Source of the DNA: Phaeospirillum sp.
GTDB lineage: Bacteria; Pseudomonadota; Alphaproteobacteria; Rhodospirillales; Magnetospirillaceae
Assembly (NCBI GenBank): GCA_030651575.1
Contig: JAUSFB010000027.1
Span: 336,897-368,896 of the forward strand
Direction: 5' to 3'
DNA length: 32,000 nucleotides
Shown here: one piece after another, positions 1 to 32,000 of the stretch
Layout of the letters: every line of letters begins with the position of its first letter
Position numbering within the stretch: position 1 is the first letter of the stretch
Program-made: the position numbers and the translations under genes
Notes under the pieces: generated by a model
What the model was told of the DNA's origin: nothing
The model's database searches: none
Seen by the model: the letters and a program-made list of their open reading frames with translations, nothing else

Positions 1-26
1 GCGGCGTTGCGAGCGCGACGAACGTT

Positions 27-668
27 CTAGGAAGGGAGAGGGCGGAAATCCGATGGGGTACGCGCCCCTTCCACCCATTCCCGCATGGCCGGCAAAGCCA
101 TGACCGCGTCGCAATAAGCCTGTGACGCCTTGCCGACCGGCAGGTGGCAGGTGCGCAGGCGGGTGACTACCGGGGCGTACATGGCGTCGGCGATGGAAAA
201 GTCCCCGAACAGGAACGGGCCGCTTACGCCGAAGCGGGCGCGGCAATCGCTCCACAGGGCGTCAATGCGCGCCAGATCGGCCGCCACCTCGTCGGGAATC
301 CCGGTCATGGGGGTGTCGCCCAGCACATCCATGGGACAGTCGCGTCGCAGCGGCATGAACCCGGAATGCATTTCGGCGGCGACGGCGCGGGCGACGGCGC
401 GGGCCTGGACGTTGCGGGGCCACAACATGGGGGCACGCTCGGCCAGATACTCGCAGATCGCCAGCGAGTCCCAGACCTTGAAGCCGTCCTCGTCCAGCAG
501 CGGCACCTTGCCCGATGGCGAGTGCTTCAAGATGTCGGCCTTGGTGTCGGGCTGACGCAAGGCGATCTCGACCTCCTCGAAGGCGATTCCGGCGACCTTG
601 AGGGCCAGCCACGGCCGTAGCGACCACGATGAAAAACGCTTGGTGCCGATGACCAGGGTAAGGGACAT
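27..668 (-). CDS. Glutathione S-transferase family protein
   Basis: The ORF 27-752 is trimmed to the ATG at 668 (MSLTLVIGTKRFSSWSLRPWLALKVAGIAFEEVEI...). A GGAG lies just upstream on the minus strand. The N-terminal thioredoxin-like GST pattern (SSWSLRPW, KVPLL, DSLAICEYL) is present and third-codon positions are GC-rich. Confidence 0.85.
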   Translation of the reverse strand: MSLTLVIGTKRFSSWSLRPWLALKVAGIAFEEVEIALRQPDTKADILKHSPSGKVPLLDEDGFKVWDSLAICEYLAERAPMLWPRNVQARAVARAVAAEMHSGFMPLRRDCPMDVLGDTPMTGIPDEVAADLARIDALWSDCRARFGVSGPFLFGDFSIADAMYAPVVTRLRTCHLPVGKASQAYCDAVMALPAMREWVEGARTPSDFRPLPS

Positions 669-740
669 GGGAGATTCTCCGGTGACGGCGAAAGCGAAAT
701 ATTGTCTAAGGAATACGGGAATGGATAGGAGGATTTTGCC

Positions 741-2141
741 GTGCCGGAACATCTGATCGAGGCCGGGGCCGAAGCGGTCGAACTGGTGGCCCTGCGCAAG
801 CCCGACCTTGCCGGCTGGCTGGACGGACAGCCGGAGGCGGTGCGCGGCTGGGTGGGCTCGGTGGGCTTTGCCGCCGAGGCCGGCGCGGTCTGCCTCGTTC
901 CCGACGCGCAGGGGCGGCTGGTCAGCGCCCTGTTCGGACTACCCGACGACGACGCCCCCTGGACCTTCGCCCAATTGCCGGCCAAGCTGCCGCAGGGCGC
1001 CTACCGCATGGCCCCGGAGCCGGATGCCCGCCTCGCCACCCGGGCCGCCCTGGCCTGGGCACTGGCGACCTATTCCTTCGACCGCTACAAAAGCCGCAAC
1101 GGCCGAAGCTGGCCCAAACTGGTCTGGCCCCAGGCCGCCGACCGTGCCCAGGTCTGTCGTTGCCATAGCGCAACGACCCTGGCGCGCGACCTGATCAACA
1201 CCCCCGCCGCCGATCTGGGACCGGCCGAATTAGCCGGGGCGGCCGAGCTGCTGGCGGCGCGATTCGGAGCGACCTGCCGGGTGGTCGTCGGCGACGGCTT
1301 GCTGGTGGAGAACTATCCCGCCATCCATGCCGTCGGCCGCGCCGCCGCCACCCAGCGCCGACCCCGCCTGATCGACCTTGTCTGGGGCGACGCGGCGGCT
1401 CCTCGGGTCACCTTGGTGGGCAAGGGCGTATGCTTTGATTCCGGCGGCCTCGACCTGAAGCCGTCCTCGAACATGAAGCTGATGAAAAAGGACATGGGCG
1501 GCGCGGCCCACGTCCTGGCGCTGGCCTCCATGATCATGGAAGCGGGGTTGGGGGTTCGCCTGCGGGTCTTGATCCCGGCGGTGGAGAATTCGGTTTCGGG
1601 CGACTCCATGCGGCCGCTGGACGTGCTGGCCACCCGCAAGGGGTTGAGTGTCGAGGTCGGTAATACCGATGCCGAGGGCCGCCTGATCCTCTGCGACGCC
1701 CTGGCCGAGGCGTCGCGCGACGCACCCGAATTGCTGATCGACATCGCCACCCTGACCGGGGCGGCCCGCACCGCCCTTGGCCCCGACCTGCCGGCGCTGT
1801 TTTGCAATGACGAGCGGCTGGCCGTCGACATCTTGCGGGCCGGCGAGACCGAGGGCGATCCGCTGTGGCGGCTGCCGCTGTACAAGCCCTACCGCCGCAT
1901 GCTGGACAGCAAGGTCGCCGATCTCGCCAACGTGTCCGATTCTCCCCATGCCGGGGCCATCACCGCCGCGCTGTTCCTCCAGGAATTCGTCGAGGCCGGC
2001 ATTGCCTGGGCTCATCTCGACGTGCTGGCCTGGAACCTCTCCAGCCGGCCCGGCCGGCCCGAGGGCGGCGAGGCCCTGGCCCTGCGGGCATTATTCGCGA
2101 CGGTGGCGGAACGATTTCCCGCCGTGAGTATGTCTGGTTAA
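741..2141 (+). CDS. Leucyl aminopeptidase family protein (peptidase M17)
   Basis: GTG start at 741 with AGGAGG about 9 nt upstream. M17 motifs are present: VGKGVCFDSGGLDLKP and the NTDAEGRLILCDAL signature. 466 aa. Confidence 0.9.
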   Translation: MPEHLIEAGAEAVELVALRKPDLAGWLDGQPEAVRGWVGSVGFAAEAGAVCLVPDAQGRLVSALFGLPDDDAPWTFAQLPAKLPQGAYRMAPEPDARLATRAALAWALATYSFDRYKSRNGRSWPKLVWPQAADRAQVCRCHSATTLARDLINTPAADLGPAELAGAAELLAARFGATCRVVVGDGLLVENYPAIHAVGRAAATQRRPRLIDLVWGDAAAPRVTLVGKGVCFDSGGLDLKPSSNMKLMKKDMGGAAHVLALASMIMEAGLGVRLRVLIPAVENSVSGDSMRPLDVLATRKGLSVEVGNTDAEGRLILCDALAEASRDAPELLIDIATLTGAARTALGPDLPALFCNDERLAVDILRAGETEGDPLWRLPLYKPYRRMLDSKVADLANVSDSPHAGAITAALFLQEFVEAGIAWAHLDVLAWNLSSRPGRPEGGEALALRALFATVAERFPAVSMSG

Positions 2142-2248
2142 GGATTCGCCATTATAACATCATGACAAATGGCCGTAGGGTCATGTGGGCCATTGCCGGA
2201 TGCCTCGGCCTCGGCTAGAAAGATTTCGTCGTCGCAACGAATGAGTGG

Positions 2249-2611
2249 GTGATGGGCGTTCCTCTGAAAGCAGTGCAGGCGCTTGATCTTTGGCGGGGAG
2301 CCATTGTCGAGAGCGTGCGTCGGGATGCTCCTGATCTGTCTGCGCGCCAGATGGCGCTGTTGCTGACGGTTTACCTGACTCCGCCGCCCCACACCGTTCG
2401 CGGCCTCGCCACCACCCTCAACATCTCCAAGCCGGCCATCACCCGCGCGCTGGACCGCCTGACCGAGTACGGACTGGTCAAGCGCAAGGTGGACGAGCAG
2501 GACCGCCGCTCGGTTCTGATCCAGCGCACCGTCAAGGGATCGGTGTTCTTGCGCGAATTCGGCGACATCATCGTGCAGGCCGCCACTGACGCCTCGGCCG
2601 GCGTTACCTGA
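2249..2611 (+). CDS. MarR-family winged-helix transcriptional regulator (small, 120 aa)
   Basis: Winged-HTH region LATTLNISKPAITRALDRLTEYGLVKRKVDEQDRRSVLIQRT. The start is GTG 2249 or ATG 2252. The 3' end overlaps the convergent TAXI gene by 8 nt. Confidence 0.8.
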   Translation: MMGVPLKAVQALDLWRGAIVESVRRDAPDLSARQMALLLTVYLTPPPHTVRGLATTLNISKPAITRALDRLTEYGLVKRKVDEQDRRSVLIQRTVKGSVFLREFGDIIVQAATDASAGVT

Positions 2612-3668
2612 TCACTCCGGCATCAAAATAATAGGCCGAGGCTCCACCGTGGAGCTGGATGCCGGTTCGCTCCAATTCGGTGGCGGACAGCCGGAACAGC
2701 CGGCCGCGCGGCCGGCTTCCGGACAACAGCGCCTGGGTGGTGGGGTGCCACAGCGCCCGGGTCACGCCATAGATCAGCTCGTCCGGCTGGTTGGCGCCGG
2801 TGACCAGCATCACGCCCACATCCAGCGTCATCACCTCCACCGCCGCCCCGCCATAGGCCCCGGCGGGAATGGCCGAGGCGCTGAGAAACGGGTGCCTTGC
2901 CCGTAATTTATCGATCTCCGGCCCGCCGAGCGCGATCAGCTCGATCCCAGTCCGCTGGGCCAGTTCGGTCAGGATGGGGGCCGGATAGGCGTCGATCACC
3001 AGCATGGCGTCCAACTGTCCGGCGGCCATGGCGTCGGCGGCGGCTTCCGGCGATAGGGGACTCAGCCTGACTTGGGACTCCGGCAGGCCAAAGGCGGCCA
3101 GCAGCATCCGGCCATGCAGCAATTCGACGGAGTCCTTGCCGCCGAACGACACCCGCTTGCCCTTAAGATCACGGACCGAGCGGATCCGCGCATCGCGCCG
3201 GACCGCCAGGTGCAGGCTTTCCGGATAGAGCATGGCGATGGCGCGTAATTTCCTCGCGGCGCCCCGGCCCTTGTAGACGCCGGTTCCATGATAGGCCCAA
3301 TAGGCGATATCCGATTGAACCAGGGCGGCATCCAGGCGCCCGGCTTCGATGGCCTCTACATTGGCGAGGGAGCCGCCGGTGGATTTCGCCACCGCCACCA
3401 TGCCGGGAACCCCGCACGACCCGCCCTTGTCACAGTCGCGCGACCCCGGTGGATTGCTGATGGCGTTGGCGACCTGCCCGCCGAAGGCAAAGCCGGTTTC
3501 GCCGGTGGGGCCGGTTCCGATCTGAAAAAAGCGGATGTCCTGGGCGGCTGCCATGCCGATGGATAGCGCCAGACCGACGCCCGTCACCAGGGTGACGGCC
3601 ATGCGGCGGATGGCGGTTTTTGAAAGGGATGGGATGGAATCCCCTGGCCTCTGACGGTCGGTCATCAT
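2604..3668 (-). CDS. TAXI-family TRAP transporter solute-binding receptor
   Basis: The ORF is trimmed to the MMTDRQ... start at 3668. A signal-like segment (AVTLVTGVGLALSIGMAAAQD) is followed by TAXI-type motifs: IGTGPTGETGFAFGG and GGSLANVEAIEAGRLDAALVQSDIAYWAYHGTG. Confidence 0.85.
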   Translation of the reverse strand: MMTDRQRPGDSIPSLSKTAIRRMAVTLVTGVGLALSIGMAAAQDIRFFQIGTGPTGETGFAFGGQVANAISNPPGSRDCDKGGSCGVPGMVAVAKSTGGSLANVEAIEAGRLDAALVQSDIAYWAYHGTGVYKGRGAARKLRAIAMLYPESLHLAVRRDARIRSVRDLKGKRVSFGGKDSVELLHGRMLLAAFGLPESQVRLSPLSPEAAADAMAAGQLDAMLVIDAYPAPILTELAQRTGIELIALGGPEIDKLRARHPFLSASAIPAGAYGGAAVEVMTLDVGVMLVTGANQPDELIYGVTRALWHPTTQALLSGSRPRGRLFRLSATELERTGIQLHGGASAYYFDAGVIR

Positions 3669-3886
3669 GGGATGCTTGCATGTGTTTGCGGTTGATGAGC
3701 ACAGTCGCTCGTCAATGTCGGAATCACCATTCGCAAGGCTAGCATGGCTCCGCCATATCACTAAGTCCTTATGTGTTTCAGCCTCATCAGTGGGGTGGTC
3801 GGCCGGCAACGCATCTTGACCATTGCGAATGGCGTCAAAGCAGGCAGAATGTCCGCGGGTACCGTTGGGGGAGGGATGCCGTCCGA

Positions 3887-4915
3887 ATGTCGGATGATGA
3901 TGGACTTAAACCAATCAATGACAGCGACATGGATTCCATGTTCGTGTTGCCGCTGTCGATCATTCCACTCCAGACCCCGGCTCTTCAGTCCGCGAAGCTG
4001 ATCAAGAACGTGCGCCTGCGCAGCGCCGTGGAAATCTTCTCCGATATTCAGACCGGGTCCGGTCAGGTGGATGTGGAGGGGTTGCCAGCGATGTTCGGCT
4101 GGCCGGTGGATCAGGTGCATCCCGATCTGGGGATTATCCGCCGTCTGGCGCTGCTGCCCAGCTATGACGTGTATTCCTTGCGCATTTCGCTGCGCGAGCA
4201 CGGCATCCCGGTCAATGACTACGCCGCGTTGAAGCTGTCGCCGGAGAAGGCGGCGGAACTGACCCGCTATATGATCATGTTCACCCGGCCGTTGATGAAG
4301 ATGATCTATTCCGGCGAGGATGTGCAGGTCGACAGCTATGAAGACCTGATGAAGCTGTTCCGTGATCCCGACATCAAGAAGGCGCGCCAGCGACTGGAAA
4401 CCATGGCGGAAAGCCTGGGCATCGACATTTTCGATGTGCCGCGCTTTCTGGAAGACTATGGCGACACCTTCATGTCTCTCAGTTATTTCCGTCACTGCCT
4501 GGACCGGCTGGAGCCGTATTTCACCGCCTGCGTCCAATCCATGTCGCCCATCCGCAGTCACTTCCAGTTAAAGCAGAACGCCAATCTGATGAAGTCCTGC
4601 AACATGATCGAGGAAGTCATCAACTCGATCAGCGCCTCGATTTCAGGCCGGCTGGAGGTGTTTGACAAGCGGACACGCGAGATGTGGGAAAATATCTCGC
4701 AAGAAGAGTTCCGGTCGGTCAAGGGGATGATCGAGCGTTACCACGTCACCATCGGCGCCGCCCTGTGCGGCCTGACGGTGAAGATGAGCGCCTTCGCCAA
4801 GATGTTCCCGCGGCCCCAGTCCGGTGGACCGATCAAACGTGCCGATTTCATGATGACCGAGATGATCCAGGGGATCGAGCTGATCCGCGACGTGGACAAG
4901 CAGTTCTCGGTATAA
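3887..4915 (+). CDS. Hypothetical cytoplasmic protein (342 aa), no family recognised
   Basis: Long ORF with protein-like composition from MSDDDGLKPINDSD... (ATG 3887). No TM segment or motif that I recognise. Codon usage is visibly more A/T-rich than in neighbouring genes. Confidence 0.6.
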   Translation: MSDDDGLKPINDSDMDSMFVLPLSIIPLQTPALQSAKLIKNVRLRSAVEIFSDIQTGSGQVDVEGLPAMFGWPVDQVHPDLGIIRRLALLPSYDVYSLRISLREHGIPVNDYAALKLSPEKAAELTRYMIMFTRPLMKMIYSGEDVQVDSYEDLMKLFRDPDIKKARQRLETMAESLGIDIFDVPRFLEDYGDTFMSLSYFRHCLDRLEPYFTACVQSMSPIRSHFQLKQNANLMKSCNMIEEVINSISASISGRLEVFDKRTREMWENISQEEFRSVKGMIERYHVTIGAALCGLTVKMSAFAKMFPRPQSGGPIKRADFMMTEMIQGIELIRDVDKQFSV

Positions 4916-4941
4916 CGACCCTGGCCGGCGGCTTGTCTTTG

Positions 4942-5127
4942 CTACTTACGAAAGCCGATATCCGACAATTCGCGGTGGTCGAGGCGGGCCATCTCGTGAT
5001 CCAGCCGGCGATGGGCGGTCCAGGACCGGGCCAGCCTGGCGGCGCGCGCCAGCAGGCGGCGCAGGGCGGTGGCGACGCCAAGATCGATTTCGAAGGCGGC
5101 GGAGTGGGTCAGCTGGTGCAGGGTCAT
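4942..5127 (-). CDS. DUF1127 domain-containing small protein (61 aa)
   Basis: An Arg-rich helix is followed by the C-terminal LDHRELSDIGFRK. This matches the DUF1127 pattern (…L..L.D..L.DIG..R) as I remember it. ATG at 5127, TAG stop. Confidence 0.7.
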   Translation of the reverse strand: MTLHQLTHSAAFEIDLGVATALRRLLARAARLARSWTAHRRLDHEMARLDHRELSDIGFRK

Positions 5128-5346
5128 GGCGCAACCTCGGTCGGGGGTGTTCTCGTGTCGCCATCACCATACTGTTCCTGAACGGGGCCGGAAACGCACA
5201 GCTTTGCATGGGCCGATGCAAAATTGGCATATCGGTACCGAATTGCGTATTATGCGGTCTTCCCCAGGCGATCCGATCATGAGCTTGTGTCGAATGAAAA
5301 GATGGCGTCAAAATAATCTTAAGGCCCCACAGCGAAGATTGGGTCA

Positions 5347-7962
5347 ATGACCGAGGGAGAGCAACGGCCGGGATTGAGGCCCCGTATCGCCATGGCGATC
5401 GCGGCGACTTGCTTCGCCTCCATTCTGGTCGTGGTCACCTATCTGTATTGGGCGTTGGAGAACGCGGCGGTGGCGCAGTGGCAGCAAGAGCGCAGGGCCG
5501 ACAGCGCCACCCTGGCCCTCGGCTTTGACCGCACAATCAAGGAGATGATCGGAGACCTCCGCCTGGGGGCCGCCATACCGGCCATGGCGAGCCTGCCCGA
5601 CGTCAACCGGGTCGTACCCGCCCTCAACGGACTTCCCCTGGGGGTCGATGTGGAGAAGCGCCGGGTGCTGGACGCCATCATCGATGACGGCGCCTTCTCG
5701 GTAGCGTTCATCCTTCAGCCCAACGGCGACCATTACATCAGCCATCCCTACGAGGTTCAGAAGAATCTCAGGCGGTTCAATCTGGCCGACCGGCCCTATT
5801 TCAAGGAAGCGACCAGAACGCGCCAGCCGGTGCTGTCGGACGCCTTCATCGGGGCCGACGGGGTGCCGGGCGTCGCCATCGATATTCCGCGCCTGAATGA
5901 CGCGGGCGAGATCGTCCTTCACCTGGGGGGCGTCATCCACCTGCCGCGTCTGACCGAGTTGTTCACCATGACCATCAGCACCGCCTACGATGTCGGCCTG
6001 CTGGTGGACCGACACGGCGAGCCCATCGCCAAATCCCGGAATATGGAGGCGACCGGTCTGTCGCCCGAACCGCTGGCCGTCGCCTTGCGGCTGTATCAGG
6101 CCGAACGGCCGGAGGCGGGACAGGTCGCCGTTCGTTTCTATCACGACCACGACAATAACGAAGACGTCCTGGCCACATTCGTGGTGCTGCCCTCCGGCTG
6201 GGCGATCGCCATGGCGCGGGGGCGCTCGACCTTCATCACCGAAATCCGCCCGGAGCTGACCCGCATCTCGCTCATGGTGGGCTTTTTACTGTTTGTCATG
6301 GGCGCAATCGGCTTTGTCATCGCCAGCCATATCGCCGGACGGTGGGAGGATTCGCAGCGCGCCCTGGCCGCCGCCCATGACGAGTTGGAGGACCGTGTCC
6401 GCCAACGGACCGCCGACCTCGACCGCAGCCGCCACGACCTGCAACTGAAGTCGACGACGCTGGAAACCATCTTGGAAAATATCAGCCACGGCATCAGCCT
6501 CTACGACGCCGACCTGAATCTGGTGACCTATAACCGGCGCTTTATCGAGTTGCTCAATCTCCCCCCGGAGATGATCCGCCCCGGCATTTCCCTGGCCGAC
6601 TATCTGCGCTTCAATGCCGAGCGGGGCGAGTACGGACCGGGAGACGTCGAGGCCATTGTCGCCGAGCGAATGGCGCTGGCCCGCGATTTTCAGCCGTTCC
6701 GCACCCAGAGAGTCGGGTCTGGCGGCACGAATCTGGAGGTGGTCGGCACCCCCCTGCCCGGCGGCGGGCTTGTCGCCACCCATACCGACATCACCGAGGC
6801 CAAACGGGCCGAGGAAGCCCTGCGGACCTTGTCGCGGGCGGTGGAGCAAAGTCCGGTCTCGGTGATCATCACCGATCCCGACGGCAATATCGAATACGTC
6901 AATCCCAAGTTCGTCGCGGTGACCGGTTATACCCTGGACGAGGCCCGGGGAAAGAATCCGCGCGTCTTGAAGTCCGGCCTCACCCAAGATGACACCTACC
7001 GCAATCTGTGGCGGACCATCTCCTCGGGCGGGACCTGGGAAGGCGACATCCAGAACCGCAAGAAAAATGGCGAACTGTTCTGGGAAAGCGCGACCATTTC
7101 GCCCATTCGCGCCCCCGACGGCGCCGTCATCCACTTCCTGGCGGTCAAGGAGGACATCAGCGCCCGCAAGCAGGCGGAGGCCGACCTTCTCGCCGCATGG
7201 CAGGCCGCCGAGGAGGCCAACCGGTCCAAGACCGTGTTCCTCTCCCATATGAGCCATGAATTGCGGACGCCGCTGACCGCCGTCCTCGGTTATGCCGAGA
7301 TGATGGATGTGGAAATCGCCGGCCCGCTGTCTCCCGTCTATGCCGACTATGTGGACAGCATCGTCACCAGCGGCCATCACCTGCTGTCCATCATCGACGA
7401 GGTGCTCGACATCAGCCGGATCGAACTGGGTAGCTACCGGACCGCGACCGATATCGTGAATCTGGGCGTCATCGCCGCCGAATGCGTGGCGATGATCCGG
7501 CCGCAATGCGCCGCCAAGGGGATCGACATCGTCATATCGCCCGCCCCCACGGTGGAGCTTGACAGCGATGGCCGCGCCTTGCGTCAGATCCTGATCAACC
7601 TGCTGGGCAACGCGGTCAAATACACCCAGCGCGGCCGCGTCACCCTTGCCATCGCCCCGGCCCCGGACGGCGGCGGGATCGTGACCATAAGCGACACCGG
7701 CTGCGGCATTCCGGCGGAAAAGCTCGACCGCATCTTCGAGCCGTTTCAGCAGGTCGATCCCCTGCGGGCCGACCCGGCGCGCGGCGTCGGGCTGGGCCTG
7801 GCGATCTGCCGCCGGATCGTCGATCTGTTGGGCGGCACCATCGTCATCCGCTCCCAATATGGTCAGGGCTCCACGGTGACCGTGACGCTTCCGGCCCGCC
7901 TCGAATCCCCCTGTCTCGACAAAGATGGGGAGGGTGAGTCGCAACGGTCTGTTGTATGCTAG
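5347..7962 (+). CDS. Sensor histidine kinase (TM - Cache-like periplasmic domain - TM - coiled coil - two PAS domains - HisKA - HATPase_c)
   Basis: H-box FLSHMSHELRTPLTAVLGYAEMM, N-box LINLLGNAVKYT, G1 ISDTGCGIP and G2 GVGLGLAICRRIV are present. A Cache-like DRPYFKEA lies between two hydrophobic segments. A PAS region is present (SPVSVIITDPDGNIEYVNPKF...GKNPRVLKSG). No receiver domain. Confidence 0.9.
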   Translation: MTEGEQRPGLRPRIAMAIAATCFASILVVVTYLYWALENAAVAQWQQERRADSATLALGFDRTIKEMIGDLRLGAAIPAMASLPDVNRVVPALNGLPLGVDVEKRRVLDAIIDDGAFSVAFILQPNGDHYISHPYEVQKNLRRFNLADRPYFKEATRTRQPVLSDAFIGADGVPGVAIDIPRLNDAGEIVLHLGGVIHLPRLTELFTMTISTAYDVGLLVDRHGEPIAKSRNMEATGLSPEPLAVALRLYQAERPEAGQVAVRFYHDHDNNEDVLATFVVLPSGWAIAMARGRSTFITEIRPELTRISLMVGFLLFVMGAIGFVIASHIAGRWEDSQRALAAAHDELEDRVRQRTADLDRSRHDLQLKSTTLETILENISHGISLYDADLNLVTYNRRFIELLNLPPEMIRPGISLADYLRFNAERGEYGPGDVEAIVAERMALARDFQPFRTQRVGSGGTNLEVVGTPLPGGGLVATHTDITEAKRAEEALRTLSRAVEQSPVSVIITDPDGNIEYVNPKFVAVTGYTLDEARGKNPRVLKSGLTQDDTYRNLWRTISSGGTWEGDIQNRKKNGELFWESATISPIRAPDGAVIHFLAVKEDISARKQAEADLLAAWQAAEEANRSKTVFLSHMSHELRTPLTAVLGYAEMMDVEIAGPLSPVYADYVDSIVTSGHHLLSIIDEVLDISRIELGSYRTATDIVNLGVIAAECVAMIRPQCAAKGIDIVISPAPTVELDSDGRALRQILINLLGNAVKYTQRGRVTLAIAPAPDGGGIVTISDTGCGIPAEKLDRIFEPFQQVDPLRADPARGVGLGLAICRRIVDLLGGTIVIRSQYGQGSTVTVTLPARLESPCLDKDGEGESQRSVVC

Positions 7963-8402
7963 GGCACGATGATCGCCAGGATAGGAGGGGGATATTGGAT
8001 ACCCGCTGGAAGCCGGAATACGAGGTCGGACACCCCAGGATCGATTATGAACACCGGGTATTTCTCGACCTGATCGGCCAATTCACCGCCGAGGCCGGTC
8101 GCGGCGCCGAGCCGAAGCGGTTGGTGCGGCACTGCGCCGAACTCTATAAATACGCGGATTTCCACTTTTTCAGCGAGGAAGGCCTGCTGGAGGATGTCGG
8201 CTATAACGATATCGAGGGCCATCGCCGTCTGCACAAGGATCTGCTGGACCGGCTGAGGGCCTTCATCGACTCATTCGCCATCGACACCTATATGGCGTCC
8301 GAGATGAGCGGGTTTCTGCTGAACTGGTTCGTCTCGCATACGACATCGGAGGATCCCAAGCACATCCACCTTTTGTCCAAGACATCCCCCTATCTGCGTT
8401 AG
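7956..8402 (+). CDS. Hemerythrin-like metal-binding protein (bacteriohemerythrin family)
   Basis: The diiron ligand pattern is visible: IDYEHRVF, HFFSE (HxxxE), HRRLH (HxxxH) and HTTSED (HxxxxD). ATG 7956 overlaps the kinase stop codon (7960-7962). Confidence 0.8.
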   Translation: MLGHDDRQDRRGILDTRWKPEYEVGHPRIDYEHRVFLDLIGQFTAEAGRGAEPKRLVRHCAELYKYADFHFFSEEGLLEDVGYNDIEGHRRLHKDLLDRLRAFIDSFAIDTYMASEMSGFLLNWFVSHTTSEDPKHIHLLSKTSPYLR

Positions 8403-8755
8403 CGGCTCATTCCCGACATTTCCAGATCGTCCAGAATCACCCACAGGCGACCGATCCCCCCATGTTCGCCGCGAATCAGCCCCACCGGGCCGGCCGGCGA
8501 AGTCACGCGCGCCTCGACGATCAGGCTGATCGCGCCGGAGATGGTGACGCAATGACCCCGGCTCAGAGTCGCCTTGATCCGGGCCTTGTCGGGGGGCTGT
8601 TGGCGTTGCAGGAGAGTCAGGGCGGCGACGGCCTCGCTGCTTTCACAGCCGATCGCCTGCCCCAGGCGGGCATGATAGGTCTCGACGGCGGCCGACGGCG
8701 TCACCGAGGCGAGCAGACCGGCACAGGCCAGGGTCATGACGGAACGATACGTCAC
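8399..8755 (-). CDS. Hypothetical secreted protein (118 aa)
   Basis: N-terminal signal-like MTYRSVMTLACAGLLASVTPSAA. GTG start at 8755, with an alternative ATG at 8737. GC-rich third positions. No family recognised. Confidence 0.5.
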   Translation of the reverse strand: MTYRSVMTLACAGLLASVTPSAAVETYHARLGQAIGCESSEAVAALTLLQRQQPPDKARIKATLSRGHCVTISGAISLIVEARVTSPAGPVGLIRGEHGGIGRLWVILDDLEMSGMSR

Positions 8756-8821
8756 TTGGCGACGGGAAGAACCAGGGTCCAGTCGGAAATATTCATGTGC
8801 GGTTCCTGCGAATGGGAGGCC

Positions 8822-9829
8822 TCAGGCGGCTTCGCCGGTGGGCCGACGGTTGTGCTTGCCGTAGCGGTTCATATAGAGCGGCAGGATAGCCTCGGCCGCC
8901 GTGGGGGTGATGCCCAGTTCGGCCAGACCCGGCTTGCCGCCGCGCACCACGTTGTCCGTCTTCATCAGGCGCACCTGATCACGGGTCAGCATGGGCTTTG
9001 GCATCAGTTGCAGGAAGGCGGCCTGGATCATGCCCAGGCCGAACGGCACCGGCATCAGGCGGCATTCCTGACCGGTCACCTGCAGCACCAGTTCCATGAT
9101 CTCCTTCATGGAGTAGCGGCGCGGGCCGCCCAACTCGTAGACCTTGCCGGCAAGGCGGGGATCATCCAGCACATTGGCGATGGCGGCGGCGACATCGCCC
9201 ACATGGACCGGCTGGAAGATCGGGCCGCCCGAACCGAACAGATCGATGGAAACGCCGCCGTCGCCGCAGACCGGCTTGAAGCCGTCGGCGGTAAAGACCG
9301 GCAGGACCGGCGACACCATGGCCATCTTGCCAAAGCGGTTGAAAAAGTCGTCGTCGGGGCCGAACACCACCGAGGGACGGATGATGGTGGCGCCGGGAAA
9401 GGCGGTCAGCACCGCCTCTTCGCCGGCGGCCTTGCTGCGGGCATAGGCGGCTTCGGAATTCTTGTCGGCGCCCAGGGCGGACACGTGCACCAGCTTGGCG
9501 ACGCCGGCCGCCTTGGCGGCGGCGGCCACGGTGGCGGCGCCCTTGACGTGGATATTCTCGAAGCTGCGCGCGCCGCGCTCGTAGAGAATGCCGACCAAAT
9601 TGACCACGGCGTCGGCCCCGGCCACCGCCATGGCGACGGCGGCGGGGTCGGTGATGTCAGCGCGCAGCGGCGTCACCTGTCCGACGTCGCCCATGGGCTT
9701 TAGAAACTCTCCAGCGGTGGGGTCTTGGACCGCCGCGCGAACCACCCAGCCCTGAGCGGCCAGCCGACGCACCAGCGTCCTGCCGATGAAACCCGATCCC
9801 CCGAACACCGTGACCAGACGCCGCGCCAT
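8822..9829 (-). CDS. NAD(P)-binding complex I NDUFA9-like / NmrA-epimerase family protein
   Basis: Rossmann motif VTVFGGSGFIGRTLVRRL at the N-terminus. ATG 9829 is preceded by GAGGAG on the minus strand; the ORF track begins at GTG 9838. Length and composition are typical of alphaproteobacterial NDUFA9-like proteins. Confidence 0.85.
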   Translation of the reverse strand: MARRLVTVFGGSGFIGRTLVRRLAAQGWVVRAAVQDPTAGEFLKPMGDVGQVTPLRADITDPAAVAMAVAGADAVVNLVGILYERGARSFENIHVKGAATVAAAAKAAGVAKLVHVSALGADKNSEAAYARSKAAGEEAVLTAFPGATIIRPSVVFGPDDDFFNRFGKMAMVSPVLPVFTADGFKPVCGDGGVSIDLFGSGGPIFQPVHVGDVAAAIANVLDDPRLAGKVYELGGPRRYSMKEIMELVLQVTGQECRLMPVPFGLGMIQAAFLQLMPKPMLTRDQVRLMKTDNVVRGGKPGLAELGITPTAAEAILPLYMNRYGKHNRRPTGEAA

Positions 9830-9955
9830 TATCACCACTCCTCGCCAGATGGACGGCTTTGGCCGTCCCCCACATTCGGGTAGGAAGCTAGCCCATAATT
9901 CGGAATCGTGTAAAGGCCGCGCTGGCGAAAAGCGAAAGCATCGCTGAATTCATCG

Positions 9956-9984
9956 TTGACACGGGGCGCGGGGTCGCATATTTC
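9956..9984 (+). promoter_or_regulatory. Putative sigma70-like promoter for tRNA-Leu
   Basis: TTGACA at 9956-9961, followed 16-17 nt later by ATATTT/TATTTC (9978-9984). This sits about 40 nt upstream of the tRNA 5' end. Sequence pattern only. Confidence 0.3.
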
Positions 9985-10022
9985 TTCGCGCCTCGGACGG
10001 CGAGGCCGTTCGTAGGCTACCT

Positions 10023-10109
10023 GCCCAGGTGGCGGAATTGGTAGACGCGCACGGTTCAGGTCCGTGTGGCAGTGATGTCGTGGAAGTTCGAGTCTTCTCC
10101 TGGGCACCA
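10023..10109 (+). tRNA. tRNA-Leu (anticodon CAG), class II with long variable arm, encoded CCA
   Basis: Acceptor stem GCCCAGG/CCTGGGC. D-arm GGCGGAATTGGTAGACGC. Anticodon stem-loop CACGG-TTCAGGT-CCGTG (anticodon CAG). Long variable arm. T-arm GGAAGTTCGAGTCTTCT. 3' ACCA. Confidence 0.9.
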
Positions 10110-10114
10110 TCTCC

Positions 10115-10138
10115 CTCCTCCCCGTTCGCGGGGAGGAG
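10115..10138 (+). terminator. GC-rich hairpin immediately after tRNA-Leu (10-bp stem, TTCG tetraloop)
   Basis: CTCCTCCCCG-TTCG-CGGGGAGGAG forms a perfect 10-bp stem. No downstream T-tract follows, so intrinsic-terminator function is uncertain; it may instead be a processing or stability element. Confidence 0.4.
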
Positions 10139-10197
10139 AGGTGGAGAATACGGACACGGAGCCGCCCGCCCCATCGGGGCAATAGCAGGAGCCGCGT

Positions 10198-10809
10198 GTG
10201 ACCGTTCATTATCACATCAACGATCTTCCCGCCGACGTGAACCTTGGTTCCGTGGTCGCCATTGATTCCGAGACCATGGGGCTCAATCTTCACCGCGACC
10301 GGCTCTGCGTGATCCAGCTGTCGGCCGGCGATGGCGACGCCCATGTGGTCCATTTCCCCGAGCCCAAGTGGAACGCTCCCAACCTTACCCGGCTGTTCGC
10401 CGACCCCAAGGTGGTCAAGCTGTTTCACTTCGCCCGGTTCGACGTGGCCCAGATCCGCCGGTATTTCGGCGTGCGCTGCGAGCCGCTGTTTTGCACCAAG
10501 ATCGCCTCGCGCCTGACCCGGACCAACACCGAAAGTCACAGCCTCAAGACGCTGTGCAAGGAGTTCCTGGGCGTCGACCTGTCCAAGCTTCAGCAAAGCT
10601 CCGACTGGGGCGCCGACCGGCTGAGCGCCGATCAACTGGCCTATGCCGCCTCGGACGTGCTGTATTTGCACCAGTTGAAGGACCGGTTCGAGATGCTGCT
10701 GGATCGCGAAGGCCGCCGCGCCCTGGCCGAGGCCTGCTTCTCCTTCCTTCCCGACCGGGCCGATCTCGATCTAGCGGGCTGGAATGAAGAGGATATCTTC
10801 TCGCACTGA
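10198..10809 (+). CDS. RNase D-like 3'-5' exonuclease (DEDDy family, short form)
   Basis: GTG start with AGGAG 7 nt upstream. ExoI VAIDSETMGL, ExoII-like region, and ExoIII YAASDVLYLHQL are present. 203 aa, typical of the short alphaproteobacterial RNase D-like proteins. Confidence 0.85.
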   Translation: MTVHYHINDLPADVNLGSVVAIDSETMGLNLHRDRLCVIQLSAGDGDAHVVHFPEPKWNAPNLTRLFADPKVVKLFHFARFDVAQIRRYFGVRCEPLFCTKIASRLTRTNTESHSLKTLCKEFLGVDLSKLQQSSDWGADRLSADQLAYAASDVLYLHQLKDRFEMLLDREGRRALAEACFSFLPDRADLDLAGWNEEDIFSH

Positions 10810-10862
10810 GTTTAGGATGCGGGCTCTGTCCGCGAAACCTTAGGCATTGGCGGGAGCATTTC

Positions 10863-13800
10863 ATGAGTCTCTCCGCCGATGCCGATCTGCGTCAACGTCG
10901 CGCCGCCGATCCCACCGCCAGCGTCTGGGTCGCCGCCAGCGCCGGAACCGGCAAGACCAAGGTTCTGACCGACCGGGTGCTGACCCTGTTGTTGGCTGGC
11001 ACCGCCCCGCACAAGATTTTGTGTCTGACCTTCACCAAAGCCGCCGCCGCCGAGATGGCCAACCGCATCCAGCGTCAGTTGGCCCGTTGGGCCACCGCCG
11101 CCGATGCCGCTCTCGACCACGATCTGAGCCTTCTGCTGGGCCGCCCGCCGGACCAGCGCGAGCAGGTCCGGGCGCGCCGCCTGTTCGCCCAGGTGCTGGA
11201 CGCGCCGGGCGGCATGCATATGGAGACCATCCACGCCTTTTGCCAATCGCTGCTGCGCCGCTTTCCGCTGGAAGCCGGGATCGCGCCCCACTTTCAGGTG
11301 ATGGACGAGCGCGATGCCGGCGAGTTGCTGGAAACCGCCAAGCTGGAGGTCCTCGGCGCGGCCCGCGACGGCGGCGACCTGGCCCGCGCCCTGGCCCTGA
11401 TCAGCAACCGCATCCACGAGACCGGCTTTCCCGATCTGATGGCGGAACTGGCCTCGGGCCGGGGACGGCTGGACCGGCTGATTCACCGCCATGGCGGCGT
11501 CAAGGGAGTCGGCAGCGCCTTGCGCGCCCGGCTGGGATTGGAGCCCGACGATACCGCCGCCACCTTGCTGGCGCGGGCCTGCGACGAGGGCCGGTTCGAC
11601 GCCGCCGGCTTGCGCGCCGCCCTGCCCGCCCTGGAAAGCGGAGCCAAGACCGATCAGGAGCGCGCTGCCGCGATGGCGGCCTGGCTGGCCGATCCGGCGG
11701 ACCGTCCGGCCCGGTTCGACCGCTGGCGCGCCGCATTTCTCACCAATGACGGCGCCATCCGCAAGACCCTGTGCACCAAGACGGTCCGCCAGGGCTTTCC
11801 CGGAATTGAAGAGGCGCTGCTGGCCGAGGCCGAGCGGCTGGTCTTCCTCTCCGACCGGCTGAAGGCCGCGGCCACCGCCGAGGCGACCGAGGCGTTGCTG
11901 GCGCTGGGAGCGGCGCTGCTGGCCGCCTATCGCCGGGCCAAGGCCGTCCGCGCCCTGATGGATTACGACGACCTGATCCTGGCGGCCCGCGACCTGCTGG
12001 CCAAGCCGGGCGTCGCGCCCTGGGTGCTGTTCAAGCTGGACGGCGGTATCGATCATGTGCTGATCGACGAGGCCCAGGACACCAATCCCGATCAATGGGC
12101 GGTGCTCGCCGCCCTGACCGAGGAGTTCTTCGCCGGGCAGGGGGCTCGTGACGTGGTCCGCACCGTCTTTGCCGTCGGCGACGCCAAGCAGTCGATCTAT
12201 TCGTTCCAGCGCGCCGACCCGCGCGAGTTCGAGCGCATGCGTGAAAGCTTTGCCCGCCATGTGCCGGCGGCGGGGGGACGCTGGGACGAGGTGGCGCTGA
12301 ACCTGTCCTTCCGCTCGACCGCCGCCGTGCTGGACGCGGTCAACGCGGTGTTCGGCCCCACAAGGCCCGGCCGCGACGGTATCGCCGCCCCGGATGAGGA
12401 CATCATCCATCTGGCCCATCGCCAGGGTCATGCCGGGCGGGTCGAGCTGTGGCCGCCGGTGGAACCGCGCGCCGCCGACGAAACTCCCGCCTGGAAGCCG
12501 CCGGTCGAGCGCATTCGCGGCGATTCCCCCCGCACCCGGCTGGCGCGGCTGATGGCGCGGCGGATCGAGCGGATGATCGCCGCCGAGCCCCTGGAGTCCA
12601 AGGGCCGCCCGGTGCGGGCCGGCGATATCCTGGTGCTGGTACGGCGACGCGGCGGCTTCGTCGATGATCTGGTGCGCGAGCTGAAATCGCGCAAGGTCGA
12701 GGTGGCGGGGGCCGACCGTATGGTGCTGGCCGATCAGATGGCGGTGATGGACCTGGTGGCGCTGGGCAATTTCCTGCTGCTGCCCGATGACGACCTGACC
12801 CTGGCCACCGTGCTGAAGGGGCCGCTGGTCGGACTATCGGAGGACCAGTTGTTCACCCTGGCCCATGGGCGCGGCGATGCCGGCCTGTGGGAGACGCTGA
12901 AGCGGCGCATCCTGATCGATCCCGATTTCGAGACCGCCTACACCACCCTGGCCGAATTGCTGGCCCAGGCCGACCGGTTGCCGCCGCACGCCCTTTACGC
13001 CCGGGTGCTGGGAGCGCTGGGCGGCCGCCGCCGGCTGCTGGCCCGGCTGGGGCAGGAGGCCGAGGACCCCATCGACGAATTCATGGCCCTGACCCTGGCG
13101 TTCGAGCGCGCCCACCCACCATCGCTCCAGAGGTTCCTGCACTGGCTGGAAGCCAGCGCCATCGAGATCAAGCGCGACCTGGAACAGGCCGGACGCGACG
13201 CGGTGCGGATCATGACGGTGCACGGCTCCAAAGGCTTGCAGGCTCCCATCGTCTTCCTGCCCGACACCATGCAGGTTCCGACCCGAGGCGGCAAGCTGCT
13301 ATGGCTGGGCGACGGCGAGGACGAGATGCTGACCTGGCCGCCCAGGGCCGACGACATGGACGCCGCCTGCCGCGCCGGGGCCGAGGTCCGCAAGCTGGCT
13401 GGCCAGCGGGAATACCGCCGCCTGCTCTATGTGGCCATGACCAGGGCCGAGGACCGGCTGATCGTCTGCGGCTGGCGCACCCGCAACACGCCGCCGGAAT
13501 TGTGCTGGTACAATCTGATCCGGGACGGCATCGAGCCCCTGGCGGCGGAGGTCGAGGACGCCACCCTGGCGGCGGCGGCCGAGACCGGGGAGGCGCGCAT
13601 CCTGCTGCTGACCTCGGCCCAGACCGCCCCGGTCTCGGGCGGAGACGCGGCCAGGGCCGCCACGGCGGCCCCCGCGGCCCTGCCCGACTGGGCCCGCCGG
13701 CCGGCGGGCTCGGAACCGGCGCCGCCCCGCCCCCTGGCGCCGTCGCGGCCCGATGGTGAGGAGCCGCCGGTGCGCTCCCCCCTGGCCGAAGCCGATGGCG

Positions 13801-14318
13801 GTCAACGCTGGCAGCGCGGCAGGCTGATTCATCGCCTGCTCCAGACCCTGCCCGAGTTGGAGCCGGCGGCGCGCGGCCGCGCCATGATGCGTTTTCTCAA
13901 GCGGCCCGGCTGGGGGCTGGAGACCAAGGACCAGTTGGCCATCGCCAATGAGGTCTCCGACATCATCGACCATCCTGGACTGACCGGTCTGTTTGGGCCG
14001 GCCGCCCGCGCCGAAGTGCCGCTGGTCGGACGCATCGGCGACCGCATCATATCGGGGCGGGTCGATCGGCTGGTGGTCACCGAAGCCGAGGTGCTGGTGG
14101 TGGATTACAAAACCAACCGCCGCCCGCCGCCGACGCCGGAAGAGATTCCCGACCTCTATGTGCGTCAGATGGCCGCCTATCGGCTGGCGCTGGCCTGCAT
14201 CTATCCCCGCCACCGGGTCCGCTGCGCCCTGGTCTGGACCGATGGTCCGATACTGATGGAAATCGACGCCGCCCGCCTGGACGACGCCCTGGCGGGGCTC
14301 GTGCCAGTGAGCCAATGA
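10863..14318 (+). CDS. addA: Double-strand break repair helicase-nuclease AddA (UvrD-like helicase + C-terminal PD-(D/E)xK nuclease)
   Basis: Walker A AASAGTGKTKVL. UvrD-type motifs are present (LIDEAQDTNPDQW, TVHGSKGLQAPIVFL, RLLYVAMTRA). C-terminal nuclease motif GRVDRLVV...VLVVDYKTN. 1151 aa, the usual size for alphaproteobacterial AddA. Confidence 0.9.
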   Translation: MSLSADADLRQRRAADPTASVWVAASAGTGKTKVLTDRVLTLLLAGTAPHKILCLTFTKAAAAEMANRIQRQLARWATAADAALDHDLSLLLGRPPDQREQVRARRLFAQVLDAPGGMHMETIHAFCQSLLRRFPLEAGIAPHFQVMDERDAGELLETAKLEVLGAARDGGDLARALALISNRIHETGFPDLMAELASGRGRLDRLIHRHGGVKGVGSALRARLGLEPDDTAATLLARACDEGRFDAAGLRAALPALESGAKTDQERAAAMAAWLADPADRPARFDRWRAAFLTNDGAIRKTLCTKTVRQGFPGIEEALLAEAERLVFLSDRLKAAATAEATEALLALGAALLAAYRRAKAVRALMDYDDLILAARDLLAKPGVAPWVLFKLDGGIDHVLIDEAQDTNPDQWAVLAALTEEFFAGQGARDVVRTVFAVGDAKQSIYSFQRADPREFERMRESFARHVPAAGGRWDEVALNLSFRSTAAVLDAVNAVFGPTRPGRDGIAAPDEDIIHLAHRQGHAGRVELWPPVEPRAADETPAWKPPVERIRGDSPRTRLARLMARRIERMIAAEPLESKGRPVRAGDILVLVRRRGGFVDDLVRELKSRKVEVAGADRMVLADQMAVMDLVALGNFLLLPDDDLTLATVLKGPLVGLSEDQLFTLAHGRGDAGLWETLKRRILIDPDFETAYTTLAELLAQADRLPPHALYARVLGALGGRRRLLARLGQEAEDPIDEFMALTLAFERAHPPSLQRFLHWLEASAIEIKRDLEQAGRDAVRIMTVHGSKGLQAPIVFLPDTMQVPTRGGKLLWLGDGEDEMLTWPPRADDMDAACRAGAEVRKLAGQREYRRLLYVAMTRAEDRLIVCGWRTRNTPPELCWYNLIRDGIEPLAAEVEDATLAAAAETGEARILLLTSAQTAPVSGGDAARAATAAPAALPDWARRPAGSEPAPPRPLAPSRPDGEEPPVRSPLAEADGGQRWQRGRLIHRLLQTLPELEPAARGRAMMRFLKRPGWGLETKDQLAIANEVSDIIDHPGLTGLFGPAARAEVPLVGRIGDRIISGRVDRLVVTEAEVLVVDYKTNRRPPPTPEEIPDLYVRQMAAYRLALACIYPRHRVRCALVWTDGPILMEIDAARLDDALAGLVPVSQ

Positions 14319-14332
14319 ATCGGCTCGCCTCC

Positions 14333-15433
14333 CTATCCTTCCGCCACGACCACCCGGTTGCGGCCGGCGGATTTGGCGCGGTAGAGCGCGGCGTCGGCCC
14401 GCGCCAGCAAGGTGGGGACGTCGAGGGTGACGATGGCTTCCGTCGCCGCCGCGTCCACTCCCCCGCACGAGGTCACGCCGATGCTGACAGTCAGCTCGAA
14501 TATCTCGCCCTTGGCCGGGCGCACCACCATTTCCTCCACCTGACGACGCAGGCGCTCGGCGATGATGCGGGCGCCGTCCAGGCCGGTATTGGGCAGCGCC
14601 ACGGCGAACTCTTCGCCGCCCACCCGGCCCAGGATATCGTATTCGCGCAGCGCGACGCGGCAGGCCCCGACAAAGGCCTTCAACGCCTCGTCGCCGGCGG
14701 CGTGCCCCCAGCGATCGTTGATGGTCTTGAAATGATCGATATCGAGCGCCAGCAGCGAGAATGAGCGGCCCATGCGCCGCGCGTGATCCAGTTCCAGACC
14801 GGCGAGGTGGCGAAAGTGGCGTGGATTGGCGACGCCGGTCAGCGAGTCGCGGGTGGCCAGCACTTCCAGCTCGGCCACATGCTGCTGCGTATCGCAAAAG
14901 GCGCGCAGCGACAACGCCAGATCCGCGATGCCGCCGGCCGCGTCAAGCACCACCGGCACCCGCTCGATCACCAGCCGCAGCAGAGCGGCGGCTTCGTCTT
15001 CGGCGATTGCGGCTTTCACCGGATAGGCCCCGACCATCAGCCGGTCATCGCCCACCGGCAGCACCAGCCGCTGCCAGGTTTCTGTGCCGCCCTCGAACAG
15101 GGCGGTGTAGGACCGCCATAATGGCTGTTTGACCCGGCGGGCAAAGGTATATTCGAACTCCAGCATCCCCCGCCGCTCGACCGGTAAGATATCGGCGGGC
15201 AGGACGTCGATGACGCAACCGGTCAGGTCGGAACCGAAATGCCGGGTAAAGGCCGCGCCATAATGCGAGTACCGGTTGCCAGGCCCTTCGATATCGATAA
15301 TCAGAAGGTTGTCCAGATGGGCGGCGAAGCTGCGGGTCGGTTCGGCGGCAACGGTGCCGCTCCCCGCCGACCGCCATAGGCCCAACAGATCAAGCAGCCG
15401 CGAATCCATAACATTGGCGATCAAATCTTGCAT
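14333..15433 (-). CDS. Diguanylate cyclase (N-terminal PAS-like sensor + GGDEF domain)
   Basis: Active-site GGEEF occurs in REYDILGRVGGEEFAVALP, with an RxxD I-site (REYD) at the canonical spacing. The N-terminal 140 aa resemble the alphaproteobacterial PAS_5/DUF1457-type PAS fold (from memory). Confidence 0.85.
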   Translation of the reverse strand: MQDLIANVMDSRLLDLLGLWRSAGSGTVAAEPTRSFAAHLDNLLIIDIEGPGNRYSHYGAAFTRHFGSDLTGCVIDVLPADILPVERRGMLEFEYTFARRVKQPLWRSYTALFEGGTETWQRLVLPVGDDRLMVGAYPVKAAIAEDEAAALLRLVIERVPVVLDAAGGIADLALSLRAFCDTQQHVAELEVLATRDSLTGVANPRHFRHLAGLELDHARRMGRSFSLLALDIDHFKTINDRWGHAAGDEALKAFVGACRVALREYDILGRVGGEEFAVALPNTGLDGARIIAERLRRQVEEMVVRPAKGEIFELTVSIGVTSCGGVDAAATEAIVTLDVPTLLARADAALYRAKSAGRNRVVVAEG

Positions 15434-15495
15434 AACGGCAAGGTTACCACGATCATCCTTAACGAGCCCTTTCCCCCCATCGTCAGCATTGCGCC

Positions 15496-16392
15496 ATGCC
15501 CAGCCTTTCCCGCAGCTTGTTTCGGGCCACGAGGCCCATGTTCTTCCCCGCCTCGGCCGTGCCCGTCGCGGTGGGAACCGCCTGGGGTTTTCACCATTCC
15601 GGCCATCTCAGCCCGATTCCGTTGATGCTCGCCCTGTTGGGCATGGCCTGCCTGCATGCCGCCGCCAATGTCATCAACGATGTGGGCGACGAGTTGAACG
15701 GCTGCGACCGCCTCAATCAGGACCGCATCCCGCCCTTTACCGGCGGATCGCGCGTCATTCAGGACGGAATTCTCGGCATCAAGGCCATGGCCGCCTGGGG
15801 AGCCGCCCTACTGCTGGCCGGCGCCGCCATCGGCGCCATCCTGACCATGATGAAGGGGCCGCCAGTCCTGGTCTTCGGCCTGATCGGCGGCGGCCTCGCC
15901 ATTGCCTATTCGTTGCCGCCGTTGACGTTGGCGGCGCGCGGCCTGGGCGAGGCCGCGGTGGCCGTCGCCTTCGGTCTGCCGGTCGTCGCCGCCGGCTGGT
16001 TGCAGGATGGCGACTTTACCCTGCACGGGATTCTGGCGGCGGCGGCGGTGGGGTGCTGGACCGCCGCCATCCTGATCTGCAATCAAGTCCCCGACATCAA
16101 GGCCGACGAAGCCGCCGGCAAGCGCAATCTGGTGGTGCGCCTGGGTGCGAAAAGCGCGCCATCCCTTTATCTAGCGGTTCAGGCGGTGGCGGCGGCGCTG
16201 CAACTGGCGTTGGGCTGGCTATCCAATCTGCCTCCCTGGGCGACGGTTCCGCCGCTGTTGACCATGCTGGCCGCCCTGGCGGCGGCTCCGCTGATGATGG
16301 GCGGCCGCGGCGCCCAACTGGCGGCCATCCGCACCACCTTGGCTATCCACCTGCTGGGCGGCGTCTGGCTGACGGTGGCGGCGTTGGTCTGA
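15496..16392 (+). CDS. UbiA-superfamily prenyltransferase (MenA-like)
   Basis: Polytopic membrane protein. The first Asp-rich motif is NVINDVGDELNGCDR. A YSLPPL...GLGE segment resembles the 1,4-dihydroxy-2-naphthoate prenyltransferase family. 298 aa. Confidence 0.8.
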   Translation: MPSLSRSLFRATRPMFFPASAVPVAVGTAWGFHHSGHLSPIPLMLALLGMACLHAAANVINDVGDELNGCDRLNQDRIPPFTGGSRVIQDGILGIKAMAAWGAALLLAGAAIGAILTMMKGPPVLVFGLIGGGLAIAYSLPPLTLAARGLGEAAVAVAFGLPVVAAGWLQDGDFTLHGILAAAAVGCWTAAILICNQVPDIKADEAAGKRNLVVRLGAKSAPSLYLAVQAVAAALQLALGWLSNLPPWATVPPLLTMLAALAAAPLMMGGRGAQLAAIRTTLAIHLLGGVWLTVAALV

Positions 16393-16455
16393 GCGTTATA
16401 CCACGTCTCGCTCAACCCGAACGTCCGGCAGGCCAAAGCAATACAAAAGGTCTCG

Positions 16456-16728
16456 TCATTCAGCGTAACTCCGCAAGACGGTCCAGCCATTCCTGTTCGG
16501 AAACCGTTGATTTGCCGGCGGGGAAAGCAGGGTGGCTCCGGAGACAATGACACGGCCGTCAACCGCCAGAGCGAAGCATTTATCCCAGAGATCCTGTTTC
16601 TGCTCCGGGCCCTTGCCCTCTCCCCGAAGCCGAATCTGTCCACCCCGCCAGCGCACCAGGGCCTCGGAGTTCAGCAAATGTGCCTCGGACGCCATGGCGG
16701 GTACGGCCATGAACGACAGCGCAGCCAA
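16456..16728 (-). CDS. Possible small secreted protein (about 90 aa), uncertain
   Basis: TTG-initiated ORF with a signal-like N-terminus (AALSFMAVPAMA|SEAH) and moderately GC-rich third positions. No family recognised and no clear RBS. Confidence 0.3.
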   Translation of the reverse strand: MAALSFMAVPAMASEAHLLNSEALVRWRGGQIRLRGEGKGPEQKQDLWDKCFALAVDGRVIVSGATLLSPPANQRFPNRNGWTVLRSYAE

Positions 16729-16770
16729 GACCTGGCAGATGACGGCATCACCGATTTACGCTAAACAATC

Positions 16771-18609
16771 GTGGGCCGATGTGGCAGGCATGAAGGCTGC
16801 AGGCGCTGCCGATCACCGGACAGTGGGGGGATTTCGACCGTGGCGGAAGAGGCGGCTCCCGATCTGGGCGATCAGTACCGCGTCCTGGAGAAGACCATCG
16901 AATCAATCCGGATCGACCGCGAGAAGGCTCTCCGGCTCAAGGCCTGTGTCCGGATGGCGATGTCGGTGGCCGCGTTTTGCCTCGGCTGGTGGGGTTATGC
17001 CCGTGTCCACCAGGGCGAGCTTTCCATCCCCGCCCTGATCCACCACGCCTACCAGGCTTCACAGCTCCTGACCTTCAACATGCCTCATGGCCTGCTGTAC
17101 AGCACCCTGCCGTGGCAGCTCCAGGTCGCCCGGTTCGCCCTGCCTGGCTTGGCGATCTATGCCACGATCATGACCTATATCGACTTCGCCAAAGTGCCGC
17201 TGGCATCGTTATGGGCGGCCCGGCGCAGGGACCACATCATTGTCGCCGGCGATGGTGCCCGAGCCCGCGACATCACTAAGCGCTGTCTGGCTGACGGCCT
17301 GTCCCTTGTCGCGATCCAGAAGGAGGAGGGCGCCGAGGTCAACGCCCTCCGCGCCCTCGGTCTCACCGTCATCGTCGGCAGTATCGACAGCCCCAACACC
17401 TTCGGCCGCGCCGGAATTGCCGGCGCCCGGGCGGTGGTGCTGCTCACCGGGAGTGATTCCGCCAATCTGCGGGGGCTGGCCTCGGTGGATCAGGCGGCGC
17501 GGGCCAATCGGCCGCCAGGCGTTGCCATGCTCAAGGTTGCATGCGATCTCCAGGACCGCATGATGGCGTCGGTGCTCTCGGTGGCGTTGGCGGAACAGCG
17601 CGGCGGTCACGTCGAAAGCCATGTCATCGACTACATTGACAACGTGGCGCGTCAGCTCGTGCCGCGACTCGCTCCTGTCCTGGGCGGGCTCTCTGCACCG
17701 CATATCCTGGTGATCGGCGACGACGGCATGGCCCTGCAGGTGGCACGCAAGGTGCTGCTCAACGCCCCGGAATGCACGCGGCTGACCATCATTGCCGGTG
17801 GTGCCGACAAGGCGGCGCGGACCTTCTACGATGGCGCACCGGGGGTGGCGGGTCTGTGCGGCGTCAGCTTTGTCCCGGGTGGCGAGGGGCTCGAATGGGC
17901 TGGCAAGGAGGTGTTGGACGAAGCCCAGAGCCCGGCCCCCGCCGATGCCGTGATCATCAGCGCTGCCGATGAGACCGCCGTCGCTCTGGCAATCCTGGTG
18001 GTGCGGTGGCGGCGATCGCGCGGGCTGCCGCCGGTCCCGATCTTCGTGCGCCAATGCTGCGGTCAGGCTGTCATCCGGGCGGCGCGGCTGGCCGTCGCCG
18101 ATACCGGGCAAGGTGATATGCTGACCGCGTTCGGCGACAATGGCGAGGAATGTAATCCCGACATCTTGTTGCGGGGCACCCTCGATCGCCTAGCCCGTAC
18201 CATTCATGAGACCTATCTGTCCGAGGTGTCCGAAGGCCCCAGCGCGGTGCAGTGGGAAGTCCTGGACGAAACCTACCGGGAATCGTGTCGGCGTCAGGCG
18301 GATCATATCCATGTCAAACTGGCCCGGCTCGGCCTCGTGGTTCAGAGCGGGGCGGATTTGTCGGCGCTCGATCCGACCGATGAACAGGTGGAGGATCTTT
18401 CCCGGCTGGAACACTGGCGCTGGTGCGTCGACCGCTGGCTCGACGGCTGGACCCTGGGCGCTGCCAAGGATATCGCGGCCAGGACCTCGCCCCATCTCAG
18501 GCCTTATGATGAGTTGAGCGAGGAAATCAAGGAATTCGACCGCAGGGCGGTGCGCAACATGCGAAATCTGCTCGAGCGTACCGGTCTGGGCGTCGGAAAG
18601 GCGCCATGA
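16771..18609 (+). CDS. Membrane protein with channel-like 2-TM N-terminus, two Rossmann/RCK (TrkA-N-like) domains and a C-terminal RyR domain
   Basis: Hydrophobic segments VRMAMSVAAFCLGWWGYARV and FALPGLAIYATIMTYIDF. Rossmann starts HIIVAGDGARARD (about 17233) and HILVIGDDGMALQVARKV (about 17701). RyR-type repeat at about 18190-18580 (LARTIHETY...LEHWRWCVDRWLDGWTLG...HLRPYDELSEEIKEFDRRAVRNM). The start is GTG 16771 or, more likely, GTG 16840, which follows a G-run. Confidence 0.8.
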   Translation: MGRCGRHEGCRRCRSPDSGGISTVAEEAAPDLGDQYRVLEKTIESIRIDREKALRLKACVRMAMSVAAFCLGWWGYARVHQGELSIPALIHHAYQASQLLTFNMPHGLLYSTLPWQLQVARFALPGLAIYATIMTYIDFAKVPLASLWAARRRDHIIVAGDGARARDITKRCLADGLSLVAIQKEEGAEVNALRALGLTVIVGSIDSPNTFGRAGIAGARAVVLLTGSDSANLRGLASVDQAARANRPPGVAMLKVACDLQDRMMASVLSVALAEQRGGHVESHVIDYIDNVARQLVPRLAPVLGGLSAPHILVIGDDGMALQVARKVLLNAPECTRLTIIAGGADKAARTFYDGAPGVAGLCGVSFVPGGEGLEWAGKEVLDEAQSPAPADAVIISAADETAVALAILVVRWRRSRGLPPVPIFVRQCCGQAVIRAARLAVADTGQGDMLTAFGDNGEECNPDILLRGTLDRLARTIHETYLSEVSEGPSAVQWEVLDETYRESCRRQADHIHVKLARLGLVVQSGADLSALDPTDEQVEDLSRLEHWRWCVDRWLDGWTLGAAKDIAARTSPHLRPYDELSEEIKEFDRRAVRNMRNLLERTGLGVGKAP

Positions 18610-18625
18610 CGAGGGGGAGAGAGCA

Positions 18626-21600
18626 ATGGCGCGTCGTCTTGGGGAGGCGGACAATGTCTGCCGGGTTTTCATCAGCTCGACCTTCGAGGACCTGAAGGAA
18701 GAGCGGTCGAGATTAGCGCAGCGGGTCTTTCCCGCCCTTCGCGACCGCTTCGCCGGCGAGGGCGTCACCGTCGTCGATGTTGACCTCAGATGGGGCATCA
18801 GCGAGGAGCAATCCCGCCTCGACGGCACCCTCAACCTGTGCCTGACCGAAGTCGGCAATTGCGTTCCCTACTTCATCATCATCCTGGGCGGGCGCTACGG
18901 CTGGCGCCCGCCGATCGACCCGTTGGCGGCGGTCCGCCATCCCTGGCTGACCGCCTATCCCGACCGCTCGATCACCGAACTGGAAATCCGTTCGATCCTC
19001 GACAATATCGCGGCGGTGCGCGATTCCGGTGGTCTGGTCGGAGCGTTCTGCTATCTCAAGAATATTGAGGTGGGTGCTGCCGATGTCGATGCCGAACAGG
19101 TCCGCCTGCGCCAGGAACTGATGGATAGCGGGCTGATCGAGGCCCGAGCCTTTGCGTCGCCCGATGAGCTTGAGGCCGGGCTCCAGACCGACATGGAAGG
19201 CTTCCTGGGCGAGATGGCACAGCGGCTCAGTGCCAGCGCCACCATTCCCGAGATCGTCCGCAGCTACCACCGGACCTCCGTCGGGCAGCGGACTGCCGGG
19301 GCAGAGAATCCGGCCGAGCGAATTATCGGGCTGGAGCCCGCCGGCCATTGGGTGATCCATGCCGGCTGCGGCATGGGCAAAACAACGATCGCCTTCGAAT
19401 ACGTCCGGTCATTGCTGGCCCGGGGCTATCGCCTGCCCCCCGTCCTGACACCGACCGATCCCGCATCGGATGCGACCCGGATGGTGATCCCGGTTTTCCT
19501 GCAATATTCCAACTATGGTGGCCATACCGGGCGTATGGTCCAGGCCATCTTGGACATGCTGCCCGATTCCGGGCAACCGACCGTCCGCTCCGCAGCCGCC
19601 ACTCCCCTCTTGTTGCCGCTTCTGCTGGCCGAGCTGACCGAGCGGCTGGCCGAGAAGGTTCCCGGCGGCGGCACCATCGTGATCGACGGCATCGACGCCT
19701 GCATGGGCGACATCGTGCACGAGGACTTCGAGCAATTCATCGGTGCCCTTCCCCCCGGAATCCGCGTGGTCGTCACCATCGACAGCGCCAATCTCGATCG
19801 CCTGCTGCCACCTGGACGGCGTTCACTGGGCGAGGCGGTGACGGTCTCCGCCCTTCCCCCGCTTCCTGCCGGAAAGGCCCTGGCCGGGATCGAACGGGCG
19901 CTGGCGGTCTATGGCAAACGCCTGGACGACAGGCGGATGGCATCTCTGGCGGCGTCGCCGCTGCGCGACAATCTGCGCGGCATCGCCGAGATCGCCGATG
20001 AACTGCGCAGCCGCTCGACCTTTGCCTCCCTGGACGATGACATCGCACGCCTTGGCCGGGCGGAAACCCTGGACGAATTGCATGCGCTGCAACTGAGCGC
20101 ACGTCTTGAGGAGAGCATGCCCACCGAGGCGACCGCCTTGCGTCTGGTCATGGCGTTTCTGGCGCTGTCGCCGTCCGGGCTGGCCGAGGATCTGTTGCGG
20201 GCGGTGGTGATGGCGCAGAGCCCATCTCTGTCGTCACGCGACTGGTCGGTGGTGATGGTCGCCGTGCAACCCTTCGTGTCGCTCAAGGATGGCCGCCTGC
20301 AGCCCGCCGACCCAGATCTCCGCCGGCAGTTCGCGGCAATGGCGTTCGCAGTGCTGGATCGTGCTGCCGTTCTCGGCAGCCTGGTTGATTTCTTGTTGCA
20401 CCATCCGGCCGGGACGTGGCCGGTCTGCGAAGCGCTGCGCACCCTTCGCCATGCCGGCGAGACGGAGCGGCTTGATTCCTGTCTTGCCGACCCCAATCTG
20501 GTCATCGCCCTCGCCGGCCAGGACTGGCTTGAATTCCTCGCCTGCCTCAAGGCCGCCCTGGGCGGCCGCCCCTACTGGGAACTTGCCGCCCATCGGTATT
20601 CCGAGCGGATGTCCAATCATCCCGCCGCCCTGGCACTGCTGGCCCATGGCCTGGAAGCGGTGGCGGCGGCCCCGCCCAAGAAGGAGGACGATCTCGCCGG
20701 ATTCATGCTGACCGCCCTCGATGACGGTTACAGCGGCCTCCTGGAGGTTGCGGCCAATAACCCCCGCCTCACCGAGGGTGCCGATCTCGATGCCATCCGT
20801 CAGAGGGTCGAGCAGGGCCGGCCCGGTTTCCGCACCCTGCTGCATCTGGCCATGGTTCACTCCCCGCTCGAAGCTCTGTGCCTGTACCGCCGGGGCTCCG
20901 GAGTGGCCGTCCAATTCAGCGATCATTTCCGCACCGATCCTGCCATGGCCTGGGGCGGCATGTGCTTTATCAGCTACCGCACCATCCGCCATGAGCCATC
21001 GGGGCAGGATCTTCGCGTGCCCGATACCCTGTGGGGGGACCGCCGTCCGGCACCGATCATGTACTGGTCGACCGTCAAGGTGCTGGAGGAGGAGAGGCGC
21101 GCCGCCATCGAAGCCATGGAGGAAACGCCGATCCGGATCGCCCGCGCCAAGCTGAGGGGGGTTCTCGAACGCGGCCTGACCATCGCTATCCTGATGCAGG
21201 ATCTCGACATGGCTTCGGAGGTGATGTCCAAGGTTTTCGACGACGAGCACGGGAACCTGCCGCGGATTTACGACCATATCCGCAAGTGCAAGGTTCTGCA
21301 GCGGGCGGCTGCGGCCCTGGGGGATTTCGAGGCTCATTGCCGTTTTGTTTCCGTCCAGGCCGGAATGGCGTTGCGGTCGGGCAATCAGATCCAGTTGACC
21401 GATGCGCTCGCCGCTCTCGATCGCATCATCGCGGTGAACCGGGGTGAGGGCATCCAGCACTTCCTGCTCGGAATCCGCAACACGGTGGCCGAGGCGCTGG
21501 CTTCCGCCCTCGGCACCAGCTACCTCCCCGATGCCCGCGACTGGCGCTTCAACCATGTCCAGTTCGCCCAGCGCTGGATCAGGGGGGGCTATGCGGAGGG

Positions 21601-21829
21601 GGAGGCCCCGGCCATCGATTGGCCCCAGGTCGCCGCCCTGTTCGGAGTGCGTCCCGAAGACGAGGACTTCGACACGGAATTGGCCGAGGCTGGGAGCACC
21701 CCGATCAGCGGCGCGGCGGCATCGGCGATCAATACGCCGCCGCCAGAATCCGGTCTTGCCCTCCTGAAGGAAGCAAGCCCATTCCTGATCGTGATCGCCA
21801 CGCTGATCTACTGGTGGTGGCTATACTAG
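18626..21829 (+). CDS. STAND (NACHT-like) P-loop NTPase with N-terminal DUF4062-like domain and C-terminal hydrophobic tail anchor
   Basis: ATG 18626 lies 16 nt after the upstream stop and is preceded by GGGGGAGAGAG. The N-terminus VFISSTFEDLKEERSRLAQRVFPAL...VDLRWGISEE...ILGGRYGWRPP matches the DUF4062 pattern. Walker A HAGCGMGKTT (about 19364-19387). Walker B TIVIDGIDAC (about 19670-19699). The last roughly 20 aa are PFLIVIATLIYWWWLY-stop. Confidence 0.85.
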   Translation: MARRLGEADNVCRVFISSTFEDLKEERSRLAQRVFPALRDRFAGEGVTVVDVDLRWGISEEQSRLDGTLNLCLTEVGNCVPYFIIILGGRYGWRPPIDPLAAVRHPWLTAYPDRSITELEIRSILDNIAAVRDSGGLVGAFCYLKNIEVGAADVDAEQVRLRQELMDSGLIEARAFASPDELEAGLQTDMEGFLGEMAQRLSASATIPEIVRSYHRTSVGQRTAGAENPAERIIGLEPAGHWVIHAGCGMGKTTIAFEYVRSLLARGYRLPPVLTPTDPASDATRMVIPVFLQYSNYGGHTGRMVQAILDMLPDSGQPTVRSAAATPLLLPLLLAELTERLAEKVPGGGTIVIDGIDACMGDIVHEDFEQFIGALPPGIRVVVTIDSANLDRLLPPGRRSLGEAVTVSALPPLPAGKALAGIERALAVYGKRLDDRRMASLAASPLRDNLRGIAEIADELRSRSTFASLDDDIARLGRAETLDELHALQLSARLEESMPTEATALRLVMAFLALSPSGLAEDLLRAVVMAQSPSLSSRDWSVVMVAVQPFVSLKDGRLQPADPDLRRQFAAMAFAVLDRAAVLGSLVDFLLHHPAGTWPVCEALRTLRHAGETERLDSCLADPNLVIALAGQDWLEFLACLKAALGGRPYWELAAHRYSERMSNHPAALALLAHGLEAVAAAPPKKEDDLAGFMLTALDDGYSGLLEVAANNPRLTEGADLDAIRQRVEQGRPGFRTLLHLAMVHSPLEALCLYRRGSGVAVQFSDHFRTDPAMAWGGMCFISYRTIRHEPSGQDLRVPDTLWGDRRPAPIMYWSTVKVLEEERRAAIEAMEETPIRIARAKLRGVLERGLTIAILMQDLDMASEVMSKVFDDEHGNLPRIYDHIRKCKVLQRAAAALGDFEAHCRFVSVQAGMALRSGNQIQLTDALAALDRIIAVNRGEGIQHFLLGIRNTVAEALASALGTSYLPDARDWRFNHVQFAQRWIRGGYAEGEAPAIDWPQVAALFGVRPEDEDFDTELAEAGSTPISGAAASAINTPPPESGLALLKEASPFLIVIATLIYWWWLY

Positions 21830-22112
21830 ATATGACTTTGCGATTACCGGGGCGGGCTACGGCCTCCATCACACACAAATTGCGAAACGGCCCTCGCTAC
21901 ATCCGGCTCAACCGGCAAGATTCGAACCAACGACCGAGGTAGAGGGAAGGTATCGCTTCCGCCAGCAACTCCCCCCTTGCCGCAACCATCAACACCCTGA
22001 ATAAACGGTAGGGTGGGTATGAACACATGCACGGAAACCCCGCGCCTGAGCCCGGGGATTGGTGCATATTGGACCGAGAGACTGCGGCAGAGGAAAGCAC
22101 GTGACCGGCAAA

Positions 22113-23567
22113 ATGACAAAAGCGCGGACCAGAGTTTACGACCTTGTCCTTCCAATTTTGACCAATGCTGCATTAGGCACGGCCTGCCATTTCCTATTCC
22201 AATCCTGGATCGGCTGGACCGGCAGCGGGCGCGCCAACTATCCCGCCTGGATCGGCAACGGCATTCCTTTCCTGCAATTCATGGCGGTGGCGTTCCTGGT
22301 GGACCGAACCGTGCGCGCCGTTGGCGAAAAACTGCGCGTCGATGGCCTTTCCGGCCGGAACATGCCGAAGCTGGCCCAGCAACTGCTCTCCATCGTCATT
22401 TATTTCACCTTCCTGGGCGCATCGGTCGGCGTGATTTTCGACGAATCGGTGGGTGGAGTGCTGGCGGCCTCGGGCATTGTCGGCTTGGCGGTCGGCTTCG
22501 CGCTAAGGGGATTGCTGGCGGACGTCTTCTCGGGCATCGCCCTGCATTTGGATGCCAGTATCAACAGCGGCGACTGGATCGACGTAACCCTGCGCGGTAC
22601 GCAATTTTCCGGGCGGCTGGTCGACATTCAGTGGCGCACGGTGGTCATCGCCGACCGGTCCGAGAACTACGTCTTCATCCCCAACAGCGAATTCGCCACC
22701 GGCAGCGTGGTCAACCGCTCGCAGCCGCGGCTGGCCACGGAATACGGCACCAGCCTGCCCATTGGCAGCCAATACGACCGCGCCCGGGTGATCCAAGTGC
22801 TGGAAAACGCCCTGTCCCGCACGGTAGAGGCCAGCATCGTGCTAGCCACGCCCGCCCCCTATGTGCGCATCGGCGGGCTGGACGCCACCGGCGCCTTGAC
22901 CTATCGCCTGTTCTACTGCCTCGACCTGGACAAGATCAGCCCGGCGCGCGCCCAGCACCAAACCCTGTCCCATGCCATCGACTTCCTGAAGGCGGCCAAT
23001 ATCCGCCTTTATCCGGTGCATCACAGCGAGTACAGCCGCCCCGCCGCCTCCGGCGACAACCGCTTCACCGAAACCGACGCCCGCATGAGCGTGCTGGCCG
23101 ACGTACCGCTGCTGGCCGTACTGTCCCAGGCGGAACTGGCCGATCTGGCCCGCAATTCCGTGGTGCGCTTCCTTTCCGGCGACCAGCAGGTCATGCGCGC
23201 CGGCGAAGACGGCACCTCCATGGTGGTGGTGGTGGAAGGCCGGCTGAATATCATGGTCAACGCAACCAAGGTGGTCACGTTATGGCCGGGAGAATGCGCC
23301 GGCGAGATGTCGCTGCTGACCGGCAGCCCGCGCTCTGCCGACGTGGTCGCCGATGGCCCCACCTGCCTGCTGGAAGTCCCCAAGGCGGCGCTCAACCAAA
23401 TCCTCCAGGCAAACCCCATCCTGGTGGAACGCATCGCCGCCGCCATCGCCACACGCAAGGAAGCGGGCGGCCAGGCCTCTGGCAACGCGACCCAGACGGG
23501 CGCACGCGACGACGATGCCGGCACCCTGATCGCCAAGATGCGGAAGTTCTTCCGGATCGGGCTATGA
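22113..23567 (+). CDS. MscS-family mechanosensitive channel fused to a C-terminal cyclic-nucleotide-binding domain (bCNG-type)
   Basis: MscS core GIVGLAVGFALRGLLADVFSGIALHLD...GDWIDV...GRLVDIQWRTVVI...NYVFIPNSEF. cNMP-binding domain GEDGTSMVVVVEGRL...GECAGEMSLLTGSPRSADVVA. The start is ATG 22113 or the in-frame GTG 22101. Confidence 0.85.
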   Translation: MTKARTRVYDLVLPILTNAALGTACHFLFQSWIGWTGSGRANYPAWIGNGIPFLQFMAVAFLVDRTVRAVGEKLRVDGLSGRNMPKLAQQLLSIVIYFTFLGASVGVIFDESVGGVLAASGIVGLAVGFALRGLLADVFSGIALHLDASINSGDWIDVTLRGTQFSGRLVDIQWRTVVIADRSENYVFIPNSEFATGSVVNRSQPRLATEYGTSLPIGSQYDRARVIQVLENALSRTVEASIVLATPAPYVRIGGLDATGALTYRLFYCLDLDKISPARAQHQTLSHAIDFLKAANIRLYPVHHSEYSRPAASGDNRFTETDARMSVLADVPLLAVLSQAELADLARNSVVRFLSGDQQVMRAGEDGTSMVVVVEGRLNIMVNATKVVTLWPGECAGEMSLLTGSPRSADVVADGPTCLLEVPKAALNQILQANPILVERIAAAIATRKEAGGQASGNATQTGARDDDAGTLIAKMRKFFRIGL

Positions 23568-23703
23568 CCCGCGCTTGGCCATCCGGGGGAAAGTGACAAG
23601 CCAGGGCGCGTAAGGTTGCCGACCGGACGCGGAACGCAAACGGCCCCTCCATCTCTGCGCTAAACCTCGCCATGTCAGAGACACTCTGCCCGCCGAGCCG
23701 CTG

Positions 23704-24000
23704 ATGGCCCGGCGCGAGGATTGGGGCACCCGCCTGTCGGATACCATCGCCGTGCTGACAGCAGGCGTGGATGAGGCGAGAGAAACCCGCGCCGCCGTCC
23801 TGGTCGAGTGGAACGGCGAGCCCATGCATGTGGCGGAAAGCGGGGCTCCGGGCGGCTACGCCTTCATCTGCGACACCGGGCCGACCGGCGCGACATGGTT
23901 CTTCAGCCGCAACCAGAAGCCGAGCAATTGGGGCATCCGCGTTGCCGTTGCGCAGGTCCAGCAGCCGGATCCGCAGATCCGCGATGAGCTGTCCTGTTAG
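23704..24000 (+). CDS. Hypothetical protein (98 aa)
   Basis: The plus-frame ORF has strongly GC-rich third positions and a balanced composition. The overlapping minus-strand ORF (23392-24015) is Arg/Gly/Pro-rich, as expected for an antisense shadow. No family recognised. Confidence 0.4.
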   Translation: MARREDWGTRLSDTIAVLTAGVDEARETRAAVLVEWNGEPMHVAESGAPGGYAFICDTGPTGATWFFSRNQKPSNWGIRVAVAQVQQPDPQIRDELSC

Positions 24001-24342
24001 ATCGTCGAGCGACATCTTCCTAACACCCCTGATTGCACAAGCAGGTTACCACATGCCCCGTGCCCGGCAAGGCTTTGCCTTACGCGGAAAATGCCGATTC
24101 CGGCATTGCCGCCTGCCCTGGAAGCTCGCGCGATGACGGGAAATTTCATCAAAAAACCCTTAAGGGAAACTCTTTATCGATGCCCGATGGCGGCGCATGC
24201 TTGTCGGCATCGAGACCACAGGCGAGTAGGGTCCTGCGCCGCCTCAATCAACTGGTCAGACAAAACACATATTCTTATACATGGGCAGGCTGCAATATTG
24301 AGGATTGCGCGCTTCCAGCCGATAGAATGGACGCCAGATACA

Positions 24343-24756
24343 CTATTTTAGCATTCCGTCCTCAACATTAGGATCGTCCCACTTCGCGGCCACGGAGGCC
24401 CAGCGGTCGACCCAAGCCTGGAACTCCGGATCGTCGATCCGCATGTGGAACGTGTAGAGGCGATTGACGATCTCCTTCATCAGCTCGCGCATCTGGGCGT
24501 CATCGATGTGCGAGACCTCGGCCCACGGAATTTCCCGCCCATCGGCATCCACGACGACCACGTCGGAATAGTCCCCGGTCTTAGTGACGGGAACCAGACC
24601 GGCATGGATGTCTTCCAGCTTGGTGTTGCGCACGCACATCATGGCCATGACCTTGGCCAGCCTGGCGGCGATGCGCTCTTCGTCCTCTTTCCTCATGGCC
24701 GGATGGTAGCAGCGGGGCGGCCCACGGACCACCGCCTTCTCAACCGCAGTGACCAT
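24343..24756 (-). CDS. Hypothetical protein (about 117-145 aa depending on start)
   Basis: Protein-like ORF (…RIAARLAKVMAMMCVRNTKLEDIHAGLVPVTKTGDYSDVVVVDADGREIPWAEVSHIDD…) with GC-rich third positions throughout. Candidate starts are TTG 24780, ATG 24756 and ATG 24696; none has a strong RBS. Confidence 0.5.
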   Translation of the reverse strand: MVTAVEKAVVRGPPRCYHPAMRKEDEERIAARLAKVMAMMCVRNTKLEDIHAGLVPVTKTGDYSDVVVVDADGREIPWAEVSHIDDAQMRELMKEIVNRLYTFHMRIDDPEFQAWVDRWASVAAKWDDPNVEDGMLK

Positions 24757-24814
24757 TTCTGTCACCCGTGCGTGCGTCAATGCATGAACCGCCGCTCGAA
24801 CGGGATGAACAGAT

Positions 24815-25516
24815 ATGCATCAACCACCGCTCCGCCCCTTGGCATCGCTCTTTCTGATCGCCCTGCTGTCGGCCTGTTCGACGACGCATTTCCAAAGCGA
24901 GACGCTGGCGCGGCCTCGGGAGACGCCCGGCATTCTCTTGATGCCGCTGGATGTTGAACTGAGCGAGGTCAATGCCGGCGGCGTAGCTGAGCCGAAGGCC
25001 GACTGGACCGATCAGGCGCGCGGGAACATGACCGCGGCGCTGCGCGATATCATGGCCGGCAGGCGGGCCAATGTCGTGGTGTTCGACGACAACCGGCTGT
25101 CGCCCGAGGATGGCGCCTTGACCACGCAGTTGATGAAGCTGCACGAGGCGGTGGGCATGTCCATCCGCGCTCATAAGGTGGGCCTGTTCCCCCTACCCAC
25201 CAAGCAGGGCAAATTCGACTGGTCGCTGGGGCCTGATGTCGCCGTGTTGCGGCGCAACTTCGATGCCGATTATGCGCTGTTCGTTTTCATGCGCGACAGC
25301 TACAGCAGCGCCGGCCGGGTGATGGTGATTGCCGCCGCCGCCCTGCTGGGGGTGGGCATTCCCGGCGGCCAGCAGATCGGATTCGCCTCGCTGGTGGATC
25401 TTCGCAGCGGCGACGTGACGTGGTTCCACCTGCACGCCCGTGGGACCGGCGATCTGCGGACCACGGAGCCCGCGCGCGAAACCACCACCGCGCTGCTGGA
25501 GCAGTTCCCGAAATGA
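24815..25516 (+). CDS. Putative lipoprotein (233 aa)
   Basis: Signal peptide with lipobox: LASLFLIALLSAC|STT. The stop overlaps the next gene's start (ATGA at 25513-25516). Confidence 0.7.
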   Translation: MHQPPLRPLASLFLIALLSACSTTHFQSETLARPRETPGILLMPLDVELSEVNAGGVAEPKADWTDQARGNMTAALRDIMAGRRANVVVFDDNRLSPEDGALTTQLMKLHEAVGMSIRAHKVGLFPLPTKQGKFDWSLGPDVAVLRRNFDADYALFVFMRDSYSSAGRVMVIAAAALLGVGIPGGQQIGFASLVDLRSGDVTWFHLHARGTGDLRTTEPARETTTALLEQFPK

Positions 25517-26760
25517 GGGCGGTGACGATGGCCGCTGTCGCCCTCGCCGCCCTGGCGATGCAGGGGTGCGCAACGACGGGACAGCCCGGTGCCGGTGGAC
25601 CTTCACCTGAGGTCGCGACGGCCCCGCCGAAACCATGGGCGAAAGCCTTCGATCTCGCCGAGCAGAAGCCCGGTGTAGCGCCGTCGCGCGATACCCTGGA
25701 GGGCAGCCTGTGGATGGCCATCGAAAAGATGGAGCAGGACACCAGGACCTCCGGCACCAGGATCCAGGACAAGCAGGTCAACGACTATGTCCAGGGACTG
25801 GTCTGCAAGCTGGCCGGCGCCTATTGCCCCGACGTCCGCGTCTACGTCACCCACGTCCCCCAATTCAACGCCTTCATGACGCCGAACGGCATGATGCAGG
25901 TGTGGACGGGCCTGTTGCTGCGCACCCAGAACGAGGCGCAGCTTGCCACCGTGCTCGGCCACGAGATCGGCCATTTTCTCCAGCGCCACTCGGTCAAACG
26001 CTACGAGGACGCCATCGCCAAGACCAACCTGCTGGCCGTGTTCCAGATCGCGGCAGCGGCGGGGGGCGTGCCGGTCGCCGGAGATGCGGCAACGCTGGTC
26101 ACCATGGGGTCCATCGCCTCGTTCAGCCGCGACAATGAGCGCGAGGCCGACGACCTTGGCATGCGGTTGCTGGTGGAAAATGGCTACGACGCGCGGGAGG
26201 CTTCCAAGATCTGGGACAACCTGATCGCCGAGATGAAGGCCGACGAGGGCTCCTCGTCGCCATTGTTCTTCCTGGCTTCGCATCCGCCATCCGACGAGCG
26301 CAGCCGAACCCTAAAGACCATGGCCGGAGAGGCTCGCCTTCTCGGCAACCAAGACGAAACCGGGGCCAAGCGGTACCGCCGCGTTTTCCTTCCCCATCGG
26401 GGTGAATACCTGCGCGACGAACTGAACCAGCGCCGCTACGGCCGCTTCGACAAACTGCTCGACCAGTTGATCGAGGACGGGGCCAATGTCGGCGAACTCC
26501 TCTATTTCCGGGGTGAGCTATACCGACAGCGCGGCAAGGATGGGGACCTGCCCAAGGCGCTCGCGGCCTATGAGGCCGCCACGGCGGCCGAAGGGGCGCC
26601 GCCGGAACTCTACCGCGCCCTGGGCCTGCTGCGGCTCAAATCGGGTGACCGGCCAGCGGCCGGCGCAGCGCTGGAACGTTTCCTGGCGCTGCGGCCCGAT
26701 GCCCCCGACCGCGACATGATCCGCATGATGATCGACCAGACACGACAGGTGACGCAATGA
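25513..26760 (+). CDS. M48-family zinc metallopeptidase with C-terminal TPR-like region (lipoprotein or periplasmic)
   Basis: The ORF is trimmed to MRAVTMAAVALAALAMQGCATTG (lipobox-like AMQGC). HExxH occurs in LGHEIGHFLQRH, with a downstream E in NEREADDLG. The C-terminal TPR-like segment reads GELYRQRGKDGDLPKALAAYEAA...YRALGLLRLKSGD. Confidence 0.85.
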   Translation: MRAVTMAAVALAALAMQGCATTGQPGAGGPSPEVATAPPKPWAKAFDLAEQKPGVAPSRDTLEGSLWMAIEKMEQDTRTSGTRIQDKQVNDYVQGLVCKLAGAYCPDVRVYVTHVPQFNAFMTPNGMMQVWTGLLLRTQNEAQLATVLGHEIGHFLQRHSVKRYEDAIAKTNLLAVFQIAAAAGGVPVAGDAATLVTMGSIASFSRDNEREADDLGMRLLVENGYDAREASKIWDNLIAEMKADEGSSSPLFFLASHPPSDERSRTLKTMAGEARLLGNQDETGAKRYRRVFLPHRGEYLRDELNQRRYGRFDKLLDQLIEDGANVGELLYFRGELYRQRGKDGDLPKALAAYEAATAAEGAPPELYRALGLLRLKSGDRPAAGAALERFLALRPDAPDRDMIRMMIDQTRQVTQ

Positions 26761-27356
26761 AACACGGACTATTGGCAATGATCCTGGCGGGCGGCCTGCT
26801 GGCGGCCTGCACCAACGCGACCCTGGTCAGCGGCAATGCCCCCACCATCATCGGCAACGCCATCACGGTCATTCCGGCCATCGGCTGGAACCGGTTCGGC
26901 GAAGGCACCTCCGAAGTCTGGACCGTGGATGGGCCGATGCTGGAGCAATTGCGGTTCATGGCCGGCCTGTCGGACGGCGATACCGCGATCATCCCCTCGC
27001 CGGACAAGAACCCGACCTTCGCCACCTCGGGCCTGGACACCGACAAGGCGCCCCGCTTCCGCAAGGGCATGATCCTGCCCGAGGTGAAGGAGTTCTTCGA
27101 GGGCGTGCTGGCCTTCGCCGACGCCCAGCGCCCCAAGGTCGAGAACGTCCGCCCCGAACCCTTCGCCGGCCAGCCGGGCTTTGCCTTCGACTTCTCGTTC
27201 ACGTCGAAGAACGGGCTGGATTTCAAGGGATTCGGCCGGGGGACGATCAAGAACGACAAGCTTTACCTTGTCACCTATCATGGCACACGGCTGCGGTATT
27301 TCGACATGTACAGGAAGGATGCGGAGACGGTGATCGGGTCGGCGAGATTCCTCTGA
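26757..27356 (+). CDS. Putative lipoprotein (199 aa)
   Basis: MKHGLLAMILAGGLLAAC|TNAT lipobox. The start overlaps the M48 stop (ATGA at 26757-26760). Confidence 0.7.
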   Translation: MKHGLLAMILAGGLLAACTNATLVSGNAPTIIGNAITVIPAIGWNRFGEGTSEVWTVDGPMLEQLRFMAGLSDGDTAIIPSPDKNPTFATSGLDTDKAPRFRKGMILPEVKEFFEGVLAFADAQRPKVENVRPEPFAGQPGFAFDFSFTSKNGLDFKGFGRGTIKNDKLYLVTYHGTRLRYFDMYRKDAETVIGSARFL

Positions 27357-27644
27357 TGGTGCTGTGGTGTTGAACGCCCTCTTCTGACCCTGAACGGAAG
27401 TCGGTGGAGGGAGACTGGCGCAAGTGCCCGCTTTGCGCCCATGGCGGGCGTTGCGAGGGTCAGCGCCGGCTTCCATGAGCGGACTTTGTGGTGGATGACT
27501 GCGCCGACTGCCGTGTGCCAGGAAGAGAAGTTGGAGCGAATCGGCAATTAGATGCAGTGTCACCGCAACCCCGAACCTTTTCTAGCTAGAAGATTTAGGT
27601 TCATACTTCTCCCACGTGCCGAGGTGGTGACGGAGGAGCATTGG

Positions 27645-28610
27645 ATGGGCATGGACACAAATCAGACAATTTCGAAGATTTCTTCGATTTTCATGCCTCA
27701 CGCTTTTGAACGCTGGCAGAAACTTAACGCCGCCGGCGGGAGATTTGTCCACTATACCAGTGCTGAAAACGCTATAAAAATAATTAGCAACAAAGAATTA
27801 TGGATGCGAGATCCTCGATGCATGAATGACTATAGTGAAGTGAAACATGGATATTCTATAATTCACAACTACTTCAATGAGAGATGTCGGCTGGAGTCCT
27901 TCTCATCATTGCTAAATAATTGCGGTGACGGCATCGCAGAGCACGTATTCGCCGCCTTCAGAGGGCTTTCCACCTTAACCCAGCAGAACACGTTTATCGC
28001 TTGTTTGTCTGAACATGACGACCGCGAGAACGACCACGGACGGCTATCCATGTGGCGATCCTATGGCCGGGGCTCTGCCAGCGTGGCCATCGTACTCAAG
28101 CTGTCAACAGTCAAAGTTGCGCCATTACAGACGTTCCTCAGCCCGGTCGCTTACTTTGAGCCAGATCAGGTGGCCTTGGAAATCCAGCGGGTGGCGGCCA
28201 ACATTGAGGAAAATCGCTCCTTCCTGCAAGCCGTCGACCGGAACCTCGTTTTTTCGTCGGCCTTTATGATGCTGACGATGGCTGCCATTTCGTTAAAACA
28301 TGTCGGATTCAGAGAAGAACGAGAGTGGCGTCTTATCCATTCGCCGGTAAATTTCTCATCAGGATTTATGACGACATCCCTGGAAACCATCGGCGGAATC
28401 CCCCAATTCGTGTGCAAAATCCCACTTAAGAACATTCCTGAGGTTGGGATTTCCGGCATCTCACTCCCCGAAATATTTGACAGTCTCATCATCGGGCCAA
28501 CCGTCTATCCAGACCCAATTGCTAACGCGTTCATTCGGGCGCTGACTGACGCGGGGGTCCAAGATGCCGGCAAGCGGGTCGTCATTTCCAGGATCCCCCT
28601 GCGGACCTAA
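27645..28610 (+). CDS. DUF2971-like protein (321 aa) in an AT-rich segment
   Basis: ATG 27645 is preceded by GGAGGAG with 6-nt spacing. The N-terminus RFVHYTSAENAIKIISNKELWMRDPRCMNDYSE matches the DUF2971 pattern as I remember it (hYHYTS...IL.n.eLw.s....NDp.E). I counted 80 G+C in 27661-27860 (40%), against 66% in nearby 26901-27000. Confidence 0.65.
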   Translation: MGMDTNQTISKISSIFMPHAFERWQKLNAAGGRFVHYTSAENAIKIISNKELWMRDPRCMNDYSEVKHGYSIIHNYFNERCRLESFSSLLNNCGDGIAEHVFAAFRGLSTLTQQNTFIACLSEHDDRENDHGRLSMWRSYGRGSASVAIVLKLSTVKVAPLQTFLSPVAYFEPDQVALEIQRVAANIEENRSFLQAVDRNLVFSSAFMMLTMAAISLKHVGFREEREWRLIHSPVNFSSGFMTTSLETIGGIPQFVCKIPLKNIPEVGISGISLPEIFDSLIIGPTVYPDPIANAFIRALTDAGVQDAGKRVVISRIPLRT

Positions 28611-28769
28611 GCTAGAGCATTGACTGCTCTGACGGAATTGTAGGGGAGGCCGACGGCATCGTCCATTTTACTGCCCCCGTCTACCAAACCTGCCAGTCCG
28701 CTCCCGGCCCAAAAGGGCCACCCAGGATGGTATGTCGGCGGACGACATCGGGTGCAGAACCAGCAGCAA

Positions 28770-29828
28770 TCACGGCAGCGCCGCCCACCTCATCCGATTG
28801 CCGTTGACCATCTCCGCCAGCCGGGCCGGTTCCAGCACTTCGACCTTGTCGCCCCAGGTATAGAGGTGCCAGGCCATCTCCAGATCGCTGCCGGCGGTGA
28901 AACGCACGATCAGCGAGCCGTCCGCGTCCCGCTCCATGGTCTGGCTTGGGTGAAAGACGAATTCGGCGGCATCTTCGGCGGCCTCGGGGGCGAAGCGCCA
29001 GACCACCGGGTATGGTTCCTCCTGGAACAGGCCGAAGGATTGGGCGGCAAAGGATTGCAGGTTGAAACCGGGATCGCGGACAAAAGTTTCGTCCAGGATC
29101 TCGACCGCCTCGATATTGGGCAGGCTGAACAGCGCCACCAGATTGGCCTTGGGGTTCTCATGCCAGCCCACCAGATAGTTGCGATGGCCGTGCAGGAAGC
29201 CGTAAGGATGAACCAGACGGTCGTTGATTTTCCGGGTCCGGCGGTTGCGATAGCGGATGCGCACCTTGCGGCATGCCTTCATGGCATCGCGAAGCTCCTC
29301 GACCACCGACACGTTGATGCGCGGGCGCGGGCCGGGGCGCATGGCCAAACCCTCGGCCTCCAACATGGCTTCCAGGTCCGGTTCCACCTTGCGGGCGATA
29401 TCGGGCTTCATGAGCGCCCGCACCTTGCCTGACACAGTGGTCAGGTTGGCGGCCTCGTCCTCGCGGTTGTCGCGGTCAAGAAGACGGATGGCCGCGTCCA
29501 GCGCCGCCAGTTCATCGGCGGTGAAGGCGATCAGGCGATCCAGGGTGCCGGACGGAATTCGCCAGCGCTTGGTCCGCTCATCGGTTTCCACCTCCTCGCA
29601 CTGAGAGAAATTTCGCAGGACCGCATCGCGCATGCGCATAGCGGTGCGCCGACCGACTTCGAATTTGGCCTCGATATCCTTCAGCGACAAGCCGCCGCGC
29701 GCCGCCTGCATCTCCAGCGCCAATTGCAGCAGGTTGTCGGCTTTCTCGTAGCGCACCGCCGCCCCCAGTCCATGAAACGTGTCCAATTCTGACACGGACA
29801 GGCCGTCAAATGAAGTGGGCACGATCAA
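28770..29828 (-). CDS. WYL-domain transcriptional regulator (N-terminal HTH + WYL + C-terminal extension; BrxR/CapW-like)
   Basis: HTH region LLQLALEMQAARGGLSLKDIEAKFEVGRRTAMRMRDAV. WYL region RIRYRNRRTRKINDRLVHPYGFLHGHRNYLVGWHE. The start is uncertain (TTG 29828 or GTG 29822). It is convergent with the DUF2971 gene and lies 12 nt from the divergent ORF at 29841. Confidence 0.85.
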   Translation of the reverse strand: MIVPTSFDGLSVSELDTFHGLGAAVRYEKADNLLQLALEMQAARGGLSLKDIEAKFEVGRRTAMRMRDAVLRNFSQCEEVETDERTKRWRIPSGTLDRLIAFTADELAALDAAIRLLDRDNREDEAANLTTVSGKVRALMKPDIARKVEPDLEAMLEAEGLAMRPGPRPRINVSVVEELRDAMKACRKVRIRYRNRRTRKINDRLVHPYGFLHGHRNYLVGWHENPKANLVALFSLPNIEAVEILDETFVRDPGFNLQSFAAQSFGLFQEEPYPVVWRFAPEAAEDAAEFVFHPSQTMERDADGSLIVRFTAGSDLEMAWHLYTWGDKVEVLEPARLAEMVNGNRMRWAALP

Positions 29829-29840
29829 CCGGCGGCTGCG

Positions 29841-30056
29841 ATGCGGATCTGTGGGGCTTTGGCACTGTCGTTATTGATCATGCCACCCGCCTGGGCCGGC
29901 GATGCCCAGGTGTGCTTCACGCCGGGCGAAGACTGCACCGGCATGCTTGTGACTGAGCTCGCCACCGCCCGGCGCGAGGTCCTGGTTCAGGCCTATGGCT
30001 TCACCAATCCCGCCATAGCCCAGGCGCTGTCCGACGCCCGTCGCCGCCAGGTCACG
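29841..30056 (+). pseudogene. 5' fragment of a secreted PLD-family (Nuc-like) nuclease/phospholipase D gene
   Basis: A signal peptide (MRICGALALSLLIMPPAWAG) is followed by VCFTPGEDCTGMLVTELATARREVLVQAYGFTNPAIAQALSDARRR. This resembles the N-terminal third of Nuc-type PLD proteins. Similarity stops before any HKD motif, and downstream in-frame residues look like out-of-frame junk. Confidence 0.55.
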
Positions 30057-30060
30057 ATAT

Positions 30061-30225
30061 GTGGAACTGGAGGCTCGCCTGGCCCGAACCATTCATTTGG
30101 CGTTCGGGCTGCCGGCTCTGTTGCCGCAGGAATGGCGAGAGATGATCGACCGCGCCGACAGGCTTGCCGCCTTCATCGAGGCTATTCATCTCGCTGGCTT
30201 TACAGAAGCCGAGGCCAGAGGCACT
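30061..30225 (+). pseudogene. Internal fragment of an HD-domain phosphohydrolase-like gene (different frame)
   Basis: The frame-1 ORF begins ELEARLARTIHLAFGLPALLPQEWREMIDRADRLAAFIEAIHLAGFTEAEA. This resembles the C-terminal part of a conserved alphaproteobacterial HD hydrolase family (from memory). There is no N-terminal HD motif, and the ORF tail is the out-of-frame reading of the BrxL-like region. Confidence 0.4.
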
Positions 30226-30230
30226 GGGCA

Positions 30231-32000
30231 TCCCTTGAGAACTTCGCCTCTCAGCGCATTGCCATCGGCGAGAAGTTCTATCGGGACAACGATCGCCTGT
30301 TGGAGGGCGGGATCTGGGCGGAAGTCGTGATCGCCCACAATGACATCGATCAGGACGCCTATGCGTTCTACGTCGAGGACCTGCGGCCGGTCCAGCTCAG
30401 CCGCTTCGACTTTGCCACCTACGGCGAGGCCAAGAAGGCGTTCACTCGTGACGAGTGGATGGACGTGGTGCTCCGCTCGGTGGGCCTGGAGCCGGGTAAG
30501 CTGTCCAAGCGAGTAAAGCTGCACTTCATCGCCAGACTGGCCCCCCTGGTGGAACCCAACTTCAACTTCATCGAGCTTGGCCCACGTGGCACGGGCAAGT
30601 CCTACTTCTTCTCCGAGTTCTCCCCCTACTCCACGCTCATCAGTGGCGGACAGGCTACCAAGTCGGTGCTGTTTTACAACAATGCGCGCCACAAGATCGG
30701 CTTGGTCGGGTTCTGGGACACGGTGGCGTTCGACGAAGTCGGCGGCATCAAGGTCAAGGATCCGGACACGATCCAGATCATGAAGGACTACATGGCCAAT
30801 GGCCGCTTTTCACGCGGTGCGGAGGTGATCGCCGACGCCAGCATGGCGTTCGTCGGCAACATCGACATGTCCGTCGAGCAGATCGTCAACTCGACGGAAT
30901 ACGATCTTTTTCAGCCGCTCCCCGAGCAGTTTGACCTGGCGGTTATGGACCGTTTCGCTTGCTACCTGCCGGGCTGGGAGATGCCCAAGAACAGCAGCGC
31001 GTTCCTAACCGAGCGATTCGGTCTCATCACCGACTTTTTGGCTGAAGCCTTCCACCACCAGCTCAAGCACAGCAACCGTTACGAGGAAGTCAGCAAGCGG
31101 CTGAAGTTGGGCTCGACCGTCGAGGGCCGCGACGAGAAGGGCATCAAGAAGACCCTTTGCGCCATGCTTAAGATCCTGCATCCCGCCGATTCCCCGACGA
31201 ACGAGGAGTTTGACGAATACGCGGCCTACGCCGTCGAATGCCGACGCAGGGTCAAGGAGCAGATGAACAAGCGGAAGCCGGACGACGAGTTTGCCCGGAT
31301 CGACCTCTCCTTCTTCGACAAAGACGGAATAGAGTTTGTCGTTCGCTGCCCCGAGAGCGTCGGCGCATCCGCCACGCTCGAACCCGCACGTCGTCGTCTG
31401 CGGAGCAAGGACGGAGAGCCAGATGCCACCGCCCCCTCGGCTGCTACGCCCAAGCCGGTCGAGGCGTTCTCTCCCCCGCCGTTAGATGTCCCTGCTCCCG
31501 CTGAAACGAGGGCCCTGACCGAGCAGCATTACACTATCGCCTACGGGGATACGGGCTATTCCTACGACACGATCTTCGGCCCTTACCTGTTCGGGGCGAA
31601 GGCGGTCCTCGTCGAGGATCCCTACATCCGCATGCCACATCAGATCGCCAACTTCGTCCGCTTCTGCGAAACCGTCGTGAAGGTGGCTGCCACGGTCAGG
31701 ACCATCACTCTGGTCACATCCTACGACGAGCAGACGGATATGGCCGGCCTCCACGACAAGCTGGGCGAACTCAAGCAGAGCCTGCTGGAGTACGACGTGA
31801 CGCTGGAGATCGAATTGAACGACAAACTCCATGACCGCGAGGTTCGTCTCGACAACGGCTGGACCATCAAAATCGGACGCGGACTCGACTTCTACCAGAA
31901 GCCCGAGGGCTGGTATGCGGTCGGAGCGACCGACCTCGGCCTCAGACGCTGCCTGGAGACCAAGGTGGACGTCTTCCGCGCCCCATCAGTGAAGGTGTGA
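30231..32000 (+). CDS. BrxL-type AAA+ ATPase fused to a C-terminal MIT_C (MITD1-like PLD-fold) domain; lacks the BrxL N-terminal ~105 aa and any Lon-like domain
   Basis: Similarity to BrxL starts near [30 protein letters not shown]. Walker A [11 protein letters not shown] (30579-30602). Walker B VAFDEVGG (30723-30746). [10 protein letters not shown] and PGWEMP are also present. A Pro/Ala-rich linker leads to the C-terminal [17 protein letters not shown]...[29 protein letters not shown]...CLETKVDVF. The only uninterrupted upstream start is ATG 29841, which reads through the fragments; an in-frame GTG lies at 30327. The TGA stop is at the window end. Confidence 0.7.
   Translation, partial: [589 protein letters not shown]

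What the first reader, a model, noticed from the sequence alone, without database searches (positions are those of the whole stretch)
16771..21829. Gene pair: RyR/RCK channel-like membrane protein + tail-anchored DUF4062-NACHT STAND NTPase, a candidate undescribed NLR-like system
The two large genes are co-oriented and separated by 16 nt, with a purine-rich RBS before the second, so they are probably one transcript. The second product has the layout of bacterial NLR-related (Avs/bNACHT-type) immune sensors: an N-terminal putative effector/signalling domain (DUF4062-like), a P-loop NTPase with Walker A GCGMGKT and Walker B VIDGID, and a long helical C-terminal region. The partner is not one I know from described defence systems. 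It is a polytopic protein with a 2-TM pore-like N-terminus, two Rossmann/RCK-like domains and a RyR domain. Because the NTPase ends in a hydrophobic tail, both proteins would sit at the membrane. A working hypothesis is that a STAND sensor gates or is gated by a ligand-regulated channel-like partner, for example causing membrane depolarisation as an abortive-infection output. Caveats: the composition looks host-like, and I see no mobile-element genes or known defence genes flanking it. A non-immune signalling role is therefore equally possible.
Basis: partly seen in the sequence, partly recalled or inferred. Interest (0 to 1): 0.8.

Follow-up and report, generated by a model that had tools for sequence, protein, structure and literature searches.

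The report
NADase immune sensor paired with RyR-domain channel
A bacterial NLR-like protein carrying an NAD+-destroying domain sits in an operon with a channel-like membrane protein that has a ryanodine-receptor-type nucleotide pocket; this pairing recurs in three unrelated lineages and may be a prokaryotic version of NAD+-derived molecules acting on RyR-type channels.

Summary
Gene A (probable start 16840, end 18609) and gene B (18626-21829) lie on the same strand, separated by 16 nt containing a purine-rich ribosome-binding site.

**Gene A.** It has two N-terminal membrane helices around a pore-helix-like segment, tandem RCK domains and a RyR Repeat12-like module. Its best fold match is GsuK, a K+ channel solved with NAD or ADP bound.

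**Gene B.** It has DUF4062, a NACHT-type STAND NTPase, an unclassified helical region and a hydrophobic C-terminal tail.

**Literature.** 2026 preprints report that DUF4062 ("NIR") is a TIR-like NADase effector of Avs and NLR-like defence proteins, making ADP-ribose. Another reports that RyR-domain proteins bind ADP-ribose and cyclic ADP-ribose isomers.

**Synteny.**
- The pair moves as a cassette: same spacing, different flanks, in a relative 83-86% identical.
- Distant A-like genes lie next to non-orthologous DUF4062-STAND genes in Micromonospora and in a farmland metagenome.
- Other A-like genes lie near TIR or SIR2-TIR genes.
- One protein fuses DUF4062, NACHT and RyR.
- About half of the sampled A-like genes stand alone.

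**Best reading (inferred, not tested).** B is a sensor and NADase, and A is a membrane effector that reads NAD+ or ADP-ribose. I found no description of this pairing. I rate it a new variant of a known kind, interest 0.7.

The parts
16840..18609 (+). Gene A: 589-aa channel-like membrane protein (the longest ORF starts at 16771; the probable start is the GTG at 16840).
   Evidence: ORF. The start matches NCBI model P0095 and the homologue alignment. A GGGGGGA ribosome-binding site lies upstream. Pfam finds TrkA_N and RyR. The model has pLDDT 77.8 and pTM 0.70.
16936..17217 (+). A, membrane region (aa 33-126): helix, short pore-helix-like helix, loop ('LTFNMP...'), then a long helix with the motif PWQLQVARFALP.
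   Evidence: Secondary structure H11-56, H63-78, loop 79-91, H92-126 at pLDDT 46-65. Hydropathy peaks. Foldseek alignments of 527-565 columns to full-length GsuK chains. The TM2 motif is 80-93% conserved in 120 relatives, and there is no GYG filter.
17233..17688 (+). A, RCK domain 1 (aa 132-283), with nucleotide-binding motif HIIVAGDGARA.
   Evidence: Pfam TrkA_N covers aa 156-241 of the 612-aa ORF. Foldseek matches GsuK, TrkA and MthK. In the family H132 is 100%, G137 99%, G139 89% and position 142 is Gly in 87%; A has Ala there.
17701..18132 (+). A, RCK domain 2 (aa 288-431), with a degenerate glycine motif (GDDGMA).
   Evidence: Alpha/beta pattern in the model. Foldseek matches tandem-RCK proteins TrkA 4j9v and GsuK 4gvl. 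Family conservation.
18175..18600 (+). A, RyR Repeat12-like module (aa 446-587): a degenerate first repeat and a canonical second repeat with H525, W528 and D567.
   Evidence: Pfam RyR 8e-12. phmmer to RyR1/3 R12 and the Bacteroides RyR protein, best 1.1e-17. Foldseek to RyR3 Repeat12 over about 190 columns and to phage RyR proteins. Residues checked. Family conservation is 100%, 94% and 84%.
18610..18625 (+). 16-nt spacer CGAGGGGGAGAGAGCA holding the ribosome-binding site of gene B.
   Evidence: Sequence. The same 16-nt gap occurs in the related cassette, genes 8158-9984 and 10001-13204.
18626..21829 (+). Gene B: 1067-aa DUF4062 (NIR)-STAND NTPase, an NLR-like protein.
   Evidence: ORF. 100% identical to P0001, 'DUF4062 domain-containing protein', Phaeospirillum sp. 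MAG.
18656..19030 (+). B, DUF4062/NIR TIR-like NADase domain (aa 11-135), with the SITELEI motif and probable catalytic Glu E120.
   Evidence: Pfam DUF4062 8e-16. phmmer to the solved human TEP1 domain 11gz_A, 3.7e-21, with RSITELEI aligned to RSVTEMEV. E120 is invariant in 26 homologues. NADase function is taken from the literature.
19331..19855 (+). B, P-loop NTPase core (aa 236-410): Walker A GCGMGKTT (K252) and Walker B IVIDGID (D354).
   Evidence: Motifs. G249, G251, K252 and D354 are invariant in 26 homologues. Foldseek matches 6mfv, EfAvs5, MalT and Dark. Homologue P0004 passes the NACHT threshold.
19874..20605 (+). B, helical and winged-helix part of the STAND module (aa 417-660).
   Evidence: Model pLDDT is mostly 70-94 here. 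BLASTP of B aa 220-660 against the NACHT-TPR protein P0007 aligns B aa 334-659, E 3e-6.
20606..21745 (+). B, C-terminal all-helical region (aa 661-1040), presumed sensor, with no family match.
   Evidence: No Pfam, PADLOC or NCBIfam hit. Conserved only in P0002-P0004. Low model confidence.
21770..21826 (+). B, hydrophobic C-terminal tail EASPFLIVIATLIYWWWLY (aa 1049-1067), a possible membrane anchor.
   Evidence: Hydropathy 1.85. Conserved in P0002 and P0003; P0004 has a longer two-segment hydrophobic end. Absent from the Micromonospora and farmland partners.

Best explanation
The two genes form one operon that encodes an NAD+-centred module of the abortive-infection type.

**Gene B.** B is an NLR-like sensor. 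Its helical C-terminal region is presumed to detect a trigger, most likely a phage component. The NACHT-type STAND NTPase then oligomerises, which activates the N-terminal DUF4062 (NIR) domain. [quoted passage not shown]

**Gene A.** A is a multimeric membrane protein built like an RCK-gated 2-TM channel, but without a K+ selectivity filter. It has two kinds of cytoplasmic nucleotide sensor: the RCK Rossmann domains and a RyR Repeat12-like pocket. I propose that A reads the fall in NAD+, the rise in ADP-ribose, or both, and responds by changing ion flux across the membrane. That would add membrane depolarisation to NAD+ depletion.

**Coupling.** The link is mainly through the diffusible metabolite. 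In this lineage B's hydrophobic tail may also hold the NADase at the membrane next to A.

**What is shown.** Domain identities, conserved catalytic and ligand residues, operon structure and recurrent gene neighbourhood.

**What is taken from the literature.** NADase activity of DUF4062 and ADPR or cADPR binding by RyR domains.

**What is inferred.** The trigger, the direction of signalling, channel activity and the defence role.
For: **Operon**
- Same strand, a 16-nt spacer with a ribosome-binding site, and no more terminator-like sites than chance.

**B's N-terminus is a NIR domain**
- Pfam 8e-16. It matches the solved TEP1 domain at 3.7e-21 with the TELE motif aligned. E120 is invariant in 26 homologues.
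- DUF4062 hydrolyses NAD+ to ADPR plus nicotinamide, serves as the effector of Avs2 and other NLR-like proteins, and needs the conserved Glu (preprints read).

**B is a STAND NTPase**
- Fold matches to STAND proteins, a NACHT hit in its 40% homologue, and invariant Walker motifs.

**A resembles a nucleotide-gated channel**
- The best fold matches are GsuK (entries titled 'bound to NAD' and 'bound to ADP'), TrkA, MthK and Slo1, plus RyR3 Repeat12.

**A's RyR pocket looks intact**
- RyR-domain proteins bind or cleave 2'/3'cADPR and hold linear ADPR, using H75, W78, H100 and D117.
- By spacing, A keeps the His, Trp and Asp. These are 100%, 94% and 84% conserved in 120 relatives.

**Recurrent neighbourhood**
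- The A-B cassette keeps the same 16-nt gap but has different flanks in a relative 83-86% identical.
- Micromonospora: DUF4062-NACHT-HEAT lies next to a full-length A homologue, 27% identical over 586 aa, E 4e-39. That partner shares only the DUF4062 domain with B.
- Farmland contig: DUF4062-STAND, a RyR protein and an A-like gene.
- Biogas contig: an A-like gene, an AAA-RyR protein and two TIR proteins.
- P. marisnigri: TIR-FGE-sulfatase 1.9 kb away.
- Sphingomonas MAG: a SIR2_2-TIR_2 ORF.
- Fusion protein: DUF4062-NACHT-RyR-GAF.
- In all, 6 of 12 sampled lineages have a gene with an NAD-consuming-type domain within about 3 kb.

**Defence setting**
- WYL and BrxL genes lie about 7 kb downstream.
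- About 20% of NIR genes lie near known defence genes.
- Type X Thoeris shows that a TIR plus an ion channel can defend against phage.
Against: - No experiment exists for this pair or for any A-like protein.
- Neither protein hits a PADLOC model.
- About half of the sampled A-like genes have no NADase neighbour. These are Magnetospirillum SS-4, Terasakiella, P0103 and Reyranella, plus two lineages with unannotated neighbours (P. kuznetsovii and L011). B's 40% homologue has no A. So neither gene depends strictly on the other.
- The membrane part of the A model has low confidence (pLDDT 46-65), modest hydrophobicity and no recognisable selectivity filter. Channel activity is therefore unproven.
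- The RyDEP phosphate-binding His (H100) is Ser in A.
- The conserved His/Trp/Asp set is also present in animal RyRs and in sponge-type phage proteins. It does not tell binding from catalysis, and it does not identify the ligand.
- The pair's composition is close to the host's (GC3 0.79 against 0.81-0.87). The immediate flanks are ordinary genes.
- DUF4062 domains studied so far deplete NAD+ on their own, so a second effector is not obviously needed.
Confidence: 0.45

Rival explanations
1. A is a safeguard or regulator of B rather than an effector. Its RyR pocket would bind or hydrolyse ADPR-type molecules, or its RCK domains would sense NAD(H). This would restrain the NADase or tune its threshold, much like the dispensable partner enzymes of the Vesta and Metis systems. 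The membrane part would only anchor it.
For: A keeps the RyDEP catalytic dyad positions His and Asp. Phage RyR proteins act as sponges or glycosidases for ADPR-derived molecules. NIR systems can carry accessory enzymes that are not needed for defence, such as VstB. NIR proteins deplete NAD+ without a second effector. RyR domains also occur inside or beside STAND proteins, where they look regulatory.
Against: A conserved 2-TM region with family-wide motifs, plus tandem RCK domains arranged as in gated channels, is more than an anchor needs. NIR makes linear ADPR, which needs no glycosidase. Many A-like genes stand alone.
Confidence: 0.15
2. The pair has a non-immune signalling role. A would be an ion channel or transporter regulator gated by NAD(H), ADPR or ATP and linked to redox or ion homeostasis. 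B would be a STAND-type signalling switch that alters local NAD+ in response to a cellular cue.
For: Composition is close to the host's and the flanks are housekeeping-type genes. In the related contig the cassette lies beside the kdpEDC potassium-sensing genes. In this window an MscS-cNMP channel gene follows B. The A-like family is large (423 clusters at E<=1e-30), and about half of the 12 sampled contexts show no conflict-system genes.
Against: Every DUF4062 protein tested in bacteria so far acts in phage defence. The cassette sits in different places in close relatives. The partners found beside A-like genes are TIR, SIR2, STAND, a caspase-Sel1 protein, a reverse-transcriptase fragment, a DUF4231 protein and a BrnT/BrnA toxin-antitoxin pair, which are typical of conflict systems.
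Confidence: 0.15
3. The order of events is reversed. A is the sensor: it would detect a membrane or ion disturbance caused by phage entry or lysis proteins, then recruit or activate the membrane-tethered B, which executes NAD+ depletion.
For: B and its homologues P0002-P0004 end in hydrophobic segments, which would place them at the membrane with A. A is encoded first in the operon.
Against: B has its own 400-residue C-terminal region in the position of an NLR sensor. The Micromonospora and farmland DUF4062-STAND partners have no membrane tail, and their gene order differs. P0004 has a hydrophobic tail but no A. A's cytoplasmic domains are nucleotide-binding modules, which fit reading a metabolite.
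Confidence: 0.1
4. The adjacency has no functional meaning: two unrelated genes happen to lie next to each other.
For: Both gene families also occur without the other.
Against: The same 16-nt junction is kept while the flanks differ. Two further independent adjacencies of DUF4062-STAND with A-like genes occur in other lineages. A DUF4062-NACHT-RyR fusion exists. NIR domains occur in only about 9% of genomes, so repeated adjacency by chance is very unlikely. That last step is my inference, not a computed statistic.
Confidence: 0.05

Closest known systems
NIR (DUF4062)-containing Avs and NLR-like defence proteins, e.g. PsAvs2 (Le Mouellic et al. 2026, 10.64898/2026.09.04.749371); also Swarozyc (10.64898/2026.05.01.722283) and Evangelion (10.64898/2026.06.25.731849)
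   Same: B has the same layout: an N-terminal DUF4062 with the conserved catalytic Glu, a central STAND NTPase and a C-terminal helical region. The expected output is NAD+ hydrolysis to ADPR.
   Different: B matches no Avs or other PADLOC model. Its C-terminal region has no family match, and it ends in a hydrophobic tail. The described systems are single proteins, or have an unrelated partner (the alkaline phosphatase of Vesta). None of the three papers mentions a RyR, TrkA or membrane partner.
Type X Thoeris: TIR (ThsB) plus an 'ion channel' effector ThsK (10.64898/2025.12.03.692087)
   Same: A two-gene arrangement in which an NAD+-consuming TIR-fold enzyme is paired with a predicted ion channel. 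It was validated as anti-phage, and its signal molecule is still unknown.
   Different: Here the enzyme is DUF4062 embedded in a large STAND sensor, not a small stand-alone TIR. Whether ThsK has RCK or RyR domains could not be checked. Its sequence was not on hand, and the paper and its supplements do not use those terms.
Phage RyDEP and the RyR Repeat12 domain family, PF02026 (Lopez Rivera et al. 2026, PMC13232231)
   Same: A's C-terminal module is a member of the same Pfam family. It keeps the His, Trp and Asp positions that contact ADPR or cADPR, and it matches phage RyR proteins and RyR3 R12 by fold.
   Different: RyDEP proteins are small, soluble, phage-encoded anti-defence factors. A is host-encoded, membrane-bound, fused to RCK domains and placed beside the NADase. 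The phosphate-binding His is Ser in A.
GsuK, MthK and TrkA: RCK-regulated 2-TM K+ channels and gating rings
   Same: Two membrane helices around a short helix, followed by tandem RCK domains with a GxGxxG-type motif. GsuK is the best fold match and was solved with NAD and with ADP bound.
   Different: A has no TVGYG-type filter. It has a conserved Arg-containing TM2 motif and an extra R12 module. TM-scores are low (0.32-0.39), and the membrane part is modelled with low confidence.
Animal cADPR-ryanodine receptor signalling (CD38 or SARM1 make cADPR; RyR channels respond)
   Same: An NAD+-consuming enzyme and a channel carrying an R12 nucleotide pocket occur in one functional setting.
   Different: The bacterial protein shares only the R12 module with RyRs. 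The channel body is unrelated, the enzyme is DUF4062, and the expected product is linear ADPR. Any evolutionary link is speculative.

Membership tests
DUF4062 / NIR TIR-like NADase domain | Match to Pfam PF13271 above the gathering score | tested here: met
   58.4 bits against a cut-off of 24.7, E 8e-16, B aa 13-120. phmmer to the solved TEP1 domain 11gz_A, 3.7e-21.
DUF4062 / NIR TIR-like NADase domain | Conserved catalytic glutamate (PsAvs2 E108, TEP1 E1008) | tested here: met
   B SITELEI aligns with TEP1 SVTEMEV. E120 is invariant in 26 homologues, and both E118 and E120 are present. Which of the two equals E1008 rests on assumed construct numbering.
DUF4062 / NIR TIR-like NADase domain | NAD+ hydrolysis to ADPR and nicotinamide | not testable with these tools
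   Biochemical assay needed. The activity is known for PsAvs2, Vulcan, Vesta, KpSwz and TEP1 only.
STAND NTPase, NACHT clade (NLR-like) | Walker A GxxxxGK[ST] and Walker B hhhhDG.D | tested here: met
   GCGMGKTT (K252) and IVIDGID (D354). G249, G251, K252 and D354 are invariant across 26 homologues.
STAND NTPase, NACHT clade (NLR-like) | Match to Pfam NACHT (PF05729) | tested here: inconclusive
   B has no hit at E<=0.1. Its full-length homologue P0004 (40% identity, 94% coverage) scores 30.0 bits against a cut-off of 26.7. More distant DUF4062 relatives that align over the NTPase carry NACHT.
STAND NTPase, NACHT clade (NLR-like) | STAND fold (NTPase, helical domain and winged helix) | tested here: met
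   Foldseek: 6mfv STAND-TPR 5.5e-9, EfAvs5 2.3e-7, MalT 5.5e-6, Dark apoptosome 8e-6, Avs4 4.5e-4. The model is reliable to about residue 660.
Avs (AVAST) defence proteins | Match to Avs family models, or a sensor related to the known terminase- or portal-binding domains | tested here: not met
   No PADLOC hit apart from a non-significant GajB P-loop match. The C-terminal 400 residues match no family. The Avs4 and Avs5 fold matches are through the STAND core.
RCK-gated 2-TM cation channels (GsuK/MthK type) | Tandem RCK (TrkA_N-type Rossmann) domains after the membrane part | tested here: met
   Pfam TrkA_N 1.6e-9. Two alpha/beta domains in the model. Foldseek matches GsuK 1e-8 and TrkA 2e-7. 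The GxGxxG motif is conserved in the family.
RCK-gated 2-TM cation channels (GsuK/MthK type) | TM1, pore helix, filter and TM2 topology | tested here: inconclusive
   The helix pattern fits, and alignments to full-length GsuK span 527-565 columns. However, pLDDT is 46-65 and hydropathy is only 1.41.
RCK-gated 2-TM cation channels (GsuK/MthK type) | K+ selectivity filter T[VI]G[YF]G | tested here: not met
   The loop is LTFNMPHGLLYSTLP in A. It is variable or gapped in 120 relatives, and no GYG is present.
RyR Repeat12 / RyDEP family (PF02026) | Match to Pfam RyR above the gathering score, and R12 fold | tested here: met
   45.7 bits against 27.4. phmmer to RyR R12 and Bacteroides RyR structures. 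Foldseek to RyR3 R12 over about 190 columns.
RyR Repeat12 / RyDEP family (PF02026) | Ligand-contacting residues H75, W78, H100 and D117 (RyDEP numbering) | tested here: inconclusive
   Mapped by spacing and by alignment to the Bacteroides RyR-domain/RyR chimera. His (H525), Trp (W528) and Asp (D567) are kept. The H100 equivalent is Ser550. In the family these are 100%, 94% and 84% conserved, and position 550 is mostly Ser. The RyDEP sequence itself was not available for a direct alignment.
RyR Repeat12 / RyDEP family (PF02026) | Binding or cleavage of ADPR or cADPR isomers | not testable with these tools
   Binding or enzyme assay needed.
Thoeris (TIR signalling plus effector) | A stand-alone TIR-domain ThsB that produces a signal | tested here: not met
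   B carries DUF4062, which clusters apart from TIR, fused to a STAND NTPase. There are no TIR Pfam hits.
Thoeris (TIR signalling plus effector) | Effector homologous to a named Ths effector (e.g. ThsK, the type X ion channel) | not tested
The paper and its supplements hold no RyR or TrkA terms.

The most novel reading that the evidence does not exclude
Bacteria possess an NAD+-to-channel signalling axis. A DUF4062/TIR-type NADase is activated by an NLR-like sensor, and its ADP-ribose-type product (or the NAD+ drop) directly gates a membrane channel through a RyR Repeat12 pocket. The large, uncharacterised family of 2TM-RCK-RyR proteins (hundreds of clusters) would then be ADPR/NAD+-gated channels. 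The R12 module of animal ryanodine receptors would descend from, or parallel, such an immune sensor. That would give a tractable model for the long-disputed question of whether cADPR-type ligands act directly on RyRs.
Probability: 0.3. Interest if true: 0.85.

Novelty: new variant of a known kind. Interest (0 to 1): 0.7.

Why it matters
**B alone is now ordinary.** DUF4062-NLR-like NADases were described in several 2026 preprints.

**The partner is new.** It is a host-encoded, membrane-embedded protein that combines RCK nucleotide sensors with a RyR Repeat12 pocket. It is repeatedly placed beside DUF4062, TIR or SIR2 enzymes and STAND NTPases.

**If the proposed coupling holds, four things would follow:**
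- It would add a new kind of sensor domain and a new kind of effector to bacterial NAD+-based immunity.
- It would explain why phages carry RyR-domain anti-defence proteins that mimic a host receptor pocket.
- It would assign a function to a family of several hundred uncharacterised "RyR domain-containing" bacterial proteins.
- It would provide a simple bacterial system for testing direct gating of a channel by ADPR-type ligands through an R12 domain. That question is still open for animal ryanodine receptors.

Tried and rejected
- **PADLOC and NCBIfam on A and B:** nothing useful.
- **B's C-terminal region:** phmmer against the PDB found nothing beyond the TEP1 domain.
- **Large unannotated neighbours of A-like genes:** profile comparison of the B-family alignment with the L011 1618-aa protein, the L003 681-aa protein and the L015 AAA-RyR protein showed no relationship beyond a P-loop.
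- **tRNA integration site:** I suspected one downstream of B because of a GGTTCGAATC string. ARAGORN and Rfam find no tRNA there, and the stems do not pair. Dropped.
- **Island boundaries:** the direct-repeat search gave only GC-rich chance matches.
- **Promoter and terminator scan:** counts are at chance level.
- **A-like genes on mobile elements:** none on plasmids or viral contigs.
- **B alignment on viral contigs:** only distant matches to the DUF4062 domain. Not followed.
- **SLOG hypothesis:** I guessed that the Micromonospora 170-aa ORF and the N-terminus of the L011 DUF4231 protein are SLOG-like. The two are homologous, but the PDB search did not support a SLOG assignment. Left open.
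- **MscS-cNMP gene downstream of B as a third component:** rejected, because the related cassette is followed by kdpE instead.
- **Longer A-like relatives as possible NADase fusions:** rejected. They only carry extra RyR repeats.
- **Scan caps:** the genome and metagenome pattern scans found only 8 A-family loci (7 distinct sequences; L007 and L009 are identical) and are capped. A systematic neighbourhood statistic could therefore not be computed.

Full report

The window carries two large ORFs on the + strand, at 16771-18609 and 18626-21829. They are separated by TGA, then CGAGGGGGAGAGAGCA, then ATG: 16 nt with a purine-rich ribosome-binding site. Both products are 100% identical to proteins of a Phaeospirillum sp. 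metagenome-assembled genome. A is named "RyR domain-containing protein" (589 aa) and B "DUF4062 domain-containing protein".

The 589-aa model starts at the GTG at 16840, which follows GGGGGGA. This is where the homologues begin, so 16771 is only the longest possible start.

**2. Anatomy of A**

The AlphaFold2 model from 11 homologues has pLDDT 77.8 and pTM 0.70. Its parts are:
- a long helix (11-56), a short helix (63-78), a low-confidence loop (79-91) and a long helix (92-126);
- two alpha/beta Rossmann-like domains (132-283 and 288-431);
- a helical C-terminal module (446-587).

Foldseek against the PDB gives these matches:
- GsuK, a 2-TM K+ channel with tandem RCK domains, in entries titled "bound to NAD" and "bound to ADP": E 1e-8, with up to 565 aligned columns against full-length chains;
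- the TrkA gating ring, E 2e-7;
- MthK, Slo1 and CASTOR;
- separately, human RyR3 Repeat12, over about 190 columns at E 1e-5.

So the C-terminal module looks like a two-repeat R12 unit. The second repeat is canonical and the first is degenerate, as the sequence also shows.

There is no K+ selectivity filter. The loop reads LTFNMP... in the close family and is variable elsewhere. The membrane part has modest hydrophobicity and low model confidence. A is therefore "channel-like", not a demonstrated channel.

**3. Anatomy of B**

The N-terminal domain aligns to the solved human TEP1 domain (PDB 11gz_A) at 3.7e-21, with RSITELEI opposite RSVTEMEV. E120 is invariant in 26 DUF4062 homologues.

B itself gives no Pfam NACHT hit, but three results place it in that group:
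- Its full-length homologue P0004 (40% identity, 94% coverage) passes the NACHT threshold, 30.0 against 26.7 bits.
- The NTPase and helical part of B alone aligns to a DUF4062-NACHT-TPR protein.
- B's model (pLDDT 65.8, good to about residue 660) matches a STAND-TPR protein, EfAvs5, MalT, the Dark apoptosome, Cdc6/ORC and Avs4.

Residues 661-1040 are helical, poorly modelled and conserved only in three other proteins.

The hydrophobic tail is kept in those homologues. It is absent from the DUF4062-STAND partners found in other lineages.

**4. What the literature now says about the two key domains**

Several 2026 preprints report on DUF4062:
- It depends on a conserved Glu.
- It also acts in the Swarozyc, Evangelion, Vulcan and Vesta systems.
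- It is enriched near defence genes.

A fourth preprint shows that phage RyR-domain proteins (RyDEP, PF02026) cleave or sequester 2'cADPR and 3'cADPR. They hold linear ADPR in a pocket lined by H75, W78, H100 and D117, residues shared with animal RyR Repeat12.

Mapped by spacing and by alignment to the Bacteroides RyR-domain/RyR chimera, A keeps the His (H525), the Trp (W528) and the Asp (D567). It has Ser at the H100 position.

None of the three DUF4062 papers I read mentions a RyR, TrkA or transmembrane partner. A search for papers linking "RyR domain" with NACHT or TIR found none that contains the term "RyR domain".

**5. Synteny**

*(a) The cassette moves.* In a 47-kb metagenome contig, proteins 86% and 83% identical to A and B are again adjacent with a 16-nt gap. 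There they lie between an ankyrin-repeat gene and kdpE/D/C. In this window they lie between a UbiA-family gene and an MscS-cNMP gene.

*(b) Both genes can occur alone.* A homologues at 47-54% identity have no B within 10 kb. These are in two Paramagnetospirillum species, Magnetospirillum SS-4, Terasakiella and a Logan contig. B's 40% homologue has no A.

*(c) The association returns at greater distance.*
- Micromonospora sp. NPDC002717: a DUF4062-NACHT-HEAT protein (1405 aa) lies 280 nt upstream of a full-length A homologue, 27% identical over 586 aa, E 4e-39. That protein shares only the DUF4062 domain with B.
- Farmland contig: a DUF4062-STAND gene is divergent from a RyR protein followed by an A-like gene. 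Its NIR domain is 44% identical to B's.
- Biogas contig: an A-like gene is followed by an AAA-RyR protein, two TIR proteins and a small RyR protein.
- P. marisnigri: a TIR-FGE-sulfatase gene, a caspase-Sel1 gene and a reverse-transcriptase fragment lie within a few kb.
- Sphingomonas MAG: a SIR2_2-TIR_2 ORF, cut by an IS fragment, follows the A-like gene.

*(d) A fusion exists.* One protein has the order DUF4062, NACHT, RyR, GAF.

Of 12 sampled lineages, 6 have a gene with an NAD-consuming-type domain within about 3 kb, and 3 have a DUF4062-STAND gene. The sample was chosen by what was available, not by neighbour content. NIR occurs in about 9% of genomes, so repeated adjacency by chance is very unlikely. 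That is my inference; no formal statistic was possible, because the look-ups are capped.

**6. Family size and conservation**

An exhaustive HMMER search found 423 representative clusters at E<=1e-30. Most of the top 150 match over nearly the full length of A. Longer members simply add RyR repeats.

Conservation across 120 full-length members:

| Feature | Conservation |
|---|---|
| R12 His (H525) | 100% |
| R12 Trp (W528) | 94% |
| R12 Asp (D567) | 84% |
| RCK1 H132 | 100% |
| RCK1 G137 | 99% |
| RCK1 G139 | 89% |
| TM2 motif P-W-x-L-x-x-A-R-x-x-x-P | 70-93% |

The family is absent from the plasmid and viral collections searched.

**7. Setting in this window**

- Upstream are ordinary genes: M17 peptidase, a histidine kinase, an AddA-like helicase-nuclease, a GGDEF gene and a UbiA-family gene.
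- Downstream, after the MscS-cNMP gene and several small genes, lie three notable genes:
  - a low-GC DUF2971 gene (GC3 0.58);
  - a WYL/WCX regulator;
  - a BrxL homologue (PADLOC 5e-227) with a MIT_C C-terminus.
- A and B have GC3 of 0.79, slightly below their neighbours.

**8. Mechanism**

The best-supported reading is an NAD+-centred two-gene module, in three steps:
- B senses a trigger through its C-terminal region.
- B oligomerises through the STAND NTPase and turns on the DUF4062 NADase.
- A reads the resulting fall in NAD+ or rise in ADPR through its RCK and R12 pockets and alters ion flux.

Coupling through a diffusible molecule explains several observations:
- The partner STAND proteins are non-orthologous.
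- Gene order varies.
- TIR or SIR2 enzymes can take the place of DUF4062.
- RyR domains can be fused to the NADase protein.

Shown here are the domain identities, the conserved residues, the operon and the recurrent neighbourhood. Taken from the literature are the NADase activity and the RyR-ADPR binding. Inferred are the trigger, the ligand, the direction of signalling, channel activity and the defence role.

The main rivals are:
- A is a safeguard or regulator of B.
- The pair has a non-immune NAD(H)-linked role in ion homeostasis.
- A is the upstream sensor.

**9. Comparison with known systems and verdict**

B is a new member of the already described NIR-NLR-like class. It is not a member of a named Avs family.

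The pairing resembles type X Thoeris, which combines a TIR with an ion channel and has an unknown signal. It fails Thoeris membership on the TIR criterion. Its effector could not be compared.

A combines features of GsuK-type RCK channels and of RyDEP/R12 proteins, but it lacks a K+ filter.

I rate the finding a new variant of a known kind, with interest 0.7. Nothing has been tested experimentally. If the proposed link holds, it would be a bacterial counterpart of the NADase-cADPR-ryanodine-receptor axis.

Noticed in passing
window 28770-32000: A WYL/WCX regulator (minus strand, 28770-29828) is divergent from a BrxL homologue (29841-32000, PADLOC BrxL E 5e-227). The BrxL C-terminus is a MIT_C (PLD-like) domain rather than a Lon protease domain. 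The ORF ends exactly at the window edge, so I cannot say whether other BREX genes follow.
   Followed up: partly
window 27552-28610: The DUF2971 gene has clearly foreign composition (GC 0.50, GC3 0.58, against about 0.8 for its neighbours). It marks the start of a probable acquired segment that includes the WYL and BrxL genes.
   Followed up: partly
window 22059-23567: An MscS-type channel with a cNMP-binding domain lies about 230 nt downstream of B on the same strand. Its cNMP domain hits PADLOC Pycsar effector models (1.6e-15) through that domain only. It is not kept next to the cassette in the related contig, so I do not count it as part of the system.
   Followed up: partly
window 21905-21940 (minus strand): The string GGTCGTTGGTTCGAATCTTGCC resembles a tRNA T-arm just downstream of B. 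ARAGORN and Rfam find no tRNA, and the stems do not pair. It may be a decayed attachment-site remnant or chance.
   Followed up: yes
L015 2282-5080 and L023 4929-7439: This is a second recurring partner of A-like genes. Proteins of 932 and 836 aa are 35% identical to each other (E 4e-126). Each has an unannotated N-terminal domain, an AAA/nSTAND_NTPase5-type P-loop and a C-terminal RyR domain. Each lies directly beside the A-like gene, with TIR or DUF4062-STAND genes nearby.
   Followed up: partly
L014 9799-10311 and L011 7667-9547: The 170-aa ORF that overlaps the end of the Micromonospora A-like gene is homologous (E 8e-13) to the N-terminal domain of a DUF4231 membrane protein encoded just upstream of another A-like gene. 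The domain has no Pfam or PDB match. I suspected a SLOG-like domain but could not confirm it.
   Followed up: partly
L005 2595-5284: In Magnetospirillum sp. SS-4 the A homologue is followed, about 20 nt after the end of the A match, by two co-oriented paralogous genes (498 and 398 aa). Their C-termini match FliG_C/MgtE_N. This is an unexplained non-flagellar context.
   Followed up: no
L004 3695-9358: Beside the A homologue in Paramagnetospirillum marisnigri lie a reverse-transcriptase fragment, a TIR_2-FGE-sulfatase protein (714 aa) and a caspase (Peptidase_C14)-Sel1 protein (787 aa). This looks like a conflict-system cluster.
   Followed up: partly
P0064 (ENA ERZ1426827, 9-kb contig): A single 1209-aa protein has DUF4062 (9-101), NACHT (252-415), RyR (678-747) and GAF (1059-1202). 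It is preceded by an overlapping 1498-aa gene of unknown content.
   Followed up: partly
L002 4385-5743: B's 40% homologue P0004 has no A partner. It is convergent with a MAP3K_TRAF_bd/TPR-S protein, another domain pair typical of conflict systems.
   Followed up: no
window 10023-10109 and 10863-14318: A tRNA-Leu(CAG) gene and an AddA-type UvrD/PD-(D/E)XK helicase-nuclease lie upstream. The helicase gives many PADLOC GajB hits through the shared UvrD fold only. They appear to be housekeeping genes.
   Followed up: no

What the first reader, a model, noticed from the sequence alone, without database searches (positions are those of the whole stretch)
28770..32000. WYL (BrxR/CapW-like) regulator next to a BrxL-type AAA+ ATPase whose Lon-like domain is replaced by a MITD1-type PLD-fold domain
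WYL-HTH regulators are established companions of phage-defence loci: BrxR with BREX and CapW with CBASS. BrxL is the AAA+/Lon-like component of type I BREX. Here a BrxL-type ATPase core has intact Walker A (GPRGTGKS) and Walker B (FDEVGG) motifs. It is followed by a Pro/Ala-rich linker and about 160 aa strikingly similar to the C-terminal PLD-fold domain of eukaryotic MITD1. Compare [29 protein letters not shown] with my recollection of human MITD1, ...[23 protein letters not shown].... The segment HDREVRLD (31830-31853) reads as an HxRxxxxD variant of the PLD HxKxxxxD motif. No brxA/B/C, pglX or pglZ is visible upstream, so this would be a stand-alone ATPase-PLD module under WYL control rather than canonical BREX. 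Caveats: the gene ends exactly at the window edge, so downstream partners are unseen, and this copy lacks the BrxL N-terminal domain (see the separate mosaic finding).
Basis: partly seen in the sequence, partly recalled or inferred. Interest (0 to 1): 0.7.

Follow-up and report, generated by a model that had tools for sequence, protein, structure and literature searches.

The report
Broken BREX brxL remnant beside DriD-like regulator
The ATPase and MITD1-like domains are real, but this BrxL type is already known as the last gene of ordinary BREX phage-defence operons, and the copy here is a 5'-truncated leftover fused by deletions to the wreck of an unrelated operon that the neighbouring WYL regulator normally controls.

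Summary
Observation confirmed. ORF 29841-32000 carries a BrxL AAA+ ATPase (Pfam E 1.7e-120) and a C-terminal MIT_C PLD-fold domain (E 5.6e-52). That domain is 46% identical to human MITD1.

Interpretation not supported.
- BrxL_N + ATPase + MIT_C is a very common BrxL form. A PADLOC BrxL model covers it end to end, NCBI names it BrxL, and a 2025 paper mentions it.
- In 78 of 80 related genome loci PglZ lies upstream of it. The other two contigs have no upstream DNA.
- The window has no BREX partner genes.

The window ORF is a three-part chimera:
- 219 nt from the 5' end of a Nuc-like PLD gene;
- 162 nt from inside a YfbR-like HD gene, read out of frame;
- brxL from codon 108 onward.

A 96-97% identical contig (L082) carries the intact operon: WYL gene, then divergently PLD-p80-p126-YfbR.

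The WYL protein is a full-length homologue of Caulobacter DriD (E 5e-59), not of BrxR or CapW. Its conserved partners are p80 and the YfbR-like gene, never BREX. The 158 nt beyond the window show no BREX genes.

Verdict: an ordinary decayed locus.

The parts
28770..29756 (-). Intact gene for a DriD-like WYL transcription regulator (wHTH, WYL, WCX). It is 328 aa from the GTG at 29756; the mechanical ORF extends to the TTG at 29828.
   Evidence: Pfam WYL (E 3.4e-11) and WCX (E 1e-14). Full-length match to C. crescentus DriD, PDB 8TP8 (E 5.2e-59, aa 22-341 vs 18-333). Orthologues are 328 aa and start at V/M-RYEKADNLL. 97.6% identical to the L082 protein.
29778..29796 (.). Palindrome CGTGTC-N7-GACACG in the 84-nt divergent intergenic region. 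It is a candidate operator of the DriD-like regulator.
   Evidence: one match in the window, 0.11 expected by chance with up to one mismatch allowed. Related GTGACC...GGTCAC-type palindromes lie 20-45 nt upstream of the start codon in most orthologues examined, including L086, L092, L093 and L094. Binding is inferred, not tested.
29841..30059 (+). 5' fragment (codons 1-73) of a Nuc-like PLD gene. It includes a signal-peptide-like N-terminus and lacks the HKD motif. It supplies the ATG of the chimeric ORF.
   Evidence: Window 28722-30059 is 96.4% identical to L082 3121-1784. The intact L082 gene is 184 aa with Pfam PLDc_2. The junction is shown base by base. The signal peptide is judged by eye only.
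30058..30219 (+). Internal fragment of a YfbR-like HD phosphohydrolase gene (its codons 106-159). Within the chimeric ORF it is read out of its native frame.
   Evidence: 97.5% identical to L082 530-369. tblastn gives YfbR aa 106-159 at 98%. About 1.25 kb of L082 (rest of PLD, p80, p126, 5' half of yfbR) is missing between this fragment and the previous one.
30217..32000 (+). brxL from codon 108 to the stop: tail of BrxL_N, AAA+ ATPase (30366-31301), Pro/Ala linker, and MIT_C PLD-fold domain (31554-31979).
   Evidence: 96% identical to P0001 (700 aa) from its residue 108. Pfam, PADLOC and NCBIfam hits. PDB 8EMC and 4A5Z matches. Junction with 2-3 nt of microhomology.

Best explanation
The region is a decayed locus, not a defence module.

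What is intact:
- A DriD-type WYL regulator gene (28770-29756, minus strand).
- Its divergent promoter/operator region.

By homology with Caulobacter DriD, this regulator would bind single-stranded DNA produced on DNA damage and act at a palindromic site (inferred).

What it normally sits next to:
- In a 96-97% identical relative (L082) the divergent operon is Nuc-like PLD, p80, p126 and YfbR-like HD hydrolase.
- In more distant relatives the conserved partners are p80 and the YfbR-like gene.

What happened in the window (shown by sequence comparison):
- One deletion of about 1.25 kb joined PLD codon 73 to yfbR codon 106.
- A second illegitimate-recombination junction joined yfbR codon 159 to brxL codon 108.

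The second event most likely removed the rest of a type 1 BREX operon (brxA to pglZ) lying downstream, but the ancestral arrangement is inferred, not observed.

By chance the three pieces form one 719-aa open frame. It starts with a secretion-signal-like peptide and lacks about 107 residues of the BrxL N-terminal domain. In the solved Acinetobacter BrxL that domain helps build the ring and contacts DNA. The product, if made, is therefore probably non-functional.

The brxL part belongs to the common MIT_C-type BrxL. In intact genomes that protein works as the last gene of BREX. There the MIT_C domain occupies the place of the Lon-like C-terminal domain, which mediates tail-to-tail ring pairing in the solved BrxL. 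Whether MIT_C plays that structural role or is an enzyme is unknown.
For: Chimera mapped at nucleotide level:
- Window 28722-30059 equals L082 3121-1784 at 96.4%.
- Window 30058-30219 equals L082 530-369 at 97.5%.
- BrxL homology to P0001 and P0003 begins at their residue 108.
- PADLOC BrxL model PDLC02508 is matched only from profile position 98 of 698.
- Intact L082 genes: PLDc_2 184 aa, 80 aa, 126 aa, YfbR-like 213 aa, divergent from the WYL gene.

Canonical context of the BrxL type:
- L001 of Microvirga splendida reads BrxB-BrxC-PglX-PglZ-BrxL(MIT_C).
- 78/80 genome loci have PglZ upstream, and in 70 it is full length and directly abutting.
- PglX fragments are present in 59-68 loci and BrxC in 44, within the 10-kb flank.
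- All 120 top homologues are about 700 aa with BrxL_N + BrxL_ATPase + MIT_C.
- The window has no BREX partner genes.

The WYL protein:
- DriD match E 5e-59 over the full length.
- No BrxR or CapW chains at E<=0.01.
- No Pfam WHD_BrxR or BrxR_CTD.
- BLASTP against a Pfam-defined BrxR (L089) gives E>1.
- WYL + p80 + YfbR-like are conserved together in L082, L092, L093 and L094.
- None of the eight distinct WYL neighbourhoods examined places it next to BrxL.

Role of the missing N-terminal domain: PMC10164562.

Chance of an open frame: out-of-frame stop density here is only about 1 per 50 codons, so an open chimeric frame is unsurprising, roughly 0.1.

Independent occurrence: the exact chimeric ORF recurs in a Logan assembly contig (L091, 100% identical over 12,160 nt).
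Against: - The brxL part has no frameshift or internal stop over 593 codons, and the whole fusion is an open frame behind an apparently intact regulated promoter. Expression and some residual or new function cannot be excluded.
- No contig shows the presumed ancestor with yfbR followed by a full BREX operon. The brxL fragment could have arrived from elsewhere.
- L091 may come from the same organism or dataset as the window, so it is not proof of independent occurrence.
- The rest of the source genome is unseen. An intact BREX could exist elsewhere.
Confidence: 0.85

Rival explanations
1. One reading: a functional stand-alone defence module in which a WYL (BrxR/CapW-like) repressor controls an N-terminally remodelled BrxL ATPase with a PLD-fold effector domain. 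It would act without the other BREX proteins.
For: Walker A and B are intact and the MIT_C domain is complete with the conserved EDPY..HQ, HDRE and KIGRGLD motifs. The frame is open. A divergent WYL gene with a palindrome sits in the shared intergenic region.
Against: - All close homologues are full-length and sit behind pglZ in BREX operons.
- The N-terminal 126 aa of the ORF are demonstrably scraps of two unrelated genes, one read out of frame.
- The WYL protein is DriD-type, with other conserved partners.
- No second lineage with this arrangement was found. The metagenome scan for junction 2 gave 0 hits, and the only other occurrence is a 100% identical contig.
- All type 1 BREX genes studied are reported to be needed for restriction (PMC10164562).
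Confidence: 0.04
2. The truncated BrxL is retained because it still cooperates with, or modulates, an intact BREX system encoded elsewhere in the same genome. One example would be a spare or dominant-negative subunit induced by DNA damage.
For: The ATPase and C-terminal domains are undamaged and 96% identical to an intact relative. The rest of the genome is unseen.
Against: - There is no evidence that any other BREX genes exist in this genome.
- The fusion begins with a secretion-signal-like peptide (by eye).
- It lacks most of the N-terminal domain used for ring assembly and DNA contact in the solved BrxL.
Confidence: 0.06
3. The chimera is an assembly artefact that joins reads from different loci or organisms.
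For: The window ends exactly at the stop codon. The only other occurrence is a short-read Logan contig that ends 158 nt later. The pieces have their best matches in different metagenomes.
Against: - The junctions share only 2-3 nt, far less than the k-mer overlap that assembler mis-joins need.
- GC content is uniform at about 0.60-0.63 across the junctions.
- The same sequence appears in the Logan assembly at 100% identity over 12 kb.
Confidence: 0.04

Closest known systems
MIT_C-type BrxL of type 1 BREX (PADLOC model PDLC02508; NCBI 'BREX system Lon protease-like protein BrxL', e.g. Microvirga splendida, Acidocella sp. C78)
   Same: ATPase, linker and MIT_C domain are 85-97% identical to these proteins. 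The PADLOC profile is matched from position 98 to 695 of 698. The ORF scores above the curated cutoff of NCBIfam TIGR02688 (385 vs 329 bits).
   Different: The first 107 residues are missing and replaced by unrelated sequence. The gene is not preceded by pglZ or any other BREX gene.
Acinetobacter BrxL (PDB 8EMC/8EMH; Shen et al. 2023, PMC10164562)
   Same: Homologous from residue 105 to 486: tail of the N-terminal domain plus the AAA+ ATPase, with Walker B Glu conserved.
   Different: The C-terminal Lon/RadA-like domain (aa 498-679), which pairs the two rings, is replaced by MIT_C. The match to NCBIfam TIGR02653 covers only profile positions 97-485 of 675 and scores 416 bits, below the 628 cutoff.
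Human MITD1 C-terminal PLD-fold domain (PDB 4A5Z, 2YMB; Pfam MIT_C PF16565)
   Same: 46% identity over 144 residues, E 1.4e-39. The shared motifs [24 protein letters not shown] and LR.C.ET are >=98% conserved in 82 bacterial BrxL C-termini.
   Different: There is no MIT domain. Here the domain is fused to an AAA+ ATPase in a bacterial defence protein. MITD1 is described as a membrane-binding ESCRT-III partner (paper title cited; the paper itself was not held).
Caulobacter crescentus DriD (WYL activator of an SOS-independent DNA-damage response; PDB 8TP8)
   Same: The window's WYL protein aligns over its full length (E 5.2e-59). It has the same WYL and WCX domains and a palindrome upstream of its own gene.
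   Different: The target genes differ. Here they are a PLD/p80/YfbR-like operon in mobile-element or damage-response neighbourhoods. ssDNA binding and activation are untested.
BrxR / CapW WYL repressors of BREX and CBASS
   Same: General wHTH-WYL-C-terminal-dimerisation layout and occurrence in defence or mobile regions.
   Different: No detectable sequence similarity: no PDB hit at E<=0.01, BLASTP E>1 against a Pfam-defined BrxR, and no Pfam WHD_BrxR or BrxR_CTD. The DriD literature describes a different linker and dimerisation architecture. The gene is not found next to an intact BREX operon.

Membership tests
BrxL (type 1 BREX) | BrxL-type AAA+ ATPase domain with Walker A and B | tested here: met
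   Pfam BrxL_ATPase E 1.7e-120, profile positions 1-310 of 313. GPRGTGKS and FDEVGG are present. Aligns to 8EMC residues 105-486.
BrxL (type 1 BREX) | BrxL N-terminal domain | tested here: not met
   Only Pfam BrxL_N positions 91-130 of 132 are matched, at 25 bits against a 28.2 cutoff. Homology to full-length relatives starts at their residue 108. Residues 1-126 of the ORF derive from PLD and yfbR fragments.
BrxL (type 1 BREX) | C-terminal domain of a recognised BrxL subtype | tested here: met
   The MIT_C subtype is met: PADLOC PDLC02508 is matched through profile position 695 of 698. The Lon-like subtype (TIGR02653) is not met: matched only to position 485 of 675 and below its cutoff.
BrxL (type 1 BREX) | Last gene of a brxA-brxB-brxC-pglX-pglZ-brxL operon | tested here: not met
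   No BREX partner anywhere in the 32-kb window or in the 158 nt beyond it. The feature is met in 78/80 homologous loci.
BrxR/CapW-type WYL repressors | Sequence or profile similarity to BrxR or CapW (Pfam WHD_BrxR, BrxR_CTD; solved BrxR and CapW structures) | tested here: not met
   Pfam gives only WYL and WCX. The PDB search at E<=0.01 returns DriD-type and PafC chains only. BLASTP against the BrxR of L089 gives E 1.3.
BrxR/CapW-type WYL repressors | Placed at the head of an intact BREX or CBASS operon | tested here: not met
   The window has only a brxL remnant. Orthologues sit next to PLD/YfbR, SNase, HIRAN or AAA genes.
DriD-type WYL activators | Full-length homology to C. crescentus DriD (wHTH, three-helix bundle, WYL, WCX) | tested here: met
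   PDB 8TP8 E 5.2e-59, query aa 22-341 vs chain aa 18-333. 8TP8 is confirmed as DriD in PMC10853764.
DriD-type WYL activators | Binds a palindromic operator; activated by ssDNA | tested here: inconclusive
   A palindrome lies at 29778-29796, and related palindromes lie upstream of orthologues. No binding or ssDNA data are available, and the effector-contact residues were not examined.
PLD superfamily (HKD enzymes) | Canonical HxKx4D catalytic motif | tested here: not met
   The motif reads HDREVRLD, i.e. HxRx4D with Arg in place of Lys. The family is Pfam MIT_C. Whether it is catalytic is an open hypothesis in PMC12065111.

The most novel reading that the evidence does not exclude
The deletions may have placed a still-active BrxL ATPase-MIT_C fragment under a DNA-damage-responsive DriD-type promoter, and the fragment is retained as an exapted stand-alone effector. 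A broader form of this reading is that the MIT_C domain, with its invariant EDPY..HQ and HDRE motifs, is a real phosphodiesterase and is the missing restriction activity of this large BREX clade.
Probability: 0.04. Interest if true: 0.6.

Novelty: already known. Interest (0 to 1): 0.15.

Why it matters
For this window it matters mainly as a caution. A tidy-looking "regulator + ATPase-nuclease" pair turns out to be debris from two deletions, and automated annotation would still call the ORF BrxL, because it passes the NCBIfam TIGR02688 cutoff.

At the family level, the MIT_C-type BrxL is abundant and experimentally untouched.
- The way BREX stops phage is still unknown.
- A PLD-fold domain with invariant His/Arg/Glu motifs, 46% identical to human MITD1, replaces the ring-pairing Lon-like domain of the solved BrxL.
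- That question deserves experiments, but on an intact operon (e.g. Microvirga or Acidocella), not on this remnant.
- It has already been raised in print (PMC12065111).

Tried and rejected
- Looked for BREX partners in the window with Pfam on 18 large ORFs and tblastn with Microvirga BrxC, PglX and PglZ. None found.
- Searched plasmids by megablast with 28600-32000. The only hit was one 77% brxL match on a Thioflavicoccus plasmid, which was not informative.
- Scanned JGI metagenome contigs for the exact junction-2 26-mer. 0 hits.
- Tried to read the contigs of the 97% identical BrxL (P0001). Gene tables only, no DNA. Its upstream gene overlaps brxL by 11 nt, as pglZ does in L001, but this could not be verified.
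- P0124 was not on record.
- The MITD1 structure paper (PMC3491508) is not held. Statements about MITD1 biochemistry therefore rest on its title as cited and on my own knowledge.
- The exact palindrome CGTGTC-N7-GACACG is not conserved outside the same lineage. Only a looser related palindrome is shared.
- The 158-nt tail beyond the window has no similarity to any held locus. ARAGORN finds no tRNA in it, so the tRNA-end idea is only a guess from 'TGGTTGCGGG' plus a minus-strand terminator hairpin.
- Considered BrxR identity for the WYL protein and rejected it.
- Did not run structure prediction or fold search. The direct sequence matches to solved structures made them unnecessary.


Full report
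**What is in the sequence**

The region holds two large ORFs.
- ORF 29841..32000 (+) is 719 aa. Its TGA stop is the last codon of the window.
- ORF 28770..29828 (-) runs divergently from it.

Pfam on the plus-strand ORF gives three hits.
- BrxL_ATPase: aa 176-487, E 1.7e-120.
- MIT_C: aa 572-713, E 5.6e-52, covering the whole profile.
- BrxL_N: a sub-threshold match to the last 40 positions only.

Comparison with solved structures agrees.
- The C-terminal 151 aa hit human MITD1 (4A5Z, 2YMB) at E 1.4e-39, with 46% identity over 144 residues.
- The ATPase part hits Acinetobacter BrxL (8EMC) at residues 105-486. That protein's Lon-like C-terminal domain is unmatched.

**The architecture is not new and not stand-alone**

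The architecture is already catalogued.
- PADLOC holds a BrxL model (PDLC02508). It matches this ORF from profile position 98 to 695 of 698, including the MIT_C part, at E 5e-227.
- NCBIfam TIGR02688 ("BREX system Lon protease-like protein BrxL") is passed above its cutoff.
- A protein search returned more than 7,900 relatives. All 120 best have the MIT_C and ATPase domains, and 119 also have BrxL_N. Most are about 700 aa, and NCBI names many of them BrxL.

The genomic context of relatives is canonical BREX.
- In Microvirga splendida the gene closes a BrxB-BrxC-PglX-PglZ-BrxL operon.
- I fetched 80 genome loci with 10-kb flanks.
- PglZ lies upstream in 78 of them. In 70 it is full length and directly abutting.
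- The two exceptions are contigs that start at or inside brxL.
- PglX and BrxC follow wherever the flank reaches.

The literature already records the architecture. [quoted passage not shown] It was the only relevant paper found.

**The window copy is a chimera**

BLASTP against the 97% identical relative P0001 (700 aa) shows that homology starts at P0001 residue 108, which is ORF residue 127. The preceding 126 residues come from two other genes. The contig L082 (Logan, SRR28552074) shows the intact state. There the WYL gene is divergent from a four-gene operon:
- a Nuc-like PLD (184 aa, PLDc_2);
- an 80-aa protein (p80);
- a 126-aa repeat protein (p126);
- a YfbR-like HD hydrolase (213 aa).

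The window matches L082 in two blocks.

| Window | L082 | Identity | Content |
|---|---|---|---|
| 28722-30059 | 3121-1784 | 96.4% | WYL gene and first 219 nt of the PLD gene |
| 30058-30219 | 530-369 | 97.5% | yfbR codons 106-159 |

- About 1.25 kb is missing between the two blocks.
- At about 30217-30220 the yfbR piece joins brxL codon 108.
- Both junctions share only 2-3 nt of microhomology. That fits illegitimate recombination and argues against an assembler mis-join.
- The yfbR piece is read out of its own frame.
- Out-of-frame stops occur only about once per 50 codons in this GC-rich DNA. An uninterrupted fusion frame therefore has a chance probability of roughly 0.1.
- The PLD piece contributes a secretion-signal-like N-terminus (MRICGALALSLLIMPPAWAG, judged by eye) and lacks its HKD motif.

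In the solved Acinetobacter BrxL, the N-terminal domain (aa 1-146) helps form the ring and contacts DNA, and the C-terminal domains pair the two rings (PMC10164562). A protein lacking about 105 of those residues and carrying an export signal is unlikely to work.

**The WYL regulator**

Identity:
- Orthologues are 328 aa and begin V/M-RYEKADNLL. The real start is therefore the GTG at 29756.
- The best solved relatives are C. crescentus DriD chains (8TP8, E 5.2e-59 over the full length; 7TZV and 7U02 for the C-terminal part). No BrxR or CapW chain appears at E<=0.01.
- Pfam finds WYL and WCX, but not the BrxR-specific WHD_BrxR or BrxR_CTD families. Those families do mark a real BrxR in L089.
- BLASTP between the window protein and that L089 BrxR finds nothing, E>1.
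- The DriD papers describe DriD as an ssDNA-activated activator with a linker and dimerisation mode different from those of the BrxR/CapW repressors.

Neighbourhoods of orthologues vary:
- PLD-p80-p126-YfbR in L082;
- SNase in L086;
- HIRAN in L083;
- AAA in L089;
- p80 plus YfbR-like in L092 and L094, and in L093, where the p80-like ORF lies on the far side of the WYL gene.

WYL, a p80-like small protein and the YfbR-like gene recur together. At least 11 WYL hits and YfbR hits report the same longest-contig length, which is indirect evidence of co-location. These neighbourhoods contain integrases, ParB/RepB, UmuD-like and Y-family polymerase genes, and McrBC. None places the regulator at the head of BREX.

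A palindrome, CGTGTC-N7-GACACG (29778-29796), lies in the 84-nt divergent intergenic region. Looser related palindromes sit 20-45 nt upstream of the start codon in most orthologues examined. This suggests a DriD-type operator, but it is untested.

**Beyond the window**

The exact 719-aa ORF is on record in a Logan contig (L091, SRR13727527). That contig is 100% identical to window 19841-32000 and extends 158 nt further. The extension holds:
- a 42-aa ORF starting 4 nt after the brxL stop;
- a terminator-like hairpin on the minus strand;
- the string TGGTTGCGGG at the contig end, which could be the 3' end of a minus-strand tRNA (a guess; ARAGORN finds nothing).

It contains no BREX genes. In P0001's contigs a 165-aa gene also starts 4 nt after brxL, but no DNA was available for comparison.

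**Most likely history and function**

*Shown:*
- an intact DriD-like regulator gene with its intergenic region;
- fragments of its target operon;
- a 5'-truncated brxL.

*Inferred:*
- An ancestor carried the WYL/PLD-p80-p126-YfbR module. A type 1 BREX operon probably lay downstream in the same orientation.
- One deletion collapsed the module.
- Another deletion removed everything from mid-yfbR to brxL codon 107, including brxA to pglZ.
- The regulator may still respond to DNA damage, but its divergent promoter now drives a junk fusion.

I give this reading 0.85. The rivals each get about 0.04-0.06: a functional stand-alone module, cooperation with a BREX system elsewhere in the genome, and assembly artefact.

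**Novelty and score**

The BrxL-MIT_C architecture is already in Pfam-annotated databases, PADLOC, NCBI naming and one paper. The WYL protein belongs to a characterised class. The local arrangement is gene decay. Interest is low (0.15).

The question worth pursuing concerns the family, not this window. It is whether the MIT_C domain of this large BrxL clade is catalytic or is a ring-pairing substitute for the Lon-like domain. It is best pursued on an intact operon.

Noticed in passing
window 27552-28610 (+); Logan gene call 27822-28610: A DUF2971 gene (Pfam E 7e-8) sits in a patch of GC 0.50, against about 0.65 around it. It is convergent with the WYL gene and gives only a weak PADLOC hit to candidate PDC-S31 (E 0.001). 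Homology to L082 stops 48 nt past the WYL stop, so this is another variable-cargo breakpoint. The gene was probably acquired horizontally.
   Followed up: partly
window 16771-18609 (+) and 18626-21829 (+): An adjacent gene pair. One is a 612-aa protein with TrkA_N and RyR domains. The other is a 1067-aa protein with an N-terminal DUF4062 and no other Pfam hit. Neither has a PADLOC match. They may be an uncharacterised two-gene module.
   Followed up: partly
window 10863-14318 (+); tRNA-Leu at 10023-10109: An 1151-aa UvrD-type helicase with a C-terminal PD-(D/E)XK nuclease (AddA/RecB-like). The PADLOC GajB and DRT hits reflect the generic helicase domain only. A tRNA-Leu(CAG) gene lies just upstream.
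   Followed up: no
L082 204-2002; L092 8754-10699; L093 7110-10618; L094 8584-10642: A conserved module of a DriD-like WYL regulator, a small p80-like protein and a YfbR-like HD phosphohydrolase occurs in Magnetospirillum-like genomes and metagenomes. It sometimes carries an inserted secreted Nuc-like PLD and a 126-aa repeat protein. It is usually embedded among integrase, ParB/RepB, UmuD/Y-family polymerase, SRAP or McrBC genes. It may be a mobile-element DNA-damage-responsive unit, and its function is unknown.
   Followed up: partly
L089 1-12 (BrxB), 8001-8987 (DriD-like WYL), 10860-11717 (BrxR by Pfam): One metagenome contig carries both a DriD-like WYL gene and a true BrxR (WHD_BrxR + WYL + BrxR_CTD), within about 11 kb of a BrxB gene and an IS21 element. 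The two WYL classes can therefore co-reside in one defence island without being interchangeable.
   Followed up: no
window 31554-31979 vs human MITD1 (PDB 4A5Z): Identity is 46% between a bacterial BrxL C-terminus and a human ESCRT-III-associated protein domain. Several motifs are conserved in >=98% of 82 bacterial sequences and are identical in human. This level of conservation suggests either horizontal transfer between bacteria and eukaryotes or very strong constraint.
   Followed up: partly
L091 12161-12318 (= 158 nt beyond window position 32000): A 42-aa ORF starts 4 nt after the brxL stop. It is followed by a 12-bp-stem hairpin with a T-run on the minus strand. The contig then ends in TGGTTGCGGG, which could be the 3' end of a minus-strand tRNA gene and hence an island boundary.
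   Followed up: partly
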